From contig CM082576.2 in NCBI GenBank assembly GCA_040954595.2, positions 12,155,129-12,219,128 of the forward strand: a stretch of 64,000 nucleotides of DNA. Reading direction: 5' to 3'. The notes beneath the pieces were generated by a model that made no database searches, was not told where the DNA came from, and worked only from the letters and a program-made list of their open reading frames with translations. Numbering within the stretch: position 1 is the first letter of the stretch; each line of letters begins with the position of its first letter. Below are positions 1 through 64,000 of this stretch, piece after piece. The position numbers were made by a program, and so were the translations under genes. This DNA is from Balanoglossus misakiensis. Its lineage: Eukaryota; Animalia; Hemichordata.

Positions 1-1430
1 ATTGGAACGAAGAAAAAAATATATACAAAATGACAGTGTTCATTTGAATTTCACGTCGGACCTGTGCATACATAATTTGCGAGCCGGTGCACTCATTTCA
101 ATGACGATCTACACACAGATCAAACAGAACTAATTAAATTATTCGACCACGTGATCTCTGCCTTGGTGACATTCGCCGTATTTACATATCGTAATTATAT
201 GGAGGCAAACTGTGTATAAATGACAAATAGGTTGATAGATGAGAAACTCGAGTCAATTTCCATTGTAAACACAATCAAAGGGGTAAATCAATGATGCGGA
301 AACGCTGAGCTTTTATCGTTCTCATAATTAGCCGTTCCTTGGAGACAAGAGTCAATATTGATTCAATTTTCAGTCTGTGTCACGTGACATACTAGTATCT
401 AATAGGTTCGTGTAAAAAAGAACGTAAATTGCTAAATATTTCCACTTGAAGGAATCAAAATTTTCAGTGGAAATCAAAGTTTTTTTGTCAGTTGTAAATC
501 CAAACTATAAACATGGCAGACAGTTGTGATATTCGGCACAAAAGTTGAACTCATACCTTATTGCACTTCAAATAATTCCTCAGAAAATGTTATTCCGTTC
601 TATCCTGCAAGTGGTGTTGGTGACTAATGAACTACACGTGAAGTGGACAGTCACCAGACGGAGGGTTGACCGGATCTATTTTAACTCACCAGAGAGGGCG
701 CTCAATATGTGTACTGACCAAATCGAGATGAGTGACTCAGTTCTGCTCTGGAATTTTCGACGTTCACTAGTTAAAAACACAGGTGTCTGTCTAATGGTCT
801 TATTTACATATTTTTATGTCGAGAAGAGAAGGAACGTGCAAAAAGTGGCCATCTTGATTATTTAAGAAAATACAGGTCACCTTGTCACTGAGACCCACGC
901 TTGCTAAATTTTGACTTTGGCTTCCTTGGGGGAATTGCAGTCAAGAGCCGTACCTCATTCTGTAAAACACAAAGTACTTTCAACTTCTTGAACCATTACC
1001 GGATAAACAGCCTAATGACGTTCTTTCCAGTTGGTCCAATGCTTCTTTTGCTGATCATGATCCGCCAATGCGTTGAAATGTGAAGGCATCTCTCTGTAGA
1101 AGGGTAAATACCGTTGAAAGCGAGTCAGAGGTAGATTTTCATTCCCCAAAGCACGACATGATCAGCGTAATTTTAACAATATTTCCTAAGAGACTTCCGC
1201 TGATACGTCAGTCAGTGACGTCATATTATCCAGCCGCCGAAACCGGCAACACGTGGTACTCGTGATTCATTCACTGAAACCCAGAATCCGAAGTGATCCA
1301 AGTAAATGTACGTATTGATAACGGTGAATCTCGCCGATCTCGCATCGGGGACATTTTTTACAGATTGTTTAAGTGACGGCACAAACTTTACGCGCGATAC
1401 TTTATCATAGATTGCAGTGGGATTCCGTTG

Positions 1431-2978
1431 CTAGCATTCATCAGATTCGACCTCGGCTAACGTTTCGTTCCTGAGTGAGTACTGCCTCAGATACCGAACA
1501 TCGTCATAGTTCTTAACATGGGACGACTTTCCAGTGAGTCGCTCATACTCCATGTTTTCGGACGTCGCTCGGTTTTTCAGAAGCTCCTGCACCAGGCTTT
1601 TCAGCTGCACCGACGGCCGGCGCCTGTTCACTCGCTCTTCTACGTTGCCTCCCTTCTCGCTTATCTTCAGAGTGCGCAGCCTTTTCCAGATCGTGGCTTT
1701 CTCGTCGAGTTGCCCGATATCGGCTGGAACGCCTGGCTCGTTCGCCACGGTAAACCTGACCGTTTTGGACTTGAGCGGCGGTGACGTGACTCCGTCGGAC
1801 GACGCTGACGTCAGAGATGATCCCGTCGTCTTCGGCCTGCTGTCCGCAACAACACCCGTTGAAACTCCTTCGGATGTGGGGTTCGCCGCTGTCGCGTCCA
1901 CTGCTCCCTGCAGAATTGAATTCGTCTTTATGCGCGGCATGATCGACGACCATTTCTCCTTCGTTCCTTCCTTACTTCCGTCCTCCGTCGAGCTGCTCCC
2001 GCCTGTCGTCAGCTGCTTGCCGCTTGAAGTCGTCGAGTAGCGGTCAGTCTCGTCTCTGCGCTGGCCAGTGGCGCGAATGTGACTGTCTATCGCCGGCAGG
2101 AGCGGTACCCGCTCGGTCGTGTCGCTCGCCGCGGCACTTCCCCGGGAATCCCCGACGCTGGTTCCCGTTGGTTCCACTCCGTAGGCCCGCTGCAGGTCTA
2201 GAATCGTTTCCCACCCGTCTATGTCGATCCTCTTGAACACTTTCCTGTTCTCGCAGCGTTTTCTGATGATCACGAGGGGATCGACCGGCCCCGCGGTGAA
2301 TGCGTCTGGAATCACCACACTCGGCGGGTTGCCACCGTGGAAATGTCGCACCACTATTTTGCCGTCCGACATGAAGGTGTCCGGCGTACTGGCCGTTCGT
2401 TGCCTCCCGATCAGCGGCAGAGTGTGGCTCCTTGCCAGCCCTTCGACCATCTCGGTCGTTTTCCTCGCCCTTTCCCCAAACGCACTGACCGACCTCCGAT
2501 GCAGCGAGTACTTCTGTACTTTGTACCTGGCCTCCTTGATGGTCGGCGAAATCTTCACGTTGACCGTTTCGTGCACTTTGATGTCCATGGTCTTGGCCTG
2601 CTGCAGGTCCCACCTCTCCATCGCCCCCACCTTCCGGATTTCCGCCAGCGCTGACCTGTAGAAGTCCTCCCTGGGTGTGTTCACGTGCTTCGCCATGTTC
2701 GTCCCGAACTCGTCTTCCATGAGCGGGAGGATGATGAACCGCTTTTTGTTCTTGTTTTCCTGCCAGTAATTGAACTGCCCCAGCTCCTTCTTCAGCTTTC
2801 GCGCCTCCAGCTCGTGGTTTTCCATCACCCTCAGGTAGTCTTTCCTCAGCTCCGCCTGCCGTTTCTCCAACATCACCGAGTGCGATTTATTCTTGTGTCC
2901 CACCATGAGAGAGGTGTCAGACTTCTTGTACAGCGCCTGCGCTACCCCCTCGCTGTTGGACACTTGTAACGGACCCAT
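1431..2978 (-). CDS. Uncharacterised 515-aa basic, disordered protein with N-terminal coiled coil; array member 1 (CCDC190-like motifs)
   Basis: Single long GC-rich ORF within AT-rich flanks; ATG in a good context (ATCATGG). Coiled-coil block HKNKSHSVMLEKRQAELRKDYLRVMENHELEARKLKKELGQF, C-terminal YDDVRYLRQYSLRNETLAEV, and KTVRF and RRPSV motifs. Confidence 0.85.
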   Translation of the reverse strand: MGPLQVSNSEGVAQALYKKSDTSLMVGHKNKSHSVMLEKRQAELRKDYLRVMENHELEARKLKKELGQFNYWQENKNKKRFIILPLMEDEFGTNMAKHVNTPREDFYRSALAEIRKVGAMERWDLQQAKTMDIKVHETVNVKISPTIKEARYKVQKYSLHRRSVSAFGERARKTTEMVEGLARSHTLPLIGRQRTASTPDTFMSDGKIVVRHFHGGNPPSVVIPDAFTAGPVDPLVIIRKRCENRKVFKRIDIDGWETILDLQRAYGVEPTGTSVGDSRGSAAASDTTERVPLLPAIDSHIRATGQRRDETDRYSTTSSGKQLTTGGSSSTEDGSKEGTKEKWSSIMPRIKTNSILQGAVDATAANPTSEGVSTGVVADSRPKTTGSSLTSASSDGVTSPPLKSKTVRFTVANEPGVPADIGQLDEKATIWKRLRTLKISEKGGNVEERVNRRRPSVQLKSLVQELLKNRATSENMEYERLTGKSSHVKNYDDVRYLRQYSLRNETLAEVESDEC

Positions 2979-5903
2979 GATGGCCGAGAATCAGTTCCAG
3001 GCGTCCTTCGCTGTGACGTTACAAGAATTACACACGCACAGTGTTACATTTTTTCAATTGCACTTTCTGCTGTTCTTCCTCAGTCTGTCTTTTCTGCCAA
3101 CTACACACACACCGTTGCCAACGTCGATGCCGATGCTAAGTCACGTGGTTTGTTGTTGTGTTTACCTTCTCCCCGGTGTGCAAATTTGCGAAGTTGCCGA
3201 GATTGAAAGTGGTGACCGCGTAATCCCCGATGAACACTATCTAGCGAACAAATGTTTGCGGAGAAATTTTTGCCCCGCATACGGCGTGTGGACTATGGAA
3301 TGCCGGTGGATCAATCCCGTACACGACAGCAGATTTTTTTTACAAACGACTCACCGGACTCTGAGACGCGGACGTGGAAATTCTTCCCCCAGTGTTGCGA
3401 ACAAGGTGCCCTCCGTCCGAAACAGCGCAACGCTAACAAAAAAAAACTAACTTTTATTGACCATTCACCACTCGCGCTAAAAGTTTCACGACCGTCCAAC
3501 AGACTCAAAAAGAACTTTTCATGCCGACCGCGAGGTATCGATTTCTGATGCCACGCAACCGCAGCCGCTCCGTTCTGTTTATTGCTCCGTGCGGCAACCG
3601 GCATTGATTTTTTGGTAATCACTGCTCGGTTTGTTTTCGATCCACGCAACGTCACTCTCATTTATAGCGGATGGCAAATACCGTTCGATATATCTGGTTC
3701 ACCAAGTCACGCGCCTTTCAAGGATAATCCTGCACTCAGTAAACATCGGTGTATTCATTGCCCATTGTTCCCTTCAACCGAGTCGAGTGGTATTTGGAAT
3801 TGGTCCGTTTCGGCAACCAATTATTTAATTAACACGTGGCCATGACAACTTGTGTTGTTTTCTTTTTGTTTTAATAATTCAACAAACAACACTTATCGTC
3901 GGCCCATTTTAAAGCTCTTGCTAAATGTTAATTGAACGCGAAATAATCATGATTAACGATACCGTAAAAACTGAGATGATAAAATCGAACGTCCCTGTTC
4001 ATTTTCTTATTGTTTTTTTTTATAAGCCCAACAAACAAAATTAATATTTTCATCGATTTAGCTAATCGGTAATTCAAGCGTGAAAAAATATTCATGATTG
4101 ATCACACGTCCGTAAAAAAACTGACGAAAAATAAAGTTGAACGTCACTGTCGCGATGTAATTTGCCTCTAACGTACAGCCCGCTTCGTTCAAAGTAGCGC
4201 TTGGTTTTAAGCGACACAACAAGGAAAGTTTGAAGTTAAATAAAAGTCCGCAAAAACCTTCTGTATCGTAGAAAGCCATGACCATCCCCACATACTCGGT
4301 TTAGCACAAATAATTGAAAGATTTTTGTCCACACCATTGCTTGTTCGCACGTGAGTGACCAAGTTTACATCAGACAAGATATAAGCCAACGATGGTGGCG
4401 CTCTATCAACTTACCAGTTGACGAGGAAAATGAGTCACTGAGCAATGGATGAGATTCTATTATCTCTTTTATTTATTTAAAATTTATTGAATACACATTA
4501 TATATGTGAAATTGTAATAAAAAATAATCATTGCACAATAATGTTATCTTGGACGTTAGTGTCATCGTTGCGACCTTTGACCACAATGACCCCAGGTCCC
4601 TTCCAACTTATCCAAGAAAAGACATGACAACTGCTGACTAGACGCCAAAGACAGCAAAATCATATAAATTCAACATTGTTGTTGTCTAAAATCGGGTAAA
4701 ATAAAAAAAGATTTCTCTGAAGATTTAATTGTCCGCTCGGAAGATTCACACTTTCACGTACCATATAAATGATATTTGGACATGTAAGTTGCAGGATACT
4801 TTCGATCACAACTGACGGTGGCGCCCTCCAACCGTCGTCAAAATAATAAAAAACAATGCACTGAATGTTGACCAGACTCGTTGGGGTCAAAAATCGTTTG
4901 TCATGTTTATGCAATCTGAGCGAGATGCGTTGCATATCGTCGATGGTACGCATGGTAGTATTTTCTGTTCACTGAAACGCTAAGTTTCTGCAGTTGTTCT
5001 GAATCGCCCAAATCTATCCACTCCAGCAATCGCGACCAGCGCAAGTTTTGCAATCTTGCAATCTTGAAACTCAATTACTTGTAAATTGGTGACTTCGCAA
5101 CAAGTTGTAAACATAGCATCATCCTTACTTGAGTCATATCAAATTAATGCACATGTAAATAGAGAATTCCTGTCAATAAAATAGCCCTGTCACATACTCA
5201 GTGTATACTGTGTCTCCATTCATGGGCTGGGCGCCTAGTCAAGTCTTCGGACATGTCAACTTTAAAACCACCTGTTAGATCAATATTCCGTCAATAAAAC
5301 AAGTCAGAAAATACAAATATACTACAAATATACTAGTCTCGCCCAGAGAGTCGCCGTGCGTTTCTTTCGTGGCCGTCGATCACGCGACGCCGTCCGTAAG
5401 CTACTACATGGACATGTAGCAGTATCATTACTATAAAAGACTGCAAATCAACGTGTCACGTGATATGGACATGGGGAATTTGCATATAACGGCGTTTCGT
5501 TATATTCAAACAAGGCATCAAGTGGAGCGACGTGTTAATGGATGGTGGACACCCATAGGGAAATGATTAACAATTGTCGATGAAGAGTGTTTGCATCTTC
5601 GTCAGTTGATTTTTCGTTGCTAAATCTGCATACTTCGTATGGTTAGTAGCTTGTCCTGCGGATTATTGTCAAAGTCACATTTCAAAATATCGTGCGAGGT
5701 GATCGGAAATCTGTATCATAACATGTACTTACCAGAATTCTAAGCACTTAACCATATATGATCTCTCTCAACATTAATTCTATATATTTTGTGTAAATTA
5801 AAACGAGTGATTTCAATCAAAGTGGAAATGTCTTCTGTTTGGAGTTTCTGGGCCAAAATTTTTCACTTTGGTGTGGCTGTGTCTAATCTTGTGCGGCATA
5901 CGT

Positions 5904-7001
5904 TCACTGGATCGAAATTACACTCGGAGAAATTACAGACCCCATTTTTCTTCTGGGCGTTGACGTTGGCGGCGGCAGCGACGAAGATGGTCGATTTGTG
6001 GCCGTCGGCGACTTCAGCGCCGAGTTGCTGTTGACGTCGATCGGGGAGTCCTTGCTTTCGGCGGCGGGGCCGGCGCCCCCGCGGTAGGACGACGGCCTCC
6101 TGACCGGCACCGTTGCCAGGGAAGTTCTGGAGAACGCTCTGGTCAGCTGGCGCAGTTTCCCCACCTGTTCGTTGTACTTGGCGCTTATCCGCCGGTTCAC
6201 CTCGTTGTACTCCTCCTCGGGCTCCGGGTCGGCGCCCCGATAGTGGGAGAAAGAGCGGCCGCGCACCCTGACTTGGCGGAGGTGTCTGTCCTTGTTGCCG
6301 TCGTCGTTGTTGTCCGGTGCCCCGTGAAAGCGCGGATTTGGATTTCCTTCCTCTTCTTTCTTCTTCTCCAGCATGGAGAACAGCGTGTTGCAAATGCTGG
6401 CTCTCAGCATGATCGCCTTCTGCCTGTCTTTGAACTTCCAGAAGGAGTTCTTGTTGTTGGTGGCTTTCCTCAGGTGCTTTTCCGCGTCCGACGGCGTGGA
6501 GAAACTGGCTCTCCGGGCCCAGTAACTCAAACCCGGCGCCTGTGGCGAAGTCGAAGCGTCGGGGCCTTCTTCGGAGTTCTCCGAGCCCTCGTCGTCGAAG
6601 GGGTCGCTGTATAGAGAGCGCTTTCTCACCGGTTTGGCCTCGTTCTGCAGGAAATTGTGACTTCGCGGTAGACCCACCTCGGCGATAGACAGCGGGGGTC
6701 TGCTCACTGAGTCGGCCGCGGGCTCGAAAACGGGTTTCTCGTCGGCCTTTCCCGTTGCCCGCTTCGCCGTCTTCTGTCCGGCGACGTATATTCCCTTGTC
6801 GTCGACGGTTTGTACGGATCGCAGAAACTGCTTTGTCTCGTTCAAACAGCGTTGGTGGGACAGCATGTTCATAGAGTGGCTCCGTTCCAACTTGGCCGTC
6901 TTTTTCTCCAGTTCCGCTTCCCTGTGCCGGTACTGCCTAGAATTCATCACTTCAACTTCACCGAGCGTGATTCGATGCGGAAAATGTCCCCTTTTCGACA
7001 T
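5904..7001 (-). CDS. Uncharacterised ~365-aa basic, disordered coiled-coil protein; array member 2
   Basis: The ORF track starts at a GTG at 7010; the first ATG is at 7001 (AAAATGT). Shared motif MNSRQYRHREAELEKKTAKLERSHSMNMLSHQRCLNETKQFLRSVQ; also RRASF, RKRSL and RRPSS. Confidence 0.85.
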   Translation of the reverse strand: MSKRGHFPHRITLGEVEVMNSRQYRHREAELEKKTAKLERSHSMNMLSHQRCLNETKQFLRSVQTVDDKGIYVAGQKTAKRATGKADEKPVFEPAADSVSRPPLSIAEVGLPRSHNFLQNEAKPVRKRSLYSDPFDDEGSENSEEGPDASTSPQAPGLSYWARRASFSTPSDAEKHLRKATNNKNSFWKFKDRQKAIMLRASICNTLFSMLEKKKEEEGNPNPRFHGAPDNNDDGNKDRHLRQVRVRGRSFSHYRGADPEPEEEYNEVNRRISAKYNEQVGKLRQLTRAFSRTSLATVPVRRPSSYRGGAGPAAESKDSPIDVNSNSALKSPTATNRPSSSLPPPTSTPRRKMGSVISPSVISIQ

Positions 7002-9621
7002 TTTGTCCACACTATTCTGGTCCAGACAGACTTTATATAAACATCCAAGTTAGCGGTCGGCGGCGAAATCAAATCGTACTCAGGCCATGAAGTACGAGCC
7101 CCTCCCGACCAAGCAGCGCGAAAACCTCTCCCTGCCAGCAGCGTTTGCGCTCAAGACTGGAGCTATTCGCGAGGAACGTTGTTATTTAACGCTAGAATTC
7201 GTACCTTGGGGCAAAAGCGCTCATTTCCCCCCAAAGCGACCCGAGTATCCGAAGGATGCCATCCCCGACTTCAATACAGAGATAGAAAACTTATTCGCCC
7301 GCTCGCCACAAGAAGCGACGAAAATTCGTTATATTTCCTTCGCTCGTCGTAAGACCGGTGTCTCAAACGCCTTTTGACGCGTTCTCGAGTCTTAAGTAAA
7401 GAGAGTAAAGTGGGGCTGATATGATCGTGTCTGTCTTGTTTGTTTTGTTCGTTATATGTAAATTGTGAAGATCTAAATTCGGCTTGAAAGGTTTCTTTTG
7501 TACAGATGCATTCCCCCGGTTGAATGGGATGCGACTACTTGAAGTGATCGAACAAACAGTGAAGAACGCGGAGAGACAACATACGGAAATGTGGACGCCC
7601 AACTCAGATGGTGTTAATGAGGAAAACGCGTATTTTGTCAAACGATTATCATGGGTAGTGGGCAGTTTCAAAAAACTGCTGCGATTTGGTGCGTGTTAAA
7701 AAAAGATCACTTTTGCTGGGCTGAAAAACGCAGTACCTTGAGGGCGCCTGTTGCGTGGCTTTCTTTTTCGTCACTGGGGTCGAACGACAGAACATGTAAT
7801 TTGAGATAATCCTTCTTTTGGCTCTTTGGATGTCAAACTGAATGCGGCGACAGTAGTTCGAGAGATGATGAAATCGGTAAGAAGATCAACAATAAAAGAG
7901 GGGAAAGGGGGTTTTGTACAATCGCTGACAATGGGTCAAAAGCTGCAGGGACGTCAAGCGGAATATGCTGTTAATTGGCAAACGAAAAACTCGGGGCTTT
8001 GAGATGTCAGTATGCGAGAGTGTGTCTCTGGGGGCTTGTTCTCATTTGTAAGCCATTATCCCGCAATTTGACAAAACCCGCCTTTGAAGAATCGCAACAC
8101 CAATAACCGATTAGTCTACGGGGATTAGGTGTTTGGGCTGCGAGGAAACCGTGACCATGCCCCCAGGGGGGAGTGGATGACGTGCTTCTGTAAACACAGG
8201 TTGTCAACGTCTACGCAAAAAATAGAAAGTGCAAACAAACTGCTCATTTATATCCTTCACTGCAGACGTACCTATATAGAATAGTACTTGTCAATTTCCC
8301 GGATGTTTGCTGCTATTTTGAGTACCTCCTTCCACCTCTCCAGGTAACTTCACAAGGAGTGGGTTTTTTAATCAAAAGAAACGAGTAAATAAAACCGCTT
8401 TTTGTGGAGAAGAAAGAGGCCCTGGATAACAAGTGGCAAAAGCAAATAGTGAAACGAGCGAAGGTTTTTTTTGTGTGTGTGAAGTGTCCAGCTGGTCGCG
8501 TGGTCGTCCTTGTCAGTCATTAGACTCACCTATGAATAAATTGAACGAAATATAACAAAGAATAAAAGAAATAACGACTAGAGTCATTCAGTTTTTGTTT
8601 CAAATATTGCCAATTTTTATATGTCGAACTTAGCATTACACAATGTGAGATTTGAAGTCTCTTACAAGCACAGATTGATGAGGTTGACAATTTAACACAA
8701 CGTCACGTTAATAGTAAACAATCTTTTCCGTGCCTTATTTCCTCGCCTTTAATGTAAATATCGATTTTTCTCACATACTGCAAACAACACTTCAAATTGA
8801 AACAATTCATGCGACTTCTCAGACGTGGCTGACGAGAGAGAAAAAGTGCATTAATGCTCTCGAATTCTACCAATTAACAGTTGTGTTTACATATAGATAA
8901 GTTAAACTATGGTACACTTTTAATGACACAAACCTGTCTGTTCACTTCTCGTTATGTCGAAAGCAATCATGTGATGTCAAAATCAATATCGGGCAAAACA
9001 CACAATTCATTTTTTTTAATTCTTGCAATTCTTTGCAATACATACTGACGTGTTATCAGTGCTGATAGAAGGCGGGAGTTTCTATAGAGAGACACTGCGG
9101 GGGAAATGGTTGCATTTAAATTTGAAATTCAGTCGGGGAGCGGATATCTATTGATTTTACCGCCTGACGCAAGTGATCATGAGTGCTTGGTGGTTTCAAC
9201 GGATAATATAAAACGTCACCGCATAAAACTCACAGGTGTAATTGTGTCAAGACAAATAACATAAACTTTGAATCGGGTCGTCAAAAATGCCGAATGCCCG
9301 ATGACGATGGCAAGTATTACTGCCAATATCAACAAAAGAAAGAGACCGAACATAAAACTTAATCACGTTGCTATGCCCTAATCGTTAAAATTCGTTCCAA
9401 TATGGTAGCTAGGCTACCCACAGACAGAATTTATAAAGTAACAGTCAAAATTGCATTGTTTTCTGCAAAAAACGCACTGATAAATAAACACTTTACAGCG
9501 TCCTGCAACGAAATATTGGTGTTTGCTTCAAATCGCAGGAACACGCAGGAAATGTTCGCTCAGGTTTCTGTAGCGGCTGCGGATCCAATATGGTCGCTTG
9601 CTATAGTTACATCACTCAGGT

Positions 9622-10719
9622 TCAATCGGCCACCATGGTCGCTTCTTGGAGAGCTGGTAGCGGTGTTAAACTATTGGGCTCGCCACCCTGCGTGTTAATG
9701 ATATTATCGACAGACCGATACTTCACTTTGGATGCCCTCTTGACGTTTTCTTTATTCCTTTCTTTCAACACGTCGGTGGGATTTGAGCTCAGACGCTGGC
9801 GCCCCTGGGTTATGGCCGGCATTTTGTACTGAGCGTTCGTTGAGTCTATGGAAGGCAAGTTGGAAGCAGTCCGGCCGATTCGTTTATCTTGGCCGTTCTC
9901 GTTCACTCTTCCGACCAGAAACGACCGCTCCCTCGTCAGTTTGGGTATGCTCGTAGTTCTGTTTAGTTTCTCCTGCAGTCTTTCGCGGCGGGAGTGATTG
10001 CTCTCAGAGACTGAGTTGTTGAGGTATCCGGCGCTGTCTAGCCCCGCCTTATTTTCCTTTTCCTCTCTCGCTTCCAAGGGTAGGAGTATGTTTTTGCCAG
10101 TTCCTTCTTTGGTGAGGGAGACCTTCCCGCTTCTGACGGCGGGCAGTGTCAGAGAGTCTTCGCCCGTCAACATCTCCGATGCTCGGTTCTTCTTGGTCTC
10201 TAACCGAAGGCTGGCGTTGAAGACGGTCGGCAAGCGCGGCAGCTGGAATCTCTTGGCGCCCCGGCTGTTCTCGTCGGCGCGTTTCTCCGCTTTCTTGTTT
10301 TTCACAATGATCAGCGACTGGTCTTCTTCTAACTCGCCGGCCAGACCGAATCTCCAATACCCTTCAAATATGGCGTCGACTCTGCGGATCAGCTCCTCTG
10401 TCGGCAGCGCGTCAACTTTCCGCCTTCGCCCGAAGTCTCGCCCGGCGATGCTGGGATCGGTATTGGTCCTCTCTAGACCAATCAGATCGAGTCGTTTCCG
10501 CCATGGCAGGATGCTCTCGATGGCCTTGACTCTTCGATCGAACTCCTGTAATTCCAGCACCTCCCTTTGATGTTTCTTCATCACCGACGAGTACGTCTTG
10601 GCGATCTCGTCGAACTTCTTCTTCAGCAGAACCTCGAAGGCGCGGCTGTTGCTCAGCATGAAGAGCGCGATCTCCCGCTTGCGCCGCCTGTTGCGCGCCT
10701 GCCAGGCCGAGTACTCCAT
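9622..10719 (-). CDS. Uncharacterised 365-aa basic coiled-coil protein; array member 3
   Basis: Single-exon ORF with ATG in GCAAATGG. Shared motif LSNSRAFEVLLKKKFDEIAKTYSSVMKKHQREVLELQEFDRRVK; repeated LPRL/LPAV/LPSI/MPAI. Confidence 0.85.
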   Translation of the reverse strand: MEYSAWQARNRRRKREIALFMLSNSRAFEVLLKKKFDEIAKTYSSVMKKHQREVLELQEFDRRVKAIESILPWRKRLDLIGLERTNTDPSIAGRDFGRRRKVDALPTEELIRRVDAIFEGYWRFGLAGELEEDQSLIIVKNKKAEKRADENSRGAKRFQLPRLPTVFNASLRLETKKNRASEMLTGEDSLTLPAVRSGKVSLTKEGTGKNILLPLEAREEKENKAGLDSAGYLNNSVSESNHSRRERLQEKLNRTTSIPKLTRERSFLVGRVNENGQDKRIGRTASNLPSIDSTNAQYKMPAITQGRQRLSSNPTDVLKERNKENVKRASKVKYRSVDNIINTQGGEPNSLTPLPALQEATMVAD

Positions 10720-13508
10720 TTGCCCGGGTGATCGGTTTGGTCGCTCGCTCGCTCGCTAAGCTTGCCCTCTCGCCCCGCTCGCCGCTGATGCCTCACTGCA
10801 TCGCCGGTGGAACGGGCGGCTGAACAAATGCCGGTGGGAGGGGCAATCGATATCTGAATCCTATTCCAGTGGGAAAACACTTAAACCGTGCTTTTCGGGT
10901 ATGCTGTGATTTCGAAGTAGCAACTCGACGGTTGCCCCTGAGTCTGGTAATGAGGCCAAAGACTCCCAACAGTTACATTCACGAAATAACGGCCGTCCTT
11001 TAGAAACTTAGCAATACAAAAGTGTTTGCCACGGCAGGTCCGGAGAGGCTGAAGATAGCGGTAAGAGGCTGATGAAGTGTATTGTTTTTATTGACTACGG
11101 CAAATGCCTGTGAGGAGCGGGTATTGTTTGCAAATAAAGACATTATTTTACGTAATCTACCGCTGTTTGGCGTCCTTCATAATGACCACCAGCGATCATA
11201 TAGTCAGCAGCCAGAAACCGCACTATGCCTGATTATGAAATGGCGCGATTTACGTTACCAAGCAACTTTGATCACCTGATCATCCTTTGCGTGTGATTCT
11301 TCCATACTGAAAGTTTGCAAGATTGGCGACCACCCTTTAAAGCAACTAATTGCCCAGTCCGACCGACCGGTACCCAGAAAACATGCACAGAACATGTTCG
11401 ATCTGTAAGCTCCCATTGTAGCCATTTCCAATTGGATTTAAGAGTTCAATTCTCAGGCATTGTTTTCCACTACGCGAAAGAGCTAAATTTAGACTCAGTG
11501 CGCAAATGACCGACGATTAACGAGAACGTTGAAAAGACAGAAATTCGGCGTTTTGTGACTAAAACTTATCAAACTGTTAATAACTTCAATGCCTTGTTCA
11601 CATAAGAGGTTTTAATTAGAACGCATTTAACGTACGTACGAACGATGGTTTGCCCGAGGGATTTCTCCCCCCGAAGCTATTTCACTTAATCCCGCTTTAT
11701 GTTTTAGTACATTGGAATAGTAATACACGAGATCTGCTGTACATGTGTAAATACCCCCAGTGGAGTGGGGAAACATTTGTAAATAGTAACCTGCTTGCCA
11801 AATACCTTGCGAGGCGCTGTTCGTTTTTATTTAATTTCTGAAACCAAAGTTTATGACTTACAACACAGAAAGAATTCTAACTAATTAATTAAATTTTTGT
11901 AACTAGCTAACCGGCTATTGACATTTCTGTGTTGACATCAACTCACTTCAGACATATCAGACAATTTCAAGGCAGAACGTGCATGCACTAACAACCGTAC
12001 CGTTATGAGGGAAATAACACAAATGAGTCAGTCATTGTTGAAAGTCGAGCTGTTCAGAACTTTCCCCGATTGCCATAAATCTGTACAATAAAAAGAGGGA
12101 ATCTGGAAACAGTTCACGCATCGACAAATATTTCTCAATTTAGGTACATGTACTATACTGTGATGTGGCCCTTTTGTTCGTTGACCGTTCTCGTCCAAAT
12201 AGGCTTTCACATCCAGTCGATATATTTAATAATTAAACGTGAACTTGCCCTTTGCACTGGTTCAAACTGGGAGTTAAATCACGCGTTACACGTGCAAATC
12301 TGCTTTAATAAACGCAGCCAGCCAGTCCAGTATCCGGACGCTCAGTTGTTGTAAACAGGCGCTGTGCGAAAAGTGAGCACTCAAAATGCGGTTTCACAAA
12401 CATTCAACTGGTCAATCTTCCATCATTCACACGTAAACTAGTATCTCAGCGCTTTACCGCCAAAATGCAATTTAATTATGTGTAGCTGCTAAGAGATTCG
12501 TGAATTTAATCTTCGTTCGAAGAAATGCTTCGTCTTTTTTATTGCATTTTTTACGTTTCAAGTACACGTACACGCAGCATCGTACCCTCATTTTTCCGGC
12601 TTGAAGAAAACAAACAATATCAACAAACGCGTTACTTAGGTAACTTATACTGATCTTGCGACGTCCAACAAAACCTATATATCACATATCAAATATTTAT
12701 GTTTTTGTCATCGACTAATATTCTTCGTCTGGCTGATATTGCCTGCTTCCGTTTCATTTATGGGTATTGAAAACAATTTCCCCTTCATTGTCGGTGCAAT
12801 TACTAAGATTATTTATTTTCCAAAATTAAACGCCAGAGAGCAAACAGCGGTCATGTGACCAGCATAGTGGTAACGTTATTACCACCTGCATTCATGTTAC
12901 ATTCGTTATTAAATTTCTTCATTGAGTAATTGCCCCAGTCATGTACATGTATATTGAAAGTCGGTTCCGCCATAGTATACATGTACCTGTTTTACCGTAT
13001 GCCGCATCACCATGGCGACGAATGTAAACAATGCGTCTGCGCTGTATTTAGCGATCAGCGACCTTTTTGCCACAACAATGATAGAGTATTGTCTTGTACA
13101 TGACCAGTATTTGTTATTGTGTTCACGGGTGAGTGATGTCTTTGTTTCATAGCGTTGGAGTTCACGCAAGAATGGGGGTTCTCGGACGGCTCTCGTGGGG
13201 AGCTTCGTCGCGCGGCGTCTCTGAGCAACTCTATGGTCGATCAGGCTGTAACTATTTAGCTTTACGTTGACTTGATGGAATTAAAAGATAATCGCGTGCT
13301 TCAATTGGCCGAAATTTACACCAAATTGCATGTGATTTAAGGAGCCATATTCCTTATCAAAGACAACGTGGAAACCCCGCAAACAATGTGCGTTTATCTT
13401 GTTTTACGTTAGAATTATATTATTCAAAGGAATTGTGGAAGAGTGGATGTCGCATTCTACAGTTCAATATCTAAATGATGATGGTGATGGTGGTGGTGTT
13501 GGTGGTTG

Positions 13509-13614
<106 letters not shown>

Positions 13615-14832
13615 CAACAAGTTGACCTTCGACCTCGACTTTTGAAATAAAAACTTTATGCTAACCAGTAATACCAATGAGGACCGCCAGATTTATTCGA
13701 ATGAAAGAGTGAGCGCTTTGCCAGATGGAAGATGCTATCTTAGATTTATGGAATCTATTAAATATTCACGCTTTCTTCTGAGCTGCAAAAAGGGTCGTCC
13801 CGTTGACTTCTAATTAACTCCCGATCACCCCAGCCTATAAAATATATTGCAGTTGTTAAGAAAGTATACGACAACTTAAAAGCATCTGATTTCAATTTCG
13901 ATGTCGATTCCCCTTTTGTTGCGGATTTACTACACCATCAAGTATCTCCAAACATACAAACTTTGACCTTAAGTTACCACACACACACGCAAACACAATG
14001 TACTTTGTGTCATGAAACGGACCTTGCGCTCACACGTCCATTACGAGTGTCATGTCAACCTAAACAACGCCTTCAGATAAGGCGTCCATCGACTCCAACA
14101 CGCCGAAACGGCCATGGTGACTCTCAACAATCCCCGCTTGTCCATGAATGACGAAATCCAATGATTTGCAAACAGTAAAACTTTATTGGGCGTATATTAC
14201 ATATAAATCTGTTGTAATGACATGGTGGTGACTGGTTTTATTGAGGGTGTTTGGTTTGCGCTGCAAAGGGGTCTTCTTGACACTGGTTTGGTATGTACAC
14301 AACCAGGACTGGTACACAAACACATTAACCGGTATTTATCATTTTACGCAGTATTCAAAGTACACTCAAAACTGCATTGGATGTGTTTGTCGGATTCGCG
14401 TCTCATCCCAGTTAATGTGACAAGATTTCGTCGTCGAGATTAGAACGGTGATTGAGTGGGTGGTGTTTACCGTGAGAAAGATGACAAACGCGATGAAGCG
14501 GCTTTTTTTGTGTCTCGAGTGAGATGTTTTCCTATTGATCTGTCTTAAAGCCAGGAACTGTGATAATTGACAGCAAATTTGCACTTAACGGTTCGATCGC
14601 ACAGAAATGGCAAACATTCCTTGTAAACAGACAGGGTAAACTTCAAGCTGCCCGGTGTGCGTTTGTCCGGGCGCAGAGAGCAAGAGAAATTGGCCGGAAT
14701 CTGCTCCCGTGTTTCGGATCTAGCGCCCGCGAGTGAGAGTGACGTCTCGCCGTTCGTCATGTGCGTACTTCACCGCCACACAGGCAGGGCATGCGATGTT
14801 GTGAATAAACCTTCTGATTCTCCTGGTAATAA

Positions 14833-15792
14833 TCAGTAACGGGCTAATTGGGGCAGTGTCATGGTGCTCAAGTTTAAATTCTGAGTCAAGATGCGTCCCC
14901 TCACCAGGCAGCGCTTGCACAGTCCGCCCCTCGCCACTGTCCTTGCGAGAAATCCCTTTCCCTTCGCTCGGCTGTGACTGCATCCCTCGCCGTGGTGCGC
15001 TCCGTCGTTCTTCTGAGAAGAAGCGAGACTTCGGCTTCCAGCGTCCAAACGAGGCAGGCTGCTACTCTGCACGCTGAATTTCCGATCAGATCTTGCTCCG
15101 TCGCTCAACTTGGGAGCCACGTACAGTTTAGGCAAAGACACTATGCGATCACTGGCTTCTTTGGCGGCAGAATCATCATCCGCGATTTTCGTTGATGAGT
15201 CAAACTTCGGCGACTGAATCCCGATCCCAGCGCGTGCCCTCCTCTTCCTCTTCAGGATCACGCCGAGTGCCGAGTCTTCGCGTTTGATACCGTCCTCGCT
15301 TTCGCGTCCTGATTTTTTCGCATCCCTCAGATTTCCCTGCAACTTCCTCAGAAACACTCGCAGATCGTAGATTTCGCTCTGGTGGCGCCGCATGGACTCC
15401 TCGTGCGATCTGGTCAGCTCGTCGAACTTCTTCTGCAGTTCAGTCTGCTGCGTCCCGAAGTTCCCGGACCCGGCGAAGTCCGCGGCGGCGTCCGTCTGGC
15501 CGCTGGCCCTCCTCCCCCTGTTGACGCGGACGTTGTAACTCTTGCGCGCCGCCGTGGTGTTGCTGTCGGCAACCCGGTCGATCTCTTCGGTGCTGCGCGA
15601 CTTCTCCATCATGCTCAGTGGCGGGAGCCGCCTGGACGCCCGCCGTTTTATTCGGCCCAGCGTATTTAGTGGCCCGTAACTGCCGGCCTTCGACAGTCGC
15701 CTTCCACCTGCCACCTCATTATCGATATTAAATCGAGGTCTGCCGGAGTCACCTTCTTTGAAACGTTCCGCTGTCTTCAAGGATGGAAACAT
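14833..15792 (-). CDS. Uncharacterised ~319-aa basic coiled-coil protein; array member 4
   Basis: The ORF track starts at a TTG at 15822; the first ATG is at 15792. Shared motif GNFGTQQTELQKKFDELTRSHEESMRRHQSEIYDLRVFLRKLQ; RRLS, RRAS twice, and SLPKL/SLPRL/TLPQL. Minus-strand AATAAA at about 14182-14187. Confidence 0.82.
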   Translation of the reverse strand: MFPSLKTAERFKEGDSGRPRFNIDNEVAGGRRLSKAGSYGPLNTLGRIKRRASRRLPPLSMMEKSRSTEEIDRVADSNTTAARKSYNVRVNRGRRASGQTDAAADFAGSGNFGTQQTELQKKFDELTRSHEESMRRHQSEIYDLRVFLRKLQGNLRDAKKSGRESEDGIKREDSALGVILKRKRRARAGIGIQSPKFDSSTKIADDDSAAKEASDRIVSLPKLYVAPKLSDGARSDRKFSVQSSSLPRLDAGSRSLASSQKNDGAHHGEGCSHSRAKGKGFLARTVARGGLCKRCLVRGRILTQNLNLSTMTLPQLARY

Positions 15793-17767
15793 CTTGAGAC
15801 GCTGCGACCGACGACCGCGCAACTACGCTACGAAGTGTGCGTGCACGCCGCCGAGACAAACCCCAATTTTCTTCAGGTGGCAATCAGCTTCGTCTTATCC
15901 CTTCTTTTCTCGTTTACGTAACGATTCAGAGACAAAACCTCCACTTCAAAAAATACTAGAGGGCTAAGCTTTCTGTTCATGCAATTGTGACAAGCTCATG
16001 TCTTTTTTGTAAAGGCCACACTACATAACGTCTGTCCATTCTCTCTTTATTTGCTACTGCCCTCATCATTTGCTTGTTCTCAAAACACATCACTGCGCAG
16101 TGTGGTTCGCGGTTGCCGTTGATTTACACAGCATAAAATGACTTTTTTTCAAGACTCTACGATTAGGCGATTGGTTCTTTTCCACTTTCCCTGTTTTGAT
16201 CAAACCCCGAATGTGATAGACAGACAAACGCGGCGTCCATCATTCCAATGCCCCAAGGCGAAGGAAAGCGGAGACATCGGACAGCTTGTCATTTTGTCAA
16301 TTTCACCTGCCCTTTGAAACGCACTGAAATGAATGGCAAGCAGACAGCGATGCTGACATAAGAAAACTCAAAGCAACGCACGGACACAGCTGAAAGCATG
16401 ACTCCGTTCTCGCATTTCACAATTTGATTTTCGTGTATGTGTGAATGGAGCCTATATTCCTCGCTCGGATCTACTACTATAAATTAAAACAAAAGAAGTG
16501 ATAGTGTTTGACCCATATTCCCCGGAGTCGGAGCAACCACCTGTTGATTTGTGAACGTGCCGGAATGACCACTTTCGCTACAGCGGCCCTCTACAGTTCA
16601 CTCCGAGGAACACTTTCTTCTATCGGACCTCTCTTACGTCACCTCGACTCGATTAGAGAAAACCACCAGCGATTAAATACTTTTAGGAACAAAAATGGAC
16701 AAAATAACGAGTTCAACAAAATAATGTCCACATATGTAAATGGTTTGACTGAGAGTGCAAGGTGTGAGAGTACTTTGATGGCTATAACGAATTTATTCCA
16801 AGATTTGTATGGGTAAAGGTAAAGGCCATGAAGTGCACCGTGACGTGCAAAGATAAATTTAATTTGTTCAGAAAATTATTTCCTTCGATAATCTAAGCGA
16901 TTCCTTTTAGTGGTAAAACACACGTCAAAATTTCCACACGATTGCGTCAATAAATGGACAATCACCCAGCTGAGTACTAACCAGAAATGAACAAGATGAA
17001 ACTGCTTTCCCCCGAAAAAGCCCTCGACCGTCACTGATATACGCCAGACGGAAAATAAATCGCGGTGTAATTAGATTTAGATGGCAAACACACAGTTTAA
17101 ATTAGTAGTGCACACACCAAGTAACGCAGTAATTAAAGCGAGAGCCAGTATTTGCGTGGAATGGGTCTTTAACCTCGACGTCTCGACAGGAAGATGAATA
17201 TTTCCTGTTTTCCATCGTCGCGACAGTCGACTCGCACGGAAAACGCAGCCGGACTAATTTCCAATACAAATTCAGACGGCGTTTTTTAACATCTTATACA
17301 AATGGTAAAGATCACCGTCTTCACTACAGGCTGTTTCTTCATGATAGACCCCGGATGTTGGTGACTCGCTCATATTGGGGCATAGCACATTGGTAAGATT
17401 GGTAGGAGTCTAGCGCCGCTCAGTGACCTGTACTGGCCTTGAATGACCAACGGGATGGATCTCAAAGACACAAGCAGTTGCAATATTTAAGATCCACAAT
17501 GGCGAATCTCAAAATTGTATGTGTTAAATATCTTTATTTAAGAGTAACTTAAAGGCTACAGGTATCTAATCCTCGGATTCTACCACGACTCTGGCAGCAT
17601 CGTATTACAATGGACGGACCGCAATAGAATGTTAAATTTCATTACATTCTTGTTAAAAATTGTCAATGTTGTGCCCTCATACTGTGAGGTAGAGTATGTT
17701 TTAACACAAGGAAAATGAATTAAGATTCGACTATATATGCGTTACATTATGTTATGCTGTATTAAAT

Positions 17768-17832
17768 AGTACAGTACAATACGTCACAGTACAGTACAGT
17801 GCAGTTCAGTACAGTACAGAACACCACAGTAC
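17768..17832. repeat. Degenerate (AGTAC)n pentanucleotide repeat
   Basis: agtacagtac...acagtacagtacagtgcagttcagtacagtacaga. Confidence 0.7.
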
Positions 17833-18914
17833 GTACACGACTGAACATAATGACGTTTTCTTGGTTCAGAAAAATCTCACAAAACTACACAACACATTAT
17901 ATAATGTGCGCTGTGTTATATTCAAAATCGACTGCCGTTGTAATTAGGCGCTCATCTCCAATACTCTATCTTGCTCTGACATCCACACTTGGATTTACTT
18001 TGAGTCACTCTGATTGGAACAACATATATTATGTATACGAGTACGTTATTCTGTCGTCTGTGGAACTCTTGGGTATGTTATTGTAAAACTGATTACATCT
18101 TCTCCGACTAGCAGAAATAACTGACCCTTGTACATGAAAATATATTACAAAATTACACCAATAGTCAGATTTTGAAGTCACTGTGTAACAATACAATGCT
18201 CCCATATTCCGGTATTGTTGTGTTGTTTTTTCAGAGAAGCTAATTTAAGGTCCGACTTGGATAAAGTTTTCGTAGTTATTAAAATTTATATTAAAGGATT
18301 GGCGCGGAAATGAAAACGTTAATCTTTTTACGTCGCCATCTCCTGTGATGGTTACTTTGGTATTCGCCGCCCACGATTTTCTGCGAATAAATTAAAATGA
18401 CCTCATGAGAAGTTTGTCAGCGAAGAAAGCAAGCTGTATTATGTAAATATCAGTCTCATTTTCTCTTGTTTGGAGAAGTCGTTTGCGGCACTCCTCCGCC
18501 GATGACTGATTTCAATGACATGTAACCCCTATACACTGATTTAATATTTGTCACAATGTTTGTGTCGCGTGCCTGTGTAGGGTCAGTCACTGATCTAAGC
18601 CTCCACAAGGAGCGATAGCTTGCAATATTCACCAGTGAACCGCTGTTCTCAGTGTGGCTGCCTGGCTCTCTATCTGCATCCCGGCCCTTGTTCGATCGGT
18701 CAGTCGTTCATCTAAAATTGAAACTTGAAAGTCATGTCTTCGGTAACAAAATCGGTTTCTCTGCAGCTGAGCCGGAGAGCACAATGATGAAACCGAGACC
18801 AGTTTGGACGACACAGTCCATATCGTCTGATGAAAAATAAAGTGCGCGGGACATTCCAGCATGCAGTCTGGAGTAACCCTATATCGTTTTACTCCGTGTC
18901 AGTGGCTTCGGGCG

Positions 18915-19055
18915 CACGAAACTGAAGAAATCGAAGACACTCTCTGTTTAAACACGAACCCCTCTCGTAAAATACGCCAATGTCTGCGACCGGTTGTTTT
19001 GAAAGAGCTTGGTCACGGACTCATTCCTCTGTGTCAGGTGTTACTGTATACGTGT
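18915..19055 (+). mobile_element. Possible degenerate LINE ORF2 fragment (pre-RT region)
   Basis: ETEEIEDTLCLNTNPSRKIRQCLRPVVLKELGHGLIPLCQVL resembles the recalled LINE pattern T.EEV...L..L.P.K..GPD.I...VLKELA..L.P.L, but GPD is absent. Confidence 0.25.
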
Positions 19056-19836
19056 TCCTACAATTGCATTTGCTTTCAAAACAAATACCTCAGTCCATTT
19101 TCAATAGAGGGGGGCGGGAGAAAGCTCCAAGAGACCCTCGTATCTGACAGCCCAAGAATAACAGTCGAACACAAGACAGAAAATTGGTGTCACCGTCAAA
19201 ACTAGACCGCAACAACTTAACTACCAGGGGATGTTTTGACCCGCCGATGAAGTCCGAAGTTCGCGATGTCAGACCGCATAAAAAATAGCGAGGAATTTGA
19301 AGGGCGGCATTGACCCTATACAATCTCCTGACAAATTCAACGATGATGTATCGCCATAATCACGGAATGATGAATGAACTCGGTGACAACTCACGATAAC
19401 AGAGTCTCAGTCGCTGCACCTTGTATAAATACACTAATCACGTACGATTCAAGCGCTGTGTAAATCGTCCGACAATGCCTCCAGCAAGCAAATCGGGCAG
19501 ATCAGAACAAGCCCACACTGTTGATTTGTCGTTTTAAACGGGCGTGAGCCGAAAAGAACATTACTAGACTGAGACAGATACAGTTATAATACTAGTAAAA
19601 TAAGTTATACAAGATGGAATACACAGATTTGTAATGAAAGTAGGCCTAGAGTATAAAGATCTTGTGTTACTTTGCTGTCGTAATATTATTACCCGTCTTA
19701 GAACAGATTGCGTGTGGAAATTCGTCATGCACATTCTCTCACTTATCAACTTCGTTTCTGAGTCAACCATAAGAGCTTTCAAGTCTGATCCAGTAAAGAA
19801 TTCAGCCAGCAGGCAGCGTTGCTTTCAGACTCCTAG

Positions 19837-20604
19837 CTATGCCGCCTCTGTTTCTCGATTCCTTTCTGTGGGCATAAGCAGCAAGTCGGGCAGCGACGCG
19901 GGTCTTCGCAGGTCGAATTTCTTTTTGTCTTTCTGAGAGGGCAAAACGTTTGACCTTTTCTTTTCTCTGGTTGGCACTCTCGACTCCCGAAATGAGGCCG
20001 TCGTCAGCGACCTGACAGGGTCAATATTTGGCAAATCCGATCCCTTTCGGCCCTCTTCTGGATACGACGGCTCTTCTGGTAACCCTGGCAACGGAACTTT
20101 GCATCCGTGTTTCTCTTCGTCCGATGATTCCAAATTGCTGTCCTGTCTTTTTCCCTCGTCGACATTTCTGCTTGAACGACGGCGCTTGCGCTTGTCGTCT
20201 CGGCTGTGTCCGTGTTTCTTGGGCCTCTCCTCTGACTTGTCGGTTTTCTTCAAGACAAGAACCGGCAGATTCACAAGCTGGTTGTCGACCCGCACCTGTA
20301 CCATTTCCGTCTCCGTCTTGGCGATCAGCCGCCTCCGCCGATGGCGACGATCGATGCGCTTAAGGTCGAGGGCCACGGGCCGCAATTTCTGCACGTCGTT
20401 CAAGAACTGCTTCAGTTCCAGCACTTCGGTGTGAGTCTTGCGAATGAAATCGCGGTGCTTCACGCGCAGATCCTCCAATCGGGCTTTCAGTTCGCACTCG
20501 TGGGCCTTGTACTTTGACGAATTTTGCACCTTCGTCTCCGAGGGGAAAAACATCCCCTCGCCCCCCTCGATGTACCGCCTAAAGAAGGATTTGGATCGCG
20601 GCAT
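19837..20604 (-). CDS. Uncharacterised 255-aa basic coiled-coil protein; array member 5
   Basis: Single-exon ORF. Shared motif VQNSSKYKAHECELKARLEDLRVKHRDFIRKTHTEVLELKQFLNDVQ; Arg runs (RRHRRRR, KRKRRRSS); LPNID and SLPDL. Confidence 0.82.
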   Translation of the reverse strand: MPRSKSFFRRYIEGGEGMFFPSETKVQNSSKYKAHECELKARLEDLRVKHRDFIRKTHTEVLELKQFLNDVQKLRPVALDLKRIDRRHRRRRLIAKTETEMVQVRVDNQLVNLPVLVLKKTDKSEERPKKHGHSRDDKRKRRRSSRNVDEGKRQDSNLESSDEEKHGCKVPLPGLPEEPSYPEEGRKGSDLPNIDPVRSLTTASFRESRVPTREKKRSNVLPSQKDKKKFDLRRPASLPDLLLMPTERNRETEAA

Positions 20605-22483
20605 TCTCCTGCCGTTTTCCGTCTACTCCAGTCGAATCGGACCAATAGCTAGCTCAGTTCTTGCCCTCCATTAAGCAGTTCACCTCCAGATCGTTATCCA
20701 GACAGCGACGTCAGCTCTCGCCAAGATTCCGTCAGACGCCAGACTCGCGACGGAAGTTCATTTACGTCGAGTGACACGCGCGCGCTCGGCACAAATATAT
20801 ATATGTTGACTGTACAGCGAGTGTTTTCACCTTTGGATGTCCAGTGTGTCACCAAGTAACTAACACCGCCCCTCCCCTTCAACGCTGCCAGTAAATCGAT
20901 ACCTCTATCGTCCAATGTTCAGTCTGACTTCATACATCACACCCCTCAGGTGCGATTATCAAGCTCTGATAAATCAGGACTGCCAGCCACGCTTGACGAC
21001 CCAAACACGCTAACCTTTCAACCACGGTGTGGGTGCGTCGGTGCATTCGGAGTAGGGTCACACTTTGCCAGGTCAACCAAGACCCGCAAAGTCTCCAGTG
21101 TTTGACGCCGACGTTCCAACGTTGTCACGTGCGTTAAAAAAAATCGAAGGAAACAGTTACTGACGAATTGGACTTATAACAAACTTTTACCGCCAGTCTG
21201 ACAGACACGGGGTTGTTATTACGTCACCGAATTCCCTTTCCATCCCAATCAGGGTAATAACAGCCTGAATTATTATACCACGCATACCATTATGGCACGA
21301 TTAATCATGCTGACTCAAGTTCCAAAGATATACATCATATAGCACCTCAATCACGTGGTTCAATTTCTATGACCTTGATTTTTTTTATAATTCATCTATG
21401 ATATTGCTCGGTCTTTATTTTTCAGTTCATTATAAAAATTGCGACATACGCGGAGTTTTTTTGCCAAACTCTTGTTTTGAGGTTCTTGTTGCGGGGGTCA
21501 GTGCTTTCGGGGAGATCGCTGCTATGTGGCCGAAGCAACAGGTGGTTTGCTTTGTTCAAGATATAGGTCTTTCGGCAAGTGCAGAAACAATCATTGCCTG
21601 CACATCATTAAATGTAAAAGCTCTCGGTGTGTACTTTGCGTCGGCGTCAGTTTATAAATCGGAGCGTACGTCCAGCCTGTACAATGGTCGACGCACTGCA
21701 GGGCTGTCGGTATATATGCACTTGTTGCTGATCTCGTCTCACAATAATTGGAGTCATTTGCCGCTTGAGTTGCGTTGTGTAGACAACCGAGACACAACGT
21801 CATCGGTGGAATGCGGTCTACGTACAGGACAGCGAAACATATACAACCATTGACAATCCGCATCAGTAAATACACCAATTGCAAGGCTGACTTATTTAGG
21901 GTGTGAATCATAAAAGATATTGAACTGTTTCCACAATAAGTACGCACTTGTGCGCTATGAATCCCCTGGGCGGAGCTCAGTGTCAACATATGAATGACTT
22001 TCCTTTGTTCGAATCGTTTATTCACCCCTTTACTTGTGTGCCGACATGTTTTTCAAAGTCATTTCAGTGTGTATATCGATTCCACACCAGTAGTTACATT
22101 GTATTTCATGCATTCGGTAGAAACGCTCGACCTTTACCGAAGCAGTCACGTCGGTCAAGGTGTCGGATAAGTTTAAGTCTCCTTGTCTGACGTCATTTGG
22201 TGATCTCAGTGCACATCTACACACGTCAGACTACACTCTGTTGTTATTTCTTGTTATTTACACGACAAGATGACAACATGCGAGAAAGGTCGTGTTGTAC
22301 AAGTGCGCTGTCCACTGGAATTGACTCTCTCCCTAGCTGTCTCATTAACTACTCATCAGTGGCCGAGCGGATAAAAAAACTAATGTAACGAGTCAGTAAA
22401 CAATTATGGTAAACACTGGCTATATAGGCGCCACAAGACTTTGTTATTGCGCATTACACCACACTACTCTTCATTACATTACA

Positions 22484-22618
22484 CCACAACACAACACAAC
22501 ACAACACAACAAAACACAACACAACACACCACACCACAACACAACACAACACAACACAACACAACACAACACAACACAACACAACACAACACAACACAAC
22601 ACAACACAACACAACACA
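22484..22618. repeat. (ACAAC)n pentanucleotide microsatellite
   Basis: More than 20 near-perfect ACAAC units. Confidence 0.97.
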
Positions 22619-23808
22619 AGCATAATACAACGTACTGGTTTACCATGTTGATATTATTGCATGCCTCCATCACTGACACTATCTCTGTCCACTTAAAAAT
22701 TAGTGCTGTTTGGTTTTTTCCAACAACGACGGATTATATAGGGTCAAGTTTTAATCTGTCTGGGGAGATTCGACCCAATTCACTCCTAGTTACGAGAAAG
22801 ACAGGGTGTTCCCTTTAAAGGGACAGAGTCACTCAATTTTGACATCATTTTGGTTATATCAGGTTTTTGAGAGGAAATTTATGTTGATCCGTTCATTGAA
22901 GTATGCCCTATCGCCCGTTGCTACAATTCATTTCACACCCAGTCCTTGTAAATGGGCTTACCAATTGAATACTGCTACGATACAATTTTCGTATTGGCCA
23001 AAATGAATGATGGGGTATTCGTGTGGCATATCTGTTTACAGATCTGTGAGGTTAGTTTTAATAACTGGTCATTCAGCATGTTTCAGTAATAAAAGAACGC
23101 GAATACTCATCAAATCCAACTAAGATTACCAACAATAATTCCATTGAAGTTCAAGTTGGGCAACTTTGTCTCCATTAGTGTCCAGTATGACTGATATTAA
23201 CCACTGATAACTTGAAATGAGCAGTATGCTTTGATAAAATCAGGGACAAGTGACATAATTAGGCAATCTAGTTAACAAATCTGATGGATGAATTGGCTCG
23301 CCTTGTAAGCGGACCTCGGAATGCAGCGGTCATCGCCAGTATGCATTTGTATGTGAATTGCGCCACCAAGAGATGGTGATTACGACGCACTTGGTGGCGC
23401 TCAACAGGTGGTTTCCGAGGGGGTCTGCGAAGTCGAGTGTGGGCCGTGCGACCATGAGGAACTGCAAGGATCTTTGGTGCAGACGCCAACATTATGTTTG
23501 AGAAACTTTATTGCTATAAAGATACTTTCTATTCCACAGCAGAGATATATCAATTCAATGTGCGCTTGAAACTGTTTTACCAAAAGGTGTACATGTACTA
23601 AGTTGAAAAGAAGTGATTCAAAGTTTTCGAAGTAGCTTATCATAGAAACGTTGTATGAAAAAATACCAGTAAGAGTGTGTTAATACTCTCTCAACAAACC
23701 CACGTTACAATGTGTTTTATTAACAATACATGTACACCATAAATGTAGATTCTGAATGTCTATGAAACTAGAGCGAGAACAATGGGTTGAAGTTTTGATT
23801 GACAAAAT

Positions 23809-26405
23809 TCATAACTTGGTTTTAACCATTGCCTCTTGCATTTCTAGAATTTCCGCGGTTCGTCTGTTCTCCGTCAACTGGCCGAGAGCCTTGCGGAGTT
23901 GATCGATCGTTCGTTGAGATTTAGACTGCGGACAGTGGGCTGTGTTCCGGCCGCGTGACTCGATGAAGCGCCGATTTCTTATTCTCCGCTGTAACTCAAT
24001 CTCGACGTCTCTCTCAATCTCGGCGTCGCTTCTCACTTTAAATGGTCCCACTGCACGTTGCATTGCAAGGGCGCTGCGATCTCGTCCAGCAGACATAACT
24101 CTTGAGAGAGCACCGCTGCCATCTTGTCCGCGGTCGTCGAGTTGTTCGGCGGCGATCGCATTAGCCGCCCGACCTCGTTCACAGTCCGAAACAGTGTTGC
24201 TCAAGTCGCGAATCTCTGGATCAACGCTTGCGGCGCTGCCATCCGCAACCGATTCAGTTTCTTCCAGACAGGGGTCGGAATTTTTACGACGCAGACAAAC
24301 ACCGATGTCTGGCGGAGGAGTTTCCAGAATCAATGAGCGTCTCCTCTGAAGATTGATCGATCGATCTTCCTTCTTGCCCGGTCTTTTCTGGCCCAGTCGG
24401 AGTGAAATCGACTGCGGATACAACGCCCCCGTCTCCAATGCCCCCGTCGCGGTGTGTTGTCTTTGATCCCCGGTGATGTTGGCTGGGGTTTTGGTTCTTT
24501 CGGTGGGACTTGAACCGCAGACAATTGATCCGCGTCTTGTTTGTGTCGAAGTCTGCGATGGAGAATCGGGGAAGTCTTTGTCTGTCTCCCCACCTCCGCT
24601 CACCACGTCGTCCGCTGAGGTGTGATCGACTCCGTATTCTTTGTGCACGTCGTCTCTGGATTTTGACATCCTGCGGGAGGCCAAATTGTTTCCATCGGTT
24701 TGCTCTTCTGTGGCGTGATAAACCAACTCTTGGGGAATCGACAGCTGAAATAAAATATTACATGGGTGATAAAATGAATACAGGCACCCAAGATTGACAT
24801 GTGTCCGTATATATGATTAAACGGGGTGACTGTCTAAGTTTTCGTGTGGCCCTCAAATAAATTATGTAGCGTGATATTCATTTTCCGCAATAAGTGCAAC
24901 TCAATTTGCATAATTAGATGATTGATTTAACATGATTTCGCTAATCACAAACTTTTACCAGGTAAGAAGTATAATCGGAATTTTAAAAATACGGAACGAA
25001 AATTTATCAAAACCATGAAAATATGATTCATCTGTGAGTAATTTAACATCCAAAACAGAACATTAACACAACAGAGTATTTAGCGGTAATAACGATTAAT
25101 GTCTCATAAATCTGTATACGTGAGATAATCTGTGGCATTACAGTGAACAAGAAAAAATGTTGAAATGCTCACCGATGTTGTCATATCCTTGTTTTTAAAC
25201 TGTATGGCTGGCAGAGAAGCTCGGCGTTTAAGGTTGGCCGTGGGTGGCATCAGAAATGTGTCATCGGCAGAGTTTTGACCGACGCGTTCCTTCACTCTCA
25301 ATCCGGCGATGAGCTCCGTTCTTTCTTTTCTCAGCGACTCGAGACGGGACGTGGCGTTGGCCAGAAGTTCCGAGGACAGTGACGGGCGGCGCGCGGGTGT
25401 CGTTCTCGGTGTCGACGGAAGGCTCTCCGTTGACGATCGCAGAGAGCCCGAGCCCAGCGAAACCACGGACGATCTCCTTGACGAGGCCGACGACCGTACT
25501 GACGAAAAAGAAGAAATGGACGCCTCCGAGGATCGTCTGGTCAGGCTCGCAGTTCCCGCTCTTGTAGGGATGTCGGCGAAACTGTCGTTGCATTTCTCAA
25601 GCAGCGGGTTTTCGCCTCTACAGCCCATTCCGGCGGGCACTTTGTCGGGTCTTGCTGAAGATGGTCTTGACGATGGGGTAACAGTTATTTCTATGCCACT
25701 CAGAATGCCAGGTGTTGGCGAGGCTTCATTTCGTATCGAGCAGATTTTGCCTTTATCGTCATTTACACACCCATCTTCGAATTCGCTCAACACATGGTTT
25801 TCTACTGGTACAACGTTCTTACTTTCAAAGTCTATGCATTCTCTCTCGTCCGTGCTCCCTCCAACGTTTTCCCCGGTTTCGTCGGCAGTGGGATCTTTCT
25901 TGGCATATTCACATTCCGAAAAATTCGCGTTTGACAAAGTCGTCTTCAGCGGTATGCCGGGTTTATCGTCGTCGGAACTTCGCTTGTAGTCTTCAAGTAC
26001 CCTAGCATATTCTGGACTGGGCCTTGCGCCACAGGCCGTGCTCGGGTGTGGGTATCGTGCGTCACGGCCCCATATGAGATGAAGCCTCGGGCTCTCGTCG
26101 TCGTCCCTTGCTTTGGACTGTCCGTCGACTGTTCGCGGCGACAATTTCGCGGTCAATATCTCTTTGCTGGCGCGTCTGTAGATGTATTTGCATCCCTTGC
26201 CAGGAGGCTCGATCACGTTGTCGGACTCTGCATGCGCACCTTCGGGGATTTGATAGTGTCCTTCCTTCCACGTCACCTTTCTCGACAAATCTCTTGGCCT
26301 CTGTCCGCCACCGGCAGTTTCAACGCTGTCGTTCACCCACTCGCCCTTCGTCAGACAGTAGTAGGAAGACACCTCCTTTCTGACCATCTCTCTCTTTGCA
26401 GACAT
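23809..26405 (-). CDS. Uncharacterised ~722-aa Ser/Arg-rich disordered protein with two coding exons (26405-25173, 24744-23809); array-associated gene 6
   Basis: Two ORFs join in frame through a phase-0 intron: donor TCG|GTGAGC at 25173/25172 and acceptor TTTCAG|CTG at 24745/24744. First ATG at 26405. Many RRxS motifs (RRAS, RRSS, RRPS, RRGS), RKVTW and SLPAI. Confidence 0.72.
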
Positions 26406-26850
26406 CACAGGTTCGTCTGTCACAGAGTTCGATACATCCAATTGTGGGAGGGAATGATCTCTTCCCCCTCGACAGTAAGCAGCGGAAGCCCGAGCTTGAT
26501 TCCACGGCCCGGCGATACTTCTAGAACTCGGACAGATTGATCTTCCTCGAATGTACGTGGGAAAAAAAAAACAGTCGACGATTATTCTAGCCAGGTTCCT
26601 CCTGGCAGTAGACTAAACAGAGCACTCGGTGCCGTCTTTTATCAATCTTGGCACACTCACTTGCTGCCAATGATTGGCGGCTGCGCAGTCTCTCCGGCAG
26701 GACAACCACATAAAATCTCTCTCAAGTCCACACGAGATATAGATGACTGCCAAATACCCGAGACTCAACCAACACGCACGGTCAAATACGCACACAGGTT
26801 TCTCCTTGGCGAAGATCAACGGTTGTGATACAGAGGCGCCGTTGGTGCCG

Positions 26851-26860
26851 TTATTTATAC
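26851..26860 (-). promoter_or_regulatory. Candidate TATA box for gene 6
   Basis: Minus strand reads GTATAAATAA, about 190 nt upstream of a strong donor (CAA|GTGAGT at 26661/26660). This fits a non-coding first exon. Confidence 0.35.
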
Positions 26861-27169
26861 TACTTGCGGAACCTCTATTATGTATCGCCTAATGACAAGG
26901 TGTAAAACACCACATTCAGGGCGGTGCTGGCATGGTATTAAATGCAAAACAGTTAAATTACCTAATAAGGTTGTGGCCATTGCTGTTTCGCTTCGTGGAC
27001 TTTCATTTTTTTAAACGTTTTAATGTAAACCCCCTTTGATCTCCCGCGACAAATAGGGAACGACGTTAACTCCATATCTATACCAACATGACAATTAAAA
27101 CGCTGAAAATAACGACAGGAAAAACAAGACGACAGTATAAAATGTCGTGTCTTACCCCCCCCCCCCACT

Positions 27170-27290
27170 AGAATATGGAAAGACCCTGATGATCTCCTGA
27201 ACTTGAACGTCACCGGCAAGCGTGAAAAAATACACTATGGGTAATCCTTGGAAGATTAGTGGTAATTGCTTCAATCCATGACGTTACGCA
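27170..27290 (+). repeat. Diverged direct repeat, copy 1 (copy 2 at about 28467-28605)
   Basis: Exact CTCCTGAACTTGAACGTCA at 27194-27212 and 28488-28506, with collinear flanks (AGAAT..GGAA; AAGCGT; AATCCT; AATT.CT..AATC.ATGA.GTTA). Confidence 0.65.
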
Positions 27291-29982
27291 AGCATTGATG
27301 GTAACAAATTAATATTATTTAGTGAACTGATGACATCGTTGTGAAAATCATTTTAAAATAATCATGACAATGAATTGTCCCCGGGCTATGCAGTGTATTT
27401 TGTGTAAAAAAAAAAAAGCATTAAACGATATATTTACAGGAACATTGACGGAATGGACAAATTCGAACCTTAATATCAGTTTGTGTAAGGGAAAGCAAGC
27501 ATTAAGCATATGATGTACATTTGTACTATAGTTTGTTGATTCTATACCATTGAGAGTAGACTTGATTCAGGGTAACGCATGTAGCAGTTGTCGCAAAAAG
27601 ACATGTGGTTTTGCTCGGCGAAGTTTGACTGGGCTATATTGGACATTTCATGACAATAATTCGCAGAATATTTTCGACCGGCTTTAGATGAGCACACTAA
27701 CAAATATCGCTTCTAGTTTAGAATCACCAAACCTGAGTATAAGATCTTTGTGGACTTGAAAACATTTGTACGCAATCTTTTGAACATTGTAACAGTAACA
27801 TTTTATTTAATGATATTTATTTAGTAAATATACTAATTTGGTATAAAAATGGACAAGCTATCTATACACAGAGGGCAACTTGCCCAACAGTTAGATGTAC
27901 ACCAGGTTATGTCATGTTACAATGGAAAGACAAATACGATAATTGTCCATTTTCCCCTCTTCCCTGCCAAAAGGGGTGGGGCACACAATATTTCGAAAGG
28001 AGCGAATTAAAAATAGTCCGTGGCTATTTTGGGCCTCGGCATTTTTATGATTTGTTTGTTTAGAATGACTTCATATAGTCAAGTATCACGGAGACAAAAA
28101 GGTACCAGGAGGCAAATAACTAAAAATAGACATATGAGCTTGTTTTGGAGCCTCAGATAGAGTGGTATTAAAAATTATGGGGCACGGTCGCCTTCGGATT
28201 GAAGAAGATCTAGACTAGGAAAACACTAACATAGAAAGGGCAAACACGTTTTGTGGCCAAAGTTGAGAGTGGTCGCGGAAGTAAGGCATTTTATGTCAAA
28301 GAGTGATTCTGTTGCAAATGGCATCAACTACACTTCTCGCTCGTGGCGTCATTGAAATAAATTCCGAAGGTGAGAATGAAAATGCGATGCTACACCGTAT
28401 GCCACATCTCATAATGAAACTGGTTTAATTGTGACACGGATATAATCGTTATAACCCCACTTCATCAGAATGGAAGAAATTCCCGAACTCCTGAACTTGA
28501 ACGTCAAGGGTTTTTTTTCAGCATAAACACGCACAAAAAGCGTAGAAGCCACAACACGGCAGAATCCTCTGGAGTATAGTCAATTACTCAAATCGATGAA
28601 GTTATGTTTACAAAACTGGTATCACTACTAAAATGCACAAGGATTATAGCTATGATTCCACTGGTGATAATTTTTTTTGTAAAGAACATATCTGAATGGA
28701 AAAATAAAGTTAGACATTAAAACTTTACTATTCTAAACATTTTAAAGGTAGATATTGATTCTTGCCCATATACACAGGGTTCAATGAACGATGTGCCAAC
28801 GTGCATGGACTGTAGTGTCCACTTTCTATGGCGCCAGTCCATGTCCTATAGGGTACGTCTCTCGTTTTGACACGAAACCAGACGCCGCGGCGACAGTTGA
28901 ATTAACGACATCGTAGCATCGGCATGCCGTAAAATCACGAACCACAACTTGCTAACATTGACTTAGCGGGGAGATCTGTGACCAACGTGTGTCGCAAAAC
29001 ATTATACATTTCATTTGATTTTATTCTGAAGACTGAAACCTTGAAATGCATGAACGATTTATTGATGGAGAATTTGTTTTGCGAAATCCGTCAAGGAGGT
29101 CGCATTGTCGTTTTGTCAGCAGATGGGATTGTTGGGCAGGTAATTATTAATCTATATTTATTGCTTTTAAAATACAAGGTTCGCGCAAGCAGTAAACCCA
29201 GATTCAAGGAGACAGGTCAAATTAACGGCATGTTGTGAAGGGAAACAAACCGTCTATGGGCATTGAAATACGAAGACGAAAGTAAACACACACTTCGGGT
29301 TATAGTTATGACTTTTGGGCGCAAAGCCAATCTTTTTTGATGAGATTCGACATATTCATCAAAGGAGATATGGATACACAAATGAATAAAAGTAGTGAGT
29401 TGTCTGGAATCAATTATACTAGAGCAAATAAATGTATCGATTCCATGCCTGTATTTGAACCAGGATGAAGTCAGAGACCTTTTCCAATGATCACAAATCA
29501 AACACTGCGGCCTGCTTGGTTGTTTACTTTTATTTTCTTCTAAAAACAAAATCACACAGCGTACTAATTCCGTCTTGATTAAAAGTTTCAGTCCCTTGCA
29601 GGCTACACATTAGCCTCCGAACATAACCACCGAGGCCTTTGTGGTCATCGAGCAGCAGAGCGCCCTCACATGACGTATATTTCAGTCTAATTCCTTTCCT
29701 CGTCCTATGATTTTGCTCAATAAACATTGCTTATGTATGAAACACTAGATATTTTGCAATATTTAAGACAATTGGTTTAATATTCTTTATTTCTCCTTGA
29801 ATATATATAGGCAAGTAAATCAGTCTCTTTGTACTCTGTTACACTGATTGTAAAATTCTCTTTGTCATAAGATCAATGACATGGATCACATTTGGTGAAG
29901 TGATTGCACAATCAAAGCCCTGGATGCTGGGCATCCAATCAGATTGACCCTACTATCGAAGGCAAAGTTCCGTGCATGTTAA

Positions 29983-32608
29983 TCAATGGGCAACTGAAAA
30001 CTTGTACCATGTTGTATGGTCATACGTGTCTCCGGCTTGTAGAACACTGTTGGGAAAGTTTGGCTGCAACAGGAAAGAAAAGGAATCAATCAGTAAAGCA
30101 TGGGAGACATAAAATAGGCTAAGTGGTACATGCATCTGCAGTAGCCACTGAGAAGCCTGTGAAATATTTGCAAATTGTACCTATTATAAAATTCCTGCTC
30201 TGTGTGCCGTCTGGGTGGTACTGAAGTCATTTTTCGCAAAGTGGTGTGCTGTACTAGCACTCTGCAGCACCACTTTAGCGTGCATCAAACCAGAAATTCA
30301 AAACTTAAGCAAGCAGAGCATGAAATAATTTCTCCACAAACTGGAGAAGAAGTTGAGCACGGGAGAATTAAAGCACACACCCGATTGATTGCATTCGGAT
30401 AATTCTGTGTTTCCAGGCAGAATCCAGAGTGTTTGGGATACTTTTTTCCTTCCTTGCACGAAGCCACGCCCTCCAGATAATTTGAGGAGTAGAAGTGAAC
30501 CGAGGGCTGGGTGGTGAATGCCTCCAATACGCGTCCAGACTTCGGATGAACAACTCTGTGAGAGAAAATGTTTGTTCCGTGACAATATACTATGCTGTTG
30601 AGTCTATAAGTGGGAAAGTTTCGCTTATTTGAACAACAGCCTCCTCTGATTTCATCCAAGCAAGCATCATAGGTGACACTGGAAATCTCAAGGTTGTAAA
30701 TCAACCATTGAGAGTTTTACCTTGCGAATGGTTCTTTTTGTTTCTCTTTGGAAGACTTGAGACAGAATGAGTTGTCATAGCCACCAGGAACTTGGTGAAC
30801 TCGGTCGCCGATAGCAACTGGTTGTCTCAGGTCGTACAACGTTCCTTCGACTGATCTTATTTCACCTGTGGAATAATCAGAAACGTGACGCGATGATTTC
30901 AGATCTGATCTATCTTGTGCAAGTGGCCAAATTACATTTCCATATGCATACGACTGCAGGGGATGGTGTCTTGGAAAAATCTTGCAGCATTTATCCTGGC
31001 AGTTCTGTGACTTCTACAGTATATACAGGTTGACATGCAGGGACCGCCCCACTGCACTACCTACTGGTACTGTACTTTCTTAGACATACCTGTTGGAACC
31101 TGAGTCTCATCCAAGGCAATATAGCTTTCTGCAGATATCGAGATTTGATGGTCATACATATCTGGGGTACCCTGTAATTAGCAAAAAACATTTTCAAAAT
31201 CTTAGTACCGTAATGTTTATCCTTCATTGAACATCCGATGAGACTTTGTTTTCCAGTGAAATTATCAATTTCATTGGAATCATTTGCTGTGCACAATCTC
31301 ACCCCTCATTAAAAATTACAATTTTAACTTCTATGTTGCTATCTACGTAGGAACATATAGACATCAGTCAATTCTCAGAAAAAATATTGGCAAAAAAGTA
31401 ATCCAAGACTTTGACTGTTTTTATACTTACATGTCCGGCTAAATTGAAGTAGGAATGGTTGGTCAGACTGACGGGAGTGGCTTGCGTACACTGGGCTGTG
31501 ATGTGAATGACAATCTCATTTTCCGCCGTCAGTCGATAGGTGACTTGTGTTGTCAGTTCCCCAGGGTAGCCTTCCTCCCCATCTGGGCTGACGTAGGTCA
31601 GTTTGACGCCGTCTCCTTCCACAGCACCAACCCAGTTTTTCTGTAATTTCATTCAAAGTTTTGAAATGTATACACTATAAGATGGAGCTGATTGACTTTT
31701 GCTTGACAAGGGTGGAATATTCATTATGGTACAGTGAAATGGTGGGAAAAGTTTACAACATCTATATATATTATTTTTGAGATGTGTTTGAAGTAGATAT
31801 TTGCTTTACTTCAAACACATACCAAAACTAATTGATAAATGGTGTGTTTACATCCATAAACTTGTTACACAATCTGCTCTGGTATATATACATGTATAGA
31901 AAGATAAGAGTGTCTTGCCAACATGAGATACCAAAGCATACAAGACATATAGTTGTATTGTATGATTTTACAATATGAATCAAATTCCAGTGCACAAGAA
32001 AAGGTGGGGTGAAATACTTATGTAATATTTCATCAGATCACATCAGATAAAACACCACTATAAACTTGAGGATTTGAAGGTGGATTCCTTGGACATAGCC
32101 TTACCCGAGAGAATCCTTGAAATCCTCCATGAAGATGGTTTGGTCCATTATTGACCGTCAACTGATATTCCTTGCCGTTGACGGTGATTTTACCATCGCC
32201 TATTCTGTTTGCCACTCGACCAACAATTTCACCGAGGTAGAAGCCGTCATTTTCATAATCTGTCAAATTTTGGAAGATATGTTACTTAAGTGAAGGGAAA
32301 AAATGTGCATGTACACTTTCATACGTGGGTTAATACGTTCTAGTGCATACATGTATTAAATTGGCAGATTGGTAGAAGAAATTAATGTCTGTGAGTATAG
32401 ACGTATTCATACCCTCTACTGTGGAATACGCAAGTACCACATCATCATAGCTGCCTGTCTTGTCTGGGACTCGTATGGAGGTTATGGCAGCACCGAAGTC
32501 AATGACCTGCACAACCACGCCATGGCTGTTCTTCAGAGTGTATCTGGAGACAACTTGACCATCCTTGGTTTTGCCAAAGACGTCAACATTTACAGTTGTA
32601 GAGCTCAT
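29983..32608 (-). CDS. GALM: Galactose mutarotase (aldose 1-epimerase), 347 aa; exons 32608-32413, 32259-32105, 31640-31431, 31171-31090, 30865-30721, 30555-30381, 30063-29983
   Basis: Family motifs GRVANRI, NGPNHLHGG, DGEEGYPG, LTNHSYFNLAG and GFCLETQNYPNAIN. All GT-AG junctions are phase-consistent. Probable 5' UTR exon with a donor at 33007/33006. Confidence 0.95.
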
Positions 32609-33007
32609 TCCTGTCAAAGTGATAAATGAGTTTGCATTAGCAACTGTCTTGCTCACATATTTCCAGATCCCTCTTTCACCACTAATTTTCAAGCCCCTCC
32701 CCCCCCCCTATTTTTTGTGATCACTGCCTTATAGCGCACCCAAGGTCAGCACTTGGTAAATGGTACATGATCTTTAGCAAGAGGCAGGAGCAAGACCCCT
32801 GTCTCCTTGTATTGTATGTGGTAGTAACCTCAGTCGATGTTACACGGCCTCCACCACAGACCGAGGAGGTGGAGTCCGTGTAACGATGGGAACACACAAA
32901 GCACAGACTCCAGAGCTATAACACATGAAACACGTTGGCACTGCACTGCACTCAATTGTCACCGATGCGACGAAAGTACGCCGTTACGAAATTTCAGTGG
33001 CCTTACC

Positions 33008-33650
33008 TTGGAAACATTGATTGATACACGATAAATAATTATTTGTGCAGGGTTTGACCAAACGGAACCAGGTTTGATCACTGATGGAGCAGATCGGTAT
33101 TAAAACTTCGGGTTTGTGGGCGTGGCGATCAGGTCACCGCCCCGGGGTCACCGCATCTGCGTACTGTATTTCGGGTTGTGGTTTGTAAGATTGCGTAATA
33201 CATTTAGTTGTAGCACAGTCGCTTGTCAAGTTACCTGGGTAACGCCATCGGGGCCGGAGTACTGGCCTGCGATGTTTCCTTTTTCATGATCGACATTACA
33301 TTTGCAGCCCGCCATGGCGAAGGCCCTAAGCTCATGATAGAATTTCATTCATTCATTCATCCATTCATTCATCTATCTATCCATCCACCCATTCATTCAC
33401 TCACTCACCCACTCGTGTATTCATTCATTCATTCATTCATTCATTCATTCATTCCCTCACTCACTCTCATTCATTCATTCAATTGTACATTTTTACCAGA
33501 CCGCGAGAAAACAAGACAATGCACAAAAACAATCTACGTTCATTGTGAACATGGTGAATGTGACGGATTCAACTTCGACCATTGGTGGCGCTGTATAACC
33601 GTACCCGGAAAAGTTTGCTTCCGGTTGTTGTCAACAACTTGTCAAGATGC
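33008..33650. promoter_or_regulatory. Probable shared bidirectional promoter region for GALM and the dioxygenase
   Basis: Short, relatively CpG-rich interval between head-to-head genes. GGTCACCGC occurs twice (about 33132 and 33146), and there is an inverted ETS-like pair CCGGAA...TTCCGG at about 33605-33624. Candidate first-exon donor GAG|GTATTT at about 33754. Confidence 0.45.
33343..33481. repeat. (ATTC)n/(ATCC)n tetranucleotide microsatellite
   Basis: Repeated ATTC, CATC and CACT units in the GALM-dioxygenase intergenic region. Confidence 0.92.
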
Positions 33651-34458
33651 GACATCGTGCGTAGAAACCGGACTCTTCACCTCATTCCGAAGAATATGAC
33701 AACAAATGCCCCCTGACGTGTACTGACAACCACAACGAGTCGACGTGTTATGAGGTATTTTCTATTTTCGACGATCACGTAATCACTATCGGCGCGCATA
33801 TATATTTCATGTTTTCAAATACAGCTGTACACAGTGTACAGACAAGTCTAAATTCCAGAGAACAGTCCGAGACGCCAGAAGCACCTGAGCTGAAGGTGAT
33901 TGAAATGATCTGAGTCTATGGCGACAACATTGCCAACATTGCTTTGCTTGCCTTAGGCAGAAAGTTCAAGTGAGCTTGGTTGCGTATGTCGAATGTTTGT
34001 TGTAGAAAACACACTGGGGTCTGGATTGCAGACTAGCATACACTGTGATGAGAAAAATTTTAATCCACAAGCTGGAGCTCATATGGGCTATGTGGGTTAT
34101 GATTAGCTGTAGTACACTTGTTTTGCTGAGACAACCCGACAGATTAGCAAATTGTTTGGCGAATAACACTGACAATGAAAGTGTTGGCTAGTTGAAACTG
34201 GGGGTGGGCTAGTGATCTTGTGTTGTTACAAGCCCCAGTGCATGCAGTGGTATTGGATCTGAAAACAGTTTGCTCTCACTCCTGCCCATGGCATAGACCC
34301 TCAAGGCTCAAGGACAGTTGTCACGTCAAAGGCCTACGCCCTAATAATAAATTGCACATTTCTGATTTACATATTTCACTTCCTTGTTTGAACAGAAAAT
34401 CTCACCTGGTCCCAAAGAGACACAAGACTTTGCTCCACTCGAGACGAGAACCACCACA

Positions 34459-36866
34459 ATGTCTGCAGACAACGGGGCAAACGAGACCACATCGTCACCT
34501 TCTGAAGTCAGTGTACGTCTGGCAGCATTGGAGAAAGTAGATATCAAGCTACCAGGACGTCTTCAAGCTGACAAGCTCGCTTTCTACATTGATGACGTTT
34601 TCACAAAAGATGTTGGTATTTGTCATTAGACTACACCATTTCTTTAAATTTCTGGCATTTCTATATCCATATGAATCTAAATTCTCACTATATCTGCACC
34701 AAGACACGTCAGGATCTTTAAGAGTCTAAAATGTATCTGCCGCTGCTAAGCTTTATTCCATAAAGACAAGTCAATTCAGGTACATGTATCTGTTAACCTT
34801 CTGCTCTAGGAATGTGATGAATTCATCAGAAAAGCGGAAGAGATTGGTTTCAAAATGGCCAAGGTCAACATTGGGGGAGGAAGGTAGGTTTCTGTCTCAA
34901 GATTCCATGAAAGCCATGTATCTATGGAAATCTGTTTTAGGGGCTTCTCACTTTCCCTCCATAAAAACCTGGGAAAAGTTGGTGGAACCCATGTTATGCT
35001 ACTTCATATAATCATTTTTGTTTATGTGTACTAGTACTACATGTAGTACTATCAAGCAGTGTGAAAATAAGATGTTATCTAAAATTTTACAACTGACCAT
35101 GATATAATTTTTGGTTTATAAAGTGTTTTTGAAGAGTGGATGTGTGAGAAGCACCATACTGATCATTTATAATTAACATTTGCTTAACAAAATAGCCATT
35201 TTGCCTTCAGCAGTGTTTTCGGGTCACTGTATTCATACAGCAGCTTGTTTTCATTTGACTGAGACTCAGCACAAGGGACATCAAAACGATCCATGTTTCG
35301 TTGCAGAGAACGGTCGGCACCTGAAGTCAGGAACAATTCCAGGTGTTACATCGATAGCGTCGAGGAAGCGGAGAGAATCTGGGAGAGAGTGAAACAGTTT
35401 GTTCCTAAATACTGGAAAGGTCACAGGGCACTGGGACTCAATGAAAGGTAAGGAACAATACATGACATCATTTTGTTGTTTCATGCAGATGTTTTCGGAG
35501 GGAAAGAAAAATGTTTGCGTTAAAGAAATTTGTTTTAAAAAAATTCAACAATGAAATCATTGATCTTGACAATCTTGAGAAAGATATAAAACACTGCCCT
35601 TTGTGAGTGAGGAAGTGTTGGATATACATGTAGTGCAGATACTCGTAACCTGTGCATTTCCTGTTTTGTTGTTGTAGACTGCGAGTGTTGCGCTACGACC
35701 CAGGAGAACACTTTAAGCCGCATTGGGACGGCTCCTACAGAAGAGACAATGGAGAAAGAAGCTACGTTACCCTGCAGTTGTACTTAAATGGGGTAAAAAA
35801 AATTCCACTTATAATCTTAACAGAAGGCATCCTAACTTCCACTTTCTTACATGCACTGTACCAAGCGTGTGTTTTGATTCCTTAAACACCCAAGTTCTTT
35901 TACTCCAGTTCATAAATACTCCATGAAAGTGTTGCGACTCAGGGTTTCAGGATGTTAAATCTGGGTTAATAAAATCATGAATCAAATTCCCTGACATTTG
36001 AGACGGGTGGCGTGGATGATTATGATGTACGTGTAGCAGGTAGGCTTATGAATGCCACTACAGAATTGTTACTACAGTACCAAGCAAACAAGGTCAGAGT
36101 TCAGGCAGTCGTGTGATGTGGAGATATGAAGTGCAGATGGCACCTGCCAACACATTAGCTCCTGCATGGCTGTGACTTTAACCCTTTCACCACAATGGTT
36201 CAGTCCAAACCCATTGTTTTCTATGGTAAGGTTGGACCTCTTAAGAGGGAACTAGGGGTGAAAGGGTTAATGAACAAAATGTTTGAAAATGCTGGTCAGT
36301 TTTCCTTCCAGAGAAATTGGCGTTTTCACATTTTATGGCACAAGTTTTTTTGAGTTTCACTGTTGAATAGTAATAACACTGGGTGAATGTTTTCATGTGT
36401 TTGAATCTTGTTCATTTTATTACTTACACAGGAATTTAGTGGTGGTTGCACAACATTTCTGCCGTTAGATTATGAATCCGATGAAGTGGAATGTATCCCA
36501 GAAACAGGTTGGTAGTGACAAAACTGTAATAAACAGTATACACAGATTGACTGACCAATGTGGCAATCTTGTCCAAATATGATGTGCTCACTTGTAACGA
36601 GCTGCTAAGGTTCCACCTTAAACAAACATATTCTGTATTCCTGATCTGTTGAGCATAAGATTTCTTGAAAATAGTAAGCATATAAAATGTAGAATATGCT
36701 GATTTTTTTCACCTATTTTTTATCACATTCAGGTCGTGTTTTGATATTCCAACATGATATTTTACATGAAGGCTCCACAGTCTTTGATGGCAGGAAATAC
36801 GCAATCCGGACAGATGTTATGTACAGCAATGAGACTGTCACTTTCGATGAAAAGTGTGAAGACTGA
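34459..36866 (+). CDS. 2-oxoglutarate/Fe(II)-dependent dioxygenase (prolyl-4-hydroxylase-like), 230 aa; exons 34459-34611, 34810-34883, 35307-35447, 35678-35792, 36432-36507, 36733-36866
   Basis: Spliced product carries GLNERLRVLRYDPGEHFKPHWDG (HxD), TLQLYLNGEFSGGCTTF, GRVLIFQHDILHEG (distal His) and GRKYAIRTDVMY. Canonical junctions keep the frame. Confidence 0.9.
36178..36270. mobile_element. piggyBac-like TTAA MITE (~90 bp)
   Basis: TTAA-CCCTTTCACC ... GGTGAAAGGG-TTAA, giving TIRs with a TTAA target duplication. Confidence 0.75.
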
Positions 36867-37981
36867 TATGTCACAACAATGACTACAAGACAGAAATGAA
36901 ACATAATCTGTGTCCACCAAATTCAAACTTTGTTTCAGAAACAGTGGTGTCACCGATGTGAGGGACAGAGCTGAATGTTGCATTCTGGGAAACAGTGACA
37001 TATTACCAATAGAGGGCTCCCTACTGGTCAACCAGCAAATTTACAAATATTGTACTAGATAATTTTATGTAGTACTATGTCAGAACACATATATTACGAA
37101 CCATTTCTAGTATAACAGAGTTTTAGTGATGAATTAAATCTCATAGTAGCGTGCTTTGTATAAAAACATAGAGGTTTCAGATGCAATATGCATGTACATG
37201 TACATTTATTTTTTTTATCACTTAAATGAAATTATTAGGATAGTGTATAGTAATTATATATAATAGAAAACCAGCAAAAAATCACATAGTGGTTTATGTC
37301 AAGCACAAGAACATTTATGATGTACCGGGTATATAAAGCTGATGGGCAGAGATGGATTTACAAACTTCTTGCATTCCAACCACTACCTGCAATTGACTTA
37401 GAGTAACTTTTGTTTGCCTAAGTTTTGCTGAGCATTTTATTGTGTTTGTTCATAGTCTCATTTATCCCCCTACCCCAACCCACTTTGACATTGTACATGT
37501 TACCATGTACAGTAATATGTACAGTAATACGCTGTTTTAATGAGTTGCTCAGAATATTTTACGTGCCAACTTTTTAGACAGTTAGAATTTTATCATATTC
37601 TGCAAGTTTTGATAGAAATTTCTGTGAATGTGTGAAATGCACACATCCTTTCTTGAGGAACAGTCATGTGAAGTTGAACATATTAACTTTAAGTTGCTTT
37701 GTAGTTGAGCTCATATAAGTTCATGAACCCATCACATTTTTTCTATATATTTGAATAGATTTATGGTACCAGCATATCGTTTAATTCCCTCCAGGCTTAG
37801 TTCTGTGAGCCAAATGTCTGTACATATTTAACAGGAAGACAAGTCAACATTTGAGAGTCATCTGTGCAGACAGAACACGTCATATATGTGCAGTTTTGAC
37901 CATTTAAGTGTGGTATGTCATGTGACTGAACTGATCACACACAAGTGGAGAACTGCACCCACATGATGTCCAGTCTTGTCG

Positions 37982-38075
37982 TTGACCCTTTCACAACCAT
38001 GGTTTGATCCAAATCTGTTTGTTTCCTATGGGAAAGTTAGACCTCTATACAGGGAAATGGGGGTTACGGAGTTAA
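37982..38075. mobile_element. Second, decayed copy of the TTAA MITE
   Basis: TTGACCCTTTCACAACCATGGTTTGATCCAAA...GTTAGACCTCT...GGAGTTAA is collinear with 36178-36270. Confidence 0.65.
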
Positions 38076-39194
38076 AAAATTGTGCAATTTAAATATAGGC
38101 TGAGTATGAGTTACATACACTGTTTTGTACATTATGATGAAGGCATTGCTGTATTTCTCCTGATATTACCTTAGGACACCTGGTGATCTGAACATGTAAA
38201 ATTTGAAAAAAAGTTGTTATGTTGGGCTCTTGGACCTCGGTAGGTTTCAAAATTGCCTTGGTAATTTGTTTGTTTATTTCACGGCAGATGAGCCAAAGCC
38301 TATAATTCAGCACATGTATGATTGTATATTGAAAACTATAAAAAAAAGTAATCCACCTATATTTATACATGATATCAAATTATTTTTAAAACATAAAATA
38401 ATGTTACTGGATTTTATACTGAATACATGCATAAAAATATTTTATGAATGTAAATGTATATGGCTTCTGTACTTACATGCTTCTACGTGGTTATAATATA
38501 ACGCAACTTTTTATAAGTTTTAATCTGCAATAAACTAACATTCAAACGCTACTTTTAAGTTGCAGCTTTGTCATTTGTCACAGTGAAAGATTGTTTTTTC
38601 TACTACATTGATGAGCATTCTATATACTCCATTATCTTAGTAATAAACTTTTGGTATGTTGAACCTTATCAAAATGGTTGTATATATTAAACATGTATGC
38701 TAAAACTGCCTAAACTGTGACACTTGATGTTGTATAGAAATGAATATACATGTGCAACCTTGTAAAAACAAAGAAAAACATTAGTCAGATTAAAAAATCT
38801 TCAGTGAATATTTTGAATGCCTTGCTGATAAAAGTATTATTTATAGATTCTCTGTGCCTTTTCAGTTGACATTCTGTTGACAAATGATGTGGCGCTTTAA
38901 TACAATGGGAAAAATTCGTCAAGGAAATACAAAAGCTTCGCAGTGTGTTACATAGCTGGGTACATGTATATAATATGGTTATCACATGAATTGTCATTGC
39001 ACCGGAAAAATAACGTGTACACGTCCCAACATGTGTATTGCCATTGAGCTGAGGTGCCCAGAATATAGTATCTGAGTGCAAAATGACATGGCCAGGGAGG
39101 GCTGTTTGGGGGCGCACTGTAACTGGTCCAAGATTTCACAGTACAGTGACGCGTCGCGCGCGCGTCTCGTGCATGTACATGATGTACGCATTCA

Positions 39195-39206
39195 ACAAAA
39201 TGGCGA
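39195..39206 (+). promoter_or_regulatory. YY1-type motif overlapping the hnRNP L start codon, downstream of a CG-rich promoter element
   Basis: CAAAATGGCG contains the ATG at 39200. An upstream GTGACGCGTCGCGCGCGCG lies at about 39146-39164. Confidence 0.45.
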
Positions 39207-42200
39207 CGTATGATGGACACGCCGCTAAAAGACAGAGAACAGATTCCGACGGCAGGGGAGTACAGTCGGGCGCAAGGGTGAGCAATATACTTGGTTTACG
39301 TTTCATTCTGCATTGGCGACTGAATTCGCCTAAAATCTAAGTGTCTCTTGCCAGGGACGACAGGGAAAGCGCAACGGCACTGCTGAGTGTTTTGCTATCG
39401 TTCGCCAGCTTTTGCGAACCGAGAGCTCATCAGCATGTTCAGCGCGTTGGGGAGAACGAGCGGTCTCACGTCATGAATGTTTGCATGCCGAAGAAAAGGT
39501 CCTGTTCTCTGAAATGCGCATCGACGCATGGCCCGCCCACAGTCAGTGGAGTGACACTCTTCTGCTGTTTGCTGTAAGCCTGAAATGAACACAATTTTGG
39601 TTTGTGCTTGCAATGTACATGTTGAAATCCACACAACAACCAAGAAGTACCCCGGGTAAATTTTCTGAACGTGGCTGTGGCGTGGGTACCGGTTCTATGT
39701 AATACATGCAGCATGATTAGGAAAGCACGAACTAGAATGACTGCCAAACGCTCGAGCGATAAACAACGCCTAAAACGGGGTTCAGACTTCGGCTATCAGA
39801 TTATGATAACGTCGGCAATGTTTCATCACCATCTGTACATGTGTAATGAGAGATGTGGGGAATAACGAAGAAAACTGCATGCATTGCAAATTTACAGATA
39901 GATGCGTGGTGACTTTTTTTATAGTGAACCCAGTGTGAACGAACTTCGCACAATTGTTAACAGTTTTCAGTCGGAAAATACATTTCTGTGAGACAATGGT
40001 TGAAAATTTGTATATTTCGGCAATTTTAAATGCTAGCCTGCAACACAGGATAGGTTGCAAAAGTTGGTCAGCAGAGAGGCATGAGAAAGGGCCACTATTC
40101 ATGTATCATTCTCAGTGATAAAGTTTTAATGTGCTTTTTATATGCATGTAATAGAATCTGTAAAATTTGTTGCGGAATCTTGTACATTTGTATTTGAGTC
40201 AGTGTATTTTTGTTTCTGTAAATGTTTATTTGCGCTCATTACACATTGGCACCAGTGGGTTGCCAGTGTGTACCTAATGAATACACAAACGTAATTTATC
40301 AATTAGTAATAGCATTCCTAGAAAGATTTCATACAGCATTACAGGGCTCCAAAATATCAAAATTCATCATAGTCAAGTGAACTAACACTACAGTAGAACT
40401 AAATAGCCAGCACAAATGCACAGTAGCTTTATACCAGTCTGTTGCCAAATCTAGCATATCAGCTACTCTATTTCAAATACAATCTAGCTGTGTCAATATG
40501 ACTTGCTTGTACCTGCATAACTGCATACCCTTCCAAATAAGAAAAAAAATGATTGTTTCGTTGTACCTGTTTCTTTGCTGCCTGTACATGATTGCAGTTG
40601 CTTACCCTTAGGTTTTCTATGATTGTGCCAGCAAATGCTGTATCTCTATAAAATATGTACAGTACTGTAAAAGTGTGAAAGCCCACTCAAGTGAAAAAGT
40701 AAACAATAATAGGAGGCATATGTATCCTTTTCAGATCCTGTCCATGAATTTCTTATAACATCACACTAATATTTCTGCACCTAAAAGTAAAAGCAATAAA
40801 ATGTTAATATGCCATTTCCATTTTCATTCAAACTATGCATTGCATTGTAGAGATTTACTTTGTGTCAAAAGTGATCTATTTTATCAGTTAAATATTCAGC
40901 AGATGCAGTTTGCCAATGTTTAGGGAAAGAATAAATTCAATTGAGTGCAAGCTTTTGTTGGAGCTCTTTTTCAACATTTATCAAATAGAAATTGTTTCCA
41001 CATGTTATATACTGTCTTTGTTTGCCTGTGAGATTGCACTGATTTCTTCTCTAAACCAGGACAAGTTTGAAGACCCCCACAAGCCTCCTCCCTCCCCAGT
41101 AGTTCACGTTAGAGGTCTCTCAGATACGGTCATCGAAGCAGACTTAGTGGATGCAGTGCAGCACTTCGGAGATATCAGGTGAGGAAATTAAAAAAAAATC
41201 CCAAAGTAATTATCTCTCCTCAGTGCAATGGCTGGGTGTGTGCCAACCTTTCAGTGGTTCTCACGCATGTTTCTACCTGCCTGTGCTGGTTGCAGGAGAG
41301 AGTGTTCCCAGGCAGACAATGGACTAATGAATACAAGTAACAAAGCGGGTTGCTAGCAGTTCAAACATGATATCACAAAAAAAAAAGAGACTTATGCTAA
41401 TTCTGCCATGTTAGAAACTGTGAACAGGATATGCTAATTTCAATTCAATGGTGGTTGCTAGCCAAGGAGAATGCAATTCAATGTTGCCTTGCACCGCTCA
41501 CTCTCGCCAAAATATTATTTATTAGTGGGGCGATATCATGTATGGAAGTGTTTGTAAGATTGTGTGGCAGAGTCTGGACTGGGTCATTGCACAATTACTC
41601 ATTGGTCCTGGTGTAAACTAGTTTATGGTACAGACAAGGGAAACATAGCAATACACTGCTCTCATGAGAAAAAACTCCAACTATATCTTTTATATAGAGC
41701 GAGATGGATTCAGAGAGAATGGAATGCAAGTCTTGAATAACATCTTGAGAGGAAATTGGCATCTGCAGATAATGATTATATACATGTAGCTCTCAATAGC
41801 TTTTTACCTCGTTACGTTTATTCAGCAGGCCTGTTTGCCTGTTAGTTTAGCATTTCATATTTCAGCACATAATTTTGATATTTTTTTATTTGAATCATTA
41901 CCATTGTGTTTTCAGACATTCAAGTAAAGTTGCAATATGGTTGACCGTGATTGCATTGTACATGATATATTTGCGATATGTGTGTTTGTATGTTCAATTC
42001 TACCATTTGGAGTTCATTTTCAACTGACGTTCCAATCCCCACCGTTCACTCCACAGCTATGTGATTATGATGCCCAGGAAGAGACAAGCCCTCATTGAAT
42101 TCGAAAATATTGAAGGTGCAAAAGAGTGTGTGAATTTTGCCCAGGTAGGGAATAGGTCACTTTCTTTTCATAGTGATAAACCAAAACTATGGTCTCATGT

Positions 42201-45200
42201 TTATAATTGAGAAATATGTGGTCTCATGTTCGTATCGAGAAATATGAAGAGACGATAGAAGTCTTGATTATAAACAAGCAACCATCAGTCTGTATGTATG
42301 TATGCCAAGTAAGAATTGTCAGTAATCTTATATAATACATGTACACTGTGTATAGTTAGACCACCAATGCTATTCCAGAAATTAATATGCTTTGCTTTTG
42401 CTGCCTACATTTTAAATGTGAAACTGTTTATCATATTGGATTAACTGAAGCAGCTGTTGTGTTCAGTCAGATGAAAACATTTTTGTCCGATCTGCTTTTA
42501 ATCCAAAGCAAGAGTTATTCCTAGCAGTTGTTTGTTTTTGTCACATGTATATTTGTTCATTTGCATACTATGCCAATATGAGAATAGGAATCTTTCTGAC
42601 AAATACATTTTGTTGTACATGTATATTTACCACTCCCTGCCAGAAACAGCTGATAAAATAAAGACAAGCTTATTACTTTCACTTCAATAAATAGCCTGCC
42701 CCTTTCCCTTGAAGCCTGTTCATAACCTGCACATGACAGCTTAAGTTGATTTTTATTCCGTTGGCTGTTGTCAAATAATGCCAGAGAATAACAATATTTC
42801 CTGACTGTGCACATTAAACCCCTTGCCTTGAATAATTTATTCTCTTCCTCCTGTACTGTTGCAGCAAAACAACATTATTCATGTGGGCAACTCGCCGGCT
42901 TATTTTAATTTCTCAACCAGTCAGCGGATTTCACGACCAGGGTAAATGGTTATTTCCTCCTTTTTTTTATTTCACAAATACTTCCAACTACTTAATATTC
43001 TCGCACTGATATCCTCTGGCTAGCAGAGTGGATTGAAATAGCAATCAAGTGCCATTCTCCCTATCGAGAAGTGATGTGGGATTTTTTTATTGTCCCAAGC
43101 TATGCATTCAGCTTCAAATACAAGTGAATGCATGTTTATGCTCTTGACGTGTGGAGAATGAAGATCGTGGCGTCAGTTTCGGTGAAGTGAGAAATAGTAC
43201 TGAGTTTTCTTTGAATTGATAGATTATTAATGTCATCAAAACCTGTCAGAATTCCTTGTAGACTTCCTACCTTAAATGGAAAGACATCATCTCAACATTA
43301 TATAATTGTGAAACGGCCTTTTTAATGAAATCAGTGTGGCTAATTACCCAAGCCTATTCAGAACTGCAAACATTTGCATTTGCTGAAATGTGCGGATGGT
43401 TAAAAATCAGAGTGAGTGATAATGACGCATGGAATTCACTTGTGTTGCAGTGGGGCTGAAGACAATCGCAACACAAACCACATACTGCTGATCACGGTTC
43501 TGAATCCAAGATACCCTATAACACCAGTGAGTATGTCTTCTGAGATAGGAAATGGTTAAGAATTTGGCTTAAACCCACAAATGAACAATTTTAGTGTCAA
43601 GGCAGGTCACGATGATAAATGAAAGTACTGAAGGGAAGAACCATACATGTATAGCATTATTCACTATGTGTATCAGTATATAAAAATATCAGTTGAAACA
43701 CATTCTTGATGATTTTTGGTTCAATATTCCTCCTGCATTTACCATTGAAGCATATATTGTGATAATTTAAAAAATACACTGTACTGAGTGTGTGTAGGAT
43801 TACACTCGACAGATGCGTCGCACAATGTGGCACTGTGCTTCATCCCCACAGGATGTTAGATTAGTTTTCTGAAGCAAAATTTTAATCTCTACATTTTGTT
43901 TCACCAGGACGTGATGCGGACAATTTGTAATCCATTTGGAGCGGTGCAGCGGGTTGTGATTTTCAAAAAGAACGGCATTCAAACAATGGTCGAATATCCT
44001 TTTGATTAATGAGCGTGGGTGAGAGCGAGTGAGAATGCCCCATCCCCACCCTCCTCCTACCTTATTGCATTTGTGTAAAATGACATGATTGTCACAGTCA
44101 AGTTGATACCCGTTATTTTTATGTCACCAGTGTCCTTGAATGACCCGGCTCTTGACCTGATCTGTTCAATATGGTGGAGTCTTTCCACCATTGTGTGTGC
44201 CTTGTGAGAATGATGAATGTGGAGTGTGTGTGTACAGTGTACACCAGTGAAAATGACTGCACCCACTGGGGTTATAAACCCATCAAAGTGGCCAGTGGTA
44301 AACAGTCATAAATACTGCTGTGATGCTTGTGACATCCCTCAGGAATTTTGCCATCCCTTGTCCGGAATGCCAACTGATAAACCATTACATGCGATTGCGG
44401 TGAAATGTTTAAATTATATGATGTTGATAGCGGACAGACTTTACTCTCTATTGGCATTGTTTTGCTGTTTGTAAATATGACTTCAAGGTGTTAATTTTAA
44501 TTTTTTTTCTCTCTGATTGCATATCCTGGCAATGATTTGTTAGACAGGGTCAGTGTTTGCCCAATGTCCCCCGAGGACATACTCCTGCTTTGAGTCGCAG
44601 CTGACTCCAATGATTAAGAGTGTACAAAGCAGTTGCTATACCTCGCAGCCTGTACCATTGATAGTACCAACCATTTTAACCATTATTATAAGATCTTTTG
44701 TGGGCATTGACATAGAATTGATTAAATTTTGCCGTAAGTAATGGTGGGTTGTTGTTGCGTCCACGTGAATGTAGATGTCCATGTCACTGCAGTGTTTTCT
44801 CCAGGACGCGCGATCGCGCGATTCCCCCTCTTTTACACTTGACGCGCCCCTTGTAACAAGTTCAGGGGGCGACAATCGCCCCTTCTTGAGCAGCCCACCC
44901 GGCCAGTACATGCGCGTCCAAGCCTCCATAGCATGTACCGTCAGTCAAAACACTGGGAAAACGGCCGATATTACTGCGTGCTGGCCTATACATTTTAACT
45001 TCCCACCCCCCAAAACTATGTTGTAGATGACTTTCACATTCATTTACGTTTAATTTAGCTCCAGGGCTATAGTGTGCAATTGTTGGAACAGCCTATCTGG
45101 ATACGGTCTAAATTTAGAGCACACACTCTGCACTCAAGTGAACTTGTTGTTATGGCGACTTTTGAAAATGGGTTGGCAGAACGTAACAATTTTATGCAAA

Positions 45201-48200
45201 TTAAAGAAACTGCGTTCATGCCATGGGATTATCAAGAATGTATCAGTTTTCCATGACCTTGTTTTCTTACTTAGGAAGGAAAGTCATTCAATTTGTACAG
45301 AGACTGTTTATTTGAGTAGTGCGCCTAGCCACAGATGGGGAAGTGTAGGCAGAAATCTGAAGAAATATATACCACTTCAATTTATTTCACTATTAATGGT
45401 TTCACATTCTAATATTTTGGCAGCTAAACTGAAACTTTTAAAATCAAACAAGAAATTTTTTTCTCAGGTATAGTATTAAAGAAAGACACTACATGTATTA
45501 TTTTAGCAGTTGCATTTATTTTATTCATTTAACTCTACTTGCCAGGGAAGCAGTTAGAGAGTTATTTTCAGCTCTCCAGCATTTTTTTAAATTACATGCC
45601 CTGAAAGTTATGCAAGCTGGTGTCTTCCTCTGCAAAATCTACTAATTTAAAGTAGAAAAACTGTAACTGTTAATATGTTGTCAAGTTCACATGTAAAATG
45701 TTGTAATTTACTTATGCTGTTTTTAATATGGAATGAAGGCAGTTAGTAAGTTAACGTTCAAAATTGTCATTCCTTGATGTTTACCTAATTAACATAAATT
45801 ATGCAAATCATGATTCCCCCCTATTTTGAGCAAATCCCCCCTTAATTTTGGACTAAGGGGGGACATTCCCCCCTTCTCTCAACATCCTGGAGAAAACACT
45901 GTGTCACAGAGGCAAGAATTTGTTTTCCCCAACGCTTTTTTTTTCCTTAACCGAGATCACATTTGACAACGTGGATAGTGCCTCTCGTGCCAAGGCCTCC
46001 TTAAATGGAGCAGACATCTATTCAGGATGTTGTACACTGAAAATAGAATATGCCAGGGTAAGTGGATTGCTTTCTTTCTCTTTTTCAAATGATGCGGGCA
46101 AGGTTACAATCGATCAACCAACTGGAAGTTTCATTCTGTGGCCTGGAATGTTACATGTTTTTAAGATATTCCCCATAGTGGAGATAAGTCTCATTGCAAT
46201 GAGTAAAATTACCCACTCCACTTTACGCATCGATTCAGGGGTACACAAGTAGACATTGCCCTTCATTTCATATCATCATCCGGTACCCATTTTATTATTT
46301 GGCCTTTCAGACACTTTTGATCTGCTTTTATTGTAGTTTTCCGGCTCTTTTGCAAATTCATTTATCATGTTTGAATATAAGACCTGCCATTTGTGTGTGT
46401 TTTGATCTCTACTTCCTTGTGTTGTGCTGCAATTTGTGATTCCACCCACAGCCAACTCGTCTAAATGTTTACAAGAATGACCATGAAACATACGACTACA
46501 CCAATCCAACTCTAGGAGCCGGAAGTAAGTATGCCTGCACATTTGTTCATGATTATCTGCTTGCTTTGTCACTATTTGAACCAAATTTTCCAATAGTAGC
46601 AGATCAAGATCATTTTTGTTCTCACTTCCATACATTATTGTATACATTGTACACCAACCCTAGAGATTCTCTGAAATGTGACCATGTGTTTTTTCTGTGC
46701 ATCAGTATTAGGAGTAAATTGCACAATTTCTCAGTACATGTATGATATGACAGTGCTGCTAGATTATCAGGTTCTAGTCATCCCATTGATATTTGCTAGT
46801 TATGAGCTGGTTTGCTTTATCTTGTACATTGTAATTGTTTCTGTCATGTCATCAGCTCTGATCACACTTATTTACTGTCACAAACAAATGCTTGAAACGA
46901 TGCTGTGGAGGCTTAGAGCAGCCATTGATAGATAGATGCTGGGCAGCAACATAGACACCACACATTGGCACTCAGGACACCTTTATATTGGACCAGATTC
47001 TCTGACGCTTTCACCCGAGTCTTTTGCTGAGTGCAGGATTTTTGTCATTAAAGCCCTATTCTCTGCCATGTCGTCTCTGGAGAGAAACGAACTGCATATC
47101 AGAATTTGTTTTTGGCACAAAGCTGGAGAGAAACACCCAGTCTTTACACAAGGCCCTTTAGACTGTATAAAGAGAGGGTGACGCTATCACAAGCAAGTTT
47201 TGTCTACACCAGACAGTCACCAAGCTGCCATCATATTATAGCAAGCGGCCCAGAGGCAAGCCAGTGAACTGATCACAGGGAATCAGAGAACACCAGCTGA
47301 CATGCATACAGACATGAACACTGACCAAAAATATATACTACACTCGCAGAGGAACCAAACACGTCGTGGATCTCTCCAAATAAAAAGGATTATTACACAG
47401 TGAGGTGATGTGACGTTGAAGTCAGTGATGAGATGGGAGGCTGTAGCACACATTTGCATACAGATTTCAAGAACTTCTCAGTCTCGCAGGAACATTACCC
47501 TTCAGAGTACCGAGTGACCATGCTATCCTGGTTCCCAGCAAGAAACTGTTACACGTGATCAACATCATGATACTTTGTGTGCCGCGGCCATTTTGGAATC
47601 ATGCAGTATAAGCTCTGGGAAATCGACTTGCCTAGTGAAATGTGTGTGCTTGGGCATGTCATTTTCGGAATGCCATGGATACATATATGAAACCTGTCAT
47701 CGACCATCATATAGTGGTGGCCTGTCGTTTGGATGTGGAATATAGTTCCCTCAAAGTTAATGCTGCATGATTCTCGCAAAATGGCAGTGGCGACAATGTC
47801 CTGTGTTTTTACAACATTTTTCTCAAACGGAACCAACCCAACCAACCAACCATACAGACCAAAAAAAACCTACATCGTTTTTCCAGGCTGCAACATACAT
47901 CATCAGACTGTACAAGTACATATTGTGCTCTCAAAATCAAAGAAACACTCAATTTCACTCCTAATAGACTCTATGTAATAAATGTATCAACAGGAAAGGA
48001 AGGTGATCCAATCTTCGGTCGATTTCATGAGTTCCTTTTGAGGAAGATGGTTGTTTTGGGAGTTGCTGTTGCATGTCTGAGAAGAAATTGACAAGCAAAG
48101 AGGACTGGATACTCTCAACAACTGAAAAAAGTACAGGGTTTATCCTGCTATGATTATTATTTTTTTTTTACTATCTGTTCTTTTGTACTTTTTACACTCA

Positions 48201-51200
48201 CTTCTGAATGAGAACTTTCAGCAACTTTGCCTCTGAATAATTCTGTGGTTTTATACAAAGAGGAAAGGCAAGTCAGAAAGGGACTGTGTTTTGTTAACAC
48301 AGAGATATGTACACATTTATAGAGAGAATAGCAATTTATGAAAGAAATAAAGTTGCTTCCACAAACCCTAGAAATAGACATTAAATTTTATGAGGTCAAC
48401 TACTACCGTACACCATGGCATGTATTTTATTTTTTATGGTGTATTTGATGTTGTGCAGCCAATACCGTTACGGGATGGTTCACCAGTGCTAATTGAACAT
48501 TTATAGGGAAATGTGGGGATTTTTAGTTTTCGAGTTGTGTCGTATAAAATTATGGATGTGAAGAAGCAAGCATGTTTATAGTAGCAAGATAAAACGGGGA
48601 TGGCCATCCCACGGGATTTGCTCGTAATGCGAAAGGTGAAACTGCAAATGAGACCAGGCTTTGAAATTATTTTTTTCTCCCTTCTCTGTACTTATGGTGG
48701 TCATTTTGATATTGCTTGCAGCTAAAGAAAAGGGCAATGCGTTACTGGAGGAACCAAGCGGTTATCAGATGGGAGTGCAAGTTTCACAGCAGCAGTCGCA
48801 CGGAATGGGTATGGCCTGCTTGATTACAAATCTTCTTTCCTGGTAAACTTGTTTTCCTACATGGCAGTAGCCGACACACTTTTGACAAACTAGGTTATCA
48901 CCGAGCCCTTCATTCGTTTACTTCACTTCGGGAATACTTCCACAGTTTACCGAATAAAATAAAGCTTGGGGTGAATTGCCAAGACAGAAATTCCAAATGC
49001 ACTTCTCTCCGCTGAAGAGAGACGTGCCTGGCATGGTTAGTACCTTGTGTGTACCTAGCCGCATCATGTGTTCCCTTCTAATGAGCGTTATTCGATACGC
49101 CAAAGAATGCCCATTAGAAGTATAGATTTACATGGAGCCTGTGTTAGTCTATAGTTCAGTTAGATAAAGCCGTGAATAAAACGCTATGCCGGTTCTTGCT
49201 GAAGGCTGCCAGTTTCTTCCTATTCACCAAACCCCTTGACAGTTCTCACCCGACGTTTACTTTCTGAACAAGGTGGTCAAGCTGAATTAAGAAAATGTCG
49301 ATGCTTGTTGTGTCGCAGGTCAACAGCAGGGTTACAACCAGTACCAGAACCAGAGCTCCATGCACAGCCAGTACGGCCAGCAGAGCCAGAATTTCAGCGG
49401 TGGTGGCGGCGGACAGGGGGGACAGATGGGCAACTCCATGATGGGCAACCACCAGATGGGTGGCAACCAGATGGGCAACCAAATGGGCAGCCAGATGGGT
49501 GGCCACATGGGCAACCAGCCCAAGGGCAGCCCCGTGGTGATGGTCTACGGAATGGACCCGGACAAAATGAACTGCGATAGACTGTTCAACGTTCTCTGTC
49601 TGTACGGCAATGTCATCAAGGTAAGCCTCCTAATCCAGGGAAGTTGAATTTCCCAGATTCAATTAACTGCGTGTGAGATTAGAGTGAAGAGCAATTATTT
49701 GGTAAATGGTTGGTCAGCCCCCGAAGTAATTTGCCTGCATACCCTTTTGATTTCTAATTTCCATTTTAAAATAGCCACATCACCTGTGTGTCCTTTTCTT
49801 TAAAACCAACAATGGTAAATTAATTTTAATGATTCTAAATAATTAATTTGTCATCAGCTTTAGATGAAATTGAAAGAAAGGATAATTCTAGTAAATGGCT
49901 TTGTTATTTTGCATAGAAAAAGGTCTACTTTGCATTGCAGACTGCATACCATGCTCAGTAGAGTCCGGTAATTGTACAGGCCACCAATTACTCTTCAACA
50001 AGATAAAGTAGTTTTTGGTGATGACAAAATTATTATTTTAACAATCTGTGACCCACATAATTGAAAAGATATTTCATCAGACTGCGCTGTTGCCTTTTCG
50101 TGAAAACTAAAGAGTGATTGTATTTGCTCAATGTGTATTTTAATAGCTGTGAGTTCCCACATGTGATAATTAATATTTTGTCTGTCTTTCTCGCACGTAC
50201 AGATCAAATTCATGAAGAGTAAGCCCGGCTGTGCTATGGTCCAAATGGGGGATGCTTTGGCCGTGGAAAGGGCAATTACCAACCTGAACAATGTGGTTGT
50301 CTTTGACAAGAAAATGCAGCTCGGGTAAATACTGTTATTATACTAACAAAAAGCCTTATAATCTGTGAATGTGTGACACACCTAAGCCCAAAGGGCGACA
50401 GATGAAATTTCTCCTTTTTTTGTGTCAAGAATTACATAACATGGTAGCCATGTTCCCGACACTTGAAAAAGTACACTGCAGGGTGTTATTTGCATTGTGA
50501 AGAAATTATTGGCAGTGGTGCCATGTTTTGTTGATTCTCGTTAGTTGCCATATGGTCTGTTTAGTTATTTCTTCATCCATCAGACCGGAGTACAATTTTG
50601 ATCTCACTGTGTTGACCAGAATGTATATATATCAGCACTAGTACAATATGCTTGGTGGTATATCAAAGGAGTAAACCGTGTCAAAGTTGCCCGTGCATTT
50701 TATTACAATTTTCATATGCATATGCATATACATGATTGCATGTAAACCTGTTGATGGTATGGATGATTGCCAAATGGTAATACTTCCAGAGTGGCGTGTG
50801 TTTTCAGAGGAAAATAAATGTAACTGTTGTTCTCTTCATATCTGACCAACCCATCAATCAGTCTCATTGTACACTGTGTCATGTTATAACCTTGTTTTAT
50901 TAATGTGAAAAACATTCACGCGTCTCTGCATTCAAGATGAGTGACGCATTTATGGCATCTTTTCAAAAAAATGGGGGAAAGTAGAAAATATTATCTTGAT
51001 TTCTGTAGTGCAATCAAGCTAATGTTGTTCCTGAATATGACTGCATGAAAGAAATGTTATGGCGTTCTCCCCAGATATTTGTGAATGTTGACCTCTTCGT
51101 CTGACACTTGATAAACTCAGGAGACTTGATGTCAGATTTGTTGATAGAAACTAACAATATTAGGACTAGTTCGACAAAATCAACAATTCCTTCTCAGAAA

Positions 51201-54200
51201 ATGAGTTATTAGTTACCTGTGCTTGTAAGTTGTTCATTTGGCAGGTCTCACATTATCCAGATTTGTTCAAATTGAGAAAATTATAAATTGTGTGTTTCAG
51301 AATGTTTTTGCCAGATACACTTGTACTAGTCTCTGCGTTCTATTTTTTGAAAACATAAATGTGTGTAACCATCAGAGGTCTACATGTAGTGTCAGCATTA
51401 AAATTATCCTTTTTGTGCATTTGCCTACATGTCAGATAAGATTGTAAGGTGTGTTCTGTTTTAAAGTCTCATTGGGAATGCAAGCCCCATTTCACTGTTA
51501 GCTGTGTCAGCGATGGTATCTTTGGTTACATACATGTAAATCCTTTGGGTACAACCGCATTGACTTTTACCATGGCTACAGTTCCAGGAAGAGATTTTAC
51601 ACACAAAAATAGCAATTAGATCATGTTAGATGATGGCCCGTTTAATAAGAAAGGACTAGAGAACTTGATTCCACTAAGATCAGTTGAATGTACAGCAAAG
51701 AAGTACCGAATCACATTTCATGAAGTTAGGACTTTATTGGCTGAATTTTGAAACGAGATTGCCAAGCTTGATATGTTGTGTAGTAGGTTTTTCCGAGATG
51801 AATTTTCATGTCGAGTGACAGCCAGGAGTATTGGTTTGTGTGTAATAAGTTTGGCCTTCATTTTCTCAGCCCTAGTATGAGGTCCCCAGAGTCTATATAC
51901 TGCTGTTGAATTTTTGTAAATTTTCTGAGATCAATCCTTTTTATGACCACAGAAATATTGGATTTTTGATGTATTTCGCAAGTCAAGATTTTTTTTTATT
52001 TTCTCACTCCTGGAATGAGATATGCCCGACTTTGATTTGAATTGCCGCTTTTATTTGTTGGTTTCAGATTTTCCAAGCAGATGTTCTTGTCCGATCAGAT
52101 GCAGCCCAGTGATCTACCTGATGGTTCACCTTGTTTTAAAGACTTCTCACAGTCCAGAAATAACAGATTTTCGTCGCCGGAAGCCGCTTCCAAAAATCAT
52201 ATCCTTTGTTGATCATGGAACTACTATCTGTCTTGATTTCAGTAACGGTGTTGCTGTTAGACGTTGTCATGCTTTATGCCAAAGAAAACTGGAACTTGAA
52301 AATAAGGGGTTGTTTCAGATTTTCTCAACCTCGTAAAAATGGTAATTTGCAAGCATTTATTAGGATGGGGAAGTTATTTTCACCTTTGAATCAATGTTTA
52401 ATACAGTGTGTTCAAAATGAGATCTTAATATTCCAGTTTGTATTTCTGTATGGTTTTTAAGGGCAAATAAGATAAAAATGGTCAAATGAAAAACTCCTCC
52501 AGATTTAGTCCAAGGTCAGAAAACACATCTGCTATTTGAGGAGGTCACATGACTGTATGAATTACCATACAAGGACTCAAGTATACATGGGCAGAATTTT
52601 CTCAATTCCAGCCATACTTTTTTTTTCATAAAAAGGGAGACCTGAATTTATGACAGAAGCTAACTCTGCCAAATCTTTAGAATGCAGCATTTATGGGCAT
52701 TGAATGTTGTTATTTAGCAGTGTTTTTGTTCAGGGCGGTACCTAGGTAAAATCTACCGGAGTTCCCCAGTCATTTTACCTGGGTTGTAGAAATGTTACCA
52801 GGGTTCCCAAATTCATTACCAATGTTCCCCAACCTTAGCAAAAACACTGTTTAGTAGTGATATTTCACCCATGATGTGAAATTTGTCGTATTTGAAAATG
52901 TCAACAACAAGTCTGTTTGCTCTCCTTAACTTCTTATCACGTATTCAGCAGCCAGCCAAGGTGTTACATTTCTTCAATTCACACCCGGAAAGCACTGACG
53001 GCACCATTAGACAGGTACTGATACTTTCTTTTTTTCGCTTTCTTATTTTTCACTGCATCCTGCCCCATTAGAACCTTCTAACACCTAGAACAGGCGAGGC
53101 ATAGCTCCTAAGTCGACATTGACGTGGAAAAATTAATCTCCTGAGCTATTGCCCCTTCTGATGATTAGCAGGAACCAGCTGTTCACCCAAATCAATTATT
53201 TTGAATTGTGAAGTATTTGCATTGTTTTTGATTTCAGATTTTTAGTGAAAATGGCGTGAGGGATCCCATTTGCGTCAAGATGTTCAAGGCTAAAAGTAAG
53301 TGTAAATCTCAAATTGCAGAGGGAATACTGATGATAAAGATACACAGAATGTTAAAAAATACCTACGTCAGTTTATTTTCCAGTTTGTCTTTGTGTTTCA
53401 AATTGTAATTAAATGTGTTTTGAGTGGTTATATACCCTGTCATGAAATTGTTTTTTTTAATAAATGTTGATAATTAAAATTTCTTTTAAATCCATTACAT
53501 TTAAAAGTGAAATCACTTGCGTGATAGAGTGAGCTCCAATCATCATGTCACCAGCTGACCCAAACTGAATAATTCATCCTGGACACCTTTGTCTCATAAT
53601 TTAATTTGTTTTAACTCCTAAAAGGTGAGCGAAGTGCTGCTGGACTGGTTGAGTGGGATAATGTATCTGATGCAATAGAGGCTGTCATCGTTTGTAACCA
53701 CCAAGAAATGCCCAACCCAAGTAAGTGTTACGGTTTACTTGCACTTGTCAAAAGTGAATCGAGGAGAAAGCCAGTTGTCCTCCTTCAATGAATGAATTTT
53801 TTTAACTCTGAAGATCCTACTCAGCATTGTATGTAGGTTGTAAACTTACATGGGTCTTGACAGCTAAATATAGATACTAACTTCTTAAATATTCTTAAAT
53901 GATTATGCAAACTGAATAGAGCAAGGGGTCTGTGTGATCGTCATTTAGAAAATAATGAAGCCATCCACGCATTTAAGAATTACCATATCTTCCCAATCCC
54001 TTCGGTGATTCTTCAGATCTTTCACATGCAAAATGATTAAGTTGGTACTCTTCAGGGAAATCAGAAAATTGGATTGCATTCTTGGATGCGTTGATGGCTA
54101 ACATTCAGGTAATTCCACACTAGAGGTAGAAATGACAAATGGGCAGTAAGTTCCACTAATTTGTGTAATTAAGACATACACTATGTCTTTTCTCAGTTAG

Positions 54201-57200
54201 AATTTCAGGCGTGTATAATATCTTCTAGTTGTTTAGTTTTGTGGATGTCTGTTTCCCAGTGAACGTGATTGGCAAATGTCTATGGTGGTGTTTAAGACAA
54301 TATGTAGATTCCTGTCACCTTCTGTTCTGTGATGTCATTTGACATGGTTGACTGACTGGGTGTCCTGTTTTCTTCCTGTATTCAAAATGACTCTTAACAA
54401 TGTAATATAGTGAATAATAGAAATATTTGAATATCGTTTTCCTGAAATTCTGCATACTGCCTGAAAAAATGCACAGTCTATTCAAAGCTTAGTGAGACTG
54501 ATGAATCATTGTCATTTTCATGTTGGAACTTGTACTGTAGTCATGCAGTTTATTCATCATGATTGGCTCCATGATGTAAATCTGTAGCAGAATAATAGTG
54601 CTCAACAAAGTTTTCCTTTTCCCCAGTCTGTTTCATGAGCAATAATGTTTCATAATTGCTAATTTAGTTTTCTTAAAAGGCTCCAATTCGAAAAAAGGGG
54701 AGAATTGTTAGTTATTAGCATTTAATATTATTCTGAAACATAGGTGTTAAAAGTATATGGCAGTTTCCCTTTTAATATATCACTAGAAAAAAATTCTTCA
54801 CTATACACTGTCAAGTTCTCTGTGGTTATTCTGAAATAGCTGGAGTTCAAATCAAGTCATACTTTTGTATATAAACATCTCTGTGGAATTACAGACAGAA
54901 AACAGTGATCGACCGAAAAAAAAGTCAAAATCAAATGAAGACTGACAGGCACACTGCTGATATTGAACACATGGCATTATCACATTAGAAAGCCTCAAAA
55001 GCGGTGATTACAATTTGAATTGGCCGCACAAGAGAGAAAAATTCTGTCGTTCCCTTGGTGTTTTCATCAGCCATGCAGCGGTTAGCTGGGTAAAGAGAAA
55101 ATGCAATTGTATACAAGAAAATTCAATTTGATGTAATCAGGAGACAATCGCACATCTAACAGATGGACAATTACGTTCTAGTTATCACCACTTTGCCAGC
55201 CTCTGGGTTGGCTGATTGGGGGATTTTTTGCTGCCGGAGTTGAATACCTGTTGTGGAATAACCTTGGGGGCGGGGGAACGAATCCTGGTCGGAAGAGTTG
55301 GAAAGAATATGCAACTAACCAGTATCGTGCTGTGAACGGTCGAGCATTGTTTCAATACAGTATATGGATAAATGGACAATATTCAATGTTATGTAGTATG
55401 ATAAGCATGTGTCTTAATTATTGCGATACTGTTATTTGAGACTTCAGCAATTTAGTGCTACATTCACACCAGCGAAATAATTGCAACTGCTGTCGACAGT
55501 CTAGCCAATACTCAGTATAACCGCTGGTGCTGTTTCACAAGAATTTACACCCCTTCCTTTTCCACCCTCATAAAGCATATATCAAGGTTTTCCCCTTATG
55601 TTGTGTAACTTTCATATTATTGTTATCGTCCAGCGAATGCAAATATACCAGGCCCTGTGCATATGTTCAAATATTTAGATGAATTGTATTCTGTGATCAG
55701 TATGTAAGCCATCTGTCTGCAAGGCTGCAGTTGTTTTGTCAGTGCTTTGTGATGCTCTATCAATGGCCGTCTCTGTTCAAATCTATTTCAGAATTCCTAC
55801 ATAAACAGCACCTTTTCTTTATAGAATGCTAACATTTGTTATTTTGGAAACACACATGTTGCAATTTTTACAAAGCCATCACTGAGCACAGTGCATCACT
55901 TCATGTTGAATATCGTCGCACTCAGTGTACACGAAGGCCTCACCTGGCCCCATAAATACTGCCTGCGTGATCAGACCAGCGTTTAGCAAAGTGTCGGATT
56001 TCAGTGAAATCTGCACATTTCAATCAAGTTTGCCTTGTCCCGTACTATTCAATTGATACATCATCAGAGTTACTTTATAACTGTTATTGATAGCGTAGTT
56101 CCTCGCTGTCGACATCGCCAGCAAGATCACATTAAGCATGTAGAAGCTGCTGTTGTTAATGATGAGAATGTTTATGATATTATTGATGATAGCAGTCACT
56201 GATGACATACCAAGTTGTACCATCTTTCTTTTCAGTGTATTCACACATGAATGCACAATTATGTCGTAAATTTGTAAAATCTGCCGGTACTTTTTATTTA
56301 AACAGATTGATGGGGTTTCTCTCACATGTATCATTCACTAAATCATATAGAATTAGTAGAAATATGGCATCCCCAGGCGGCAGCTGTACTATAATTGCAT
56401 TGTCACCGGTCAATAATATTGCTTGGATGATGCGAATAAACAAACTTGGTTTGGAGTTGCAAATAGGAAGATGAGTTTGCTGTGAAAGACACATTAGATA
56501 GTGTGTGTGTTGCATGTTAATACAGATGTTGTTGAAACGCTGCAGTTGGACTGTCCAGTTTGTTCATGAATACATACATGTATGTATGTCTGTCTGGTTT
56601 CTGGGGTTCAAATAAAGAGCTCCAGGATATTGATCTTAGTGTTGGGACAGAGACCTAGCAAAAGTTTTGAAGACAAACAAAAACTGATCTATTTGTGTTT
56701 TGATGAGAAATATGAGTTGATATTTTGTTATATCTGTCCATAAAATTTTGAGACCGGTATCACAAGATCTCTGTTCTGTAAAGTTCTCATTTATTATAAG
56801 TTATTGAGTATAAACAGTGAATGTGTATTCATATATATCAATCATTTAAAGCTGTCATAACGATTAACACTGTTTGACCTATCGCTACTATTCTTATTTA
56901 AAAATAGTCTTAGTGTAGTACACATGATGAGGAATTGACAAACTGTCTCAGCTAGACATAGTGAATTAAAGCCACATTTTATTGCATCTTGTTTCATTGC
57001 ACCGTATTTTGTTATCTTCATGAAAGCTCTCACTGAATTGTAGCCATGTTATATATATTGTATCTGTGTATGAAATGTTTCAGAATATTCAGATATTCCT
57101 GAAGGACTATTTGCAGAAATATTCACAGATTGTTTTCTTCTTGTTTACGCAGGTGGGCGGTACCCATACACCTTCAAGCTTTGTTTCTCATCCGCCCTGC

Positions 57201-57211
57201 ATGCAGTGTAA
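39200..57211 (+). CDS. HNRNPL: Heterogeneous nuclear ribonucleoprotein L / L-like (4 RRM), 540 aa; exons 39200-39277, 41060-41178, 42057-42144, 42865-42941, 43451-43526, 43908-43993, 45961-46057, 46452-46524, 48722-48808, 49319-49620, 50203-50324, 52068-52198, 52941-53014, 53238-53295, 53625-53720, 57153-57211
   Basis: Family motifs SPVVHVRGL, VQRVVIFKKNGIQTMVEF, LNGADIYSGCCTLKIEYAR, MVYGMDPDKMNCDRLFNVLCLYGNV, KDFSQSRNNRF and YPYTFKLCFS. The 16 exons splice into one open frame when the two AT-AC introns are used. Confidence 0.95.
43994..45960 (+). other. U12-type AT-AC intron 1 of hnRNP L
   Basis: Donor ATATCCTTTT at 43994, branch TTCCTTAAC at 45943-45951, and AC acceptor at 45959-45960. Splicing restores MVE|FDNV. 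Confidence 0.93.
44790..45901. mobile_element. Non-autonomous hAT-like DNA transposon (~1.1 kb)
   Basis: Perfect 17-bp TIRs CAGTGTTTTCTCCAGGA / TCCTGGAGAAAACACTG. Flanking 8-mers TGTCACTG and TGTCACAG (7/8) fit an 8-bp TSD. No transposase ORF. Confidence 0.85.
52199..52940 (+). other. U12-type AT-AC intron 2 of hnRNP L
   Basis: Donor ATATCCTTT at 52199, branch TCCTTAAC at 52923-52930, and AC acceptor at 52939-52940. Splicing restores ASKNR|IQQP. Confidence 0.92.
52718..52849. mobile_element. ~132-bp MITE with CAGTGTTTT termini (hAT-like)
   Basis: TIRs CAGTGTTTTTGTTCAGG / CCTTAGCAAAAACACTG (15/17). The putative TSD is degenerate (TTATTTAG / TTTAGTAG). Confidence 0.65.
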
Positions 57212-57764
57212 GACAACAACTGAAGAATCTCTCCCGTCTGTGAAGCACTTACTGGTGTCACTCGCAATCACAGTAAATCTCCCTGGAGGGTGGTGGGGGT
57301 TGGGGACTGGCTGACTACATTTCTGTATTTCCTCGGTGGATGATAAAAGGATACTGCCACATGTCTAGGTGGCATGTGTCTGGGTGTGATTAGAATTGCA
57401 TGCTAGAAACCTTGCTGTATAAACCCTGCTGTTGTAAGTAGCTGACAGGTTGAGAAAAAAAATGGCACCTTTCACGTGTACCATATAAACTGTACATACA
57501 TTAGTATATTCTGGTAGTTTTCTACAGCCTCAAAAATTAATGCTATGTAAAGGAGGGGGGAAATCTCAGATTTGTTGTATAACATGTAAAATGCATGCAT
57601 GAACTCAATCCAGTATTGTTAAACCAATGTGGGTTTTTATTTCAGTATTGTATCCCATTTGTATAGGGATTGATAAAAAGAAAATGAAGTCTTTAAAAGT
57701 TCCTAATGTTTTGTCTGGTAAACAACCTGTTGTGTTGTGTTTGCTCACTGTTTTTTCTCCCTTC

Positions 57765-57790
57765 TCCCCCCCCCCCCCCCCCCCCCCCCC
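57765..57790. repeat. Poly-C tract in the hnRNP L 3' UTR
   Basis: About 26 consecutive C. Confidence 0.9.
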
Positions 57791-58466
57791 TTGCAACCAA
57801 ATTCTCTTTTCTTTGCTCAGTGGTCGTGTTCGAGTTTGCTTGTATTTGGCCAATATTTTGTTTCTATGAATTCCGAGAGGGGCGTGTGTCAGTGGACAAA
57901 CTTATGTGATAAAAGTACAACCTCAAATTGTATATGTGTATTTGTTTTGCAAGTTCTAGAAATTTTGTGTTAAAGCCTTAGAGGCTGTCGATTCAACATT
58001 AAAAAAAGCACATAGTTGCAGTTTTCCACTGAGACAAAACATTCTTTGATATTTTCAAAGCAGATTTTACTACAAAAAATAGTATCTGAAAAGCAGCTGT
58101 TATGTTTCGTACCTGAGAGGTGCTCATGTTTTAGTCACTGTGTTTCATGTTCATTTTCTTTTAGATTTCTTTTTAAAATCATGGTAGCTTTTTCCTTCGG
58201 TAATATCCAGATTTAGTTCGGGGGAGGCCTCCTGCACATTGTGTTGTATTTTCCACTTTGAATATTGTTGGTTTTGCCAGTTGTGAAGGGGTCCTTAAAT
58301 TTACTGGACAAGATTTTGAAATTACCCGTATAGATCAGTGTTTATGAACAGGCCATTACAGCTGGTCATTTTCTCAACAAAACGTTATCTTGACAGTTGA
58401 TGCTGCTAAGAGCACCTTTATCAGATTGATATGACTGTTGTGTGCTTTTCCCTTGATTTATACTTC

Positions 58467-58472
58467 AATAAA
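58467..58472 (+). terminator. Polyadenylation signal of hnRNP L
   Basis: AATAAA about 1.25 kb after the stop codon, followed by a GT-rich downstream element (GTGTGGTTATTGTTCTTGTGTGG). Confidence 0.6.
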
Positions 58473-60969
58473 GTGACAACGTAAATGGCAAAACTTTTCT
58501 CTAAAAGTGTGGTTATTGTTCTTGTGTGGTCTGATATTTGAAGTGTGTGTGTGTACGTGTGTGGTATATTTTACCGGTATTCAATGGTGCCCTTTGCTTA
58601 GAGCTAGGGCGAGTTCATTTTCTAATGAAGCTTGCTGAATGTAGTGTAAAGGTATTATTTCATTGGAGTAAGTACTGTATTCGGGGACTATGTAGCCAGC
58701 CTCACCAGATGCCACAGAAAGTCTTTTTGGGGCCCCTACCAGTACCATCCCCACTTTTTTTTTGGTGCGGGGTCATGTACCTCATGCTGATCCCAGTGCA
58801 GTGATTTCAAGTGTTAGGAATGTCTCTAGCTGGTAGCTGGCAAAAAAATCTTCCCATCCATTTATAGTTTCTGTGTTGTATGTATAGGATAATGCATTAT
58901 TCATCTACTTTTGAGCTTCAGGTTACACCCGTGCTTTGTGCGCTATTGAAGTGTTTATAAGTTATTCCATATGTTCATTATTTTGAATAATTCTACGTAA
59001 GAAATATGTACGTGCATTCACCAATCAGAGCGCTCGGTATTTTGGCCAATGGCAGTCAATGATAGATGACGCATATCTGACCATTTTCGTGATCACCTCT
59101 AGTCACCCCTGAGGGCGCTCTACTTTTGAGATCACAAAACTGCCTCAATCTATCACGTGACACCGAAAATACATATATATGTGAATAGACATCAATAAAG
59201 CAACGATTTTGCTAACATCACTGCTGAGGGTCGCGTTTCTGTCTCCGTTACCATGGTTTATCGTTTAAATATATATTGAAGCCATTAAGACGAAAATGCG
59301 AAAAGATTTCTTTGTATTTTCTTGACTTGGTAAAACCACCATAACCCACGTACGCGCCAGGTGCAAAAGATGCATGCAATTAACTCTGACTACGCGAACA
59401 GGGTTGCAGGGAAGGGGTTTCAGATGTGGGGGACTGCTCGCCCAAAAGATAAACAAAAACGTGACACGACAAGACAAGACAAAACTTAAACGTTGACTTT
59501 TTTGTTCTTTATTGTGATATCAGACAAACGGACAAATAAAAATAAATACTTAATAACAAAAGAACATACTCACAGAAAAGCCTTTGTTAAATCTTAATGG
59601 TAATTCAAAAAATGTATTTCGGAACTATAATATGTATACGCTACGAGAGGAGACATTAGAGAAACACTCCGCGTTCACGACACAAGATATATTGTGAGTT
59701 TCATTCGAAAATAAGTTCTATGGAAGATATGATTGTGGACTTTTCACAAGAAAACCTGAACTAGTTAAGCCAAGTGTCAATGCGGTTGACTTCGGAACAT
59801 CAAAAGTTAAATGTGAAACACACCCGGTTTTGAAAAAAAAAACACCAAAACTTTAATTCTCTGATACAACAAAGGGAATTTAAAATTAATCGAAACTAGG
59901 CCTATGTGTGGAAAAGACTGTTACTCTTAAGTTTGGGCCTCACCAAAATACATACATGTACATAGTAATATAATATTGTCTTGTTCAATAGAAGATTTTG
60001 GAGTGATTTTCTACTCTTAGTTACAAAACCATGACTTCATCATTGCTTTTCAGAGAGTAGTATGTACAACGCAGACAGACGTACAGTGTTGCTATGGCTA
60101 CAAGTAGCGTAGAGTGTTCTGTGACGTTCAAAGTTAAAGTGTCGTTTCAGTCGTTCAATTTCGAGTAGAAACTGCTGAGCCATTTTCATATCGACCGCCA
60201 TTAAAGACACCAGGAAATCCGTTTTACAGAATGGACATTGCCTACAGATCCAGGTGTGAGCCAAACTATAAAGCCAGAATATCACACCCAAGAACACACA
60301 CTACATGTATTAGTATATTTTTGAACATAACGTGTGTGCAGATTGCACATACCTAGGCCTGTAAATGGCTTATCCTCTGTTCTGTGCGTGCATACATACA
60401 TGTAGGTGAGGTAAGCATAGAAATTTAGTGGATGTTGTAACCTGACTGTCTTAGTCCTCTCTAGAGCATGCTGTTATATCAAATGACGTGAGTGTATCCT
60501 CTATCATTAAAGGTGTTTCCTTTATCCTTTAAAGGGGAAATCCGGCGTAGCTGATTTCTACATAATTTGGTAGCTTTGAGGTCACTCTTTCAGAAAAAAA
60601 CATGTTCGCCATGTTTAATGTGGGAGAGGGTACTATATACACCCATACGCGTGTCCGAACATTGTCATATCTTTTCCATCATTTTGTATAATCGAACATC
60701 AAGTTTCATCAGATACAAAATAAATGATGGAGTAACATGCATTACAAGTGATAGCAGGACTAGATCAGATTACAGCTACAGGTTTTCTGAAGTTTACGAT
60801 GAATCGATAACGGATAAGGCTGGAATAAAATTAGTAACATGTCAGTGAAACCCGTCATGGTTTCGACGTCGATTACATTAAACCCCCACTTCTCCGTCAC
60901 ATAGATCTTCCGACCGGTAGATAATATCTCTTACACCGTCCAGAATCGTCTCCGAACAAATCAAGCGAG

Positions 60970-61711
60970 CTAGAAGGCGGTGTTGTGGGTATTGCTCATG
61001 AAAGCACTCGCCACCGTAAGCGCTGTCTGTATTTCTTTCTCTTGTTTTTTCACGAGTATGTGCGATTCTGTCGGAAAGAAATGAGAAAATGAATAGATTC
61101 ACTTGGAGTTAAGTGGAATCTGGTATTGCTGAACTGTGGACAAAATGTGCAAAAAATGTGATTTCGTACTTTATTTTTCTTCATTGTCAGAGGCTATTAT
61201 CCTGCAACTTTTCATTCTACATGATTATGTTAATTATAGAATAGTGTTAAGATACGTTTCATGAATTGGGGCTTTAATTACGAAGGTGTTTTGGGAATCT
61301 AGGGGCTATTATCGTCGATCTACAAAGAGTCGAAGTTTCCTACTTTCTGTCAACGTTTTAATGGTGGAGGCAAGCAGTCGACAACTATAATCAAAACCTG
61401 GGTATAAGACCGATGTTCGATGAAACTGGAAAACCGCTCGTGAGTATTATTCAAGTCATATTTGTCGTCTTTATACGATAATTCGTCCTCGTTGCAACAA
61501 TCAGGAGCTGGGCGGTACTTACTAGCAACCTGCAGCATGAGAATTCCCCAGGCGATACTCCAAAACCAACCGACCAGTAGAAACGTGATGGTCATGAGCT
61601 GAGAGATTCCCACCCAAAGATTGGTGCACACTTGGTCCGTGATCTCGTCTTTTTTGCTGTGGTCCTGTGGGCTACTGCAGCAAAACAACGTGAAACCTGA
61701 AATGATAGTCC
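60970..61711 (-). CDS. STUM: stum (stumble)/SPEC3-family membrane protein, last two coding exons (61711-61523, 61067-60970); no 5' exon found in the window
   Basis: GTIISGFTLFCC...NLWVGISQLMTITFLLVGWFWSIAWGILML matches the recalled Stum signature (VGWxWSIxWG). Phase-1 junctions lead to KSHILVKKQEKEIQ...TAF*. Confidence 0.82.
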
Positions 61712-62920
61712 CTGTAGGATAAAATAAGAAAATCGTGTCAAGAAATATTGGTGTGGACGAAGAGTAAATAGACCGCCTGTTCACTCTGGTGACAGTACGA
61801 TAAAACGCGTCCCATCACATCTTGCCAAACCGTAAAACCAACCTTTTCAAAGCTCTTTGAGTATTGCAAAGAAAGATCACTTCGCTGAAAGTTACAAAAA
61901 GGAGGGGTTGCTTTACTTTCTACTTAATCAAATAATTTAAGAGACGCTTCGCAAATGGGATGAGAATTGTACCACTTGTTCTGCCAGACATTTGCTTGGC
62001 ATAGAGGGCGCTGTAGACCAATTTCACAGACATCAACGTTCAGTTGGGCGAATGACCGAAACAACTGAGTCATCGGCCAGCGATGGAAAATGCTCAGTGT
62101 CTTTCCCATATAATTTGTCAATGGGTAAATAAACACTCCACCCAATGGAAAGTCATCCCACGGGGAAAAAACACTTCCTTCCTTTGAATGATGATATCCA
62201 CTTCATCAAGATGCGTCATTTTTTACATTAGAAATTGCTTCAATAGCCGCGTCGGGTCTATGGTTACACTTCTTTTCCCGTGTATACCCGCTGGTGTAAT
62301 CTAACAATATTACAAATGGACGTTTAGTATATTGACAGTCCCTCCCCACACAAGGCTCGTGATTGACTAGCCATGTAATGAACTCGTCCCTGCAGTCATT
62401 TTAGAGCCCACGAGACGTTTTATCTTGCTACCTGCGTTATTCAAATAATCAGATCACTTTCCTCAAAAATGGCGGTTGCTGTTAACGACAATTTCGACAC
62501 TAGCGTTGTGTGATTAATTTTGACAATATTAAGTGAATGAACGAACCGAAAAAAACATCGTTTCATTTTCCGTTGGCTTAGCAACGGAAGCACCGACGGA
62601 AACAGTCAGCTAATGTAATATATTTGTTTACAAGAAATGTTCTGCGTTGGATCAATTAAGGAGAGATGTTCCTTTCTTGAACTAACGGAGGGTTTTGCCA
62701 TTAGCCCTATGGCTGAAATCTGTTTTGATGGCATTCACATTTGATATTGATCCGTTGTTAAATGATTTTGGTGAATCGTCATTTTACAGTTTCATCATTC
62801 ATGCAACGAAGCATGATAATTCATGTCAAACGGTGATTCTATAAAAACAATATAATAACCGGTGATTATCGTATATAGTATTCTCATTATGCTCTCTTTC
62901 TCTATGTCTGTCTCTGCCTA

Positions 62921-62963
62921 ATCATCATCATCATCATCACCATTACCGCCACCGCCACCACCA
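62921..62963. repeat. (ATC)n/(ACC)n microsatellite
   Basis: atcatcatcatcatcatcaccattaccgccaccgccaccacca. Confidence 0.75.
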
Positions 62964-64000
62964 AACTTCATACGGGGATTTTGCGTTGGCGTGTCACGAA
63001 AGGACACATCATCCATTTCCATGTTCCGTCCCATCAAACCCGTTATTTATGAATGTTCCGAAATGAAATCACGTCCCGCAGCGATCCTGGATTGTTGTAT
63101 CCAAGGCCTAAGTAATTACTCTAGTGGACGCTGAAACTTTCGCCATGACAACGTTATACTCGTAGCCAATCTACCCTCTCTTCCATCACCTTTTATTCAT
63201 CACACTTTATGAGAGGCGAATCGACGGAATATAAACCACAATTCCGCTAACTGTTTTTAATATCGATCTGCGATGTACAATCTGCCAGCATGGTTTAACG
63301 ACTTACACAGTTTCCTTCTTAGGGCGATATCGAATGATGCTAGGTAACGGTGTGGAGGAAGAATTGTTGACAATCAACTAAAAACAACTTTAATTGTTTT
63401 ATTTGAATAAGAAATAATATAGGACCAAATGAACCGAACAGACCCAGATTTTCATGACGATTTCGAAAGATATCACGCATATTAATGCGGACAATTAAAG
63501 CGACTAAGCTCCTATAAATACTCACCTAGTTATTTAAAATTTCTTACACGAGATACCTTTTCAGATTCCCTAGCATGGAAGATCAGTTATCTATACAGGC
63601 ATAGAAACGGTATTTGAAATAATGAATATTCGCTCTTGCATGTTACGAAATGTTTGAGCATGGTATGTCCTCGTTTCTACGCGATATCTGATATGAAAAT
63701 TGTAAATGCATCCTTCACAAACCGATTTAGAAAAAGAATCACGCCATGTTTGACGAGAGGCCCAATCACGAGGACGACTGTAAAATTCAAGCAGTATAGG
63801 TACACTAATGAGTGTGTTGACGGTCATCATAGCGCCTCTGTACGCAGTACCGTGACACACGACGACGTGAAAACAAAACGTCGCCTATTAGCGGAATGCT
63901 CGGGAGTCGTTTCACGAGAGGAAACCGCGGGTCGCCAGGGGAACCGGGCAGAAAAGAAGGGACCCCTTTCACTTCATTGTCTTCACTGCCGCCGTTGCCA

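What the first reader, a model, noticed from the sequence alone, without database searches (positions are those of the whole stretch)
1431..20604. Tandem array of five highly diverged single-coding-exon paralogues sharing one coiled-coil signature: candidate undescribed gene family/cluster
Seen: five minus-strand ORFs (starts 2978, 7001, 10719, 15792, 20604; spacing 3.7-5.1 kb) are GC-rich islands with no coding introns. They look unrelated except for one ~45-aa block. G1 KNKSHSVMLEKRQAELRKDYLRVMENHELEARKLKKELGQF; G2 MNSRQYRHREAELEKKTAKLERSHSMNMLSHQRCLNETKQFLRSVQ; G3 SNSRAFEVLLKKKFDEIAKTYSSVMKKHQREVLELQEFDRRVK; G4 GNFGTQQTELQKKFDELTRSHEESMRRHQSEIYDLRVFLRKLQ; G5 QNSSKYKAHECELKARLEDLRVKHRDFIRKTHTEVLELKQFLNDVQ. 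Consensus: N..S...E..L.K+..EL...H...M..HQ.E..EL+.FL..VQ. The rest of each protein is basic and disordered, and I saw no DNA-level similarity among genes or spacers. Inference: an old tandem expansion (perhaps from a retrocopy) under selection only on a shared interaction helix, i.e. interchangeable adaptors docking on one partner or hetero-oligomerising with each other. I cannot assign it to a characterised system.
Basis: partly seen in the sequence, partly recalled or inferred. Interest (0 to 1): 0.85.

Follow-up and report, generated by a model that had tools for sequence, protein, structure and literature searches.

The report
Unnamed five-gene helix-anchor cluster
Five neighbouring genes of an animal genome, each with an unbroken reading frame, encode floppy, positively charged proteins that share one 50-residue helix also found in seven unnamed relatives from other data sets, and they likely form an old, unannotated family of scaffold proteins, most likely working in cilia or sperm tails.

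Summary
Observation confirmed. All five minus-strand ORFs sit at the stated coordinates with coding-type codon bias (GC3 0.67-0.74). The shared block is homologous: no plain or heptad-preserving shuffle (0 of 2000 each) reached any left-out copy. A profile built only from seven outside homologues ranks exactly these five ORFs first among 2,150 six-frame segments; G1 is the weakest. The homologues are unnamed, with no Pfam, PDB or Atlas match. G2 is closer to its outside type (33-42%) than to its neighbours (18-31%), so at least that duplication is old. This argues against 'interchangeable' adaptors. The tails also carry enriched LPx[IL] and RRxS motifs, so constraint is not confined to the helix. 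The block is predicted to be one long amphipathic helix and the rest mostly disordered. RFX X-boxes upstream of G3 and G5 hint at ciliary or sperm expression, but I noticed them before testing. Best reading: paralogue-specific, helix-anchored, phospho-regulated scaffolds of cilia or flagella (0.45). CCDC190 kinship is a recalled lead; Pfam CC190 never hit. Expression, synteny, partner and oligomer state are untested. The scan had not noted this on other DNA.

The parts
1431..2978 (-). G1 ORF, 515 aa; block at residues 20-73; further predicted helices near the C-terminus (456-482, 492-514); weakest family member
2760..2921 (-). G1 conserved helix block
   Evidence: leave-one-out 12.7 bits in ORF context, 19.1 isolated; match to P0002, 10.6 bits; 29% to P0002
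5904..7001 (-). G2 ORF, 365 aa; likely orthologue of outside type A (P0002, P0003, P0013, P0014, L001)
6804..6965 (-). G2 conserved helix block (residues 13-66); AlphaFold2 predicts one long helix
9622..10719 (-). G3 ORF, 365 aa; N-terminal flank resembles outside type B, assignment not robust
10513..10674 (-). G3 conserved helix block (residues 16-69)
11254..11266 (.). Stringent RFX X-box match, 535 nt upstream of the G3 ATG
   Evidence: consensus from PMC2375033; function inferred
12631..12644 (.). Stringent X-box match between G3 and G4 (1.9 kb upstream of G3)
14833..15792 (-). G4 ORF, 319 aa; about 100-aa extension before the block; X-box match inside the ORF at 15559
15328..15489 (-). G4 conserved helix block (residues 102-155)
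19837..20604 (-). G5 ORF, 255 aa; X-box match inside the ORF at 20079
20383..20544 (-). G5 conserved helix block (residues 21-74)
20848..20860 (.). Stringent X-box match, 244 nt upstream of the G5 ATG (another at 21526, 922 nt upstream)

Best explanation
The five ORFs are paralogues of an old, unannotated animal gene family; each protein is predicted to be disordered apart from one conserved amphipathic helix, which likely anchors it to a partner or to itself, most likely in cilia or sperm flagella, while the basic tail likely carries phospho-regulated short docking motifs. Shown: the ORFs, homology of the block, seven outside homologues in two types, type-specific conservation, and motif enrichment in the tails. 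Predicted: the single helix and the disorder. Inferred: that the helix is the anchor (a conserved one-sided stripe L23, L30, aromatic 34, M38, H41, E44, L48, F51, L52, V55), that each paralogue has its own specificity, that RRxS sites are PKA-type switches, and that RFX drives expression in ciliated or sperm cells.
For: Leave-one-out and shuffle tests. Profile search of 1,835,955,588 representatives gave 5 hits at E<=1e-3, of which 3 are full-block homologues. A second search added 3 more (6 of 412 candidates), and a metagenome scan added L001, unbroken over its first 138 codons (1 of 82 pattern matches). An outside-only HMM scores G2 55.4, G4 34.4, G3 25.9, G5 25.2 and G1 12.9 bits, next best 5.4. 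Block identity is 54-83% against 26-47% for the rest in 5 outside pairs. One clade for the window five is rejected at p-AU 0.024. AlphaFold2 gives helix 14-60 at mean pLDDT 86.7; full G1 has 412 of 515 residues under pLDDT 50. Conserved columns fall on one helix face. pI is 9.6-10.6; LPx[IL] 13 vs 0.82 expected (0/1000), RRxS 9 vs 1.99 (0/1000), and outside homologues RRxS 14 vs 2.42 (0/1000). The stringent published X-box occurs 3 times within 1 kb upstream of G1-G5 vs 0.06 expected (0/300), and 6 of its 9 window sites lie at 11.2-21.6 kb. CpG o/e is 1.0-1.2 over the cluster vs 0.3-0.5 over the hnRNP L-like gene, the pattern of unmethylated, cell-type-restricted genes in invertebrates (established knowledge, recalled).
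Against: I saw two of the X-boxes by eye before writing the test. They occur upstream of only 2 of 5 genes (none within 1 kb of G1, G2 or G4, none in 2.4 kb upstream of L001), and looser published patterns are not enriched (221/300, 42/300, 17/300). PMC2375033 warns that an unconserved X-box is not predictive. RFX also acts in neurons and other cells. No ciliary structure matches by sequence or distinctly by fold. The ELLEn microtubule-inner-protein pattern is absent. Strict SxIP, RVxF and LxxIxE motifs are not enriched. LPx[IL] is absent from G2 and from 3 of 4 full-length type A proteins, and a shuffle null does not correct for proteome-wide dipeptide bias. G1's score is within the range of chance PDB matches (up to 22 bits). 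The G1 disorder prediction is from a single sequence. The tree has no starred branch and long end branches.
Confidence: 0.45

Rival explanations
1. Same family and helix-plus-tail design, but not ciliary: the proteins act in neurons, germ-cell nuclei or general PKA signalling.
For: X-boxes upstream of only 2 of 5 genes; no match to axonemal structures; basic, RRxS-rich tails fit many compartments.
Against: Local concentration of stringent X-boxes at G3-G5.
Confidence: 0.27
2. One reading: five interchangeable adaptors that dock on one partner or hetero-oligomerise through the shared helix.
For: Ungapped shared register with near-invariant L23, L30, E44, L48, F51 in 10-11 of 11 rows; tandem linkage on one strand.
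Against: Within-type block identity of 54-83% against 16-31% between neighbours, and a robust G2-type A pairing, imply paralogue-specific constraint; regulatory motifs differ between genes.
Confidence: 0.2
3. Membership rival, compatible with the best mechanism: the family is a remote invertebrate branch of CCDC190 (C1orf110; Pfam CC190) rather than an undescribed family.
For: Recall only: CCDC190 has an N-terminal helix with similar Leu/Glu spacing, a disordered middle and a short C-terminal motif resembling G1 residues 490-500. CCDC190 appears in a gene list dominated by motile-cilia genes (PMC6444505, passage), and C1orf110 in the lung cluster of PMC7331728 (supplement row).
Against: Pfam scans of 5 window proteins, 6 homologues, 11 isolated blocks and G1 pieces never listed CC190. 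No named protein was retrieved. The scan filters drop matches above about E 0.1, so remote kinship is not excluded.
Confidence: 0.35
4. Unrelated genes that converged on generic charged helices, or chance ORFs.
For: Pairwise identity of only 16-31%; G1 marginal; a generic helix gives many equal fold matches.
Against: 0 of 2000 heptad-preserving shuffles per gene; the outside-only HMM recovers exactly the five; codon bias; homologues start at matching positions.
Confidence: 0.03

Closest known systems
CCDC190 / C1orf110 (Pfam PF15768, CC190; alias, accession and architecture recalled)
   Same: Recalled architecture: one N-terminal helix plus a long basic disordered region, function uncharacterised. 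Appears in cilia-rich expression lists.
   Different: No Pfam CC190 hit for any member. Recalled as a single multi-exon vertebrate gene, against five unbroken ORFs in tandem here. Of 42 papers holding the term, the 30 listed have it in neither title nor abstract.
ELLEn-module proteins CFAP53, CFAP141, TCHP (PMC10973386, section 12 read)
   Same: Works like: a short conserved helical module shared by otherwise divergent proteins that docks them on one partner (NME7) in cilia or centrioles.
   Different: The published ELLEn pattern is not matched by any member. No conserved Trp. The rest of these proteins is disordered rather than a long coiled coil.
SxIP +TIP proteins that bind EB1 (PMC3967968, passages read)
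   Same: Basic, Ser-rich disordered tails with [ST]x[IL]P matches (7 vs 1.58 expected, 1/1000).
   Different: Strict SxIP is not enriched (1 vs 0.46). The excess is part of LPx[IL] and absent in the outside homologues (3 vs 3.03). [quoted passage not shown]
Lebercilin (PF15619) and generic coiled coils
   Same: G4 block scores 14.2 bits (E 0.033) on Lebercilin.
   Different: Far below the 34.3-bit cut-off, seen in 1 of 5 genes, and absent when the 11 blocks were scanned: generic helix similarity.

Membership tests
This five-gene family (self-consistency) | Shared ungapped ~50-aa block scoring above heptad-preserving shuffles | tested here: met
   0 of 2000 for each of the 5 genes; G1 weakest
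This five-gene family (self-consistency) | Recovery by a profile built only from outside homologues | tested here: met
   top 5 of 2,150 segments; partly circular, as 3 of the 7 homologues were found with the window profile
CCDC190 (PF15768) | Score above the Pfam CC190 cut-off | tested here: not met
   CC190 never listed
CCDC190 (PF15768) | Remote profile-profile homology of the N-terminal helix | not testable with these tools
   No CCDC190 sequence or unfiltered CC190 profile was available; one search found no held record to search
CCDC190 (PF15768) | Conserved C-terminal motif (recalled) | tested here: inconclusive
   G1 C-terminal 80-aa and 49-aa pieces gave no CC190 hit; filters drop weak matches; resemblance rests on recall
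ELLEn-module MIPs | Published ELLEn sequence pattern | tested here: not met
   no match in any window or outside protein
EB1-binding SxIP proteins | Enriched canonical SxIP in basic disordered context | tested here: inconclusive
   loose motif enriched in the window five, strict motif not
RFX-regulated ciliary genes | Stringent X-box near the start | tested here: inconclusive
   present for G3 and G5, absent for G1, G2, G4 and L001; noticed before testing
RFX-regulated ciliary genes | X-box conserved between species; RFX-dependent expression | not testable with these tools
   no orthologous G3 or G5 loci; no RNA runs listed
Known coiled-coil folds in the PDB | Distinct structural match | tested here: inconclusive
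   best Z 5.8, flat list of unrelated helices
Retrogene-derived cluster | Intron-bearing parent gene elsewhere | not testable with these tools
   no genome held; L001 is also unbroken over 138 codons

The most novel reading that the evidence does not exclude
An undescribed, ancient cluster of single-exon genes conserved across distant invertebrate animals, whose products use one shared helix to plug, each in its own cell type, into a common ciliary or flagellar docking site or into mixed helical bundles, giving a combinatorial, PKA-tuned code for different cilia (larval bands, pharynx, sperm), with CCDC190 as a possible lone vertebrate survivor.
Probability: 0.12. Interest if true: 0.7.

Novelty: new variant of a known kind. 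Interest (0 to 1): 0.4.

Why it matters
It defines a new ~50-residue helical module and a gene family that Pfam, the PDB, the ESM Atlas and the protein names in the searched collections do not cover, because homology is confined to about 10-20% of each protein. If the ciliary reading holds, the family offers candidates for what makes the cilia and sperm tails of these invertebrates differ by cell type, and it may give an evolutionary handle on the uncharacterised vertebrate CCDC190. The design itself (anchor helix plus disordered motif-bearing tail in a tandem cluster) is a familiar kind, so the surprise is moderate.

Tried and rejected
No whole genome is held, so other copies and synteny could not be searched; L001's record is not held either. 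No RNA holder was listed, which is no evidence on expression. None of the 7 window proteins is in the collection by exact sequence. Word-indexed searches with the five-block alignment (3,972 candidates) and with full G1 (7,993 scored) found nothing, although true homologues existed, so these blanks are weak. ESM Atlas: best scores 0.76 and 0.78, leads only. Two of the 5 profile hits were dropped as repeat-protein artefacts: P0001 (51 stretches in 4,665 aa) and P0004 (6 short stretches). The PDB sequence hit 9x1l (DNA helicase, E 0.0012 with 5 rows) fell to E 0.21 with 11 rows and was rejected. Foldseek gave 0 matches and VIA-align only generic helices; neither shows a new fold. The G2-G3 complex prediction was never run because the queue was full, so oligomerisation is open. 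G3 = type B orthology looked good pairwise (21 bits) but failed the bootstrap (G4 1031, G2 462, G3 340 of 2000). The type A C-terminal motif HMM does not hit G2, despite a suggestive MAFFT remnant. The idea that the ORFs are alternative last exons of one gene was rejected: no strong acceptors within 400 nt upstream, and homologues start at matching positions. The ORFs at 23809-24669 and 25104-26405 lack the block. No Rfam match in the window. No shared upstream 10-mer in 3 or more genes. Literature searches (listings) showed no description of this family. These are keyword searches of an open-access library and cannot find an unnamed family by sequence; bioRxiv supplements were closed.
Full report
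Observation. The five minus-strand ORFs exist exactly as described: G1 1431-2978, G2 5904-7001, G3 9622-10719, G4 14833-15792, G5 19837-20604. They look like real coding sequence: GC 0.54-0.59 against AT-richer spacers, GC3 0.67-0.74 with the second position lowest, stops in all five other frames, and chance probabilities of 1e-5 to 1e-9. Pairwise phmmer finds essentially only the block in common, and it aligns without internal gaps. In leave-one-out tests the isolated left-out block scored 19.1 (G1) and 33.9-40.7 bits (G2-G5); 0 of 2000 plain and 0 of 2000 heptad-preserving shuffles reached it in any gene, and no sixth copy appears among 2,150 six-frame segments. G1 is the weakest: 12.7 bits in ORF context, within the range of chance matches in the PDB (up to 22 bits). 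Its case rests also on position, strand and a match to P0002 (10.6 bits; 29% identity). Short DNA similarity survives inside the block, a minor correction.

Setting. Upstream of G5 on the same strand lie a separate, likely two-exon gene without the block, then GALM, a 2OG-Fe(II) oxygenase, an hnRNP L-like gene and a Spec3-family gene. This is an animal genome; earlier notes on other pieces call it an acorn worm, which I did not test. CpG o/e is 1.0-1.2 over the cluster and 0.3-0.5 over the hnRNP L-like gene. From established knowledge of invertebrate gene-body methylation (recalled), this suggests unmethylated, cell-type-restricted genes.

Homologues. Exact look-up and two word-indexed searches found nothing. 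An exhaustive profile search of 1,835,955,588 representatives gave 5 hits at E<=1e-3; two are repeat proteins and were dropped, three carry the full block near the N-terminus (P0002, P0003, P0005). Their alignment retrieved three more (6 of 412 candidates), and a metagenome scan gave L001, a 2.8-kb AT-rich fragment whose first 138 codons are unbroken. All are unnamed and have no Pfam family above cut-off; their lineage is not known to me. They fall into type A (P0002, P0003, P0013, P0014, L001) and type B (P0005, P0015). An HMM from these seven alone ranks G2, G4, G3, G5, G1 first (55.4, 34.4, 25.9, 25.2, 12.9 bits; next 5.4). This is partly circular, since three of the seven were found with the window profile. 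G2 is 33-42% identical to type A and 18-31% to its neighbours, and type A chooses G2 in 1946 of 2000 column bootstraps. Type B cannot be assigned (G4 1031, G2 462, G3 340). Holding the window five as one clade is rejected at p-AU 0.024 on a poorly resolved tree with long branches. So at least the duplication that set G2 apart predates the split from the animals carrying type A. In five outside pairs the block is 54-83% identical and the rest 26-47%. Type A also shares a C-terminal motif that an HMM does not find in G2.

Anatomy. With the 11-row alignment (L23 invariant; L30, E44, L48, F51 in 10 of 11), AlphaFold2 predicts one helix over residues 14-60 at mean pLDDT 86.7. Full-length G1, folded without an alignment, is confident only in the block and a short C-terminal helix; 412 of 515 residues are under pLDDT 50. 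The conserved columns lie on one face, with a heptad stutter, a conserved His and Glu, and a widened hydrophobic patch at the C-terminal end. I infer a specific binding surface rather than a generic coiled coil. The proteins are basic (pI 9.6-10.6) and enriched for LPx[IL] (13 vs 0.82) and RRxS (9 vs 1.99; outside homologues 14 vs 2.42), each 0 of 1000 shuffles. RRxS is the PKA consensus (recalled). The ligand of LPx[IL] is unknown; the motif is absent from G2 and most type A proteins, and strict SxIP, RVxF and LxxIxE are not enriched.

Regulation. The most stringent X-box consensus of PMC2375033 (passages read) occurs 9 times in the window, 6 of them between 11.2 and 21.6 kb, and 3 times within 1 kb upstream of G3 and G5 against 0.06 expected (0 of 300). 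I had noticed two of these by eye beforehand. G1, G2, G4 and L001 have none upstream, looser patterns are not enriched, and the paper warns that unconserved X-boxes do not predict regulation. RFX factors drive ciliogenesis and spermiogenesis (PMC2375033; PMC4498915, passages). This is a hint, not proof.

Mechanism. Most likely (0.45) each gene makes a disordered, basic scaffold that is anchored by its helix to a partner or to itself, with paralogue-specific affinity, in cilia or sperm flagella, and is tuned by phosphorylation of the tail. Rivals are a non-ciliary role (0.27), fully interchangeable or hetero-oligomeric adaptors (0.2) and convergence (0.03). Expression could not be examined, and the complex prediction was not run because the queue was full.

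Comparison with known families. No Pfam family passes its cut-off, no PDB sequence or fold match stands out, and the Atlas gave only sub-0.8 leads. From recall, vertebrate CCDC190 has the same overall layout and similar helix spacing, and G1 residues 490-500 resemble its C-terminal motif. CC190 never hit, but the scan filters drop weak matches, so remote membership stays open (0.35). CCDC190 itself is uncharacterised in what I saw: 42 papers hold the term, none of the 30 listed in title or abstract. It is a marker in PMC8516792 (passages), sits in a cilia-rich gene list in PMC6444505 (passages), appears as C1orf110 in PMC2820080 (passage) and in the lung cluster only in PMC7331728 (supplement row), and is absent from 12 supplement files of PMC13096173. 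The family may work like the ELLEn module proteins (PMC10973386, section 12) but fails that pattern. Passages of the hemichordate genome paper (PMC4729200) did not mention such a cluster; its supplements were not read.

Verdict. A real, old, unannotated paralogue cluster with a new helical module. The design is of a familiar kind and the function is inferred. Interest 0.4; new variant of a known kind.

Noticed in passing
window 26405-25173 and 24744-23809 (-): Likely two-exon gene (about 722 aa; GT donor at 25172, AG acceptor at 24745, phase 0) encoding a Ser-rich disordered protein with many RRxS sites. No Pfam hit and no family block; it lies in the same CpG-rich domain as the cluster.
   Followed up: partly
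window about 30200-32610 (-) and 40900-55400 (+): GALM and an hnRNP L-like gene are near neighbours, separated by a 2OG-Fe(II) oxygenase gene. From recall, human GALM and HNRNPLL are adjacent, suggesting old micro-synteny.
   Followed up: no
window 33230-33243, 30804-30818, 60088-60101: Stringent X-box matches between the 5' ends of GALM and the oxygenase gene, within the GALM span, and near the Spec3-family gene.
   Followed up: no
window 61350-61814 (-): Exon of a Spec3-family ('ectodermal ciliogenesis protein') gene, Pfam PF15795, E 1.4e-20.
   Followed up: partly
window 1-30000 vs 34000-58000: Sharp change in CpG o/e, from about 0.9-1.3 to mostly 0.3-0.5, suggesting a boundary between unmethylated and gene-body-methylated domains.
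   Followed up: partly
window 1479-1511 (-), G1 residues 490-500: Short C-terminal stretch in a predicted helix that resembles, from recall only, the C-terminal motif of CCDC190.
   Followed up: partly
P0002, P0003, P0013, P0014 C-termini: A second conserved ~40-aa motif shared by type A homologues and not detected in G2; P0013 and P0014 also carry RVxF-like PP1-docking matches.
   Followed up: partly
window 13475-13612, 22480-22620, 31770-31832: ATG/GAT microsatellite, CACAA pentanucleotide array, and a 63-nt imperfect palindrome.
   Followed up: no
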